Assembly: GCF_963921235.1 (NCBI RefSeq)
Contig: NC_086101.1
Coordinates: 11,098,001 to 11,162,000, forward strand
DNA: 64,000 nt
Source: Mobula hypostoma
Lineage: Eukaryota
Direction of reading: 5' to 3'
The position numbers and the translations under genes were made by a program. The notes under the pieces are model-generated. The model was given only the letters and a program-made list of their open reading frames with translations. It did not search any database and was not told the origin of the DNA. This document shows positions 1 to 64,000 of this stretch, piece by piece; the first letter of the stretch is position 1, and the number at the start of each line of letters is the position of its first letter.

Positions 1-951
1 TATTTCAGTGTAGGCGGGGCTCCAGAAACAAATGCAGTTGGGTATCCTACACCTGTGTGTAACACAGTGTATGTTAGACAAGCAAATCTCGGGCATTTCT
101 CTGAATTGAGGTATTCCAGTCACCTGTAAAAGTTAGTGCTTTTGTGCAATGCAGGAGACCAATTCTATCTGGCCTCTGGTCATTTTGACCCCTGAAATGG
201 TTGCATGAAGGTTGACATCTAATAATTCAACAAACTCTAGACTGACCTGAGTTCAGCTGCATCAGCTGAAGGTGGTACTTTGATAATTGCATCGACTTTG
301 CTCTGAGGCCTTGAACTCCAGCATCAGTTTGACAGGCCATGTAATGCTTAATATTTGTGGAAATTGGCATTTTGCATGCTGACGCTGATTCCATTAAGAT
401 TACTGTCTGACCATCACTACTCCTGGTAGCTCCATACTGAAACCAGGATTTCACAAATGAAGCAAAGAACATAATCAGCTGATCCAAAATCTCATCTACG
501 GTACAGTGCATAAACTCTGGTGCTGGTTCACCTCCACAAAAGCTTTCTGTATGTTAATTGTGAGACATGTCAGTCACTGGATTCAGGCCCACCTGCTATT
601 TAGTCAGGATAAATTAATCTTTCTGAATTCAATTGCCTGTCAAGATTGCAAAAAAATTGAGTATGTGTATCAACTTCCATGGAGCAATTTCACCCCACTG
701 CATCACTGTTTCACTCTGCTTTGGAATGACTGGAAATGGGAGCGACCCAATCACAGCTCAAATGGGACAGAATACCATGTCTCTTCAGACAGCCCAGTTC
801 ATGCACAACTGCTTCTTTTGAGATCTGGAGAACAGTTTGGAAAGTGTGGAAGGTGTGAGTGGCTTGTACTTCCACATGGATCTTCATGTGAAAACCTTTC
901 AATTCCCATAGACCTGCTTAAGGTCAGAAGCTTATCAAGCCAGTGATCTCT

Positions 952-993
<42 letters not shown>

Positions 994-1785
994 AACGTGT
1001 ACGCGTGTGCGTGTCCGTGCATACGCACATGCACTTGTGGTGAAACACCTTCCTTCCTTTCTGAGTTTAATTTGAAATTTTGAAGCCAGTTTTGCCCTGT
1101 GATACAATTCTGCTCCTTAACTCCCACCAGGTGCAGCATCCATTCCAGTAAATGGACTTTATTTCACTGGAAATGAAACTCCTCCACAACAGGAAATCTG
1201 TGTCCATAAGTGGCAAGTAGTGAATGTATGTTGGTTGCAAGAGACAAGAGGTCAGCCTCTCCTTGTATATGTGCTCTGGCCCGAGTGACACAGATGGCCA
1301 GGTTTTCAACATCATTCTAACTTTCATGCCAGCTTAATGTAGAAGAAAGTTCTGTCACCGTTGCATGGACAGTTAATTGTTAACAATCCATTGCTGGGTT
1401 TGATGTCAATGACATAGTTTGCATAAACACAGCCTTGTGCACTTTTACACTCTTTGTGTGGACATTTGTCCACAACCCCATCGCCTTTACTGATGAAGCC
1501 TACAGAACGTTTGCTGGTGGTTTTCAGCACAGCATGATTATGCATGGGTCACATGGCCTTCATATGCTTTGCATGTTTCTGAAACCTCCATGGTTTAGAG
1601 TGGCAGACGAGCTCATGGTACCCTTGCAGGCAAGTTTCAAAGCTGACTTAAAAGTCAAATCCTCTTGTGACAAGTTTCAGCTATTTGTGCTAAGCTCTGG
1701 CCACCAGAGGAGACATGTATTGTGTTCAGTGCTTACAGTGCGGGACTCTCTTCACTGGAAAAAACAAAATCTGTTGCATCCTGTG
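1..1785 (-). mobile_element. Degenerate Ty3/Gypsy gag-pro-pol relic (copy A), many stops and frameshifts
   Basis: Manual minus-strand translation gives RT remnants KEAVVHELGCLKRHGILSHLSCDWVAPI (ORF 711..902) and SKVDAIIKVPPSADAAELRS, and protease-region remnants SVSLGPEHIYKERL and GQNWLQNFKLN. The 3' part runs off the window start. Confidence 0.8.
953..985. repeat. (TG)n microsatellite inside Gypsy relic A
   Basis: Visible TG run. A TG run sits at the equivalent position in copy B (30691-30721). Confidence 0.95.
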
Positions 1786-1787
1786 CA

Positions 1788-4410
1788 GGATTGCAATAGG
1801 ATCAGAAGATGTTGAATGCTTGTGGGTTGTGTTAAGAAACTGCAAGGGTAAAAGGACCCTGATGGCAGTTATATACAGGCCTCCAACTGTGGCTGGGAGG
1901 TGGTCCACAGATTAAAACAGGAAATAGAAAAGGCATGTCAAAAGGGCAATGTTATGATAGTCATGGGAGATTTTAACATGCAGGTCGATTGGGAAAATAA
2001 GGTTGGTAATAGGTCGCAAGAATGACTTTGTTGGTCGCCTAAGAGATGGCTTTTTAGAGCAGTTTGTTGTTGAGCGTGCTCGGGGATCAGCTAGACTGGA
2101 TTGGGTCTAATGTAATGAACCGGAGGCGATCGGGGAACTGAAGGAATCAGTGATCACAATATGTTTGAGTTCAAGCTGAAATTTGATAGGGAGAAAGTAA
2201 AGTCTGACGTAACAGTATTTCAGTGGAGTAAGGGAAACTGCAGTGGCATGAGGAAGCCATAGGCCAAAGTAAATTGGAAGGAGCTGCTGACAGGGATGTC
2301 AGCAGAGCGGCAATGGTTGCGTTTCTGGTAAAAATGAGGAAGGTGCAGGACATATGTATTCCAAAAATGAAGAAATAGTCAAATGCAAAATAGTACAACC
2401 ATGGTTGACAAGGGAAGTCAAAGCTAATGTAAAAATGAAACAGAGGGCATACAACAAAGCAAACATTAGTGGGATGATAGCGGATTGGGAAGTTTTTAAA
2501 AATCTACCGAGAGCAACTAGAAGAATCATTGGAAAGGAAAAGACGAAATATGCAAGCAAGCTAGCAACTAATATCAAAGTGGATCGTAAACTCTTTTTCA
2601 AGTATGTAAAAAAATAAAATAAAATGAGAGTGGATGTAGGACCAGTAGAAAATGAGGCAGGAGAAATAATAACAGGGGACAAGGAGATGGCTGATGAACT
2701 AAATGAGTATTTTGCATCAGTCTTCACCGTGGAAAAACTAGCAGTGTGCCAGATGTTGTAGTGTTTGAAGGAAGAGGAGTGGGTGCGGTTACTATTACAA
2801 AGGAGAAGCTGAATGACCTAAAAGTACATAAATCACCTGGACCAGATGAACTGAACAATGGGGTTCTGAAAGAGATAGCGTTAGAGATTGTGGGGGCACT
2901 AGCAATGATCTTTCAAAAATCATTGAACTCTGGCATGGTGCCAGAGGACTGGAAAATTGCAAGTGTCATTCAACTCTTTAAGAAAGGAAGCAGGAAGGAA
3001 ATTATAGACCAGTTTGCCTGACCTCAGTGGTTGGGAAGATGTTAGAGTCAATTGTTAAGGACGTGGTGATGGAGTACTTGCTGACACAGGACACGATAGG
3101 ACAAAGTCAGCATGATTTCCTTCAGGGAAAATCCAGTCTGATGAACCTATAGGAATTCATTGAGGAGATTACAGGTAGGATAGCTAAAGGGGATGCAGTG
3201 GATGTTGTATATTTGGACCCTCAGAAGGCCTTTGACAAGGTGCCACACATGAGTCTGCTTATCAAGTTAAGAACCCATGGTATTACAGGAAAGTTGCTAA
3301 CATGGTTAGACCATTGTCTGATTGGAAGAAGGAAGTGAGTGGGAATAAAAGGATCCTTGTCTGGTTGGCTGCCAGTGACTGGTGATGTTCTGCAGGGGTC
3401 AGTGTTGGGACCATTTCTTTTTATGCTGTATATAAATGATTTAGATGATGAAATAGATGGTTTTGTTGCCAAGTTTGCAGATGATATAAAGATTGGTGGA
3501 GAGGCAGGTAGTGTTGAGGAAACAGGTAGGATGCAGAAGGACTTAGACAGATTAGAAGAAGGTGGCAAATGAATTATAATGTTGGAAAATGCATGGTTAT
3601 GAACTTTGGTAGTAGAAATAAATGTGCGGACTATTTTCTAAAAGGGGAGAAAGTCGAAAAATCTGAGATGAAAAGGGACTTGGGAGTCCTTGTATATTGT
3701 ATAGAATACCCTAAAGGTTAACTTGCAGGTTGAGGAAGGCAAATGCAATTTTATCATTCATTTAAAGACGTCGAGAATACAAGAGCAGGAATGTGGTGCT
3801 GAGGCTTTATAAGGCACTGGCGATGCCTCACCATGAGTATTGTGAACAGTTTTGCACTCCTCATCTTAGATGAGATGTACTGGCATTGGAGAGGATCCAG
3901 AGGACATTCACAAGGATGATTCCAGGAATGAAAGGGTTATCATATGAGACACTTTTGATGACTCTATGTCTGTACTCACTGGATTTCAGAAGGATGGGGC
4001 GGTGGGGGGGGGGGGGCGGGGAATCTCACTGAAACCTTTCAATTGTGGAAAGGCCCAGACAAATTAGATCTGGAAAGGATGTTTCCCATGGTGGGAGAGT
4101 CTTGGACAAGAGGGTACAGCCTCAAGATTGAGGGGTGTCCATTCAAAACAGAGATGTGGAGAAATTTCTTTGGCCAACGGGTGGTGAAATTGTGGAATTT
4201 GTTGCCATGTGCCCCTGTGGAGGCCAGGTCACTGGGTGTATTTCAGGAAGAGATTGATAGGTTCTTGATTGTACATGGCATTTAATGTTACAGGGAGAAG
4301 GCCAGGAAATGGGGTCGAGGAGGAGGATAAAAAGGATCAGCCATGATTGAATGGCAGAGCAGACTCGATGGGCCAAATGGCCTAATTCTGCTCCTATGTC
4401 TTCCGGTCTT
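1788..4410 (+). mobile_element. 5'-truncated degenerate CR1 LINE (ORF2 endonuclease and RT)
   Basis: Fragments encode VIYRPP (APE endonuclease), KSPGPD, QGSVLGP and KFADD. It ends in a CR1-type 3' UTR and tail near 4400. Confidence 0.9.
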
Positions 4411-6735
4411 ATTGTTTCTTTTACCAAAATGCATTATTGTACATTTCCTAACATCTGCTACTTTTTGCCCATTCTTGCAATTTGTCTAAGTCCTGCTGCA
4501 ACCTCTTTGCTTCCTCAACACTACCAACCCCTGCACCCATCTTCATATCAACCACAAACTTTGCCTCAAAACCATCAATTCCATTCTAAATCATTGATGA
4601 ACAACATGAAAGGCAGCAGTCCCAATATTGACAACTGAGGAACACCACCAGACACCGGCAGTCAACCAGAAAAGGCCCCTTTTATTCCCACTTGCTCCCT
4701 CTTGCCTGTCAGCCATTCCTCTGTCCATGCCAGTATCTTTCCTGTAACACCAGACCATTTTAATCATGTTATGCAGCCTCATGTGTGGCACCTTATCAAA
4801 CGCCTTCTGAAAATCCAAATAAATGACATCCCCTTCCTCTACTTTGTCCACCCTGCTTGTTACTTCCTCAAAAATCTCTTAATGGATTTGTCAGTCAAGA
4901 TTTCCCTTCACAGAAACCATGCTGACTTTAACTTATTTTATCATTAGATTTCAACACGTTCCCTACCACTGACGTTAGGCTTTCTGGGCTATAATTTCCT
5001 TTCATTTGCCTTCCTCCATTCTAAATGAGGATGGAGGAGCGGGTAGTGTTAGAGGAAACAGAGAGCCTGCAGAGAGTCTTGGATAGTTTAGGGGAATGTG
5101 CAAGGAAGTGGTAAATGAAATACAATGTTGGAAAGTGTATGGTTACACACTTTGGTGGAAGAAATAAACGAACAGACTATTATTTAGATGGGGGGGAGAA
5201 TTCAAAAATGCAGAGGTGCAAAGGGACTTGGGAGTCCTTGTGGAGGATACCCTAAAGGTTAACCTTTAGGTTGAGTCGGAGGTGAAGAAGGAGAATGCAA
5301 TGTTGCCATTCATTTCTAGAGGTATAGAATATAAGAGCAGGGATATGATGTTGAGGCTCTATAAGGCACTCGTGAGACCACACTTGGAGTTATTTTAGAA
5401 AGGATATACTGACATTGGAGAGGGTTCAGAAAAGATTCCCAAGAATGATTCCAGGAATGAAAGGGTTAATGTATGAGGAACGACTGGCAGCTCTTGGGCT
5501 GGATTCCCTGGAGTTCAGGAGAATGAAGGGGGGGATCTCATAGAAGCATTCCGAATGCTAAAAGGCCTGAACAGATTAGATATGGCAAAGTTATTTCCCA
5601 TTGTAAGATAGTCTAGGAGAAGAGGGCACAAATTCAGGATTGAAGGACGTCCATTTAGAACAGATATGCGAAGAAATTACTTTAGTCAGGGGGTGGTAAA
5701 TCTGTGGAATTTCTTGCCACCAGTGGCTGTGGAGGCCAAGTCATTGGGTGTATTTAAGGCAGAGATGGATCGGTTCCTGATTAGCCCGGGCATCAAAGGG
5801 TCTGGGGAGACGGCAGGGGAGTGGGGATGACTGGAGGAATTGGATCAGCCCATGATTGAATGGTGGAGCAGACTCAATGGGCCAAATGGCCTACTGCTAC
5901 TCCTATATCTTATGGTTTTATGGTCTCATAGTTCTAGAGTGGAGCGACATTTCCAATCTTCCAGTCCTCCAGGACCATGCAAGAATCCAGTGAGTCCTGA
6001 AGCTTCATGACCAATGTATCCGCTTTCTCTTCTGCACCCTCTCTCAGGACTCTAGGATGTGCTCCATCTGGCCCAGGTGACTTATCTACCGCAAGAACTT
6101 TCAGCTTGCCTAGCACTTTTTCCTTTGTAATTGTAATGGCACTCCCTCTTGCCCCTGTCACTCATGGATCTCTGACACACTGCAAGTGTCTTCCACAGTG
6201 AAGACAGATGCAAAGTACCCATTATGTTCATCTACCATTTCCTTGTCCCCATTACTACCCCACCAGCATCATTTTCCAGTGGGTGAATGTCAACTCTCAC
6301 CTCTGATTTACTCTTTATATAGCTGAAAAATGCTTCTAGTATCCTTCTTTATATTATTGGCTAGTTTACCCTCATATTTCATCTTTTCCTTCATATAGCT
6401 TTTTTCATTGCCTTTTGTAGGATTTTAACAGCTTCCCAATTATCCAACTTCCCACTAACTTTTGCTACCTTATATGCCCTTTCCTTGGCTTTTATGCAGT
6501 CCTTAACTTCCTTTGTCAGCCACAGTTGCCTGCCCTTGCCATTTGAGAACTTCTTCCTCTGTGGGACATAACTATCCGGTGCCTTGTGACCTATTCCCAG
6601 AAACCTCAGCCATCTCTGCTCTGCTGTCATCCCTGCCTGTATCCTCCTCCAATCCTCCTAAGCAAGCTCCTCTCTCGTACCTCTGTAATTCCCTTTATTC
6701 CATTGTGATACTGATAGATGTGAGTTATGCCTCTC
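4411..6735 (-). mobile_element. Degenerate CR1 fragment, split by a younger CR1 insertion
   Basis: Minus-strand ORFs 4591..4851 (YLDFQKAFDKVPH), 5934..6161 (DKSPGPDG..EDWKIGNV) and 6391..6630 are collinear once 5024-5931 is removed. Confidence 0.85.
5024..5931 (+). mobile_element. CR1 3' fragment nested in an opposite-strand CR1
   Basis: RT C-terminal remnants and a tatggt-type tail. TTCTA flanks it on both sides (5019-5023 and 5932-5936), a possible target-site duplication. Confidence 0.8.
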
Positions 6736-7624
6736 CCCCTCAAGCTGCTCTATTTGCTGTTTTTTTTAGTAATAGCTCTAATATCTACTTTGGCCTGCAC
6801 CCTATCACAGTCATTATACCATCTCTCCGCTGTACAGGACTTGACAACTTAAAACTTCTTATTTTTCCAATTGTGATTAAAGGTCCTTGGTCCAAAATAT
6901 TGACTCTTTTACTTTGCATGTGTTGCCTGGCCTGCTGAATGCTTCAGAAATTTGCTATACACCACAATGCATTTTACTAAAATATAATTTTCCATTTCTG
7001 AACAAAAGTGGTGTTGCATTGGATAATTTTCTTTTGTTTCCACAATTTTATCCTTTATTCTTTGCCATGTATTAAAAGCCCAGACTGCACTTAACTCTCC
7101 TTAAGTTAGTCTATACTTAGTCATTTGTTTAAACTTTGGGAGAATTTCTCCTTGTGTATATCTTATAGAAAAAAAGAAATAACACGAAAAAATACATGAA
7201 GTGTAATTTTCTGACAGTTAAAATCTCAATTGTACTCTGCCTCCATTTGCAGCCCCGGTTGGGTCACCTGGAGGAGGTTGTATGATGTTGAAAGACCCGA
7301 AACACCCGATGATTCCAGGAACATCACTGAAGATGTGTCCAGAAGCATCAATAGATGTATGTACACAGCTCAGTGCCTGAAATTGCTCGATCACTTGCTG
7401 GAGCTTTGTGAGAAATCTTGCTGCATATGTTGTTCATGACAAACTTTGTGTCACAGGAGGTACAGAGTTAACATTAGAAGGATTGTGAGGGCAGCCGTGG
7501 CCTGATGAAGAAACACTGATGCTAACAGCAGAGCTGCTTTCATAGGAACTGTCAGTTGATCAAAGGAAATCCAGCAGTTTAATTAGTTACAACTGGAGAA
7601 ATTATTCATGTACCTCAAACCAAA

Positions 7625-7955
7625 AGCAACACAGTGGCTCATATAGTATTATTGGTTCAGAGTTTAAATGACCAAGTTGTGATCCTGACCTCAGACCTTG
7701 TTTGTGGAATTTACACATTTTCTCTGTGACTGTGCAGGATTGTCCTGCATGCTTAGTTTCCTCACGGATCCCACAAACTCTCAGATTGGTAGGCTAATTG
7801 GTTGCTGTAAATACTGTAATGACCAGAGGAACATTTGGGGAGTTGATGTGAATGTGAGGAGAATAAAATGAACTAGGGCAGGATTAATGTCAGTGGGTAT
7901 TTTGATGTTAACACAAATTTTGTGGACCAACTGGCCTGTTTCCATACTGTTTTAT
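7625..7955 (+). mobile_element. Old HE1/V-SINE-like SINE
   Basis: Degenerate V-domain-like core (ggaatttacacattttctctgtgactgtgcaggattgtcctgcatgcttagtttcctc) and a CR1-like 3' end (tggcctgtttcc). Confidence 0.6.
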
Positions 7956-7995
7956 TTTTGTAAATCGATCAACGTAAATAAAATATGCTAGTTAT

Positions 7996-8213
7996 AAAAG
8001 GATCTAATGCTTTCCCAGCGTCTATGATGAATAAACTCTTCTCGGACTTCCAGCCGTGTATAGGTATCAATTTTAACCACAGTTTCGATGATAAACTCTG
8101 CCATACCACCGACTAGACATTCCCTGGCATCATCCCTGATGAAGATGGCAGTGTTTGTCATTGAATAGTTGGTTAAAATCGACACCTGTACCCAGTTGGA
8201 AGAGTTTATTCGT
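7996..8213. repeat. ~220-bp hairpin element with inverted arms, possibly Penelope-related or a MITE
   Basis: Arms 8029-8104 and 8145-8211 are reverse complements (about 80%, one ~10-bp indel) around a 40-bp spacer. A 12-bp direct repeat TATGCTAGTTAT flanks it (7984-7995 and 8214-8225). Confidence 0.75.
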
Positions 8214-8604
8214 TATGCTAGTTATGTTTTTATTCTATCTTTTGACTTTTAGACTTCACTCCATATCTGCATTTAAATTCCAGAACTGAGTGAATAACAC
8301 TCCAATCATTCCCAACCTGTTTTCCAAAATACCAATTCATGTTCTTTACTAATTATTTATTTTCGAAATGTGGGAATCTCATACCTGGCATCAGTAAGCA
8401 CAGCATGACTTGTAACATTAATTGGAATTACATGTGGCTATTATGGAATTGTGCTTTTATTTCATTGAGTGTATGACCAGATCAATACCTTTCGATGAAT
8501 AAATCAAGGCATTAGATAGAGAGGGAGAGAGAAAGAAGATATGTTTCTAAACAAACCTGTTAAATCACATCGCAGTTTTACTTTTTCTTTGGGCACCTTT
8601 TTTA

Positions 8605-8670
8605 TTCACTAAGTGAAAACCTAAAGTCTGGGAAAAAGTGAATTCCTCGTTACCAAAAGTTTCAATTTCT
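8605..8670. promoter_or_regulatory. Cluster of IRF/ISRE-like motifs
   Basis: AGTTTCAATTTCT at 8658-8670 matches the ISRE consensus AGTTTCNNTTTC. TTCACT-A-AGTGAA at 8605-8617 is a palindrome of IRF half-sites, and there is a further AAGTGAA at 8636-8642. Motif match only. Confidence 0.35.
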
Positions 8671-8884
8671 TGTACAGTATCTTAACACAGTTTAATAGCA
8701 AAATAGTAGCTGGGGCAAGAGCAGGTCCCCTTTAGGATCAATATGGTGTCTGTTTGGAGCAATGGTAAATGGGCAAAGACTTGAGTAAGGATAAGGGCAT
8801 GAAAGCTGGTGAAGTCAGGGAAGAAAATAATGAAATCCAGGAACACATCAACATTATGAAATTTTGGAGTTCCTGAAATACATA

Positions 8885-11575
8885 AGGGTGAGTACACGTT
8901 AACACACGAAGCAAAGTTTACCCCGAGTAAGAGCTACCAGAAGGATAGTCGAGAGGGCGGAGAAAGTCCACCGGAAAAGCCAGAAAGCCTGGGACTAGTG
9001 AGAAGGATAAGGAAGACCGGGAGCAGTTTGGTAGGAAGTCTCCTAGGGTCGTATGCTATAATTGTGGAAAAGCCGGCCACTTTGCGTCCAGGTGTTTTGC
9101 CCCAAAGAAGGAGATGGGGAAAGGAAAAACGACGACTCCGACTGGCTGTATTGAGCTGGCAAACAAACCGCTAGGGGAGAAAAGGTCTGATAGAGTTCAG
9201 GAAGGGCACAAGAAGTTTATTTCGGCCAGCTTGGTGTCGGTGAAGGAGGGGTAAACCCCAGTTCCAGTACGGATCTTGAGAGACACTGGGGCTTGTCAGT
9301 CGTTGATCTTAAGGAGGGTGTTAGACTTTAGTTCAGAGACCCAGACTGGGGAGGTCAGTGTGATAAAAGGCATTGGGAAAGGGACTGAAGCAGTACCTTT
9401 GCACCAGATACACCTAAAAAGTGACTTGGTCTCCAGACCGGTCACGATAGGGGTGAGGCCCGAACTACCGATGGAAGACGTGGAGGTCTTACTCGGTAAT
9501 GACCACGCCGGCGGAGAGGTGTACCCAGCAGTAAGATTGACAAGCCAGCCTGCCAGCATTGAGGCCCCGCCCATGGACTCACAGGTTTATCCCGTTTGCG
9601 CAGTGACTCGGCGCATGTCCAGAAAGGCTGCCGAAGCGAATGTAGATTTAGCGGAGACATTTTTACCGGCCTTGTACCAGGAGGGGTTAGAAAGTGAGAC
9701 GGGGCGTAGTGAAACGGACATTGAGGTAGACTTATCATTAGCAAGGAAGGAATTTATACAGGCATAGGAGCCAGACGAGGAGCTAATGGTTTTGACGGAG
9801 ACAGCTCTCTCCGAAGTAGAATTAAAAAGGGAGCCAGTGGGCTATTATGTGAAGGAGGGAGTACTGATGAGGAAGTGGAAACCAAGTACCATGCCCGCAG
9901 ATGAGGAGTTGAGGGTGGTGCCGAAAATTTATAGGGACGAGATTTTTAACCTGGCCCACAAGATACCCCTCGGTGGACATTTTGGGGTGAGGAAAACAGT
10001 CGATAGAATTATGAAAAAGTTTTACTGGCCGAACATGAGGAAGGATATTATTAAGTATTGTAGATGTAAGCTGACACAGTTAATGCATATTAATATGTTA
10101 AAAGCTTACCACGATAAGAAAGCAGATCCAGTCGGTGTTATCACAAAAATAAATGAGGCTGGGGTACCAAATGATACGGCGAAAACCCACCTTGAAAAGA
10201 TAAATATGGTGCCGACCAGATTGGAGAACTCTATTGTTTTGGCCAACTTTGCTGATAAGGTCTCTCACTTAACCCCTGAACAGAGCAAGCCGCTGATAAA
10301 GCTAATTAACCGGCATGCAGATGTAAGTCCGGATGTCCCGAGGCAATGCAAAGGGACAGTACATGATGTCGTTGTCACATCAGATCAGCCTATTAAGCAA
10401 CACCCCTATAGGATGAACTTGGAGAAGGGCAAGCTAGTGGAGAAAGAAATTGAACACATGCTAGCCACAGGTATTATTAGACCATCCAAATCAGAGTGGG
10501 CTTCTCCCTGTGTGGTTGTCCTGAAACCCAATGGGAGCATACGATTCTGTACAGATTACAGAAAGGTGAACACCATCACAAAAACTGATGCTTACCCCAT
10601 CCCAAGGGTAGATGATTGCATTGATAAGGTGGGGAGAGCTAAGTACATCACAAAGATCGATTTGCTAAAAGGGTACTGGTGCGTTCCTTCAACCGACCGG
10701 GCTAGAGAAATCTCAGCATTTGTCACTCCATCCGGGTTATACGAGTATAATGTTTTACCTTTTGGCATGAAGAACGCCCCAGGGACCTTCCAAAGATGAT
10801 TAATTTAGTGATAAAAAGGTTAAAAGATCGCAGAAGCGTATATTGACGATTTAGTGGTCTGGAGTGACACGTGGGAGGAGCACATGGTGGCAGTGGAGGA
10901 ACTGCTTAAACGGCTGTCTGAAGACAATCTGACTGTGAACCTCGCGAAAAGTGAGTTCGGCCACGCTAAGGTCACTTATCTGGGGTATGTGATAGGACAG
11001 GGGCAGCTGGCACCGATGCAGGCTAAGGTGCAGGCTACCTCTGAAGTTCCCATCCCGATGGACAAGAGAGCCCTGAGAAGGTTCTTGGGGATGGTAGGGT
11101 ACTATTGGAAGTTTTGCAAAAACTTTGCGGATATTACCCTCCCTCTTGTCGAAGAATGCGAAGTTTGTGTGGAACGACCTTTGTCAACAAGCCTTCGAGA
11201 GTCTGAGGGCGATTTTGTGTCACCACCCTGTATTGAATGCGCCTGACTTTTCAAAATCCTTCTCCCTAGCAACAGATGATAGCAACGAAGCGACAGGGGC
11301 GGTGCTGTTGCAGATAGACAAAGAGGAAATTGAACACCCAGTGGCTTATTTTTCTAAGAAGTTTAATGTCCATCAGAGAAATTATTCCACTGTGGAGAAG
11401 GAATTACTGGCATTACAACATTTTGAGGTTTATATTTGTCCGGCACGGAAACCACTGATAATTTACACTGATCACAATCCATTAGTGTTTTTGGCCACAA
11501 TGAAGGATAAAAACAAACGCTTATTAAGTTGGAGCCTGGTATTACAGGAATTTGATATTAAGATAAAAAGTATCT
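8885..11575 (+). mobile_element. Gmr1-type Gypsy relic: gag end, protease, internally deleted integrase, RT, RNase H
   Basis: Zinc knuckle CYNCGKAGHFASRC (9054-9095) and protease RDTGACQSLI. The integrase zinc region AHKIPLGGHFG..FYWP..KYCRC lies upstream of RT (WASPCVVV, DLLKGYW, PFGMKNAP, YIDD near 10840). RNase H follows (VAYFSKKF, YTDHNPL). Confidence 0.88.
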
Positions 11576-11749
11576 ACTGGTTTATAACTCACAAAAATAA
11601 AGATTCCAGACACAGGTATTCCAAACAGTTTCATTTATTTTCACTCTCTCCATTACATCGGTTTGTAGACAGCAGACAGTCCCAAAAGACCCGATGGACA
11701 GTTTGGGCGTCCTAAAATAATGCCCGTATCAGTGGCAGCAGGCACACTA

Positions 11750-12085
11750 CACCCTGCACAGGCAGATTTAATCCCTCATTTCGGCATTGCTGAGAGGTGT
11801 GGAGGTTGGATTTCACGGTTGGTGAATAGTTATTTTGGAGAGTTATTGACAAAGTGTATCATGGAGAAAACCCCTGTATGTTTGTAAAGTTTTGTATTTG
11901 TTTTCATTTGTCTATTTCTAAGTAAGTTTTCTTCACAACATCTGAGCAACTTTTGCTTTGTTTTTTCTCCTGGCTCTAAATAAAACCCCTGGCACTAACA
12001 TGCTGTTGCAGCTTACCATCTGATTTTTTCCCAACTGGTGGCCCTCGTCGGGCAGCTTACCCACGTCTGAGAGCAAGGTGTGACA
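11750..12085 (+). mobile_element. LTR of a second Gypsy element (5' boundary uncertain)
   Basis: Contains AATAAA, ends in TGTGACA and is homologous to 17735-17839 plus 19454-19659. Confidence 0.7.
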
Positions 12086-12089
12086 GAAA

Positions 12090-13150
12090 GCCAAAAAGGG
12101 ATGCAGATGTCGAAAAGAGTGGGGCTGGGGATACAGAAGGCCAGAGTTAAACTAGGTGCTCCAAGGTGGAGTCTCATGAAGACGGACAGTGGGACACGAT
12201 GGGGGTCCAAGGAGCAGTACGAGGCCCAAGGTGCACGGCCCAAAACATGTTGTGGTCCTTCTGAGGAGCCGAGAAAGTCTGTGGGGATGTCGGAGCTGGC
12301 AGCTCTTCGTGGCCAGTTACTCTCCACGCAGCAGGCCCAGGAAGAAATACTTCTGTGGGAGTTCTGAGAGCTACGAACCAGCCTTATCAGAGCTCCATCA
12401 CCAGAGATGGGTGTTGACCTGGGAGCACCCACCGCTTCAAGTTTCATTCCTTCTCCAGACTCCTCGGACAGCAGAAGCCCCAAAAATGCTGCTTCCACCA
12501 CCAGCACCCCAGCTCTCCTTGTTATCTGGGCCTCCAGGTATGCAGGCCAGCCCGAACCACCACCACAGGTGCCTTTCCAAGAAAAAGGTTCCTGCAACTG
12601 AGCTAAGACGTGGAGACTTTGCCAACCATTCAGAACCAAAGATTCCAGACATCCAAGATGGACAGGATATGGAGAATTATCTCCTGCAGTTAAAATGGCT
12701 GGCCAAGACGTCCGGGTAGCACATGGAGCAGAGGACTCATCCTACATAGCCAAGGGCGAGGAAGGATTCAGCTTTTACCCTGACCTGAAGGAGGCGCTTC
12801 TGGCAAAATTCGACATATCGCCGGAGACCTATCGACTGTGCTTTTGGGGGAGGTCTGTGCCAGTTGGAGAGTCACCAAAGGAGACCTACCATTGTCTGAA
12901 AGGGCTCGACCAACGCTGGATAAGGCCAGAGGTCCACAGCAAGGAGGAGATCGGGGAATTCATCAACGTTCAGCAGCTGATGCAAGTCTTACTGGGGTAT
13001 GTTTGTACGTGGGTCCAAGAATACAATCCTTTGCTGCGCAGCTGGCCCAGCAGTACATCAACGCCCTGAACGGAGCACCCCTGTCATCTTCTGCTCAGTC
13101 ACAAGAGTGGCGACCACTTGGGGGTAACTCTGGTCCACAAATCAGAGGCA
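12090..13150 (+). pseudogene. Degenerate SCAN-like gag of a Gypsy (Gmr1-like) element
   Basis: ORF 12695..13069 (YPDLKEALLAKFDISPETYRLCF..GESPKETY..RWIRPEVHSKEEIGE..QQLMQVL) resembles retroelement SCAN-type gag and lies directly after the LTR. Confidence 0.7.
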
Positions 13151-13240
13151 CAAGAGACAATGTAAAACCTAAAAATACAAAAAAATAGGTGCAGGAGTAG
13201 GCCATTCAGCCCATCGAGCCTGCACCACCATTCAGTATGC

Positions 13241-16195
13241 TCATGGCTGATCATCCAACTCAGAACCCTGTACCTGCCTTCTCTCCATACTCCCAATCCC
13301 TTTAGCCACAAGGGCCATATCTAACTCCCTCTTAAATATAGCCAATGGACTGGCCTCAACTGTTTCCTGTGGCAGAGAAATCCACAGATTCACCACCCTC
13401 TGTGTGAAGAAGTTTTTCCCAATCTTGGTCCTAAAAGGCTTCCCCTTTATCCTCAAACTGTGACCCCTCGTTCTGGACTTCCCCAACATCTGGAACAATC
13501 TTTCTACTTCTAGCCTGTCCAATCCCATTAGGATTTTACACGTTTCAATAAGATCCCACCTCAATCTTCTAAATTCCACCGAGTAGAAGCCTAGTAGATC
13601 CAGTCTTTCATCATATGAAAGTCCTGCCATCCCAGGAGTCAATCTGGTGAACCTTCTTTGTACTCCCTCTATGGCAAGGATGTCTTTCCTCAGATTAGGG
13701 GACCAAAACTGCACACAATACTCCAGGTGTGGTCTCACCAAGGCCTTGCACAACTGCAGTAGTTCCTCCCTGCTCCTGTACTCGAATCCTCTCGCTATGA
13801 ATGTCAGCATACCATTCGCCTTTTTCACCGCCTGCTGTACCTGCATGCCCACTTTCAATGACTGGTGTATAAGGACACCCAGGTCTCGTTGCACCTCCCC
13901 TTTTTCTAATTGGCCACCATTCAGATGATAATCTGTTTTCCTGTTTTTGTCACCAAAGTGGATAACCTCACATTTATCCACATTAAATTGCATCTGCCAT
14001 GAATTTGCCCACTCACCTAACCTATCCAAGTCACCCTGCATCCTCTCAGCATCCTCCTCACAGCTAACACTGCCACCCAGCTTCGAGTCATCCACAAACT
14101 TGGAGATGCTGCATTTAGTTCCCTCATCTAAGTCATTAATATATATTGTAAAAAACTGGGGTCCCAGCACTGAGCCTTGCAGTACCCCACTAGTCACTGC
14201 CTGCCATTCTGTAAAGGTCCCATTTATTCCCACTCTTTGCTTCCTGTCTGCTAACCAATTCTCTATCCACATCAATACCTTACCCCCAATACCGTGTGCT
14301 TTAAGTTTGCACACTAATCTCCTGTGTGGGACCTTGTCAAAAGCCTTTGGAAAATCCAAATATACCACATTCACTGGTTCTCCCCTATCCACTCTACTAG
14401 TTACATCCTCAAAAAATTCTATGAGATTCGTCAGACATGATTTTCCTTTCACAAATCCATGCTGACTTTGGCCAATGATTTCACCGCTTTCCAAATGTGC
14501 TGTTATCACATCTTTGATAACTGAATCTAGCAGTTTCCCCACCACCAATGTTAGGCTAACCGATCTATAATTCCCCAGTTTCTCTCTCCCTCCTTTTTTA
14601 AAAAGCAGGGTAACATTAGCCACCCTCAAATCCTCAGGAACTAGTCCAGAATCTGAAGAGTTTTGAGAAATCATCACTAATGCATCCACTATTTCTTGGG
14701 CTACTTCCTTAAGCACTCTGGGATGCAGACCATCTGGCCCTGGGGATTTATCTGCCTTTAATCCCTTCAATTTACCTAACACTACTTCCCTACTAACATG
14801 TATTTCCCTCAGTTCCTCCATCTCACTAGACCCTCTGTCCCCTACTATTTCTGGAAGATTATTTATGTCCTCCTCAGTGAAGACAGAACCAAAGTAGTTA
14901 TTCAATTGGTCTGCCATGTCCTTGTTCCCCATAATCAATTCACCTGTTTCTGTCTGTAAGGGATCTACATTTGTCTTAACCAATCTTTTTCTTTTCACAT
15001 ATCTATAAAAGCTTTGACAGTCAGTTTTTATGTTCCCTGCCAGTTTTCTCTCATAATCTCTTTTCCCTTTCCGAATTAAGCCCTTTGTCCTCCTCTGCTG
15101 AACTCTGAATTTCTCCCAGTCCTCAGGTGAGCCGCTTTTTCTGGCTAATTTGTATGTTTCTTCTTTGGAATTGATACTATCCTTAATTTCCCTCATCAGC
15201 CACGGGTGCACTACCTTCCCTGATTTATTCTTTTGCCAAACTGGGATGAACAATTGTTGTAGTTCATCCATGCAATCTTTAAATGCTTGCCATTGCATAT
15301 CCACCATCAACCCTTTAAGTGTCATTTGCCAGTCTATTTTAGCTCGTTCACGCCTCATACCTTCAAAGTTACCCATCTTTAAGTTCAGAACCATTGTTTC
15401 TGAATTAACTATGTCACTCTCCATCTTAATGAAGAATTCCACCAGATTATGGTCACTCTTACCTAAGGGGCCTCTCACGACAAGACTGCTAATTAACCCT
15501 TCCTCATTGCTCAATACCCAATCTTGAATGGCCTGCTCTCTAGTTGGTTCCTCGACATGTTGGTTCAAAAAACCATCCCGCATACATTTCAAGAAATCCT
15601 CTTCCTCAGCACCCTTACCAATTTGGTTCACCCAGTCTGTATGTAGATTGAAGTCACCCATTATAACTGCTGTTCCTTTATTGCACACATTTCTAATTTC
15701 CTGTTTAATGCCATCCCCAACCTCACTACTACTGTTAGGTGGCCTGTACACAACTCCCACCAGTGTTTTATGCCCCTTAGTGTTATGCAGCTCTACCCAT
15801 ATCGATTCCACATCCTCCCGGCTAACGTCCTTCCTTTCTTTTGCGTTAACCTCCTCTCTAACCAGCAACGCCACCCCACCTCCTTTTCTTTCATGTCTAT
15901 CCCTCCTGAATATTGAATATCCCTGAATGTTGAGCTCCCATCCTTGGTCACCCTGGAGCCATGTCTCTGTGATCCCAACTATATCATAATCATTAATAAC
16001 AGTCTGCACTTTTAATTCATCCACCTTATTACGAATGCTCCTTGCATTGACACACAAACCCTTCAGGCTCGCTTTTACAACACTCTTGGCCCTTATACAA
16101 TTATGTTCAAAAGTAGCCCTTTTTGATTTTTGCCTTGGCTTTGCCGGCCTGCCACTTTTACTTTTCACCTTACTACTTTTTGCTTCTACACTCAT
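13241..16195 (-). CDS. CR1 ORF2: APE endonuclease plus reverse transcriptase, open 984 aa
   Basis: Endonuclease motifs ITETW, VVYRPP, MGDFN and SDH. RT motifs YLDFPKAFD, QGSVLGP and KFVDD (family norm KFADD). Confidence 0.93.
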   Translation of the reverse strand: MSVEAKSSKVKSKSGRPAKPRQKSKRATFEHNCIRAKSVVKASLKGLCVNARSIRNKVDELKVQTVINDYDIVGITETWLQGDQGWELNIQGYSIFRRDRHERKGGGVALLVREEVNAKERKDVSREDVESIWVELHNTKGHKTLVGVVYRPPNSSSEVGDGIKQEIRNVCNKGTAVIMGDFNLHTDWVNQIGKGAEEEDFLKCMRDGFLNQHVEEPTREQAIQDWVLSNEEGLISSLVVRGPLGKSDHNLVEFFIKMESDIVNSETMVLNLKMGNFEGMRRERAKIDWQMTLKGLMVDMQWQAFKDCMDELQQLFIPVWQKNKSGKVVHPWLMREIKDSINSKEETYKLARKSGSPEDWEKFRVQQRRTKGLIRKGKRDYERKLAGNIKTDCQSFYRYVKRKRLVKTNVDPLQTETGELIMGNKDMADQLNNYFGSVFTEEDINNLPEIVGDRGSSEMEELREIHVSREVVLGKLKGLKADKSPGPDGLHPRVLKEVAQEIVDALVMISQNSSDSGLVPEDLRVANVTLLFKKGGREKLGNYRSVSLTLVVGKLLDSVIKDVITAHLESGEIIGQSQHGFVKGKSCLTNLIEFFEDVTSRVDRGEPVNVVYLDFPKAFDKVPHRRLVCKLKAHGIGGKVLMWIENWLADRKQRVGINGTFTEWQAVTSGVLQGSVLGPQFFTIYINDLDEGTKCSISKFVDDSKLGGSVSCEEDAERMQGDLDRLGEWANSWQMQFNVDKCEVIHFGDKNRKTDYHLNGGQLEKGEVQRDLGVLIHQSLKVGMQVQQAVKKANGMLTFIARGFEYRSREELLQLCKALVRPHLEYCVQFWSPNLRKDILAIEGVQRRFTRLTPGMAGLSYDERLDLLGFYSVEFRRLRWDLIETCKILMGLDRLEVERLFQMLGKSRTRGHSLRIKGKPFRTKIGKNFFTQRVVNLWISLPQETVEASPLAIFKRELDMALVAKGIGSMERRQVQGSELDDQP

Positions 16196-16297
16196 TTTAC
16201 ACCCCTCTGTCTCTCTGCACTTGCTCCCATCCCCCTGTTGTGAACTAACCTCCTCTCTCCTAGTCTTTTCAATTTGATTCCCACCCCCCCAACCATT

Positions 16298-17200
16298 CTA
16301 GTTTAAAGTCACCTCAGTAGCCCTCGCAAATCTCCCCGCCAGGATATTGGTCCCCCTAGGATTCAAGTGTAACCCGTCCTTTTTGTACAGGTCACACCTG
16401 CGCCAAAAGAGGTCCCAATGATCCAAAAACTTGAATCCCTGCCCCCTGCTCCAATCCCTTAGCCACACATTTATCCTCCACCTCATTCATTCCTACTCTC
16501 ACTGTCGCATAGCACAGGCAGTAATCCCGAGATTACTACCTTTGCAGTCCTTTTTCTCAACCCCCTTCCTAACTCCCTATATTCTCCTTTCAGGACCCCT
16601 TCCCTTTTCCTACCTATGTCATTGGTACCTATATGTACTACGACCTCTGGCTCCTCACTCTCCCACTTCAGGACATCTACCATCCGGGTCTCTGGACTGC
16701 ATCCACAGAATCGCCTATCTGACCCCCTTACTATCGAGTCCCCTATTACCACTGCCCTCCTCTTCCTCTCCCTACCCTTCTGAGCTACAGGGCCAGACTC
16801 TTTGCCAGAGGCACGGCCACTGTCACTTCCCCCAGGTAAGCTGTCCCCCTAAACAGTACTCAAACAGGAGTACCTATTGTCAAGGGGCACAGCCACTGGG
16901 ATACTCTCTACTACCCGACTCTTCCTCTTCCCCCTCCTAACCATGACCCACTTGTCTGCCTTCCGTGGTCCCGGTGTGACCACCTGCCTGTAACTCCTCT
17001 CTATCAACTCCTCACTCTCCCTGACCAGACGAAGGTCATTGAGCTGCAGCTCCAGTTCCCTAACGTGGTCCCTTAGGAGCTGCATCTCGGCGCACCTGGC
17101 GCAGATGTGGACGTCTGGGAGGCTGGGAGACTCCAGGACCTCTCACATCCAGCACCGAGAACAACAAACTGCCCTCACACTCATACTGCCCCTCTCCTAA
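16298..17200 (-). pseudogene. CR1 ORF1 with SGNH/GDSL esterase domain, frameshifted
   Basis: VIGDSIVRG, HIGTND and DGLHLN motifs are split across ORFs 16849..17085, 16483..16752 and 16298..16486. Confidence 0.85.
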
Positions 17201-17439
17201 AATAACAACAAAAAATGAATACCAAACCTTTCTCGCCTCATCCGTTTCTGCCTAAGCCCTTTGAGCCGAAGCCCCTAAGCTTTCACTCTGCTCCCGGCTC
17301 ATTCCGCAGCCCGCAAACTCCACTGCCCGCTATATAAGGCTCTGTTCCTTTTAAATCTTCCGCGCTTCACAGCCTGACGTCACACGCTGGCACAGTCCCG
17401 CCTCTCTGAACGCCGATGGAAAAAAACCCCCAAAAATCA

Positions 17440-17734
17440 TGTTTTCCCCTATTCCTTCTTCACCTTTCCTGCCTATCACCTCCCTGCTTCCCCTCCCCGA
17501 TCCCTTTATCTTTCCCCTTACTGGTTTTACACCTGGAATCTACCAGCCTTCTCCTTCCCACCCTCCCCCCACCTTCTTTATAGGACCTCTGCCCCTTCGC
17601 TCTACAGTCCTGATGAAGGGTTCCGGCCCGAAACATCGACTCATCGTTTCCATGGATGCTGCCTGACCTTCTGAGTTCCTCCAGCGTGATGTGAGGGTGC
17701 TTTGACCCCAGCATCTGCAGATTATTTAGTATTT
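17440..17734 (+). mobile_element. Penelope-type 3' end fragment
   Basis: cctgatgaagggttccggcccgaaacatcgac..gatgctgcctgacc matches the 3' end of the Penelope element at 26630-26730. Confidence 0.75.
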
Positions 17735-17839
17735 ACCCTACACAGGCAGATTTTAAACCCTCAGTTTGGCTTTGCTGAGAGGTGTGAGGGTTGGATTTGA
17801 CAGTTGGTGAATAGTTTATTTGGAGAAAGTTTCCATATA

Positions 17840-19453
17840 CAATGGCATGCAAATGTTTGGACACCCTGGTCAAAATTTCTGTTATTGTGAGTAGTTAAGT
17901 GAGTAGAAGATGAACTGATCTCCAAAAGTCATAAAGTTAAAGATGAAATATTCTTTTCATCATTTTAAGCAAGATTAATTTTTTTTTCTACAATTTTAGA
18001 GTGAAAAAAAGGACAGGAGCACCATGCAAAAGTCTGGGCACCCCAAAAGATTTGAGCTCTCAGATAACTTTTACCAAGGTCTCAGACCTTAATTCACTTG
18101 TTAGTGCTATGGCTTGTTCACAGTCATCATTATGAAAGGCCAGGTGATGCAAATTTCAAAGCTTTATAAATACACTGACTCCTCAAACCTTGTCCCAATA
18201 ATCAGCAGCTATGGGCTCCTCTAAGCAGCTGCCAAACACTCTGAAAATTAAAATTAAAATTAAAATAAATGATGCCCACAAAGCAGGAGAAGGCTATAAG
18301 AAGACAGAAAGCGTTTTCAGGTAGCCATTTCCTCAGTTTGTAATGTAATTAATAAATGGCAGTTAACAGGAACGGTGGAGGTCAAGTTGAGGTCCGGAAG
18401 ACCAAGAAAACTTTCCGAGAGAACTGCTCATAGGATTGCTAGAAAGGCAAATCAAAACCTCCGTTTGACTGCAAAAGACCTTCAGGAAGATTTAGCATTC
18501 TCTGGAGTGGTGGTGCACTGTTCTACTGTGCAGCGACACCTGCACAAATATGACCTTCATGGAAGAGTCATCAGAAGAAAACCTTTCCTGCATCCTCACC
18601 ACAAAATTCAGCGTCAGAAGTTTGCAAAGGAAAATCCAAACAAGACTAATGCATTTTCGAAACAAATCCTGTGGACTGATGATATAGAACTTTTTGACCG
18701 CAATGAGCAAAGGTATGTTTGGAGAAAAAGGGTGCGGAATTTCATGAAAAGAGCACCTCTCCAACTGTTAAGCACAGGGGTGGATCGATCATGCTTTGGG
18801 TTTGCGTTGCAGCCAGTGGCACGGGGAACATTTCACTGGTAGAGGGAAGAATGAATTCAATTATATACCAGCAAATTCTGGAAGCAAACATCACACCGTC
18901 TGTAAAAAAGCTGAAGATGAAAAGAGGATGGCTTCTGCAACAGGATAATGATCCTAAACACACCTCAAAAACAATGGACGACCTCAAGAGGCGCAAGCTG
19001 AAGGTTTTGCCATGGCCCTCACAGTCCCCCGACCTAAACATCATCGAGAATCTGTGGATAGACCTCAAAAGAGTAGTGCATGCAAGATGGCCCAAGAATC
19101 TCACAGAACTAGAAGCCTTTTACAAGGAAGAATGGGCAAAAATCCCCCAAACAAGAATTGAAAGACTCTTAGCTGGCTACAGAAAGTGTTTACAAGCTGT
19201 GATACTTGCCAAAGGGGGTGTTACTAAGTACCGCCATGCAGGGTGCCCAAACTTTTGCTTCGGGCTCTTTTCCTTTTTTGTTATTTTGAAACTGTAAAAG
19301 ATGGAAATTAAAAAAAAATCTTGCTTAAAATATTAAAGAAATGTGTCATCTTTAACTTTATGCCTTTTGGAAATCAGGTCATCTTTTACTTGCTTAGCTA
19401 TTCACAGTAACAGAAATTTTGACCAGGGGTGCCCAAACTTTTGCATGCCACTG
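17840..19453 (+). mobile_element. Tc1/mariner DNA transposon, 1614 bp, IR/DR-type long terminal inverted repeats
   Basis: TA flanks at 17838-17839 and 19454-19455. About 200-bp inverted termini carry the repeated motif gcaaaagtttgggcaccc. Confidence 0.95.
18211..19233 (+). pseudogene. Tc1 transposase, frameshifted
   Basis: MGSSKQLP start, GRPRKLS, WTD, QQDNDPKHT and SPDLNIIENLW are split over several frames. The second-D-to-E spacing is 33, one short of DD34E. Confidence 0.92.
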
Positions 19454-19699
19454 TAATTGTAAATTTTTGTACATTTGCCTTCATTTGACTATTTGTAAAT
19501 AATTTTTTTTCACAGCTTTTGGGCTGCTTCAGTCTTTTTTCAACTGGCACTAAATAAAACCTTTTGCACCAATATGCTGTTGACACTTACCCTCTGTTTT
19601 TTTTCCAACTGGTGACCCTTGTCGGGCAGCTTACCCACACCTGATAGCGAGGTGTGACAAACTATTTTGTACTATTTTGCACTTGAGTACAGGAAATTA

Positions 19700-20660
19700 C
19701 ATGTTGAATCTGAATCTGAAACTTAGTGCCTTCCACTCTGAAGACTGCCCAAAAATACTTGCTGAGCTCGTCTACCACTTCTTTGACCCCCTCTCCCGTC
19801 TCTCTCCCCACCATTACTGACCCTGCAGCTTCATTTTCTAGCAGTCCAGTATCCACTCTATCCTCTCTGTTACTCATTATATATCTGAATAATCTTCCAG
19901 TCTCCCCTTTCATCTTATCAGCTAGCATAACTTCATATTTCATCTTTTCTCTTCTCATTGCTTTTTCAGTTGCCTTCTCTTGTTTTTTTAAAAAAATCCC
20001 AATCCTCTAGCTTTCCTCTATTGTTTGCTACATTATATGCAGCATCCATCATCAGGGACCCCCACCACCCAGATCCAACTCTCTTCATGCTGTTTCCATC
20101 AGGAAGAAGATACAGAAGCTTCAGGACTCACACCACCAGGCTGAGGATCAATTATTACCTCTCAACAATCAGGCTCTTGAACCAAAGTGGGTAATTTCAC
20201 TTGCCCCATCTTTGAAATGCTCCCCACAACCTACGGGATCAACTTCAAGGACTCTTCATCTCATGTTCTCAGTATTTGTCATTTATTTATTTATTTATCT
20301 ATCTATCTATCTATCTTTTTGAATTTGCACAGCTTGTTGTCTTTTGCTCCACGGTTGAACACCCAAGTTGGAGTGGTCTTTCATTCATTCTTTATGGCTA
20401 TTATTTTTTTTGAGATACAGTGTGCAATAGGCCCTTTTGGCCCTTTGAGCCTCGCTACCCATCAATCCCCCAATTTAATCCCAGCCAAATCATGGTACAA
20501 GTTACAATGACCAATTAGTCTATCAACTAGTTAATCTTTGGACGGTAGGTGGAAACCAGAGCACCTGGAGGAAACCCACATAGTCATGAGGAGAACACAC
20601 AACTCCTTGTACGTGGGTCGACTAGACTGTAAAGTGTTGTGCTAACCACAATGCCAGTGT
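19700..20660. mobile_element. Stack of old fragments: CR1 (-), Rex1/Babar 3' end (+), HE1/V-SINE-like (-)
   Basis: 19700-20035 is a CR1 linker. 20036-20400 encodes IIRDPHHP..LFPSGRRYRS. 20410-20660 contains ggaaaccagagcacctggaggaaacccac. Confidence 0.65.
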
Positions 20661-20989
20661 GCCTATGATGGATTTATTGAGTATGCCTGCAGGAAAATGA
20701 AAGTCAAGTTTGCATGTGGTGACATATAATAATTTTGATCATAAATTTACTTTGAACATGTTTCAGCACCATTCAGCCAGGTACCTTGTGTCACTCCTGT
20801 ACACTGACTCATCACCAGCTGTGATTCGACCAGTGATATAATTTGCAAACTTGTATAAAGTTGTGTGAGGAGCCATTTCAAAGAAACTTCTGTTTTCCAG
20901 CCTCGCTGACAGGCTCTGTGACCACAGACTCCGCCTCTGAACTTGAGTTTTATCAGACTTTGATTTTCAACAGTAAAACAGACGGGTCC

Positions 20990-21990
20990 TCAGGGGTAAT
21001 AAACACACACAAACCCCTGGAGGAACTCAGCAGGTCAGGCAACATCTACGGAAAGTGTACAGTCAACGTTCCGGGCCTAAACGCTTCAGTTGGACTGGGA
21101 AAAAACCCGAGAAGTAGCTTTAAGTGGGGGTGGGGAGGGAGAGAGACACCAGGTGATAGGTGAAACCAGAAGGGGGAGGGATGAAGTAAAGAGCTGGGAC
21201 AGTGATTGGTGAAGGAGACAGAAGGGATAGAAGAAATAAAAGTGGGGAGGGGTGCCAGAGGGAGGCGATGGGTGTGTAAAGAGAAAAGGTGAGAGGGGGA
21301 AAAGGTGAAGGGGAGGTGGGGAGTAGGTTATTATCAGAAGTTTGAGAAATCAATGTTCATGCCATCAGGTTGGAGGCTCCCCAAACAGAATATAAAGTGT
21401 TGTTCCTCCAACCTAAGTGTGGCCTCATCACAATAGTGGAGGAGGTCATCGATGGACATATCGGAATAGGAATGGGATGTGGAATTAAAATGGGTGGCCA
21501 CTGGGAGATCCTGCTTTTTCTGGCTGACAGAACAGAGGTGCTTGGTGTCGGGTCTCACTGATTTACAGGAGCCCACACTTGGAGCACCGGACACAGTACA
21601 TGACCCCAACAGACTCACAGGTGAAGTATCACCTCACCAAGAAGGACTGTTTAGGGCCCTGAATAGTAATGAGGGAGGAGGTGTAGGGGCAGGTGTAGCA
21701 CTTGTTCCGCTTGCAAGGATAAGTGCCAGGAGGGAGATCAGTGGGGAGGGACAAATGCACAAGGAAGTCGCACAGGGAGGGGTCCCCACAGAAAACAGAA
21801 AGTGAGTTAAAAAGGTGGGAGGAGGGGCAAGAGAAACACAAGGTGACAGATGAAACCGGGAGAGGGAGGGGTGAAGGAGCTGGGAAATTGGTGAAAGAAA
21901 TACAGGATTAGAGAAAGGGAAATCTAACGGAGAGGGCAGAAGGCCATGGAAGAAAGAAAAGGGGAAGGAGCACAAGAGGGAGTTGTTAGG
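20990..21990 (-). mobile_element. Degenerate Penelope 3' portion with GIY-YIG remnants
   Basis: ORF 21334..21618 (KQDLPVATHFN..EATLRLEEQHFIFCLGSLQPDGMNIDFSNF) matches 26013..26339. Confidence 0.85.
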
Positions 21991-22029
21991 CTGGTATTGT
22001 CCTCTCCAATCCCCTACACAGTTTCACCC

Positions 22030-22465
22030 TCTTCGTCCCGCCTATTCAACTGCATCCATTTTGCAGGAAACTTTTTCCTCTGGCTGCTGCCGTGACGCCG
22101 ACTTTGTGGTGCTCCTGAACAAGAAAGTTCTGCTCTGAGGTCGCTTACTCCACGTTACTGCTGAGCGCTCGTTACAAACTTCCCCACAAGGAGTGGGGAG
22201 GGAGTTCTGCGTGAGGAAGCTAATCGGGTGAGTGGGGCTCGGGAACATGTCACCGCACGGGAGCCACCCGGACAAAGTGGGTCACTTTCCTCTTTCCTAG
22301 CGCAGTCAGTGAGGGGGAGACCCGCCGCTACCGGCCGGCTCACGGCCCCGAAATTGGCTCCGCCTCGTTGTTGTTGCCGGAGCCGGAACGGCGAACCCGT
22401 CTGCTCTGGAGAATCGGGAGAGCGAGGGCTAGGCGGGTCGGGGAGGTGGAAGTCCTTAAGACCCT
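22030..22465 (+). promoter_or_regulatory. CpG-rich island with a candidate non-coding first exon (donor after 22227)
   Basis: Locally dense CpG in a CpG-poor window, GC-box-like CCCGCC near 22037, ATTGG and CCGGAA motifs, and a strong donor CGG/GTGAGT at 22225-22233. There is no ATG in 22050-22227. Confidence 0.55.
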
Positions 22466-24267
22466 AAGACAAAGGAGCAGAATCCATCATGGGTGATCCT
22501 GGATCCCACTGAACCCCATAAACCAGCCTTCTCGCCGGACCCTTTGATGTCCTGATCAATTAGGAAACTATCAGCTTCCGCCTTTAATATACCCACGGAC
22601 TTGGCCCCCACGGCAGCCTGTGACAGAGCATTCCAGAGATTCGCTACTCTCTGGCTATTAAAACAATTCCTCCTTGTGTCCGTTCTGAAAAGTCGCCCCT
22701 CAGTTTTGAGGCTGAGCCCTCCCTAGCGTTCTGGATACGCCCGTCACTGAACATCCTCTCCGCACCCACTTTATCTGGTCATTATCACATTCGGTAGTTT
22801 TCAATGAGATCCCCTCTCCCCTCATTCTTCTAAATTCCAGTGGGTCCGGCTCAAAGCTGCCAGACGCTCCTTGTATGTTAACCCCTTCATTCCCGGAATC
22901 ATCCTCCTGAACCTCCTCTGGACTCTCGCCAATAACAACCCATTCTTTCTGAGGTATGGGGCCCAAAACTGTTGGCAATACTCCAAGTGCAGCCTGCCCA
23001 GTGTCGTATAAAGCCTCAGCATTATCTCCTTGTTTTTGCATTGTATTCCCCTTGAAATGAATAACAACATTTCATTTGCCTTCTTTACCACAAACGAACC
23101 TGTAAGTTAACATTCCGGGAGTCTTGCATGAGGACTCCTAAGGCCCTTTGCACTTCTGATGTTTGAATTTTCTCCCCATTCAGATAATAGTTTGCACCTT
23201 TGTTCATTTTACCAAAATGCAGTATCATACATTTCCCAGCACTGTATTCCATCTGCCACTTTTTTGCCCATTCTTCCAATTTGTCCAAGTCCTTCTGCAA
23301 TCTCATTGCTTCCTGGGCACTACCTACCCCTTCACCTACTTCTGTATCATCTGCAAACTTTGCCACAGAGCCATCAATTCCATTATCTAAATCACTGGCA
23401 AACAATGTGAAAAGTAGCGGTCCCAATACTGATCCCTGAGGAATACCACTAGTCACTGGCAGCCGACCAGAAAAGGTCCCCTTTGTTCCCATTCACTGTC
23501 TCCTGTCTGTCAGCCATTCCTCTATGTATGTCAGTATCTTTCCTGCAATGCTATGGGATTTTATCTTGTTAAGCAGCCTCATATGTGGCGCCTTATCAAA
23601 TATTTTCTGAAAATTCCTGTAAGTAACATCCACTGCCTCTCATTTGTCCACCCTGCTTGTTACTTCCTCAATGAACTCTTAACAGATTTGTTAGCAAAGA
23701 TTTCCCTTTACAGAAATCATGCTGATGTTGACTTATTTTATCATTAGTCTCCAAGTACCCTGAAACCGCATTCTTAATAATGAACTCAAATACTTACCCA
23801 GCAACTGAGGTTAATCTAACTGGCCTATCATTTCCTTTTTTTTTGTCTTCCTCCCTTCTGAAAGAGTGGAGTAACATTTGCAATTTTTTGTTCCTCTGCA
23901 ACCATGCCAGTATAAAGTGATTCTTGAAAGATTCCAGCCTTGAACTCCAGGCCGGGTCTTTATGTGCTGCTATTGTGACTCCCGTCTCCCCTTCCCCCAC
24001 CACCACTCTGCAACCCTGTCTCCTTCAGGTCCCATCGTCAGCTCCTGGGTCCTCAGAGGCTCCATCTTCCTCTCACCCCAACCCTCCCCTCTCCATTGAC
24101 ACCCCCAGCCTCCCCCTCCCCTCTCTGATCCCAGCTCTCATCCGTGCCGGGTCTTTACCATCCCCTCCGACCTTCAACTGTCAGAGGCAGAACGCTCTGT
24201 CCTCAGTAAGGGCCTCACCTTTGTCCCCCTTCGCCCACACCTCAGCGAGTTCCGCATTCACCATGAT

Positions 24268-26016
24268 GTGGAACTCTTCTTCCGCCGTCTCCATCTCCGA
24301 GCCTACTTCTTCAGCAAGAACTCTTCCACCCCCACCGATGACCCCTTCTCCCGTCTTCAGCCCTCCTCTTCTTCATGGACACCCCGCTCTGGTCTTCTGC
24401 CTGCTCTGGATCTCTTTATCGCTAACTGCCGACGGGACATCAACCGTCTCGACTTCACCGCACCTTGTCCCCATTCCAACCTCACTCCTTCGGAACGCTC
24501 TGCTCTCCACTCCCTCTGCACTAATCCTAACCTTATTATTAAACCCGCCGATAAGGGGGGTGCTGTTGTAGTCTGGCGTACTGACTTCTACCATGCCGAG
24601 GCACAGCGACAACTCGCGGATACCTCCTCTTATTTACCCCTCGATCGTGACCCCACTAAGGAGCACCAGGCCATTGTCTCCCACACCATCACCGACTTTA
24701 TCCGCTCAGGGGACCTCCCATCCACTGCTACCAACCTTATAGTTCCCTCACCTCGCACTTCCCGTTTCTACCTCCTACCCAAGATCCACAAACCTGCCTG
24801 TCCTGGCCGACCTATTGTCTCAGCTTGCTCCTGCCCCACCAAACTCGTTTCTGCATACCTCGACACGGTTTTATCCCCCCTTGTTCAATCCCTTCCTACC
24901 TATGTTCGTGACACTTCTCACGCCGTTAAACTTTTCGATGATTTTAAGTTCCCTGGCCCCCACCGCTTTATTATCACCATGGATGTCCAGTCCCTATATA
25001 CTTCCATCCCCCATCAGGAAGGTCTCAAAGCTCTCCACTTCTTTTTGGATTCCAGACCTAATCAGTTCCCCTCTACCGCCACACTGCTCCGTCTAGCGGA
25101 ATTAGTCCTTACTCTTAATAATTTCTCCTTTGGCTCCTCCCACTTCCTCCAAACTAAAGGTGTAGCTATGGGCACTCGTATGGGTCCTAGCTATGCCTGC
25201 CTTTTTGTTGGCTTTGTGGAACAATCTATGTTCCGTGCCTATTCTGGTATCTGTCCCCCACTTTTCCTTCGCTACATCGACGACTGCATTGGCGCTGCTT
25301 CCTGCACGCATGCAGAGCTCGTTGACTTTATTAACTTTGCCTCCAACTTTCACCCTGCCCTCAAGTTTACCTGGTCCATTTCTGACACCTCCCTCCCCTT
25401 TCTAGATCTTTCTGTCTCTGTGTCTGGAGACAGCTTATCCACTGATGTCTACTATAAGCCTACTGACTCTCACAGCTATCTGGACTATTCCTTTTCTCAC
25501 CCTGTCTCTTGCAAAAACGCCATCCCCTTCTCGCAATTCCTCCGTCTCCACTGCATCTGCTCTCAGGATGAGGGTTTTCATTCTAGGACGAGGGAGATGA
25601 TCTCCTTTTTTAAAGAAAGGGGCTTCCCTTCCTCCACTATCAACTCTGCTCTTAAACGCATCTCCCCCATTTCACATACATCTGCTCTCACTCCATCCTC
25701 CCGCCACCCCACTAGGAATAGGGTACCCCTGGTCCTCACCTACCACCCTACCAGCCTCCGGGTCCAACATATTATTCTCCGTAACTTCCGCCACCTCCAA
25801 CGGGATCCCACCACTAAACCATTCTTTCCCTCCCCCGTCTCTCTGCTTTCCGCAGGGATCGCTCCCCACACGACTCCCTTGTCCATTCGTCCCCCCCATC
25901 CCTCCCCACTGATCTCCCTCCTGGCACTTATCCGTGTAAGCGGAACAAGTGCTACACATGCCCTTACACTTCCTCCCTTACCACCATTCAGGGCCCCAAA
26001 CAGTCCTTCCAGGTGA
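24268..26016 (+). CDS. Penelope reverse transcriptase (frame open from 24100, frameshift near 25820)
   Basis: KPADKGG, FYLLPKIHK, GRPIVS, DVQSLYTSIP, GVAMGTRMGPSYA and RYIDD motifs. Confidence 0.9.
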   Translation: MELFFRRLHLRAYFFSKNSSTPTDDPFSRLQPSSSSWTPRSGLLPALDLFIANCRRDINRLDFTAPCPHSNLTPSERSALHSLCTNPNLIIKPADKGGAVVVWRTDFYHAEAQRQLADTSSYLPLDRDPTKEHQAIVSHTITDFIRSGDLPSTATNLIVPSPRTSRFYLLPKIHKPACPGRPIVSACSCPTKLVSAYLDTVLSPLVQSLPTYVRDTSHAVKLFDDFKFPGPHRFIITMDVQSLYTSIPHQEGLKALHFFLDSRPNQFPSTATLLRLAELVLTLNNFSFGSSHFLQTKGVAMGTRMGPSYACLFVGFVEQSMFRAYSGICPPLFLRYIDDCIGAASCTHAELVDFINFASNFHPALKFTWSISDTSLPFLDLSVSVSGDSLSTDVYYKPTDSHSYLDYSFSHPVSCKNAIPFSQFLRLHCICSQDEGFHSRTREMISFFKERGFPSSTINSALKRISPISHTSALTPSSRHPTRNRVPLVLTYHPTSLRVQHIILRNFRHLQRDPTTKPFFPSPVSLLSAGIAPHTTPLSIRPPHPSPLISLLALIRVSGTSATHALTLPPLPPFRAPNSPSR

Positions 26017-26339
26017 GGCAACACTTCATCTGTGAGTCGGCTGGGGTGATATACTGCGTCCGGTGCTCCCGATGTGGCCTCTTATATATTGGCGAGACCC
26101 GATGCAGACTGGGAGATTGCTTTGCTGAACACCTACGCTCTGTCTGCCAGAGAAAGCAGGATCTCCCAGTAGCCTCACATTTTAATTTCACATCCCATTC
26201 CCATTCTGACATGTCTATCCACGGCCTCCTCTACTGTAAAGATGAAGCCACACTCAGGTTGGAGGAACAACGCCTTATATTCCGTCTGGGTAGCCTCCAA
26301 CCTGATGGCATGAACATCGACTTCTCTAACTTCCGCTAA
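26013..26339 (+). CDS. Penelope GIY-YIG endonuclease domain, out of frame with the RT
   Basis: VIYCVRCSRCGLLYIGET..RLGDCFAEH..PVASHFN..RLEEQRLI. Confidence 0.9.
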   Translation: MRQHFICESAGVIYCVRCSRCGLLYIGETRCRLGDCFAEHLRSVCQRKQDLPVASHFNFTSHSHSDMSIHGLLYCKDEATLRLEEQRLIFRLGSLQPDGMNIDFSNFR

Positions 26340-27789
26340 TGCCCCACCTCCCCCTCGTACCCCATCTGTTACTTATTTTTATACACACATTCTTTCTCTC
26401 ACTCTCCTTTTTCTCCCTCTGTCCCTCTGATCATATCCCTTGCCTATCCTCTGGGTTCCCCCCCACCTTGTCTTTCTTCCCGGGCCTCCTGTCCCATGAT
26501 CCTCTCGTATCCCTTTTGCCAATCACCTGTCCAGCTCCTGGCTCCATCCCTCCCCCTCCTGTCTTCTCCTATCATTTTGGATCTACCCCTCCTCCTCCCA
26601 CTTTCAAATCCCTTACTAACTCTTCCTTCAGTTAGTCCTGACGAAGGGTGTCGGCCCGAAACGTTGACCATACCTCTTCCTAGAGATGCTGCCTGGCCTG
26701 CTGCGTTCACCAGCAACTTTGATGTGTGTTGCTTGAAAGATTGTATCTGCTTTCTCTTCAGCAACCTCTCTCAGTCTGGAACATAGTCCATCTGGTCCAG
26801 GTGACTTATCCACATGAAGATCTTTGAGTTCGCTGAGCACTTTTTCCTTTGTAACAGCAATGGCACTCACTCCTGCTCCCTGACACTTGTGGACCTCTGG
26901 CACACTGTTTTTGTCTTGCACAGTGAAGACTGATGCAAAGAGCTCATTAAGTTCATTCGCCATTTCTTTGTCCCTCATTACCACCTCATCAGCATTATTT
27001 CCCAGTGGTTCAATATCAACTCTCAGCTTCCTTTACCTCTTAATATAACTGAAAAAATCTTTTAGTATCCTGCTTTATGTTATTGGTTAGTTTGCTTTCA
27101 TATTTCATCTTTTCCCTACTTATGGCTTTTTTTAATTGCCTTTTGTTGGATTTTAACTTCCCAGTCATCCAATTTCCCACTCACGTTTGCCCTTTCCTTG
27201 GCTTTTATGCCATCCTTAATTTCCCTCGTCAGCCACAGTTGACTACCCCTGCCATTTCAGAGCTACTTCTGTGGGACGTATCTATCCTGTGCCTTGTGCA
27301 CTACTGCCAGAAACAACAGCCACCTCTGCTCTGCTGTCATCCGTGCCAGTATCCCCCTCCAATCCACCTGAGCAAGCTCCTCTCTCATGCTTCTGTAATT
27401 CCCTTTACTCCATTGCAATACTGACACATCTGATTTGTGCTTCTCCTTCTCAAATTGCAGCATGAATTCAATCGTATTATGATCTCTGCTTCCAAAGGAT
27501 TACTTTACATAATAAAATCTGGATTATTACATAACACCCAATCCAAGATAGCCTTTCAGCTTGTAGACTCAAGCACAAACTGCTCCAAAAAGCCGTCTCA
27601 TAGGCATTCAACAAATTCCCTCTCTTGCAAGCCGTCACCAGCCTGATTTTCCTAATCCCCTTGCATATTGAAGTTCCCCATTACAATTGTGACATTACCC
27701 TTATTATATGTCCTTTCCAGCTCCCTTTGCAATCTCTCTTTGAAGACTGGATGGATCTTGGGGTTTGTTTACTTACAGCAGTGGCTTTC

Positions 27790-28690
27790 AAAATTCAAAA
27801 TAAATTTATTATCGAAGTACATATTTCACCAGATACAACACTGAGATTCATTTTCCAGTGTCCATATTCAATAAAACCAGAGAATAATAATCATATCTGG
27901 TTGAACGCACCGATTGGGCATTGAACCAGTGTGCAAAATACAAAAAACTGTGTAAATACAAAAAGAAAGAAAGGATGTTTGATGGCTCTTGGTCTTTACT
28001 TGCTGGAATGAAGAAGGATGAGTGGGTATTTCATTGAAACCTTTTGAATGTTGAAAGGCCAAGACAGAGTGGATGTGGAAAGGGTGTTTCCCATGGTGGG
28101 GAATTCGAGGACAAGGGGGTTCAGCCTCAGGATAGAGGAGTTCCCATTTAAAACAGAGATGTGGAGAAATTTCTTTAGCCAGAGGGTGATCCATTTGTGG
28201 AATTTATTACCACACCCAGCTGTGGAGTCCAGGTCGTTGGGTGTATTTAAGGCAGAGATTGACAGGTTCTTGATTGGCCATGGGATCAAAGGTTACGGGG
28301 AGAAGGCCGAGGAATGGGGTTGAAGCAGGGAAAAGAGGATCAGCCGTGATTGAATAGTGGAGCAGACTAGATGGGCCAAAATGGCCTAATTCTGCTCCTA
28401 TGGTCTTATGGTCTTATAATAAATAAGCAATAAATATCAAGAACATGAGTTATCTGAGCGATTTTGTGGGGACACAGTTGATTTTTTTTATAACTCCATG
28501 ACAACCATGGTGTCTTCATTCATATCCATAAATAAGTCCTTGAACAGGGCCCAGTCTGCTGACTCGAAGCAATCCTGTAGCCACTCCTCTGTCTCCAGCG
28601 ACCACCTCTTTGTGGTCCTAATTTCTAAAGCCTTACTCTTCCGCCTCTTCTGTGACCTATCTTTCAGACTGTGACAGGCACTAATTGTCT
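27790..28690. mobile_element. Rex1/Babar-like fragments (-) around a CR1 3' fragment (+, about 27975-28420)
   Basis: ORF 28048..28323 is a CR1 C-terminus. The minus strand of 28430-28690 gives remnants like TTKRWSLETEEWLQDCFESADW. Confidence 0.65.
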
Positions 28691-29099
28691 GGAAGGAGGG
28701 AGGAGGGAAACTTTCTGTTCCCCGCGCTGAAACTCATTGGCAGGTCTGTGGGGGCTTCCCGGGTCTGGGTGTTGGGGCAAACTGCACAGCTCATTGGAGA
28801 GATCCCACTCCTCCCTCCGCTTTCACTCTTGTTATTTGTGTTTCCCGGGGCTGTCTTGTTGCACATTTCATATTTCCATCCCTTATTGATTCAGTCGGAG
28901 GTTGGGAGAAGGTCTTGTTGGATGTCTTTTAAAATCTCATACAGGAGATTGATGGTTAGAGATGAACTGGATATTGTGTACTGAGAAGAGGAGGATGGCA
29001 CGGAGCATGGACACCGACAGACTGTTCAGGATGATTGTCTGAATGTCCTGTTTTTCTGACTAAAGTGTGATTTGAATTTTCTGTGCCTCATATTTTATT

Positions 29100-29400
29100 T
29101 GTTACAAGGGGAGGCCATTTGGCTCAGGGAGTCTGTGTGGAATCCAACAGCAGTGACTCTTGTTCTATTTTCCTGTTATTTTCCCCAGAAACTTATTACT
29201 CTTGAGTGCCAAATAAAGTAGGGGAATTTACAGCAGCAGATTAACCTATCAACCAACCCATCTTCGGGATGTGGGAGGACACTGGAGCTCCCAGGGGAAA
29301 CCCATCAGTCTCAGACTGTGCAACTCCCAACAGACAGTCCCAGAGTGAGGTCGGGATGGAACCAGTGTCATTGATTGAAGTGAAGAAGCAGCACCATTAC
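29100..29400 (-). mobile_element. Old HE1/V-SINE-like SINE
   Basis: gggatgtgggaggacactggagctcccaggggaaaccca, the reverse complement of a V-SINE-like core. Confidence 0.55.
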
Positions 29401-30690
29401 TCTTTATAATCTAAAAGCTGCAAGCAATTGTCTCCTAGGACTCACACTCATGTTAGTCACAGTCACTCTGTGGGAAGCATTTCCAGACGTTTTGAGTGGA
29501 CACAAATTGTGACCAGCAGACATTGTTTGTCCGCAGGCAGTTCCACACATGGAGGGGCTTTGGAGAGGTGAATTTTCAGCAGTTTGACAAAACACTGACT
29601 CTCAAATTCTCCATCTTGATCTAGTCATACCCAAGAGTTGGTCTGAAATACGAGGGTGATACTCAGTAACTGTTTCTTCAACCTCAGAGTGTCATAATCG
29701 AGAACCCCACTGGAAACAGTTCTGATCTGTAAATTGCTGATCTTACTATCAAAAAGTCATTGCGTAGAATATTAGGCTTCCCTATTGAGGCTAATTCTAT
29801 GCTTTTTGAAAGGACATGATTCCATATTGTTTCTTTGGAAAATTTGTTTTTTGATGGCCTTAGCAACATGCCTCTGAACTTTAGTGTGTCAGTCACCTCT
29901 AAAAGTTACTGCTTTTCTGCAATGCAGGAGACAGTTCTATCTGGCATTTGGTCATGTTGACCCCTGAAATGGTTGCATGAAGGTTGACATCTAATAATTC
30001 AACAAACTCTAGACTGACCTGAGTTCCACTGCATCAGCTGAAGGTGGTACTTTGATAATTGCATCGACTTTGCTCTGAGGCCTTGAACTCCAGCATCAGT
30101 TTGACAGGCCATGTAATGCTTTAATATTTGTGGAAATTGGCATTTTGCATGCTGACGCTGATTCCATTAAGATTACTGTCTGACCATCACTACTCATGGT
30201 AGCTCCATACTGAAACCAGGATTTCACAAATGAAGCAAAGAACATAATCAGCTGATCCAAAATCTCATCTGCTGCACAGTGCATAAACTCTGATGCTGTT
30301 TAAGCTCCACACGCCCTTTGTGTGTGTTAATTGTGAGACACGTCAGTCACTGGATTCAGGCCCATCTGCTGTTTAGAGATGGATAACTTCATCTTACTGA
30401 ATCCATTTGCCTGTCCAGTTGCAAAAAAATTGAGTTATGTGTACTGTATGAACTTTCATGTAGCAATTTAGTCCCACAGCATCACTGTTTCACCCCGCTT
30501 TGGAATGACGGGAAATGGGAGCAACCCAGTCATAGTTCAAATGGGACAGAATACCATGTCTCTTCAGACAGCCCAGTTCATGCACAACTGCTTCTTTTGT
30601 GATCTGGAGAAGAGTTTGGGTCTTGTGGACAGTGTGAGCAGCTTGTTCTGGAAGATCCACATGGATCTTCACATTGAAATCCTTTAAATT
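29400..30690 (-). mobile_element. Degenerate Gypsy pol relic (copy B), extending into integrase remnants
   Basis: Aligns with 122-905 (ORFs 30096..30284 and 30490..30750 mirror 227..511 and 711..902). 29400-29640 gives integrase-like PLHVW..VHSKRLE. Confidence 0.8.
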
Positions 30691-32475
30691 TGTGTGTGTG
30701 CGTGTGTGTGTGTGTGTGTGTGGGGGGGGGGTGCGCGGGTGGTCAAACAACTTCCTTCCTTTCTAAGCTGACAATCGTTTCTGAGTTTAATGTGAACCCA
30801 GTTTAATATCCTTCCCCACTGGCTTCTGTGTTTTCAAACTCCCAGATTCTAGGCACAGTCCCTCATCATTATCATACAGGTACTCCTCATTCATATCAGT
30901 CATCGGGAACTTAACGCTGGTGTTTCTCTCCCTTTTGACAGTATTAGCTGTTTTTTTTTTACTAATATTTCTGATAACAACCCTATCTGCACCCTGTCAC
31001 AGGAATTATACCTTCTCTCCACTGTACAGGAATTTGCAACTTAAAGCAAACTTGTCTTATTTTTGCCATTCTGATGAAAGGCCCTTGGCCCAAAATATTG
31101 ACTTATTTTCTTTGCAAATGTTGCCTGGCCTGCTGAAGTCTTCAGAAATTTGGTATACAGCACAATATATTTTACTTGCATATAATTTTCCGTTTCTGAA
31201 CAACAGTGTTGTTGAACTGAACAATTTTGCCAAAGTTCTCTTTCATTTCCACAATTTTACCCTTTATTCTTTGCCATGTATTAAAAGCCTAGAGTGCACT
31301 TAACTCTTCTGGAGTTAATCAATACTTGGCTGTTTTTTTAAACTTCTGGGGGATTTTCTCCTTGTGCATGTTTTATGAAAAGCAAGAAATGACACAAAAT
31401 ACATGAAGTTCAGTTTTTGACAGTGGAAGTGTTGATTGTTCTCTGTCACTGTTTACAGCCAGGTTCTTCAGTTGCTCGATCACTTGCTGGCCCTTTGTGA
31501 GAAATGTTGCTGCATATGTTGGTCATGATAAACTTTGTGGCTCATATAGTATTATTGGTTCAGAGTTTAAATGACCAAGTTGTAATCCTGACCTTAAGGC
31601 TTGTTTGTGGAATTTACACGTTTTCTCTGTGACTGTGCAGGATTGCCCTGCATGCTTAGTTTCCTCACAGATCCCATAAACTCTCAGATTGGTAGACTAA
31701 TTGGTTGCTGTAAATACTGTAATGACCAGGGGAACATCTGGGGAATTGATGTGAATGTGAGGAGAATAAAATGAATTAGGGCAGGATTAATGTCAGTGGG
31801 TGTCATAGACATAGTCATAGTCATACTTTATTGATCCCGGGGGAAAATGGTTTTCATTACAGTTGCACCATAAATAATTAAATAGTAATAAAACCATAAA
31901 TAATTAAATAGTAATATGAAAATTATGCCAGGAAATGTCCAGGACCAGCCTATTGGCTCAGGGTGTCTGACCCTCCAAGGGAGGAGTTGTAAAGTTTGAT
32001 GGCCACAGGCAGGAATGACTTCCTATGACACTCTGTGCTGCATCTCGGTGGAATGAGTCTCTGGCTGAATGTACTCCTGTGCCCACCCAGTACATTATGT
32101 AGTGGATGGGAGACATTGTCCAAGATGGCATGCAACTTGGACAGCATCCTCTTTACAGACACCACCGTCAGAGAGTCCAGTTCCATCCCCACAACATCAC
32201 TGGCCTTACAAATGAGTTTGTTGATTCTGTTGATGTCTGCTACCCTCAGCCTGCTGCCCCAGCACACAACAGCAAACATGATCGCACTGGCCACCACTGA
32301 CTCATAGAACATCCTCAGCATCGTCCGGCAGATGTTAAGATGTTTGGTGTTATCACAAATTTTGTGGACCTACTGGCCTGTTTCCATCCTGTTCCGTTTT
32401 GTAAATCTATCAAAGTCCATGAAATGTGCTAGTTATCAAAGGGTCTAGTGCTTTTGTGGCTTAAATGATGAATAA
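29890..32475 (+). repeat. Segmental duplication block B, paralogous to 122-8040
   Basis: Collinear homology with block A, ending at atgatgaataaa near 32465-32477. Confidence 0.85.
31805..32340 (-). mobile_element. Rex1/Babar-type LINE 3' fragment inserted in the block B SINE
   Basis: ORF 31950..32321 (MFYESVVASAIMFAVVCWG..SHPLH..RKSFLPVAIKLYN) and a (catagt)n tail. It is absent from block A. Confidence 0.85.
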
Positions 32476-32964
32476 ATTCTCCACTCATGAGAGATCAGGA
32501 ACCCTATACTTCCTGATAGCACCCCAGCAACATTTCCCAGCTACAATTCCCATTGGACTTGCCAGCAATGGTCAGAGTGTTGTTGAATCTTCGGGAACAA
32601 CTGGTTTAAACATGTACAGGCACAATATTTTTACTAATATGATACTGTGATGATTGTACCTTTATATTACTGAACATTATACTGTTCCGGAGTATGTAAA
32701 TACATTTTACTAATCTAATTATCAAAATCTTGACAATAATTTCCCTATTTTCATACAAGTTTGTTGGTTAGAAATGTTCCCTACATTTCTAAAGTGAGGT
32801 GGGGGCTCAGTGCTGAACCTGGTGCTCCTTTGCCAAGGAACTTGTCCCCACCTTGTGTGGAAAGGCCAAGGACAGTTTTTCTCAGGTTATTGGGTTGGTG
32901 AACATTGGTGCTGAGGACAGTGAGGGAGGGGATGCTCACAGCTTCCGTCAAATGACAGGAATAA

Positions 32965-32966
<2 letters not shown>

Positions 32967-33004
<38 letters not shown>
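32967..33004. repeat. (TC)19 microsatellite upstream of the candidate leader exon
   Basis: Visible TC run. Confidence 0.95.
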
Positions 33005-33006
<2 letters not shown>

Positions 33007-33080
33007 CCACTACCCCACTCCCCCTCCCTACAACCCCTCTCTCTCTCCCAGCTTGTCAGCCTCTCGACTCTTCTGCTGAG

Positions 33081-33138
33081 ATGAGAGTGATTCACTGCAC
33101 TCTGCTGTTACTGAATGAGATTCTCATCTCACTCCAAG
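33081..33138 (+). CDS. Candidate signal-peptide exon of the butyrophilin-like gene (MRVIHCTLLLLNEILISLQ-G)
   Basis: ATG, 19 codons plus 1 nt, then donor CAAG/GTAATT. Its phase 1 joins in frame to the IgV exon. A polypyrimidine tract and AG at 33050-33051 suggest the exon starts at 33052. The core is hydrophobic but contains N-E. Confidence 0.6.
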
Positions 33139-34399
33139 GTAATTACCACAAAATCTTGTTTAATTATGTTTCTTTATCTCACAGAGTAGACACATGGAAT
33201 CAGAAGATGAAGTGTTTTATATTTAGTAACTTATGAAATTGTTCACACTACCTAATTGCAATGAATGAATGTCCCATTCCTATCCTTGAAAGTGAGATTA
33301 TAGATGTCTATAATTACAAAACCATTTTCAAGTGCCTTTTATTTGGTTAAAAGCTATAAATTGCTGACTTTTATATGTATTAATTTGTGAGATAGATGAA
33401 ATGTATGAGAGTATTGAGTTTAGTTTTTGGTGTGTATCTAATCAAACCCCCACAATGACTTCTGCTAGAACTCCCATGAATCACAGGAAAACCAGTAAAC
33501 ATGTAGACGCACGCACGCACGTGCGCGCAGACACAGACAGACAATTCTGCGGATACTGGAAATCCAGAGTAACTCAGCAAATGCTGGAGGAATTCTGACA
33601 GGTCAGGCAGCATCTATGGAGAAGAATTAGAAGTCACTGTTTTGGGCTGAGACCCTTCATCAGGACTCCAGTGGTCCTGGATTCATACGATTTCTTGCTG
33701 GGCTTTTCCATTTTTACTAGCATTGCATTTGTTGGCTCAGACACACCCTGTATAGGAATCCCTTCCCCAGCAGTGTCTGAATGGTGGAACACCCTCCCCA
33801 GCAACACTGGGAGACATTCACCAGAAGTAACGGAGCAGTTCAAGGAAGCAAAACATCAGCTCATCCTCAAGAATAATTGATGTACCAATCTTGTAAGTTG
33901 AGAAAGCAAAGAGTGGTTTGCATCCAGCAATATTTGTGAGGGCAAGTCATCATTAGGCTCTGTGCCAAATTCATGGCATATAAATGATATGATGTCTGTG
34001 AAAGAATGTTAAACAGGCCATGAACAGCAAGTCAGGAACAGCTTGTTCAAATGCCCTTCACTGTGAAATCTGCACATTTTGGGTTCTGTGCACCCGAAAG
34101 TTGACCTTCCATCCAAAAGCTTTTCCTCAGTGCACTCTGCCTTTAGAGAATATTGTAGGTTTTCACGAATAAAAATGGTGAAGACATTTTATGTTTAAGA
34201 GAAGTCATAACAAATCCTTTATTGTACTCCAAACTCTGACCACAATGCATTAAGAAAAGTCATAACAAATCCTTTATTGTACTCCAAACCCTGAACACAA
34301 TGCATGGTTATAAACTTAATATAATTAAGTCAGACCAGCGTTTAATATGAAGCTCCAACTCAATGTCTGTGGTTGTTAATGATATATATTTCCACTAAT

Positions 34400-35200
34400 T
34401 ACATGACCATACAACCCCCCCATACTTCACTAAAACCGGCATTGTGACCCTGTCCGGAGTTTGGACGAGCTGCCCAGCTCAGGTTCTGTGTTCCATGGGA
34501 GGAGGAACAGCAGGTGCCTCGGCTCCTCCAGAGGAGTGTTGACACACTCATGGTCACGTTGTGATGCCAGGTGCCTGGTAGTGGAATCCTCCACATCCTG
34601 GTGGGTCAGTTTAAGGTGATCTACCAATATATGTTCAGGTTTACCCCTCTTATCTGTGATAAAAGTCTTTTCTCCCCATTCCAAAATGTGGAATGGGTCG
34701 TCGTTAAGGGTCTAAGGGGATGTTGGTGTGCATCACGTCGGATGAAAACAAACGAGGTGGAATGTAGGCGGAATGGAAGCCAAGTGTGCTGTGCACCATG
34801 ACGGGAGGTGGGAATAGGTGAAAAGTAATTGAATTTACTGAAGAGGGTGGCACGTATTGAATGGTCGACAAGGCAGTCGTGGTGTCAGGAATGAAATCGC
34901 CTGGGTCTCGTAATGGCTGCCGTTATACCAACAGCCATGGATGACTGCAGGTCCTCTTGGAGCTATTCTGAGCCTCAGGAGGACCCACGCGCGATGATAA
35001 TGCCAAGACCCATAGGTCAGGGAAGCCCTCAGAGCAGCCTTTGAGGAGCGGTGAAACCACTCAGATAGGCCATTGTGGTGTGGGGGTACTCTGTGGTGTG
35101 AGGAAACATCTCTGCTAATTTCCAGAGTGTGTTGGTTACTTGTCATCAGGAACTTGCATCTGCCTAATTCTGCTATATATCTCCAAACAATTGATCACAG
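34400..35200 (-). mobile_element. Gypsy integrase C-terminal relic with polypurine tract
   Basis: Minus-strand remnants HNGLSEWFHRSSKAALRA and HILVDHLKLTH. A G-rich tract followed by TGTA lies near 34413-34421. Confidence 0.7.
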
Positions 35201-35341
35201 AGGAAAATTGTCATGCAGATATTTAGAGCAGCCTTTCTCAAACTTTTTACCTGGAGGAACTGTAGAAATAATTTTTAGGTCTCAGGGAACCCCTGCATAA
35301 AAATTATATCTACAGATCACAGTACGTTAGTGTGATCAGTA

Positions 35342-36805
35342 GAAACATAGAAAATAGGTGCAGGAGTAGGCCATACGGCACTTCGAGCCTGCACCGCCAT
35401 TTATTATGATCATGGCTGATCATCCAACTCAGAAACCTGTACCTGCTTTCTCTCCATACCCCCTGATCCCTTTAGTCACAGGAGCCATATCTAACTCCCT
35501 CTTAAATATAGCCAATGAACTGGCCTCAACTGTTTCCTGTGGCAGAGGATTCCACAGATTCACCACTCTCTGTGTGAAGAAGTTTTTCCTAATCTCGGTT
35601 CTAAAAGGCTTCCCCTTTATCCTTAAACTGTGACCCCCTGTTCTGAACTTCCCCAACATCGGGAACAATCTTCCTACATCTATCCTGTCCAATCCCTTTA
35701 GAATTTTATATGTTTCAATAAGATCCCCACTCAGTCTTCTAAATTCCAGCGAGTATAAGCCTAGTCGATCCAATCTTTCATCATATGAAAGTCCTGCCAT
35801 CCCAGGAATCAATCTGGTGAACCTTCTTTGGCTAGAATGTCTTTCCTCTGATTAGGGGATCAAAACTGCACACAATACTCCAGGTGTGGTCTCACCAAGG
35901 CCTTGTTCAACTGCAGTAGTACCTCCCTGCTCCTGTACTCGAATCCTCTTGCTATGAATCCCAACATACCATTCGCCTTTCTCACCGCCTGCTGGACCTG
36001 CATGCCCACTTTCAATGACTGGTATACAATGACACCCAGGTCTCGTTGTACCTCCCCTTTTCCTAATTGGCCACTATTCAGATAATAATCTGTTTTCCTG
36101 TTCTTGCCACCAAAGTTGATAACCTCACATTTATCCACATTAAATTGCATCTGCCATGAATTTGCCCACTCACCTAACCTATCCAAGTCACCCTGCATCC
36201 TCTTAGCATCCTCCCCACAGCTAACACTGCCGCCCAGCTTCGTGTCATCCGCAAACTTGGAGATGCTGCATTTAATTCCCTCGTCCAAATCATTAATATA
36301 TATTGTAAACAACTGGGGTCCCAGCACTGAGCCTTGCGGTACTCCACTAGTCACTGCCTGCCATTCTGGAAAGGTCCCATTTATTCCCACTCTTCGCTTC
36401 CTGTCTGCCAACCAGTTCTCTATCCACATCAATACCATATGCCCAATACTGTGTGCTTTAAGTTTGTACACTAATCTCCTGTGTGAGACCTTGTCAAAAG
36501 CCTTTTGAAAATCCAAATATATCACATCCACTGGTTCTCCCCATCCACTCTACTAGTTACATCCTCAAAAAATTCTATAAGATTTGTCAGACATGATTTT
36601 CCTTTCACAAATCCATGCTGACATTGTCCGATGATTTCACCGCTTTCCAAATGTGCTGTTATCACATCTTTGATAACTGACTCTAGCATTTTCCCCACCA
36701 CTGATGTCAGGGTAACCGGTCTATAATTCCCTGGTTTCTCTCTCCCTCCTTTTTTTGAAAAGCGGGGTTACATTAGCCACCCTCCAATCCTCAGGAACTA
36801 ATCCA
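35342..36805 (-). mobile_element. CR1 3' fragment, same subfamily as 13165-17430
   Basis: ORFs 35860..36531 and 35429..35812 are highly similar to the RT half of 13241..16195, with a (tatgtttc)-type tail. Confidence 0.92.
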
Positions 36806-36899
36806 TGTTGTAGATATAATCATTGAAAAATAATTGTCAATGCTCTTTTGAATAGAGAATGTATTTTTAGCTGGCCTTTCTTGAAAAGAAAACAGATAG

Positions 36900-37610
36900 T
36901 TAGCTCAGTTTACCTTTCTTGGAATTAATCTCTTTCTTTCCCTTCCATCAATTTTTAAAACTCATAAGGCAAACAAACTAAATTTTTCAATTCTGGGTCA
37001 AACTTGAGATAAGCACACATGGATTTCACCTTCAGCTGAAACAAGATGATTTTTATCCTTGCTCTTGTTGCTTTTTCAGCAAGAAAAAGCTTGCTCACAC
37101 GTGGAAGAAGTTAAAAACTGCAGCAAAATGTTCATTGCTTTCCAATGGCAAGATACTCTTCTTCTACAGAAATCCAGAATTTATCCAGGGTCAGGTCATT
37201 AAAACTAATCCTGAGTGCAGCTCACAAAGTTCTTCCTCTTCTCTCAAAGTCAAGCTCTCAGGCTGAGCAGAAGATTCAGAGAAAGATTCCCTCAACCAGT
37301 CATACACTTGAGTTGAAAGGGAGCAAAAATACTGTTCAGTTTTGTTCTGCAGTTCTTCCAGGTGACTTTCATTTAGAGTCGAGACTTTCTGATATCCTTC
37401 CTCACTCTCAAGCCCAAACAACAATGGAAACTTTTCAAGATTTCCTTTTGCAACATGAATTTTCCAGAGATTCAGTATCCTTTTAAATCCAAGTATCTTG
37501 TCATTTGAAGTCAAAACGTTTTCTCCAGGAAATTCAGAAACTTGTTCAACTAGTTCATATGATGAAAATGTTTGTTAAGTAGGCTAGTTTCTGCATTAGG
37601 GTTTTGTTTC
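36900..37610 (-). pseudogene. hAT (Buster/Charlie-like) transposase C-terminal relic
   Basis: Minus-strand translation KLAYLTNIF..N*LN..NVLTSNDKILGFKRILNLW..LDKFWISVEEEY..TCEQAFS. Confidence 0.85.
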
Positions 37611-37636
37611 TCTTTGGCACGATGCCAAGTGTGATA

Positions 37637-39395
37637 GAAACATAGAAAACCTACAGCAGAATACAGGACCTTCACCCCACGATGCTGTGCCGAACATACT
37701 TACTTTAGAAATTACAAAGGGCTACCTGTAGCCCTCTATTTTCTTAAGCTCCATGTACTTATCCAGGAGTCTCTTAAAAGACCCTATCATATCAGCCTCC
37801 ACCACCGTTGCCGGCAGCCCATTCCTCACACTCACCACTCTCTGCGTTAAAAACTTACACCTGACATCTCCTCTGTACCTACTTCCAAGCACCTTAAACC
37901 TCTGCCCTCTTGTGTTAGCCATTTCAGCCTTGGGAAAAGCCTCTGACTATCTACATGATCAATGCCTCTCATCATCTTATACACCTCTATCAGGTCACCT
38001 GTCATCCTCTGTTGTTCCAAGGACAAAAGGCCAGGTTCACACAACCTATTAAGACCATAAAACAAAGGAGCAGAAGTCGGCCATTCGGCCCATCGAGTCT
38101 GCTCCGCCATTTTATCATGAGCTGATCCATTCTCCCATTTAGTCCCACTCCCCCACCTTCTCACCATAACCTTTGATGCTCTGGCTATCCAGAGACCTAT
38201 CAATCTCTGCCTTAAATACACACAATGGCTTGGCCTCCACTGCTGCCCGTGGCAAGAAATTCCATAGATTCACCACCCTCTGACTAAAAACATTTCTTTG
38301 CATTTCTGTTCTAAATGGGCGCCCTTCAATCCTTAAGTCATGCCCTCTCGTACTAGACTCCCCCATCATGAGAAACAACTTTGCCACATCCACTCTGTCC
38401 ATGCCTTTCAACATTCGAAATATTTCTATGAGGTCTCCCCTCATTCTTCTAAACTCCAAGGAATACAGTCCAAGAGCGGACAAACGTTCCTCATATGTTA
38501 ACCCTCTCATTCCCGGAATCATTCTAGTGACTCTTCTCTGTGCCCTCTCCAACGTCATCACATCCTTTCTTAAATAAGGAGACCAAAACTGCCCACAGTA
38601 CTCCAAGTGAGGTCTCACCAGTGCCTTATAGAGCCTCAACATCACATCCCTGCTCCTATACACTATTCCTCGAGAAATGAATGCCAACATTGCATTCGCC
38701 TTCTTCACTACTGACTCAACTTGGTGGTTAACTTTAAGGGTATCCTGTACGAGGACTCCCAAGTCCTGTTGCATCTCAGAACTTTGAATTATTTCCCCAT
38801 TTATATAATAGTCTGCCCGTTTATTTTTTATAATCTTTAGTAAATTTATATGCAAACTTGTGTTAAAACCAGCTGCTAACTTAGCCATTTCAATGTACAG
38901 AACATAGAACAGTACAGCAGAGTACAGGTCCTTCGGCCCACAATGTTGTGCCGACCCTTAAACGCTGCTTCCCATATAACCCCCCCACTTTAAGTTCCTC
39001 CATATACCTGTCTAGTAATCTCTTAAATTTCACTAGTGTATCTGCCTCCACCACTGACTCAGACAGTGCATTCCACGCACCAACCACTCTCTGAGTAAAA
39101 AACCTTCCTCTAATATCCCGCTTGAACTTCCCACCCCTTACCTTAAAGCCATGTCCTCTTGTATTGGGCAGTGGTACCCTGGGGAAGTGGCACTGGCTGT
39201 CCACTCTATCTATTCCTCTTAATATCTTGATTACCTCTATCATGTCTCTTGTCACCCTGCTTCTCTCCAAAGAGTAAAGCCTTAGCTCCCTTAATGCATA
39301 CTCTCTAAACCGGGCAGCATCCTGGTAAATCTCCTCTGTACCCTTTCCAATGCTTCCACATCCTTCCTATAGTGAGGTGACCAGAACTGGAATGT
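37637..39395 (-). mobile_element. Three stacked CR1 3' fragments from different subfamilies
   Basis: ORFs 37722..38221, 38139..38888 and 38890..39270, each with a CR1 C-terminus and its own tail. Confidence 0.85.
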
Positions 39396-40830
39396 AATTG
39401 TTTAAAAAGGGTTCTAGAGTAAACCTAGCCATTATCGGCCTGTGAGTTTGACATCAGTGGTGGGTAAATTGATGGAAAGTATTCTTAGACATGGTATATA
39501 TAATTGTCTGGATAGACAGGGTCTGATTAGGAACAGTCAACATGGATTTGTGCGTGGAAGGTCATGTTTGACAAATCTTATTGAATTCTTTGAAGAGGTT
39601 ACTAGGAATGTTGACAAGAGTAAAGCGGTGGACGTTGTCTATATGGACTTCAGTAAGGCCTTTGACATGGTCTCACATGGAAGGTTAGTTAGGAAGCTAC
39701 AATCGTTATGTATTAATATTGAAGTAGTAAAATGGATTCAGCAGTGGCTGGATGGGTGACGCCAGAGAGTGGTGGTGGATAACTGTTTGTCAGATTGGAG
39801 GCCGGTGACTGGTAGTGTGCCTCAGGGATCTGTACTGGCCCAATGTTATTTGTCATATACACTAATGATCTCGATGATGGGGTGGTAAATTGGATGAGTA
39901 AGTATGCAGATGATACTAAGATAGGTGGAGTTGTGGATAATGAAGTAGGTTTTCAAAGCTTGCAGAGAGATTTAGGCCAGTTAGAAGAGTAGGCTGAAAG
40001 ATGGCAGATGAGTTTAATGCTCATAAATGTGAGGTGCTACACTTTGGTAGGACTAATCAAAATAGGACATACATGGTAAATGGTAGAGCATTGAAGAATG
40101 CAGTAGAACAGAGGTATCTAGGAATAATGGTGCATAGTTCCCTGAAGGTGGAATCTCCTGTGGATAGGTTAGTGAAGAAAGCTTTTGGTATGCTGGCCCT
40201 TATAAATCAGAGCATTGAGTATAGGAGTTGGGATGTAATGTTTAAATTATACAAGACATTGGTGAGGCCAAATTCGGAGTATTGTGTACAGTTTTGGTCA
40301 CCAAATTATAGGAAAGATGTCAACAAAATAGAGAGAGTACAGAGAAGGTTTACTAGAATGTTACCTGGGATTCATCACCTAAGTTACAGAGAAAGGTCGA
40401 ACAAGTTAGTTCTTTATTCTTTGGAACGTAGAAGGTTGAGGGGGGACTTGATAGAGGTATTTAAAATTATGAGAGGGATAGATAGAGTTGACATGGATAG
40501 GCTTTTTTCCATTGAGAGTGGGGGAGATTCAAACAAAAGGACATGAGTTGAGAGTTAGGGGGCAAAAGTTTAGGGGTAACATGAGGAGGAACTTCTTTAC
40601 TCAGAGAGTGGTAGCTGTGTGGACGAGCTTCCAGCAGAAGTGGTTGAGACAGGTTCAATGTTGTCGTTTAAAGTTAACTTGGACAGCTGAATGGACAGGA
40701 AAGGAATGGAGGGTTATGGGCTCAGTGTAGATCGGTGGGACTAGGTGAGAGTAAGAGTTCAGCACGGACTAGAAGGGCCGAGATGGCCTGTTTCTGTGCT
40801 GTAATTGTAATATGATTATATGGTTATATG
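39395..40830 (+). mobile_element. CR1 RT 3' fragment (copy a), left flank of IgV exon 1
   Basis: ORFs 39442..39759 (YMDFSKAFD) and 40001..40546, with an (atatggtt)-type tail near 40810-40830. Confidence 0.9.
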
Positions 40831-43800
40831 GTAATCAAAATCGTAATACTTTTTGAGACTTTTTTCATTTGAGTTCACAGTCCTGGTTGTGTTGTAGTTG
40901 ATCTGTATATTGGCTAACAGGTTCCTGATCAATGTTCAATATGGGTTCCTTGTCTCTCAATTATTTCTCTCCAGGTGATTTTATCCTACTTGTACCCGAA
41001 GAGCCTTTTGTAGCAATTGCAGGTGAAGATGTTGTACTGGAATGTGAGCTGCTCCCACCAACCTCTGCCAGCAACATGACAGTGCAGTGGCTGAAATCAG
41101 GTCTCAGTTCACCCATCCACATGTACAGACAGGGACAAGATGATCCCCTCGCCCAACACCAGGATTACAGAGGAAGGACAGAACTGTTTAAAGATGAAAT
41201 TACCGAAGGAAACATTTCCCTCAGATTAAAGAACGTAAGGCCAGACGATGAAGGGCGATATACATGTTCAGTTAAAGACAGAATTGACTTCAAACAAGCT
41301 ACAGTTGAACTGCGTGTTCACAGTGAGTATTATTGCCATTTGTACCAAGGTATAGTGGGAAGCTTTTGTTTTGCATGCCATCCAGATAGATCATCTCATA
41401 CACAAGTATATTGAGGTAGTAAAAATAAAACAATGTGGAATATAGTGCTGTTGTTGCAGAGAAATTACAGTGCAAGTAATTACACAATTAGACAATATGG
41501 TGTGAGGGCTGCATTGAGTTAGACTGGGGCTACAAGTGTTCATATCTCAGTGTGTGAGATGTCCATTCAGGAGTTTGATAACCATGGCATAGAAACTGTC
41601 CTCTAGTCTGGTGGTTTGTGCTCTCGGGGCTTAGTATCTTCTGCTCAATGGGAGAGGAGAAAAGAGAGAATGACAAGGGTGGGTGGGGTCGGTGATTATA
41701 TCGGCTGCTTTCCCAACCTAGTGGGAAGTGTAGACAGAATCAGTGGAAGAGTCTGGTTTGCATGAAGGATCAGGCTTTGTTCACAACTCTTCAGTTTCTT
41801 CTCAAATCTTAGTCACAGAGTCATAGAAAAGTCCAACACAGAAACAGGCCCTCTGTCCCATGTAGTCAATGCTGGATCATTTGAATTGCCTACCCCCATC
41901 GACTTGCACTGGGACCATGGCCGTCCACCCCCCTGCCAACCATGTACAGTACCTAACCAAACTTCTCTTCAACATTGAAATCGACCTTGCATGCTCTGCT
42001 TGTGTTGGCAGCTTATTCCATACTCTCAGGAACCTCCGAGTGAAGAAGTTTTCCCTCAGAAGCTCACTAAACTTTTCACCTTTCACCCTTAACTCATGAA
42101 CTCTGGTTGTAGTCTCACCCAACCTCAATGGAAAAAGACTGCTTGCATTTACCCTATTTATATCCCTCATTATATTGTATACAGCTGTCAAATCTTCTGT
42201 CAGTCCTCTGCGTTCCAAGGAAAGAAGTCCTAACCTATTCAATCTTTCCGCAACTCAGATCCTCCAGACCTGATAACATTTTTGTAAAGTTTCTCTGTAC
42301 TCTTTCAAACTTATTTACATCTTTCCTGTAGCTGGGTGACCAAAACTGTACGCAATACTCCAAATAATACAACTTCAACATCGCAACCCATCTCCTGTAA
42401 TCAAAACTTTCATATATGAAACATCTTCAAGCCAAGAAAAGTCAAGTTACTTTTATTGTTATTTCGAACATAACGGCTGGTACAGTACACAGTAAAAACG
42501 AGACAATGTTTTTCAGGGCCATGGTGCTACATGGAACAATACAAAACTACACTGAACTATGTAAAACTACGCAAAAACTACACTAGACTGCAGACCTACC
42601 CAGGACTGCATGAAGTGCACAAAACAGTGCAGGCATTACAATAAATAATAACAAACAAGACAATAGCACAGTAGAGGGCAGAAGGTTGGTGTCGGTCCAG
42701 GCTCTGGGTATTGAGGAGTCTGACGGCTTGGGGGAAGAAACTATTACACAGTCTGGTCGTGAGAGCCCGAATGCTTCGGTGCCTTTTGCCAGATGGCAGG
42801 AAGGAGAAGAGTTTGTATGAGGGGTGCGTGGGGTCCTTCATAATGCTGTTTATCTTGTGCCCTCCCTCCTACACCAACTCCTTAGCCAAATGTTAAAGGG
42901 TGTAATCTTCCTTTTTTTGTCCTCAATAACATTTGGCATGGGTAGCAATCCTGAGATCATAACCCTGGATGTCCTGCCCTTTAACTTGGCACCTAACTCC
43001 CTGAACTCACTTTGCAGAACAGCATCACTCTTCCTACCTATGCCATTGGTGCCTACATTGACCACATCCTCTGGCTGTTGACCATCCAACTTTGGAATGC
43101 TGAGGACTCGATCCAAGATGTCCAGGAGCTTGGCACCTGGGACGCAACATAACATCCAGGAATCTTGTTTTCATCCGCAGAACCTCTTTTCCGTTCTCCT
43201 AGGTAAACAAATAGACAATAGGTGCAGGAGTAGGCCATTCTGCCTTTCGAGCCAGCACCGCCATTCACTGTGATCATGGCTGATCATTTACAATCAGTAC
43301 CCCGTTCCTGCCTTCTCCCCATATCCCCTCACTCCGCTATCATTAAGAGCTCTATCTAACTCTTTCTTGAAAGCATCCAGAGAACTGGCGTCCACTGCCT
43401 TCTGAGGCAGAGCATTCCACAGATCCACAACTCTCTGGGTGAAAAAGTATTTCCTCAACTCCGTTCAAAATGGCCTAGCCCTTGTACTCAAATTGTGGCC
43501 TCTGGTTCTGGACTCCCTCAACATCGGGAACATGTTTCCTGCCTCTAGCATGTCCAATCCCATAATAATCTTATATGTTTCATCAGATTCCCTCTCATCC
43601 TTCTAAATTCCAATGTATACAAGCCCAATTGCTCCAATCTTTCAACATATGACAGTCCCGCCATCCGGGGAATTAACCTTGTGAACCTCTGCTGCACTCT
43701 CTCAGTATCAAGAATGTCCTTCCTCAAATTTGGAGACCAAAATTGTAAACAATACTCCAGCACGAGGACATCTGCAGATGCTGGAATTTCAAGCAACACA

Positions 43801-46193
43801 CATAAAAGTTGCTGGTGAACGCAGCAGGCCGGGCAGCATCTCTAAGAAGTGGTACAGTCGACATTTCGGGCCGAGACCCTTCGTCAGTCCTGACGGTACC
43901 CCACTAGTCACTGCCTGCCATTCTGAAAGGGACCCGTTAATCCCAACTCTTTGTTTCCTGTCTGCCAATCAATTTTCTATCCATGTCAGTACCCTACCCC
44001 CAATACCATGTGCTCTAATTTTGACCATTAATCTCCTATGTGAGACCTTATCAAAGGCTTTCTGAAAGTCCAGGTACACTTCATCCACTGACTCTCCCCT
44101 GTCCATTTTCATAGTTACATCCTCAAAAAATTCCAGAAGATTAGTCAAGCACGATTTCCCCCTTCGTAAATCCATGCTGACTCGGACCAATCCTGTTACT
44201 ACTATCCAAATGTGCTGCTATTTCATCCTTTATAATTGACTCCAGCGTCTTCCCCACCACTGATGTCAGGCTAACTGGTCTATAATTCCCTGTTTTCTCT
44301 CTCCCTCCTTTCTTAAAAAGTGGGATAGCATTAGCTACCCTTCAGTCCTCAGCAACCGATCCTGAATCTATAGAACATTAGAAAATAATTACCAATGCAT
44401 CCACGATTTCTAGAGCCACCTCCTTAAGTACCCTGGGGTGCAGACCTTCAGGCCCTGGGGATTTATCAGCCTTCAGTCCCATCAGTCTATCCGAAACCAT
44501 TTTCTGTCTACTGTGAATCTCCTTCAGTTCCTCCATTACCTTAGGTCCTCCGGCCACTATTACATCTGGGAGATTGTTTGTGTCTTCCCTAGTGAAGCCA
44601 GATCCAAAGTACCTGTTCAACTTGTCTGCCATTTCCTTGTTCCCCGTAATAAATTCACCCGTTTCTGTCTTCAAGGGCCCAACTTTGGTCTTAACTAATA
44701 TTTTCCTCTTCAGACTCCTAAAGAAGTTTTAACTAACCTCCTTTATATTCTTGGCTAGCTTGCCTTCGTATCTCATCTTTTCTCCAGGTATTGCCTTTTT
44801 AGTTATCCTCTGTTGCTCTTTAAAAGTTTTCCAATCCTCTGGCTTCCCGCTCATCTTTGCTATGTTATACTTTTTCTCTTCTATTTTTATACTATCCTTG
44901 ACTTCCCTTGTCAGCCACGGTCGCCCCTTACTCCCCTTAGAACCTTTCTTCCTCTTTGGAATGAAGTGATCCTGCAGCTTTGTATTATTCCCAGAAATAC
45001 CTGCAATTGTTGTTCCACTGTCATCCCTGCTAGGGTATTTTTCCAGTCAACTTTGGCCAGTCCTCCCTCATGACTCCATAGTCCCCATTGTTCAACTGTA
45101 ATACTGACACTTCCGATCTTCCCTTTTCCCTCTCAAATTGTAGTTTAAAACTTATCATATTATGGTCACTACCTCCTAATGGCTCCTTTACCTCGAGTTC
45201 CCTTATCAAATCTGGTTCATTACACAACGCTAAATCCAGAATTGCCTTCTCCCTGGTAGGCTCCAGTACAAGCTGCTCTAAGAATCCATCTCGGAGGCAC
45301 TCCACAAACTCCTTTTCTTGGGGTCCAGTACCAACCTGATTTTCCCAGTCTTCCTGCATGTTAAAATCTCCCATAACAACTGTAGCATTACCTTTGTGAC
45401 ATGCCAATTTTAACTCTTGATTCAACTTGCACCCTATATCCAGGCTACTGTTTGGTGGCCTGTAGATAACTCCCATTAGGGTCTTTTTGCCCATACAATT
45501 TCTCAGTTCTATCCATACTGACTCTACATCTCCTGATTCTATGTCCCCCCTCGCAAGGGACTGAATTTCAATCCTCACTAACAGAGCCACCCCACACCCT
45601 CTGCCCACCTGTCTGTCCTTTCGATAGGACGTATATTCTTGAATATTCATTTCCCAGCCCTGGTCCTCTTGCAGCCATGTCTCTGTTATTCCCACAACAT
45701 CATACTTGCCAATTTCCAACTGAGCCTCAAGCTCATCCACTTTATTTCTTATACTTCGCGCATTAATATATAATACTTTTAATCCTTTACTCCCTCACCT
45801 TTCACATCGATTCCTATTGCAATTGGCCATTCTCTCCGATCCCTTCCTGAGCTTTCTGCCCCGTTAATTCTGTTGTCTTTCTTAACTTTCCTTATTCTCT
45901 CTTTCCCTTTAACTCCATCCTTATATTTCCTCTCCTCCCCCCGACTACTAAGTTTAAACACACCCGTGCAGCAGTGGAAAACCTACCTGCCAGAATGCTG
46001 GTCCCCCGCCTGTTAAGGTGCAACCCGTCCCTTTTGTACAATTCATCCTTGCCCCAAAACAGATCCCAGTGGTCTAAGAATCTAAATCCCTGCTTCCCGC
46101 ACCAGCTCCTCAGCCACACATTCGGATCCCTTATCTCCCTGTTCCTGTCCTCAACAGCACAAGGAACTGGAAGCAAACCGGACATAACCGGTT
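40149..46193 (+). repeat. Tandem duplication unit 1 (6045 bp)
   Basis: Collinear with 46194-53395: CR1(+), IgV exon, Rex1 and CR1 fragments, CR1(-) with a Penelope filler, and the junction ggacataaccggtttggaatc. Confidence 0.93.
40975..41322 (+). CDS. Butyrophilin/B7-family IgV exon 1
   Basis: Acceptor ttatttctctccAG and donor A/GTGAGT, 348 nt, phase 1-1. It has the V-set hallmarks VLEC, VQW, YRGRTELFKD, ISLRLKNV and DEGRYTC. The specific family member cannot be named from one domain. Confidence 0.92.
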
Positions 46194-47020
46194 TGGAATC
46201 TCATGTGGATAGGGTGGTGAAGAAAGCTTTTGGTATGCTAGCCTTTATAAATCAGAGCATTGAGTATAGGAGTTGGGATGTAATGTTGGAATTGTACAAG
46301 GCATTGCTGAGGCCAAATTTAGTGTATTGTGTACAGTTTTGGTCACCAAATTATAGGAAAGATGTCAACAAAATAGAGAGAGTACAGAGAAGATTTACTA
46401 GAATGTTACCTGGGTTTCATCACCTAAGTTACAGAGAAAGGTTGAACAAGTTGGGTCTTTATTCTTTGGAATATAGAAGGTTGAGGGGGGACTTGATAGA
46501 GGTATTTAAAATTATGAGGAGGATAGATAGAGTTGGCGTGGATAGGCTTTTTCCATTGAGAGTGGGGGAGATTCAAACAAAAGGACATGAGTTGACAGTT
46601 AGGGGGCAAAAGTTTAGGGGTAACATGAGGAGGAACTTCTTTACTCAGCGAGAGGTAGCTGTGTGGAACGAGCTTCCAGCAGAAGTGGTTGAGGCAGGTT
46701 CGATGTTGTTGTTTAAAGTTAAATTGGACAGCTGTATGGACAGGAAAGAAATGGAGGGTTATGGGCTGAGTGCAGGTAGGTGGGGACTAGGTGAGAGTAA
46801 GAGTTCGGTATGGACTAGAAGGGCCGAGATGGCCTGTTTCCGTGCAGTAATTGTTGTATGATTACATGGTTATATGGTAATCAAAATCGTAATACTTTTT
46901 GAGACTTTTTTCATTTGAGTTCACAGTCCTGGTTGTGTTGTAGTTGATTTGCATATTGGCTAACAGGTTCCTGATCAATGTTCAATATGGGTTCCTTGTT
47001 TCTCAATTATTTCTCTCCAG

Positions 47021-47368
47021 GTGATTTTATCCTACTTGTACCCGAAGAGCCTTTTGTAGCAATTGCAGGTGGAGATGTTGTACTGGAATGTGAGCTGTTC
47101 CCACCAACCTCTGCCAGCAACATGACAGTGCAGTGGCTGAAATCAGGTCTCAGCTCACCCATCCACGTGTACAGACATGGGCAAGATGATCCCCTCGCCC
47201 AACACCAGGATTACAGAGGAAGGGCAGACCTGTTTAAAGATGAAATTACCGAAGGAATCATTTCCCTCAGATTAAAGAACGTAAGGCCAGATGATGAAGG
47301 GCAATATACATGTTCAGTTGAAGACAGAACTGACTTCAAACAATCTACAGTTGAACTGCATGTTCTCA
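47021..47368 (+). CDS. Butyrophilin/B7-family IgV exon 2 (duplicate)
   Basis: Same acceptor and donor, 348 nt, open frame, both Cys and the Trp retained. It has 16 nucleotide differences from exon 1. Confidence 0.9.
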
Positions 47369-50300
47369 GTGAGTATTATTGCCATTTGTACCACGGTGTA
47401 GTGGGAAGCTTTTGTTTTGCATGCCATCCAGATCGATCATTTCATACACAAGTATAGTGAGGTAGTAATAAGAAAACAATGTGGAACATAGTGCTGTTGT
47501 TGCAGAGAAATTACAGTGCAAGTAATTACACAATTACACAATAAGTTGTGAGGGCTGTATTGAGTTAGACTGGGGCTACAAGTGTTCATATCTCAGTGTG
47601 TGAGATGTCCATTCAGGAGTTTGATAACCATGGCATAGAAACTGTCCTCGAGTCTTGTGGTCCGTGCTCTTGGGGCTTTGTATATTCTGCTCAGTGGGAA
47701 AGGGGAAAAGAGAGAATGACAAGGGTGGGTGGGGTCGGTGATTATATCGGCTGCTTTCCCAACCCAGTGGGAAGTGTAGACAGAATCAGTGGAAGAGTCT
47801 GGTTTGCATGAAGGACAGGTTTTTTTCACAACTCTTCAATTTCTTCTCAAACCTTAGTCACAGAGACATAGAGAAGTCCAACACAGAAACAGGCCCTTCG
47901 GCCCATGTAGTCATGCTGGACCACTTAAATTGCCTACTCCCATCGACTTGCACTGGGACCATGGCCCTCCACCCCCCTGCCAACCATGTACAGTACCTAA
48001 CCAAACTTCTCTTCAACATTGAAATCGACCTTGCATGCTCTGCTTGTGTTGGCAGCTTGTTCCACACTCTCAGGAACCTCCGAGTGAAGAAGTTTTCCCT
48101 CAGAAGCTCATTAAACTTTTCACCTTTCACCCTTAACTCATGAACTCTGGTTGTAGTCTCACCCAACCTCAATGGAAAAAGACTGCTTGCATTTACCCTA
48201 TCAATACAGCTCATTATATTGTATACATCTGTCAAATCTTCTGTCAGTCCTCTGCGTTCCAAGGAAAGAAGTCCTAACCTATTCAATCTTTCCTCAACTC
48301 AGATCCTCCAGACCTGATAACATTTTTGTAAAGTTTCTCTCTACTCTTTCAAACTTATTTACATCTTTCCTGTAGGTGGGTGACCAAAATTGTACACAAT
48401 ACTCCAAATAATACAACTTCAACATCGCAACCCATCTCCTGTAGTCAAAACTTTCATATATGAAATATCTTCAAGTCAAGAAAAGTCAAGTTACTTTTAT
48501 CGTCATTTCGACCATAACGGCTGGTACAGTACACAGTAAAAACGAGACAACTTTTTTCAGGACCATGGTGCTACATGAAACAATACAAAACTACGCAAAA
48601 ACTACACTAGACTGCAGACCTACCCAGGACTGCATAAAGTGCACAAAAACAGTGCAGACATTACAATAATTAATAACAAACAAGACAATAGCACAGTAGA
48701 TGGCAGAAGGTTGGTGTCAGTCCAGGCTCTGGGTATTGAGGAGTCTGATGGCTTGGGGGAAGAAACTGTTACACAGTCTGGTCGTGACAGCCCGAATGCT
48801 TCGGTGCCTTTTGCCAGATGGCAGGAAGGAGAAGAGTTTGTATGAGGGGTGCATGGGGTCCTTCATAATGCTGTTTATCTTGTGCCCTCCCTCCTACACC
48901 AACTCCTTAGCCAAATGTTAAAGGGTGTAATCTTCCTTTTTTTGTTCTCAATAACATTTGGCATGGGTAGCAATCCTGAGATCATAACCCTGGATGTCCT
49001 GCCCTTTAACTTGGCACCTAACTCCCTGAACTCACTTTGCAGAACAGCGTCACTCTTCCTACCTATGCCATTGGTGCCTACATTGACCATAACCTCTGGC
49101 TGTTGACCATCCAACTTTGGAATGCTGAGGACTCGATCCAAGATGTCCAGGAGCTTGGCACCTGGGACGCAACATAACATCCAGGAATCTTGTTTTCATC
49201 CGCAGAACCTCTTTTCAGTTCTCCTAGGTAAACAATAGACAATAAGTGCAGGAGTAGGCCATTCTGCCTTTCGAGCCAGCACCGCCATTCACTGTGATCA
49301 TGGCTGATCATTTACAATCAGTACCCCGTTCCTGCCTTCTCCCCATATCCCCTCACTCCGCTATCATTAAGAGCTCTATCTAACTCTTTCTTGAAAGCAT
49401 CCAGAGAACTGGCATCCACTGCCATCTGAGGCAGAGCATTCCACAGATCCACAACTCTCTGGGTGAAAAAGTATTTCCTCAACTCCGTTCAAAATGGCCT
49501 CCCCTTGTACTCAAATTGTGGCCTCTGTTTCTGGACTCCCTCAACATCGGGAACATGTTTCCTGCCTCTAGCGTGTCCAATCCCTTAATAATTTTATATG
49601 TTTCATCAGATCCCTTCTCATCCTTCTAAATTCCAGTGTATACAAGCCCAGTTGCTCCAGTCTTTTAATGTATGACAGTCCCGCCATCCCGGGAATTAAC
49701 CTTGTGAACCTCTGCTGCACTCTCTCAATATCAAGAATGTCCTTCCTCAAATTTGGAGACCAAAATTGTAAACAATACTCCAGCACGAGGACATCTGCAG
49801 ATGCTGGAATTTCAGGCAACACACATAGAAGTTGATGGTGAACGCAGCAGGCCAGGCAGCATCTCTAAGAAGTGGTACAGTCGACATTTCGGGCCGAGAC
49901 CCTTCGTCAGTCCTGACGGTACCCCACTAGTCACTGCCTGCCATTCTGAAAGGGACCCGTTAATCCCAACTCTTTGTTTCCTGTCTGCCAATCAATTTTC
50001 TATCCATGTCAGTACCCTACCCCCAATACCACGTGCTCTAATTTTGACCATTAATCTCCTATGTGAGACCTTATCAAAGGCTTTCTGAAAGTCCAGGTAC
50101 ACTTCATCCACTGACTCTCCCCTGTCCATTTTCATAGTTACATCCTCAAAAAATTCCAGAAGATTAGTCAAGCACGATTTCCCCCTTCATAAATCTATGC
50201 TGACTCGGACCAATCCTGTTACTGCTATCCAAATGTGCTGCTATTTCATCCTTTATAATTGACTCCAGTATCTTCCCCACCACTGATGTCAGGCTAACTG

Positions 50301-51318
50301 GTCTATAATTCCCTGTTTTCTCTCTTCCTCCCTTCTTAAAAAGTGGGATAACATTAGCTACCCTTCAGTCCTCAGCAACTGATCCTGAATCTATAGAACA
50401 TTAGAAAATAATTACCAATGCATCCACGATTTCTAGAGCCACCTCCTTAAGTACCCTGGGGTGCAGACCTTCAGGCCCTGGGGATTTATCAGCCTTCAGT
50501 CCCATCAGTCTATCCGAAACCATTTTCTGTCTAATGTGAATCTCCTTCAATTCCTCCATTACCCTAGGTCCTCCGGCCACTATTACATCTGGGAGATTGT
50601 TTGTGTCTTCCCTAGTGAAGCCAGATCCAAAGTACCTGTTCAACTTGTCTGCCATTTCCTTGTTCCCTGTAATAAATTCACCCGTTTCTGTCTTCAAGGG
50701 CCCAACTTTGGTCTTAACTAATATTTTCCTCTTCACATTCCTAAAGAAGCTTTAACTATCCTCCTTTATATTCTTGGCTAGCTTGCCTTCGTATCTTATC
50801 TTTTCTCCCCGTATTGCCTTTTTAGTTATCCTCTGTTGCTCTTTAAAAGTTTCCCAATCCTCTGGCTTCCCGCTCATCTTTGCTATGTTATACTTTTTCT
50901 CTTCTATTTTTATACTATCCTTGACTTCCCTTGTCAGCCACGGTCACCCCTTACTCCCCTTAGAACCTTTCTTCCTCTTTGGAATGAAGTGATCCTGCAG
51001 CTTCTGTATTATTCCCAGAAATACCTGCAATTGTTGTTCCACTGTCACCCTGCTAGGGTATCTTTCCAGTCAACTTTGGCCAGTCCTCCCTCATGACTCC
51101 ATAGTCCCCTTTGTTCAACTGTAATACTGACACTTCCGATTTTCCCTTCTCCCTCTCAAATTGTAGTTGAAAACTTATCATATTATGGTCACTACCTCCT
51201 AATGGCTCCTTTACCTCGAGTTCCCTTATCAAATCTGGTTCATTACACAACACTAAATCCAGAATTGCCTTCTCCCTGGTAGGCTCCAGTACAAGTTGCT
51301 CTAAGAATCCATCCAGGA

Positions 51319-52488
51319 CAGCGGTCCCCAACCACCGGGCCGCGGAGCATTTGCTACCGGACCACGAGGAAACGATATGATTTGGCGATATGAGTCAGCT
51401 GCACGGTTCCTCATTCCCTGTCACGCACTGTTGAGCTTGAACACAGGCGAGGTCATTAACAGCGCGTCATCCATGTCAGCGAGGGAAGAAGATCAACTCC
51501 TTGAGCTTGCAAGTGATGGCGGGCTGAAAAGTATGTTTGACATAACATCTCTGCCGGCATTCTGGATCAAAGTCAAGGCTAAATATCCTGAGATAGCCAC
51601 GAAAGAACTGAAAACGTTGCTTCCATTTCCAACATACCGCTGCAATGAATGCGATGAAAACTAAATAGACTGGACATAAGGAACCTCCTTCAAGTATCAC
51701 TGTCTCCCATCACCCCTCGATAGGACCGTCTTGTTGCAGGGAAACAAGCCCAGAGCTCCCACTGATTTAGCGATATTGGTGTGTTGCAATGATTTTATAT
51801 GTTCATACGGGGAAAATATATGCTGTGTGTTTAATATCCAAATGTTACTTAAAATGTTATGATGCCATTGACTGATAGTGACTTATATAACCATATAACA
51901 ATTACAGCACAGAAATAGGTAATCTCGGCCCTTCTAGTCCATGCCGAACGCTACTCTCACCTCGTCCCACCGACCTGCAATCAGCCCATACCCTTCCATT
52001 TCTTTCCTGTCCATATACCTATCCAATTTTTCTTTAAATAATATCGAACCTGCCTCTACCACTTCTACTGGAAGTTCCTTCAACACTTACTTCAAGCTCC
52101 CCGTCCTCCCCTGATGATTGACTTATCACTATATTCATGCGAGGAAAATATGCGCTGTGTTTTTAATATTAAATTCATTAGATAATCCCTTTTAGAAACG
52201 AAATTGAGTGTATTAGCCCCTTATTACCAATATTCCGGTCGCGATGAACACCCCCCCGCCCCCGAACAGAATCGCCAAAAACGCTTTGCAGAGAATAATA
52301 TCGGCAGGTACACGCATGCGCACTGGTGCCCGCACAAGGCTTCATGGTCATTGTAGTCTTTCTTTGACTGCTACTCTTGTCCATTGGCAACCCTACCCGC
52401 ACCGCCCCCCCACCCCCTCCTGGCCAGTCCGCAAGAATATTGTCAATATTAAACCAGTCCGCAGCGCAAAAAAGGTTGGGGACCCCTG
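51319..52488 (+). mobile_element. Non-autonomous hAT (Buster/Charlie-like) element, unit 2 only
   Basis: TIRs CAGCGGTCCCCAACC and GGTTGGGGACCCCTG, 8-bp TSD ATCCAGGA/ATCTAGGA, and a dimerisation-domain remnant FWIKVKAKYPEIA..LLPFPT. A CR1 tail fragment is nested near 51885-52085. Confidence 0.92.
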
Positions 52489-53395
52489 ATCTAGGAGGCA
52501 CTCCACAAACTCCCTTTCTTGGGGTCCAGTACCAACCTGATTTTCCCAGTCTACCTGCATGTTAAAATCCCCCATAACAACCGTAGCATTACCTTTGCGA
52601 CATGCCAATTTTAACTCTTGATTCAACTTGCACCCTATAGCCAGGCTACTGTTTGGGGGCCTGTAGATAACTCCCATTAGGATCTTTTTGCCCTTACAAT
52701 TTCTCAGTTCTATCCATACTGACTCTACATCTCCTGATTCTATGTCACCCCTCGCAAGGGACTGAATTTCGTTCCTCACCAACAGAGCCACCCCACCCCC
52801 TCTGCCCACCTGTCTGTCCTTTTGATAGGACGTATACCCTTGAATATTTATTTCCCAGCCCTGGTCCTCTTGCAGCCATGTCTCTGTTATTCCTACAACA
52901 TCATACTTGCCAATTTCCAACTGAGCCTCAAGCTCATCCACTTTTATTTCTTGTACTTCGTGCATTAATATATAATACTTTTAATCCATTACTCCCTCAC
53001 CTTTCACATCGATTCCTATTGCAATTGGCCATTCTCTCCGATCCCTTCCTGAGCTTTCTGCCCCGTTAATTCTGTTGTCTTTCTTAACTTTCCTTATTCT
53101 CTCTTTCCCTTTAATTCCATCCTTATATTTCCTCTCCTCCCCCCCCACTACTTAGTTTAAACACACCCGTGTAGTAGTGGAAAACCTGCCTGCCAGAATG
53201 CTGGTACCCCTCCTGTTAAAGTGCAACCAGTCCCTTTTGTACAATCATCCTTGCCCCAAAACAGATCCCAGTGGTCTAAGAATCTAAATCCCTGCTTCCT
53301 GCACCAGCTCCTCAGCCACACATTCGGATCCCTTATCTCCCTGTTCCTGCCCTCAACAGCACAAGGAACTGGAAGCAAACCGGACATAACCGGTT

Positions 53396-53706
53396 TGGAA
53401 TCTCATGTGGATAGGGTGGTGAAGAAAGCTTTTGGTATGCTGGCCTTTATAAATCAGAGCATTGAGTATAGGAGTTGGGATGTAATGTTGAAATTGTACA
53501 AGGCATTGCTGAGGACAAATTTAGAGTATTGTGTACAGTTTTGGTCACCAAATTATAGGAAAGATGTCAACAAAATAGAGAGAGTACGGAGAAGATTTAC
53601 TAGAATGTTACCTGGGTTTCATCACCTAAGTTACAGAGAAAGGTTGAACAAGTTGGGTCTTTATTCTTTGGAATGTAGAAGGTTGAGGGGGGACTTGATA
53701 GAGGTA
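53396..53706 (+). mobile_element. ~310-bp CR1 fragment (copy b) inside the ORF1 region of a minus-strand CR1
   Basis: Homologous to 40149-40459 and 46194-46504. It ends at gaggtac, where minus-strand CR1 5' sequence appears to resume. Confidence 0.85.
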
Positions 53707-54119
53707 CTTCAAATCCAACTCCTTAACACAGAGTGTTCGAAACCACGGCTGGATGCACTTCTCGTAGTTGTAGTTGTTGGGCTCCCTGTAAGTGGAACAT
53801 TCAACTATCCTGCCTGGCATCCCAGTTGTTCTATCTGAGAAAATATAAAGAAAGAAAAACAATAATAAGCTATGGGAAAATAATTATCTACAGCTTTTCA
53901 TTTTCTCTCACAAAAGCCTCTCCTCAGTGAAGCCTCGAAGAGCTGAAGCCTCAAAATCCCAATTCTATCTCTGTCTGCTCCACCGACGGTCATTCCAACA
54001 ATGGCTGCTCCACTTTCCCCAGCCTTATTTTAGTTTCTTCTTGTCAATCAATCCCGAATGCTGTGCTTCTCAAAGCTCCAATCTGCCCCGAGCTGCTGTC
54101 TTTTCTACTTAATTGGTGA

Positions 54120-56606
54120 ATCACTCCCCTCAATAACTAGTATACCACTCTGAGTGGTGTTGGGGGAATGACCTACTGGGGATAGGCACAGTGACCAGGG
54201 CTCTGGCACTGAGTCTGGTTCTGGGACTCAGAAGGGAAGGGGGTAGAAGATGAGTACAGTAGTGATCGGGGATTAGGGCTGAGGATGGTGCAGTTGCTAC
54301 ACAAGCAAAGGCAGTGTGTAATAAAATTCCAGGAATGACAGACAGATAATAGGGCAGCATTTTAGTCAGTGCAATGAGTTGCAGTGTAACGGGGGATGAA
54401 ATCGAAAAGGATTATGAATACGGGACAGATGGATTTATGTAGGAATGCATGCAGTATATGAAATAAGGTAAATGATCTTGTAACTCAGTTAGAGACTGGC
54501 AGGTATGACATTGTGGGCATCACTGAATCGTAGCTGAGAGAAGATTTTAGTGGGGAACTTATCATCCACAGATTCACATTGTATTAAAAGGAAAGCCAGG
54601 TAGGCAGAAGGGGTGGTGTGTCTCTGCTGATAAAAATGAAATCAAATCCTTAGAAAAAGGTGACATAGGATCTGAAGAAGTAGAATCGATGTGGGTAGAG
54701 TTAAGGAACTGCAAGGGTAAAAAGACCATGTTAGGAGTTATATACAGGCCTCTGTTCAGTAGCCAGGATATGAGCTACAGTGGAGTAAAGAGAATTAGAG
54801 TCATGATACAGGAGCTGGCCAGAGTTGATTGGAATGGGACACGAGCAGAGATGATGGCAAAGCAGCAATGGCTGGAGTTTCTGGGAGCAATTCAGAAGGC
54901 TCAGGATTGATGCAGTACATCCCAGAGAAGTACTGTAAAGACAGGATGACACAACCATGACACAGTTAAAACAAAAGAGAGGGCATATGATAGAACAAAA
55001 ATTATTGGGAACTTAGAGGACTGGAAAGCTTTTTTTAAAAAAAAACAACCAACGTAAGGCAACTAAAGAAGACGTAAGGAATAAAAAGATGAAATATGAA
55101 GGTAAGCTAGCCAGTCGATGATACCAAAAGTTCTTTCAGATATATAAAGAGTAAATGAGAGGTGAGAGTAGATATTGGCCTGCTGTAAAATGACTCTGGA
55201 GAGGGAATATTGAGGGAAAGGGAAATGATGGATGAACTGAAGAAGGATTTTGCATCAGTTTTCACTATGGAAGACCCTAGCAGCGTGCTGGATATTTGAG
55301 ACTGTCGGGGACAGAAGTGAGTGAAATTGTCATTATGAGGGAGGAGGTGCTTTGCGAACATGAAAGGCCTGAAGGAAGATCAATCCCTTGGACCTGATGG
55401 ACTACACTTGAGGGTTCTAAAATAGGTAGGAACATAGAAAACCTACAGCACAATACAGGTCCTTCGGCCCACAATGCTTGATACATATTGGTTCCAACAA
55501 CATAGATATGAAAGCGGATAAGATCTGGAAGAGAGGAGGGGGCTAGGTAGAAAGCTGAAAAACAGGACTTCAAGGATAGTTTTCTCTGGATTGCTACCTG
55601 TGGCAAATGCTGGTGAAAGGAAGAATTCATCAGATGAATATGTGGCTGAGGAATTGGTATACCAGGGAGTATAACAGTTTTCTGGATCATTGGGATTCCT
55701 TCTTGGGGAAGGTATGACCTGCAGAAAAATGACTGGTTACACCTGAACTCGAGGGGAACCAAAAACCTTGTGGGCAGGTTTACTAGAGTGGTTGAGTGTT
55801 TGAACGAGACTGACAGGGAAATGGGAACCGGAGTGATGGAACAGATGATGGAGTAGTAGGTGTAAAGGTAGATGCAATGTGCAGATAGACGGAGGAAGAA
55901 TACAGAGTAGATTGGGCATAATTGCAGTTGGTTTGATGGGTTAATGTGTGTCTATTCTAATATCAGAAGTATCGGGAACAAGGCTGATGAGCTTCGAGTG
56001 TGGGTCAGTACATGGAACTACAATGTTGTGGCCATTACAGAGACAGAGACTTGGCTATCACAAGGGCAAGAATTGTTGCTGGATGTTCCAGTGATTAGAT
56101 ATTTCAAAAGGGGCGGGGGTGGTGAACGAGGTGGGGGATTGGCATTGCAAATTAGGGATCGTATCACAGCTGCAGAAATGGAGGGTGTCATGGAAGGATT
56201 GTCTACTGAGTCAGTGAGGGTGGAAGTTTGAAACAGGACGGGGACAATCCCTCTATTCAGAGTATTCTATAGACCCTCCAAAAAGCAACAAGGACGCTGG
56301 GGAACAGATCGGGAGGCAGATTTTTAAAAGGTGCAAACATAACAGGGTTGTTGTCATGGGAACTTTAATTTGCTGAACATTGATTGGCACCTGCTTGGTG
56401 CAAGAGGATTAGATGGGGTGGAATTTGTTCGGTGTGTTCAGGAAGGATTAGTGCAGTCTGTTAACAGGCTGACTACAGATACTCACCGAGGAGGGAGCTC
56501 AGTGAATTTGGCTGAATGTTGAGATATGGGGATTGTCTTCTGAGGAAAGATTGATCAGGTTGGACCATGGTCCCTGGAAAATGAGAATATTTGGCAGTGA
56601 AACAAG
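54120..56606 (+). mobile_element. Heavily deleted CR1 ORF1/ORF2 relics
   Basis: MWVELRNCKGKKTMLGVIYRP (54689..54910), CVYSNIRSIGNKADEL..AITET (55944..56231) and esterase remnants. Confidence 0.75.
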
Positions 56607-57303
56607 TGTAGCCCCCTGCGGCCACCCTCAGGGTCGCTCGGCTCGCTGTTGTCTAGGGAAACAGCCTCGGCCCCGGCAAACTGGGTAATTCGTTTGTGTG
56701 GATGCTGTGTGAGGTACCCCACCCCGCCCAATTAACAGACAATACACCAGATGCAATTAAATGATTTACAGTTTATAGATATTACTGGAACTATATAATT
56801 AAAAGAGAATAAAATATAAAAGGAAAATAAAAGGCGCCACACTTATCAAAGTTCAATCTCTTCGTGCACAAAAACCGTTGGAGCTCAAGGACCTTCTTCT
56901 TCACCCTGCGACCCCCTCGGACCACCTCGACCGGCCGCCTGGGACCAACAACGGTGGTCGACCAGATGCTCCACACAAGTCCGACTCCATTTCCTCGCCG
57001 AATGTCCTGCTCGGGGTCCGACCCCTTTAGCGGACTCACAGCACCTGGTCCATCCTCTGTCTTGCTCTCCCACCTTCTGCCCCCAAACCCCCTCGCAAAC
57101 AGTATCTTCAAATACACCAAAACCATAACAACTAGCCCAATTGGTTAATAGCACTCTCTTATCAAACTCTAAAGCAAAAACAAACTGCTAGCGCAAAGTT
57201 TTTCAGCGTTTAACGCAACAAAGCCGCATTCCCCAGATTAACATAACAAAGACGCCATTTTAAATAGCCTCCGCAGTAACATAAAAGTCGAAACCCCCTT
57301 ACA
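56607..57303. mobile_element. Solo LTR, 697 bp
   Basis: Starts TGTA and ends TACA, flanked by a 4-bp direct repeat CAAG (56603-56606 and 57304-57307), with no internal coding region. Confidence 0.8.
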
Positions 57304-57534
57304 CAAGTCTGAGATGAGAGGACCAAATCACAAATGAGAAAATCTGCAGATACTGGAAATCCAAGCAACACACACATAATGCTGGAGGAAGTCAGCAGGC
57401 CAGGTAGCATCAATGGGAAAAAGTACAGTTGACATTTCGGGTGAGGCTGTGCTGAGAATGCTGTGCAGAGCTTTGTTCTTATTGCCTAAAACAAGATATT
57501 GTAACAATGTAGTCTGTCCAAAGGAGTACATTCA

Positions 57535-58525
57535 GATTGGAGGATTGTGACTAGTGGTGTCCCACAAGGATCTGTTCTGGGACCTCTACTTTTCATGATT
57601 TTTATTAACGACCTGGATGTGGGGGTAAAAGGGTGGGTTGGCAAGTTTGCAGATGACACAAAGGTTGGTGGTGTTGTAGATAGTGTAGAGGATTGTCAAA
57701 GATTGCAGAGAGACATTGATAGGATGCAGAAGTGGGCTGAGAAGTGGCAGATGGAGTTCAACCCGGAGAAGTGTGAGGTAGTACACTTTGGAAGGACAAA
57801 CTCCAAGGCAGAGTACAAAGTAAATGGCAGGATACTTGGTAGTGTGGAGGAGCAGAGCGATCTGGGGGTACATATCCACAGGTGGATAGGGTATTTAAGA
57901 AAGCTTATGGGGTGTTAGCTTTCATAAGTCGAGGGATAGAGTTTAAGAGTCGCGAGGTAAAGATGCAGCTCTATAAAACTCTGGTTCTGGTTAGGCCACA
58001 CTTGGAGTACTGTGTCCAGTTCTGGTCGCCTCACTATAGGAAGGATGTGAAGGCATTGGAAAAGGTACAGAGGAGATTTACCAGGATGCTGCCTTGTTTA
58101 GAGGGTATGCATTATGATCAGAGATTAAGGGAGCTAGGGCTTTACTCTTTGGAGAGAAGGAGAATGAGAGGAGACATGATACAGGTGTACAAGATAATAA
58201 GACGAATGGATAGAGTGGATAGCCAGCGCCTCTTCCCCAGGGCACCACTGCTCAATACAAGAGGACATGGCTTTAAGGTAAGGGGTGGGAAATTCAAGCG
58301 AGATATTAGAGGAAGGTTTTTTACTTAGAGAGTGGTTGGTGTGTGGAATGCACTGCCTGAGTCAGTGGTGGAGGCAGATACACTAGTGAAGTTTAAGAGA
58401 CTACTAGACAGGTATATGGAGGAATTTAAGTTGGGGGCTTATATGGGAAGCAGGGTTTGAGGGTCGGCACAACATTGTGGGCCGAAGAGCCTGTACTGTG
58501 CTGTACTTTTCTATGTTCTATGTTG
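57535..58525 (+). mobile_element. CR1 RT 3' fragment
   Basis: ORFs 57547..57918 and 57882..58328, with a (ctatgtt) tail. It is an inverted copy of 61885-62890. Confidence 0.9.
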
Positions 58526-60559
58526 GGTAGGCTTACCAGATTAATAACTGTGAGAGTTATCACATCATGAGAGATCAGATAGTTTGGTTACTTTTTCCCT
58601 TGTAGTTTAGAAAACAATGATTGAACTTGTCTGTTCAACTAACACCCACATTGGGCTTCATAGGGCAGATACAGAGGTTTCCATTAGATAACAGTACAGC
58701 TCAGCACAGAACAGGCTCCTTGGCCAACAATATCAGTGGCAACCAAAATGCCAAATACAACTAATCCCATGTAACTGCATGTGATTCATATCCCTCCATT
58801 CCCTGCTTGTACTTTTTCCTGTCTGAATATATTTTAGACATTTCATTTGTACCCACTTCTCTCAGTTATCTTGTGACACATTCCAGACAATTTCCTCCTT
58901 CCCCCTAATCCTATGTCCAAGTACAAGATTTCCACTGGAGGAGAAAGCACTGACTAACTAGCCTATGTATGCCTATCATATTTAAAATACTGTACATCAA
59001 TCAGGATGCCCGTCGGCCTCCAACACTCCAGAGAAAACAATTTATTTGTCCAACTTTGCGCTGTACTTAAAACTCTAAGACAACATTCTATTAAACCAGT
59101 TCTGCGCTCTCTCCTCCACTGCCCTCACATACCTTCTGTAATGTGGAACACAGAATATTCCAGTTGTGACCTGACTAAAGTTTTGTGCTGCTGCAACATG
59201 ACTTCCAGGCTTTTCTGATCGACGTCCCAACGGGTGAAGGCAACGGTGCTGTAAGCACCTTTATCACCCTATTTACCTGCACACTTTCAGGGTGCTATGA
59301 ACTTGCACCATACGATTGTGCTGTAAATCAGTGCTTTTGAAAATATGGAATAGTACAGATTAGCAACAAGTTTTTTACTCTCAATGTCTATACCGTATTA
59401 AGCTAATCCCTTCCACCTGTACATGATCCACATCCCTTCATTCCCTGCACATTCATATGTCTATCTGAAAGTATCTTGGATGCCACTGTCATAACTGCTT
59501 CCAACACTATCCCTATCAGCTTGTTTCAGGCACATGCTGCTCTCTGTTTAAAAAAAATATACCCTGCATATGCCTTTAAACTTTTTCCTCCCACTGAGAG
59601 GACAAGTTTCTGACTGCCTTCCTTATCTACACCTCTCATAACTTTTTAAACCTCTGTCAGGCGTCCCTCCAGCCTGTGATCCTCCAGAGAAAGCAATCCA
59701 AGTTTGTCTAACTTCTGGTTATAGCTCATAACTTCTAATCCCAGCAATAAGTACATTTCATGTCAAAGAAATGTATACAATATACATCATGAAATTCTTT
59801 TTCTTCACAAACATCCATGAAAACAGAGGAGTGCCCCAAAGAATGAATGACAGTTAAATGTTAGAACCCCAAAGCCCTCTCCCAGCTCCCCTCCCACACA
59901 TAAGCAGCAGCAAAGAAGTTATCATCCCCCTCCCCTACCAGCAAAAAAGCATCGGCAACCCCACCGGACACTCAAGTGTGCAGCGAAGTATCAATAAAGA
60001 CACAAACTTGCAGTATCCCATAGACTACTCATTCACCCAGTATTCGACATACCACAGGCTGTCTCTCTCCTTAATAAGGGAAAAAAGAGGTGTCCTCGTT
60101 TCACAGCAAGAGGGGAGATATAACAAAACAACTTGCTGATTTATGGTATTAAAAGTCTGTTGCGTCGCTTTTTCTGAGCTCTGTGCCCAAAGAACTTGGG
60201 TCTCTGGGCACACGTAGCCAGCAGCCAGCTCACTGCTTTCGATCTTCCATCTCCCACAACATACCAGGTGGCAGCATCAAATCGAATCCACTGGCCTCCA
60301 GAGCCACAAAAATCCGGCACCCTGAAGGCACGCTAGTCTTCTCGGCCGTGTCCTTGGCATGTCGCTCTCCTCTCCTTGTAGCTGATGCCTTCCAATCCAG
60401 GCAGCATCCTGGTACACCTCTTCCATATCCTCTCCAAAGACACCATATCCTTCCTGGAATGGGGCAGGCAGAATTGCACATAAAATTCCAATTACTGCCT
60501 AGACAAAGTTTTATACTACTACTACTCTTCCTCCTTCCTCCATTTCATTGTAAATAATG

Positions 60560-61815
60560 AAAGACAATATTGTGAATTAAATTCAAGTCACTTCTATAAC
60601 TTAGTAAAGTTTTCAAATGAAAATTATCAACCTCCCCCCCCCCAAAGCTAGTACTGTAGTGCAGCCTGAATTTGCTTTCTTTCAACCTTTTAAGCTTCAC
60701 ATTGTAAAAGATGTTCAACTGTTTCATAATGATAAAACCTGCACATTCCAGAGTGATGTTTTCCAACAAAATAAAAGGAGGAATTAAGCATAGTATGCCC
60801 AATTCTAGGTCAAGTCAATGTAATTCCTTCCCTTCTTGTTTTACCCCCTTCTCCCATCAATCCAACAGTTTTGTGTATTCTGTATTCATAACTTATGCCC
60901 ATTATCCCACATCTTGCCATAATCCCCTAATTCTTAACCCCAGCAACCCCTTAACTTCTAATTTGCTAAGTGGATGGTTGATGTCCACAGATGAACTTTT
61001 AACACCTTTTCTGGCCAAACAATCAACTCACTCATTCCCCTCAAAACCTCTGTGTGCAGGGACCCATAAGCAGAAGACATGCAGACCATGCTTTGAATAT
61101 GAAATAAAGTTTGAAGAGCTTCCAGCAGTAAATCTGACCTACTGCTGGAATGAGCTGTTTTGAGAAAAAGAAACTGAACAAATTACAACTTTGCGAGGAC
61201 AAATTTCCTCCACCCACTCTCAGCCCAAAATGCTGGCAACCGATTGTGCTGTATATACAGATAAACGGTTAGTAAGATGTTTCTTTATTGTTACATGTAA
61301 TTCAGGCACAAAAACAGCCACACCAGCATTCCCTGTTAAATTCTCTTTAGATCCATCAGTAAAAATGGTCAAGATATCATAATTTTTTTTTACCATCTTG
61401 ATGAACCAACAGACTCTCAGGCATATCAGGATCCTTCGATTTGATTAACTCATGCAACCTGATAAAGCCATTGGAAAAATTCAGGGTGGGGTTACAGAGA
61501 AAGCTACAGTGGGACATATTGCCTAATATAACAAACCTATTCCTAGCGTGACAAGCACCCAGCCACCCAAAACTAAAAACACTCTTCTTGTGATGTTCCT
61601 GACAGTCTTCCAGCACACTTTTAACAGGGTGATCACTCCTCTGACCCCTCAAATTAATCCAGTATGCTTCTACCTACACAACTGTAAGGGGACGACCATA
61701 TCAGACCACAACGCAGTCTTAAACCCCGTGCTTGTATCACATCCAAACATTTTAAATTTGAAGATGAAGCTGATCCATAAGCCACACAGCTATAATCAAG
61801 TACAGATCTTATTAA
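60560..61815 (-). mobile_element. Degenerate I/Nimb-type LINE 3' end with RNase H and a C-terminal zinc-knuckle remnant
   Basis: Manual minus-strand translation: LIRSVLDYSCVAYGSAS, IFTDGSK..GVAVFVP..SVYTAQ, WVPAHRGFEGNE*VDCLARKG and RLGHTMLN..CRF..ETVEH. Confidence 0.85.
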
Positions 61816-61884
61816 GTTTTATAGAGCTGTATCATGACTTCCTGACTCCTGTACTGTATGCCCCTAGTGATGAAGGCAGGTATT

Positions 61885-64000
61885 TAGAACATAGAACAAT
61901 ACAGCACAGTACAGGCCCTTCGGCCCACAAGGTTGTTCTGACCCTTAAACACTACCTCCCATATAACGCCCCCCCACCTTAAATTCATGCATATACCTGT
62001 CTAGCAGTCTCTTAAATTTCACTAGTGTATCTGCCACCACCACTGACTCAGGCAGTGCATTCCACGCACCAACCACTCTCTGAGTAAAAAAAAACCTTCC
62101 TCTAATATCCCCCTTGAACTTCCCACCCCTTACCTTAAAGCCATGTCCTCTTGTATTGAGCAGTGGTGCCCTGGGGAAGAGGCACTGGCTATCCATTCTA
62201 TCTATTCCTCTTATTATCTTGTACACCTCTATCATGTCTCCTCTCATCCTCCTTCTCTCCAAACAGTAAAGCCCTAGCTCCCTTAATCTCTGATCATAAT
62301 GCATACTTTCTAAACAAGACAGCATCCTGGTAAATCTCCTCTGTACCCTTTCCAATGCTTCCACATCCTTCCTATAGTGAGGCGACGAGAACTGGACACA
62401 GTACTCCAAGTGTGGCCTAACCAGAATTTTATAGATCTGCATCATTACCTCGCAACTATTAAACTCTATCCCTCAACTTATGAAAGCTAACACTCGTAAG
62501 CTTTCTTAACTACACTATCAACCTGTAAGGCAACTTTCAGGGATCTGTGGATATGTACCCCCAGATCTCTCTGCTCCTCCACACTTCCAAGTATCCTGCC
62601 ACTTATTTTGTACTCTGCCATGGAATTTGTCCTTCCAAAGTGTACCACCTCACACTTCTCCGGGTTGAACTCCATCTACCAATTCGCAGCCCACTTCTGC
62701 ATCCTATCAATGTCTCTCTGCTACCTTTGACAATCCTCTACACTATCTACAACACCACCAACCTTTGTGTCATCTGCAAACTTGACAACACACCCTTCTA
62801 CCCCCACATCCAGGTCGTTAATAAAAATCACGAAAAGTAGAGGTCCCAGAACAGATCCTTGTGGAATACTACTAATCACAATCCTCCAATCCGAATGTAC
62901 TCTGTCCACCACGACCCTCTGCTTTCTGCAGGCAAGCCAATTCTGAATCCACCTGGGCAAACTTCCCTGGATCCCATGCCTTCTGACTTTCTGAATAAGC
63001 CTACCGTGTGGAACCTTGTCAAATGCCTTACTAAAATCCATATAGATCACATCCACTGCACTACCCTCATCTATATGCTTGGTCACCTCCTCAAAGAACT
63101 CTATCAGGCTTGTTAGACTCAACCTGCCCTTCACAAAGCCATGTTGACTGTTCCTGATCAGACCATGATTCTTTAATGCATGTAGATTCCATCTCTAAGA
63201 ATCTTTTGCAATAGCTTTCCCACCACAGATGTAAGGCTCACTGGTCTATAATTACCCGGACTATCCCTACTACCTTTTTTGAATAAGGGGACAACATTTA
63301 CCTTGCTCCAATCCTCCAGTACCATTCCTGTGGACAACGAGGACATGAATATCCTAGCCAGAGGTTCAGCAATCTCTTCCCTCACCTCATGGAGCAGTCT
63401 GGGGAATATTCCGTCAGGGCCCGAGGACTTATCCGTCCTAATGCATTTTAACAACTCCAAAACCTCTTCTCCCTTAATATCAACATGCTCCAGAACATCA
63501 ACCTCACTCGTATTGTCCTCACCATCATCAAGTTCCCTCTCATTGGTGAATACCGAAGAGAAGTATTCATTGAGGACCTCGCTCACTTCCACAGCCTCCA
63601 GGCACATCTTCCCACCTTTACCTCTAATCAGTCCTACCTTCACTCCTGTCAACCTTTTGTTCTTCACATAATTTAAGAATGCCTTGGGGTTTTCCTTTAC
63701 CCTACTTGCCAAGGCCTTCTCATGCCCCCTTCTTGTTCTCCTCAGCCCCTTCTTAGCCTCCTGTCTTGCTACCCTATATTCCTCAATAGACTCATCTGAT
63801 CCTTGCTTCCTAAACCTCACGTATGCTGCCTTCTTCCACCTGATTAGATTTTCCACCTCACTTGTCACCCATGGTTACTTCACGCTGCCATTCTTTATCT
63901 TCCTCACCGGGACAAATTTATCCCTAACATCCTGCAAGAGATCTCTAAACATCGACCACATGTCCAGAGTACATTTCCTGGCAAAATTTTCATCCCAATT
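61885..64000 (-). mobile_element. CR1 ORF2, degenerate, runs off the window end
   Basis: ORFs 63173..63868, 62721..63134 (YMDFSKAFDKVPH, KFADD), 62487..62675 and 61945..62445, with a 3' tail at 61885. Confidence 0.93.

What the first reader, a model, noticed from the sequence alone, without database searches (positions are those of the whole stretch)
40975..47368. Two intact, frame-compatible IgV exons in one butyrophilin-like gene: a possible exon-level receptor diversification module
Seen: two 348-nt phase 1-1 IgV exons 6046 bp apart, both open with canonical splice sites. The duplicated unit has no recognisable leader or promoter of its own, and only one candidate leader lies upstream. Inference: this is an intragenic exon duplication, so one gene could make L-V1, L-V2 or L-V1-V2 products in frame. 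Established: mammalian BTN/BTNL proteins usually carry IgV-IgC and engage gamma-delta TCRs through the IgV domain. A V-V or switchable-V architecture in a cartilaginous fish would be unusual.
Basis: partly seen in the sequence, partly recalled or inferred. Interest (0 to 1): 0.8.

Follow-up and report, generated by a model that had tools for sequence, protein, structure and literature searches.

The report
Expressed two-IgV butyrophilin gene in ray
A devil-ray butyrophilin-type immune gene carries its outermost domain exon twice, because a 6-kb stretch was duplicated between two LINE copies; RNA splices both copies into one message, and NCBI's public annotation already models this.

Summary
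Two open 348-nt, phase 1-1, AG/GT-flanked IgV exons lie at 40975-41322 and 47021-47368. They sit in a 6,045-bp tandem duplication that is about 96% identical and bracketed by direct copies of a 5'-truncated LINE 3' end.

The gene runs far past the window: leader 33081-33138, V1, V2, then IgC, TM and B30.2 exons up to about 57 kb beyond the window's end. The genome is Mobula hypostoma. RefSeq already models this gene as L-V1-V2-IgC-TM-B30.2 (XP_062904070 and XP_062904072 to XP_062904076).

RNA-like contigs from four samples carry the exact V1-to-V2 splice (41322 to 47021, GT..AG). Both exons are therefore used in cis. The "dead copy", "own leader" and "false haplotype join" refutations fail.

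A paralogue 179 kb downstream has the same V-V pair, with RefSeq isoforms V1-V2 and V2-only. For the window's gene I found no sign of V switching. V-V(-V) butyrophilin-like models also occur in horn shark, catshark and skate, each from its own duplication.

V1 and V2 differ as much as the surrounding intron, and dN/dS is about 1.3 on small counts. Selection on the second V is not shown.

This is a real, expressed architectural variant of a known family. It is already in public annotation and is of modest interest. This scan had noted the same stretch before (s1-144003).

The parts
7251..7355 (+). Upstream exon used by RefSeq isoforms X1 and X2 of this gene. It is read there as part of a 51-54 aa N-terminal extension. 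It is probably 5'UTR, since isoform X3 starts at the leader ATG.
   Evidence: tblastn of P0152 residues 7-41, 100% identity
33081..33138 (+). Leader (signal peptide) exon. It encodes MRVIHCTLLLLNEILISLQ plus one base, with donor GTAATT, phase 1. It is the only leader of the gene.
   Evidence: first residues of XP_062904074-76 (P0270)
40149..40828 (+). LINE-a, the 3' end of a LINE ORF2 lying directly upstream of V1. Its part from 40149 onward starts tandem unit 1, and its first 319 bp form repeat R1.
40975..41322 (+). IgV exon V1, 348 nt, phase 1-1. It is the membrane-distal domain of the product.
40149..46193 (+). Tandem duplication unit 1, 6,045 bp. It holds LINE-a, V1, and intronic LINE fragments that lie mostly on the minus strand.
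46194..53395 (+). Tandem duplication unit 2. It is 96.2% identical to unit 1 and carries an extra ~1.2-kb insertion at about 51314-52488 that is absent from unit 1 and from the paralogous locus.
47021..47368 (+). IgV exon V2, 348 nt, phase 1-1. It is spliced directly to V1 upstream, and to the IgC exon about 24 kb downstream, outside the window.
53396..53714 (+). Third, partial copy of the LINE repeat (R3), which closes the R-X-R-X-R structure. It is cut at 53714 here but is about 680 bp long in the paralogous locus.

Best explanation
The window holds the 5' half of a Mobula hypostoma butyrophilin-family gene. Its IgV exon was duplicated in tandem by unequal crossing-over between two direct copies of a 5'-truncated LINE 3' end, giving the structure R-X-R-X-R. 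Both exon copies are kept open and are spliced one after the other into the same mRNA. The product is a type I membrane protein with the order signal peptide, IgV, IgV, IgC, TM, juxtamembrane coil, B30.2 (PRY/SPRY), 590 aa in RefSeq isoform X3.

Shown:
- exon anatomy
- the duplication and its LINE flanks
- the rest of the gene
- the V1-to-V2 splice in RNA-like contigs
- identity with the RefSeq models

Inferred:
- The protein sits at the cell surface with V1 distal and V2 as a second V or spacer. The G strand of V1 runs into the A strand of V2 through about 3 residues, so the three Ig domains form a rod one domain longer than normal butyrophilins.
- By homology to BTN2A1, BTN3A and BTNL3/8, it would engage a receptor such as a gamma-delta TCR through an IgV face and signal or sense through B30.2.
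- The 13 V1/V2 differences include six on the C', F and G strands and the FG loop, plus loss of one N-glycan sequon in V2. The two domains need not bind the same thing.
For: Exons and phases. V-set scores. Tandem duplication and its borders. R equals residues 819-1015 of a LINE endonuclease/RT ORF2 (E 9e-62; Pfam on that ORF).

Downstream IgC, TM and B30.2 exons on the same strand. Pfam on the full model gives V-set x2, C2-set_3, PRY and SPRY.

RefSeq proteins P0152, P0269 and P0270 match V1, V2, IgC and B30.2 at 100%.

Splice joint 41322 to 47021 with GT..AG is present in all four runs X25, X26, X16 and X27. The V1 side matches with no mismatch over 66-107 nt, which separates V1 from V2 and from both paralogous V exons. 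Flanking intron depth is about 0 against 12-68 on the exon.

A single leader.

The AlphaFold2 ectodomain model has mean pLDDT 82.8 and shows three consecutive Ig folds.

Best solved relatives are BTN3A3, BTN3A1, BTN2A1, BTNL8 and BTNL3, E 1e-92 to 1e-71.
Against: - The RNA runs are labelled 'RNA?' (a guess) and are assembled contigs, not reads. They come from one study. They may be the same data NCBI used to build the models, in which case they are not independent of RefSeq; I did not establish this.
- No protein-level evidence exists.
- V1/V2 exon divergence (4.6%) equals non-exon divergence (3.7%; Fisher p 0.38), and dN/dS is 1.28 (13 N, 3 S; p 1.0). Retention of the second V by selection is therefore not shown.
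- pTM is 0.51, so inter-domain geometry is uncertain.
- Ligand and function are inferred only from mammalian homologues.
Confidence: 0.85

Rival explanations
1. Switchable-V module. The gene chooses between L-V1-C, L-V2-C and L-V1-V2-C by alternative splicing, so one locus offers alternative receptor-binding heads.
For: All junctions are phase-compatible. The paralogue 179 kb downstream has RefSeq isoforms with both V exons (XP_062904077, 581 aa) and with V2 only (XP_062904078, 465 aa). One X16 contig joins a leader-like sequence to a V exon start that was laid on V2.
Against: For the window's gene all three annotated protein forms contain V1 and V2. In all four runs the contig carrying the V1 3' end runs on into V2 by 30-56 nt without a break. 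In a de Bruijn assembly this argues against an appreciable V1-to-IgC branch (inference). The leader-to-V contig has a mismatch to this gene's leader. It could also equally be L-to-V1, because the first 51 nt of V1 and V2 are identical and V1's 5' part was not in the laid stretch.
Confidence: 0.15
2. Neutral passenger. The duplication is a recent accident of LINE-mediated unequal crossing-over. The extra V is included only because its splice sites were copied. It has no selected function and will decay.
For: Exon divergence is no lower than intron divergence, and dN/dS is about 1.3 and indistinguishable from 1. The duplication borders are repeats. The V2 N-glycan sequon NIS is lost.
Against: Both V exons are intact in two paralogous loci, four of four, with Cys/Trp core residues kept. 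The whole family shows a high dN/dS of 0.66, as immune V domains often do, so a high ratio does not by itself mean decay. V-V(-V) forms recur in three other elasmobranch lineages. None of this is decisive.
Confidence: 0.35
3. Assembly artefact. Two haplotypes of one V region were falsely joined in tandem.
For: The two units are near-identical and adjacent, which is the usual signature of such errors.
Against: The units differ by 3.8% and by a 1.2-kb insertion, and there is no gap in the window. RNA-like contigs splice V1 to V2, which needs both in cis. The same R-X-R-X-R layout exists at a second locus that is 93-94% identical.
Confidence: 0.02

Closest known systems
Human BTN3A1/BTN3A3, BTN2A1 and BTNL3/BTNL8 (butyrophilins, gamma-delta T-cell regulators)
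   Same: They share the signal peptide, IgV, BTN-type IgC (Pfam C2-set_3), single TM, juxtamembrane coil and PRY/SPRY B30.2. They are the best solved-structure matches, E 7e-92 to 2.5e-71, with alignment through V-C-TM and B30.2. The Ig exons are phase 1.
   Different: The mammalian proteins have one IgV. This gene has two in tandem before the IgC. Ligand, partner chains and phosphoantigen sensing are untested here.
RefSeq models of this very gene and its paralogue in Mobula hypostoma (XP_062904070 and XP_062904072-76; XP_062904077/78)
   Same: They are 100% identical to the window's V1 and V2 and to the downstream exons. They already show L-V1-V2-IgC-TM-B30.2.
   Different: They are automatic predictions named 'butyrophilin subfamily 3 member A1-like'. 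The V-V feature, its LINE-mediated origin and its RNA support are not commented on anywhere I could find.
V-V(-V) butyrophilin-like RefSeq models in Heterodontus francisci (P0161), Scyliorhinus canicula (P0179) and Amblyraja radiata (P0173)
   Same: They have two or three tandem IgV domains before IgC-TM-B30.2. The V copies of each protein are each other's closest relatives.
   Different: They arose by separate duplications in each lineage. The catshark and skate copies are about 99% identical. All are unverified predictions.
4Ig-B7-H3 (CD276) and BTNL2 (IgV-IgC-IgV-IgC), and HHLA2 (IgV-IgC-IgV). This comparison is from background knowledge and was not tested here, except that CD276 appears among the PDB hits.
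   Same: They are B7/butyrophilin-superfamily members whose ectodomain was lengthened by exon duplication.
   Different: There the duplicated block is a V-C pair or a non-adjacent V. Here only the V exon is doubled, giving V-V-C.

Membership tests
Butyrophilin (BTN/BTNL) family | N-terminal IgV (V-set) domain encoded by a phase 1-1 exon | tested here: met
   Pfam V-set E 6.5e-15 and 1.1e-12. Phases come from the sequence. The feature is present twice.
Butyrophilin (BTN/BTNL) family | Membrane-proximal BTN-type IgC domain | tested here: met
   Pfam C2-set_3 (BTN3A2-like Ig-C), E 4.4e-22, residues 254-337 of P0270. The exon lies about 7.7 kb beyond the window's end.
Butyrophilin (BTN/BTNL) family | Cytoplasmic B30.2 (PRY + SPRY) domain | tested here: met
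   PRY E 9.9e-18 and SPRY E 1.9e-21. The exon lies about 57 kb beyond the window's end on the same strand.
Butyrophilin (BTN/BTNL) family | Signal peptide and single transmembrane helix (type I topology) | tested here: inconclusive
   The leader MRVIHCTLLLLNEILISLQ and the stretch WVLPLVVTICVVIAANSTVIYW are hydrophobic and align to the BTN3A leader/TM region. No signal-peptide or TM predictor was run.
Butyrophilin (BTN/BTNL) family | Canonical ectodomain of one IgV followed by one IgC | tested here: not met
   There are two IgV before the IgC, in genome, RefSeq models and RNA contigs. It is therefore filed as an architectural variant, not a canonical member.
Butyrophilin (BTN/BTNL) family | Binding to a gamma-delta TCR or other immune receptor through the IgV | not testable with these tools
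   No binding data exist. This is inferred from mammalian homologues only.
Alternative-exon (cassette V) diversification module | Transcripts that use V1 alone or V2 alone from this gene | tested here: inconclusive
   No such form was seen for gene A. Paralogue B has an annotated V2-only isoform.

The most novel reading that the evidence does not exclude
Elasmobranch butyrophilin genes repeatedly double their IgV exon, and at least in Mobula they use the pair as a regulated module: V1-V2 versus V2-only, as annotated for the paralogue. Gene conversion from neighbouring family members reshapes one copy's F-G face. This would give germline-encoded, exon-level diversification of ligands for innate-like (gamma-delta) T cells in the oldest jawed vertebrates.
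Probability: 0.12. Interest if true: 0.6.

Novelty: new variant of a known kind. Interest (0 to 1): 0.35.

Why it matters
Butyrophilins are germline-encoded regulators and ligands of gamma-delta T cells in mammals. How old this role is, and how their binding heads diversify, are open questions.

This locus is a clean, datable example of a repeat-mediated exon duplication. It immediately yields an expressed protein with an extra IgV domain, inside a ~1.1-Mb cluster of about eleven related V exons in a ray. Similar V-V(-V) models in a horn shark, a catshark and a skate suggest a recurrent route to longer or two-headed butyrophilins in cartilaginous fishes.

The practical value is limited. The gene model is already public, function is untested, and no selection on the second V is shown.

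Tried and rejected
I checked the downstream long ORFs and ran tblastn. This gene ends in B30.2, not NACHT.
- Exon-only tree of the ten family V exons. It was too poorly resolved to order the duplications, so I replaced it with 6-kb unit comparisons and quartet site counts.
- Test for orthologous pairing (A-V1 with B-V1, A-V2 with B-V2). It gets no support beyond noise, 14 against 16 sites, while 89 sites group the units by locus. I cannot tell one ancestral duplication plus concerted evolution from two independent crossovers at the same LINE pair.
- The leader-to-V contig in X16 as evidence for V1 skipping. I rejected it as ambiguous.
- Fetching 10-kb flanks of the single-V paralogues to see the pre-duplication R-X-R state.
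- Two literature searches on butyrophilins in sharks and cartilaginous fishes found nothing on tandem IgV forms.
- Pfam on the repeat's own ORF found nothing. Its LINE nature was shown instead by BLASTP to an intact LINE ORF2 in the window.
- The Mobula birostris genome cannot be reached with these tools. Its RefSeq proteins in the search results show only single-V forms, which is weak evidence either way.
Full report
**1. Observation**

The two exons are exactly as described. V1 is 40975-41322 and V2 is 47021-47368. Each is 348 nt, preceded by tctccAG and followed by GTgagt. Each is open in the phase 1-1 frame. Each scores as Pfam V-set, at 6.5e-15 and 1.1e-12.

They differ at 16 of 348 nt, 13 replacement and 3 silent. 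The window contains no N.

**2. The duplication**

Self-comparison shows a tandem repeat. Unit 1 is 40149-46193. Unit 2 is 46194-53395, which carries an extra ~1.2-kb insertion at about 51314-52488. A third, partial start lies at 53396-53714. Over about 6 kb the two units are 96.2% identical.

The segment repeated three times, R, translates to the last ~200 residues of a LINE endonuclease/reverse-transcriptase ORF2. BLASTP to the intact 1018-aa ORF at 13244-16297(-) gives E 9e-62, residues 819-1015. So R is the 3' end of a 5'-truncated LINE.

The first copy continues upstream as LINE. The second and third copies begin abruptly at the same base. In the paralogous locus the third copy runs about 680 bp, to the LINE's 3' end. 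In the window it is cut at 53714.

The layout R-X-R-X-R is what unequal crossing-over between two direct LINE copies produces. This agrees with an earlier scan note on the same stretch (s1-144003).

Single-V family members lose homology with unit 1 upstream of about 40820. The LINE just upstream of V1 is therefore specific to this sub-lineage. One paralogue, g10407, also matches 40284-40672.

**3. The gene**

The genome search places the window at C12:11098001-11162000 of a 3.48-Gb assembly. It finds about eleven related V exons between 10.18 and 11.33 Mb. These include a second pair 6,057 bp apart, 179 kb downstream.

I fetched 200 kb downstream and ran tblastn with a sawfish butyrophilin (P0073). 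This gives gene A as follows:

| Exon | Position |
|---|---|
| Leader | 33081-33138 |
| V1 | 40975-41322 |
| V2 | 47021-47368 |
| IgC | about 7.7 kb past the window's end |
| TM | about 37 kb past the window's end |
| Short juxtamembrane exon | next after the TM exon |
| B30.2 | about 57 kb past the window's end |

Leader DNA occurs once per gene. There is none inside the duplicated unit.

**4. It is already annotated**

Homologue searches return proteins whose longest contig on record has the window's contig length, 199,023,498 bases. They are named butyrophilin subfamily 3 member A1-like [Mobula hypostoma]. The gene A models are:

| Protein | Accession | Length |
|---|---|---|
| P0152 | XP_062904073 | 641 aa |
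| P0269 | XP_062904070, XP_062904072 | 644 aa |
| P0270 | XP_062904074, XP_062904075, XP_062904076 | 590 aa |

All three contain V1 and V2 back to back and match the genomic exons at 100%. P0270 starts at the leader ATG. The longer forms add an N-terminal extension from an upstream exon at 7251-7355, which is probably UTR.

Pfam on P0270 gives V-set x2, C2-set_3 (BTN-type IgC), PRY and SPRY. The best solved relatives are human BTN3A3, BTN3A1, BTN2A1, BTNL8 and BTNL3.

**5. RNA evidence**

Four RNA-like runs of organism A, from one study and kept as Logan contigs, were laid on 41173-47172 at 97% likeness or better.

- All four contain one contig with the joint 41322 to 47021 (GT..AG, skipping 5,698 nt). 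The depth of that contig, 11-74, is similar to the V1 exon depth.
- The V1 side matches without mismatch over 66-107 nt. This excludes V2, B-V1 and B-V2, which differ by 7, 4 and 1 nt over the 107-nt stretch.
- Intron next to V1 has about 0 depth.
- The contigs pass the V1 donor unbroken. They stop 30-56 nt into V2, where sequence becomes shared with V1's own start. This fits L-V1-V2 and gives no hint of a V1-to-IgC branch (inference from how such assemblies break).
- One X16 contig joins a leader-like sequence with one mismatch to a V start. V1 and V2 share their first 51 nt, and V1's 5' part was not in the laid stretch. The contig is therefore most simply an L-to-V1 junction or a paralogue's junction. 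It is not evidence for V1 skipping.

A spliced V1-V2 RNA needs both exons in cis, which disposes of the false-haplotype-join idea.

Caveats: the runs are only guessed to be RNA, they are contigs rather than reads, and they may be the data behind the RefSeq models.

**6. The paralogue and the order of events**

A segmental duplication (window 21630-64000 against +179 kb, 92-95% identity) carries gene B with the same leader, V1, V2, IgC and R-X-R-X-R layout. RefSeq gives gene B two isoforms:

- XP_062904077, 581 aa, L-V1-V2-...
- XP_062904078, 465 aa, L-V2-..., with V1 skipped

Unit identities are as follows:

| Pair | Identity |
|---|---|
| A1-A2 | 96.2% |
| B1-B2 | 94.5% |
| A to B | 93.8-94.4% |

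Among quartet-informative sites, 89 group the units by locus. Only 14 and 16 support the two alternatives. So either one old duplication has been homogenised within each locus, or the same LINE pair recombined independently in A and B. I cannot decide between these.

The last 68 nt of A-V2 differ by a single base from either of two other family members (g10407, g10248). A-V1, B-V1 and B-V2 share a derived block there. This discordance with the intron signal points to gene conversion across V exons.

**7. Selection**

V1 against V2 gives dN/dS 1.28, not different from 1 (Fisher p 1.0). Exon divergence is 4.6% against 3.7% for non-exon sequence (p 0.38). The family mean dN/dS is 0.66.

All ten close V exons are open and keep the core Cys and Trp residues.

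So the second V is intact and expressed, but selection for it is not demonstrated.

**8. Likely working**

AlphaFold2 on the ectodomain (5-sequence alignment) gives mean pLDDT 82.8, with three consecutive Ig folds. About 3 residues lie between the last strand of V1 and the first strand of V2. pTM is 0.51, so the angles are uncertain.

So short a linker rules out side-by-side pairing of V1 and V2 within one chain (inference). The product is best seen as a butyrophilin lengthened by one domain, with V1 distal.

The 13 V1/V2 differences are E17G, L26F, M49V, Q52H, T68A, E69D, N79I, R94Q, K100E, I103T, A108S, R113H and H115L. Six of them lie on the C', F and G strands and the FG loop by canonical IgV strand positions. 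N79I removes an N-glycan sequon in V2.

From background knowledge, BTN2A1 and BTNL3 use the CFG face to bind TCR V-gamma. Any such role here is inference.

**9. Comparison and novelty**

V-V or V-V-V butyrophilin-like RefSeq models also exist in Heterodontus francisci, Scyliorhinus canicula and Amblyraja radiata. In a tree the V copies of each protein pair with each other, which means separate duplications. Many multi-V predictions exist in teleosts.

Two literature searches found no paper on this.

**Verdict**

The finding is real, and the V-V reading is right and supported by RNA. It is an architectural variant of a known family that is already present in public annotation. The "switchable" reading is unsupported for this gene and only hinted at for its paralogue. 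Interest is modest.

Noticed in passing
outside the window: C12:11310338-11349359 (leader, V1 at 11318434-11318781, V2 at 11324491-11324838, IgC); loci L002, L003, L045-L049: A paralogous gene 179 kb downstream has the same V-V pair and the same LINE-flanked layout. RefSeq gives it one V1-V2 isoform (XP_062904077) and one V2-only isoform (XP_062904078).
   Followed up: yes
window 47301-47368 versus 41255-41322: The last 68 nt of V2 differ by one base from either of two other family members (g10407, g10248). V1 and both V exons of the paralogue share a different, derived block. This conflicts with the intron phylogeny and suggests gene conversion affecting the F-G part of the domain.
   Followed up: partly
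window 51314-52488: A ~1.2-kb insertion is present only in tandem unit 2. It is absent from unit 1 and from both units of the paralogous locus, so it is younger than the duplication. Its ORF had no Pfam match.
   Followed up: partly
window 53714 and L038 (about C12:11332093-11332990): The third LINE repeat is cut at 319 bp in this locus. In the paralogous locus it runs about 680 bp and is split by a 2.2-kb insertion. The two loci have therefore been remodelled separately after duplication.
   Followed up: partly
window 7251-7355: An upstream exon, 26 kb before the leader, is used by RefSeq isoforms X1 and X2. It is read there as a 51-54 aa N-terminal extension that would bury the signal peptide, so it is likely a 5'UTR exon with a spurious upstream ATG.
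   Followed up: partly
window 13244-16297 (-): An uninterrupted 1018-aa LINE ORF2 with endonuclease and reverse-transcriptase domains. It is possibly a young or active element of the family that supplied the crossover repeats.
   Followed up: partly
window 9255-11712 (+): Fragments of an LTR-retrotransposon pol gene (integrase zinc-binding domain and RT).
   Followed up: partly
outside the window: about C12:11250003-11253585 (-), loci L039-L040: Minus-strand butyrophilin remnants between the two genes: an IgC-like piece and a B30.2 piece with several stop codons. This is a pseudogene.
   Followed up: no
window 32962-33005: A (CT)n microsatellite of about 44 bp followed by a C-rich tract lies directly upstream of the leader exon. 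The acceptor at 33050-33051 shows the leader exon is internal in some transcripts.
   Followed up: no
C12:10.18-11.33 Mb (loci L001-L011): About eleven closely related IgV exons (83-93% aa identity, one at 50%) are spread over 1.1 Mb, all open with identical splice-site contexts. This is a large butyrophilin cluster with family-wide dN/dS of about 0.66.
   Followed up: partly
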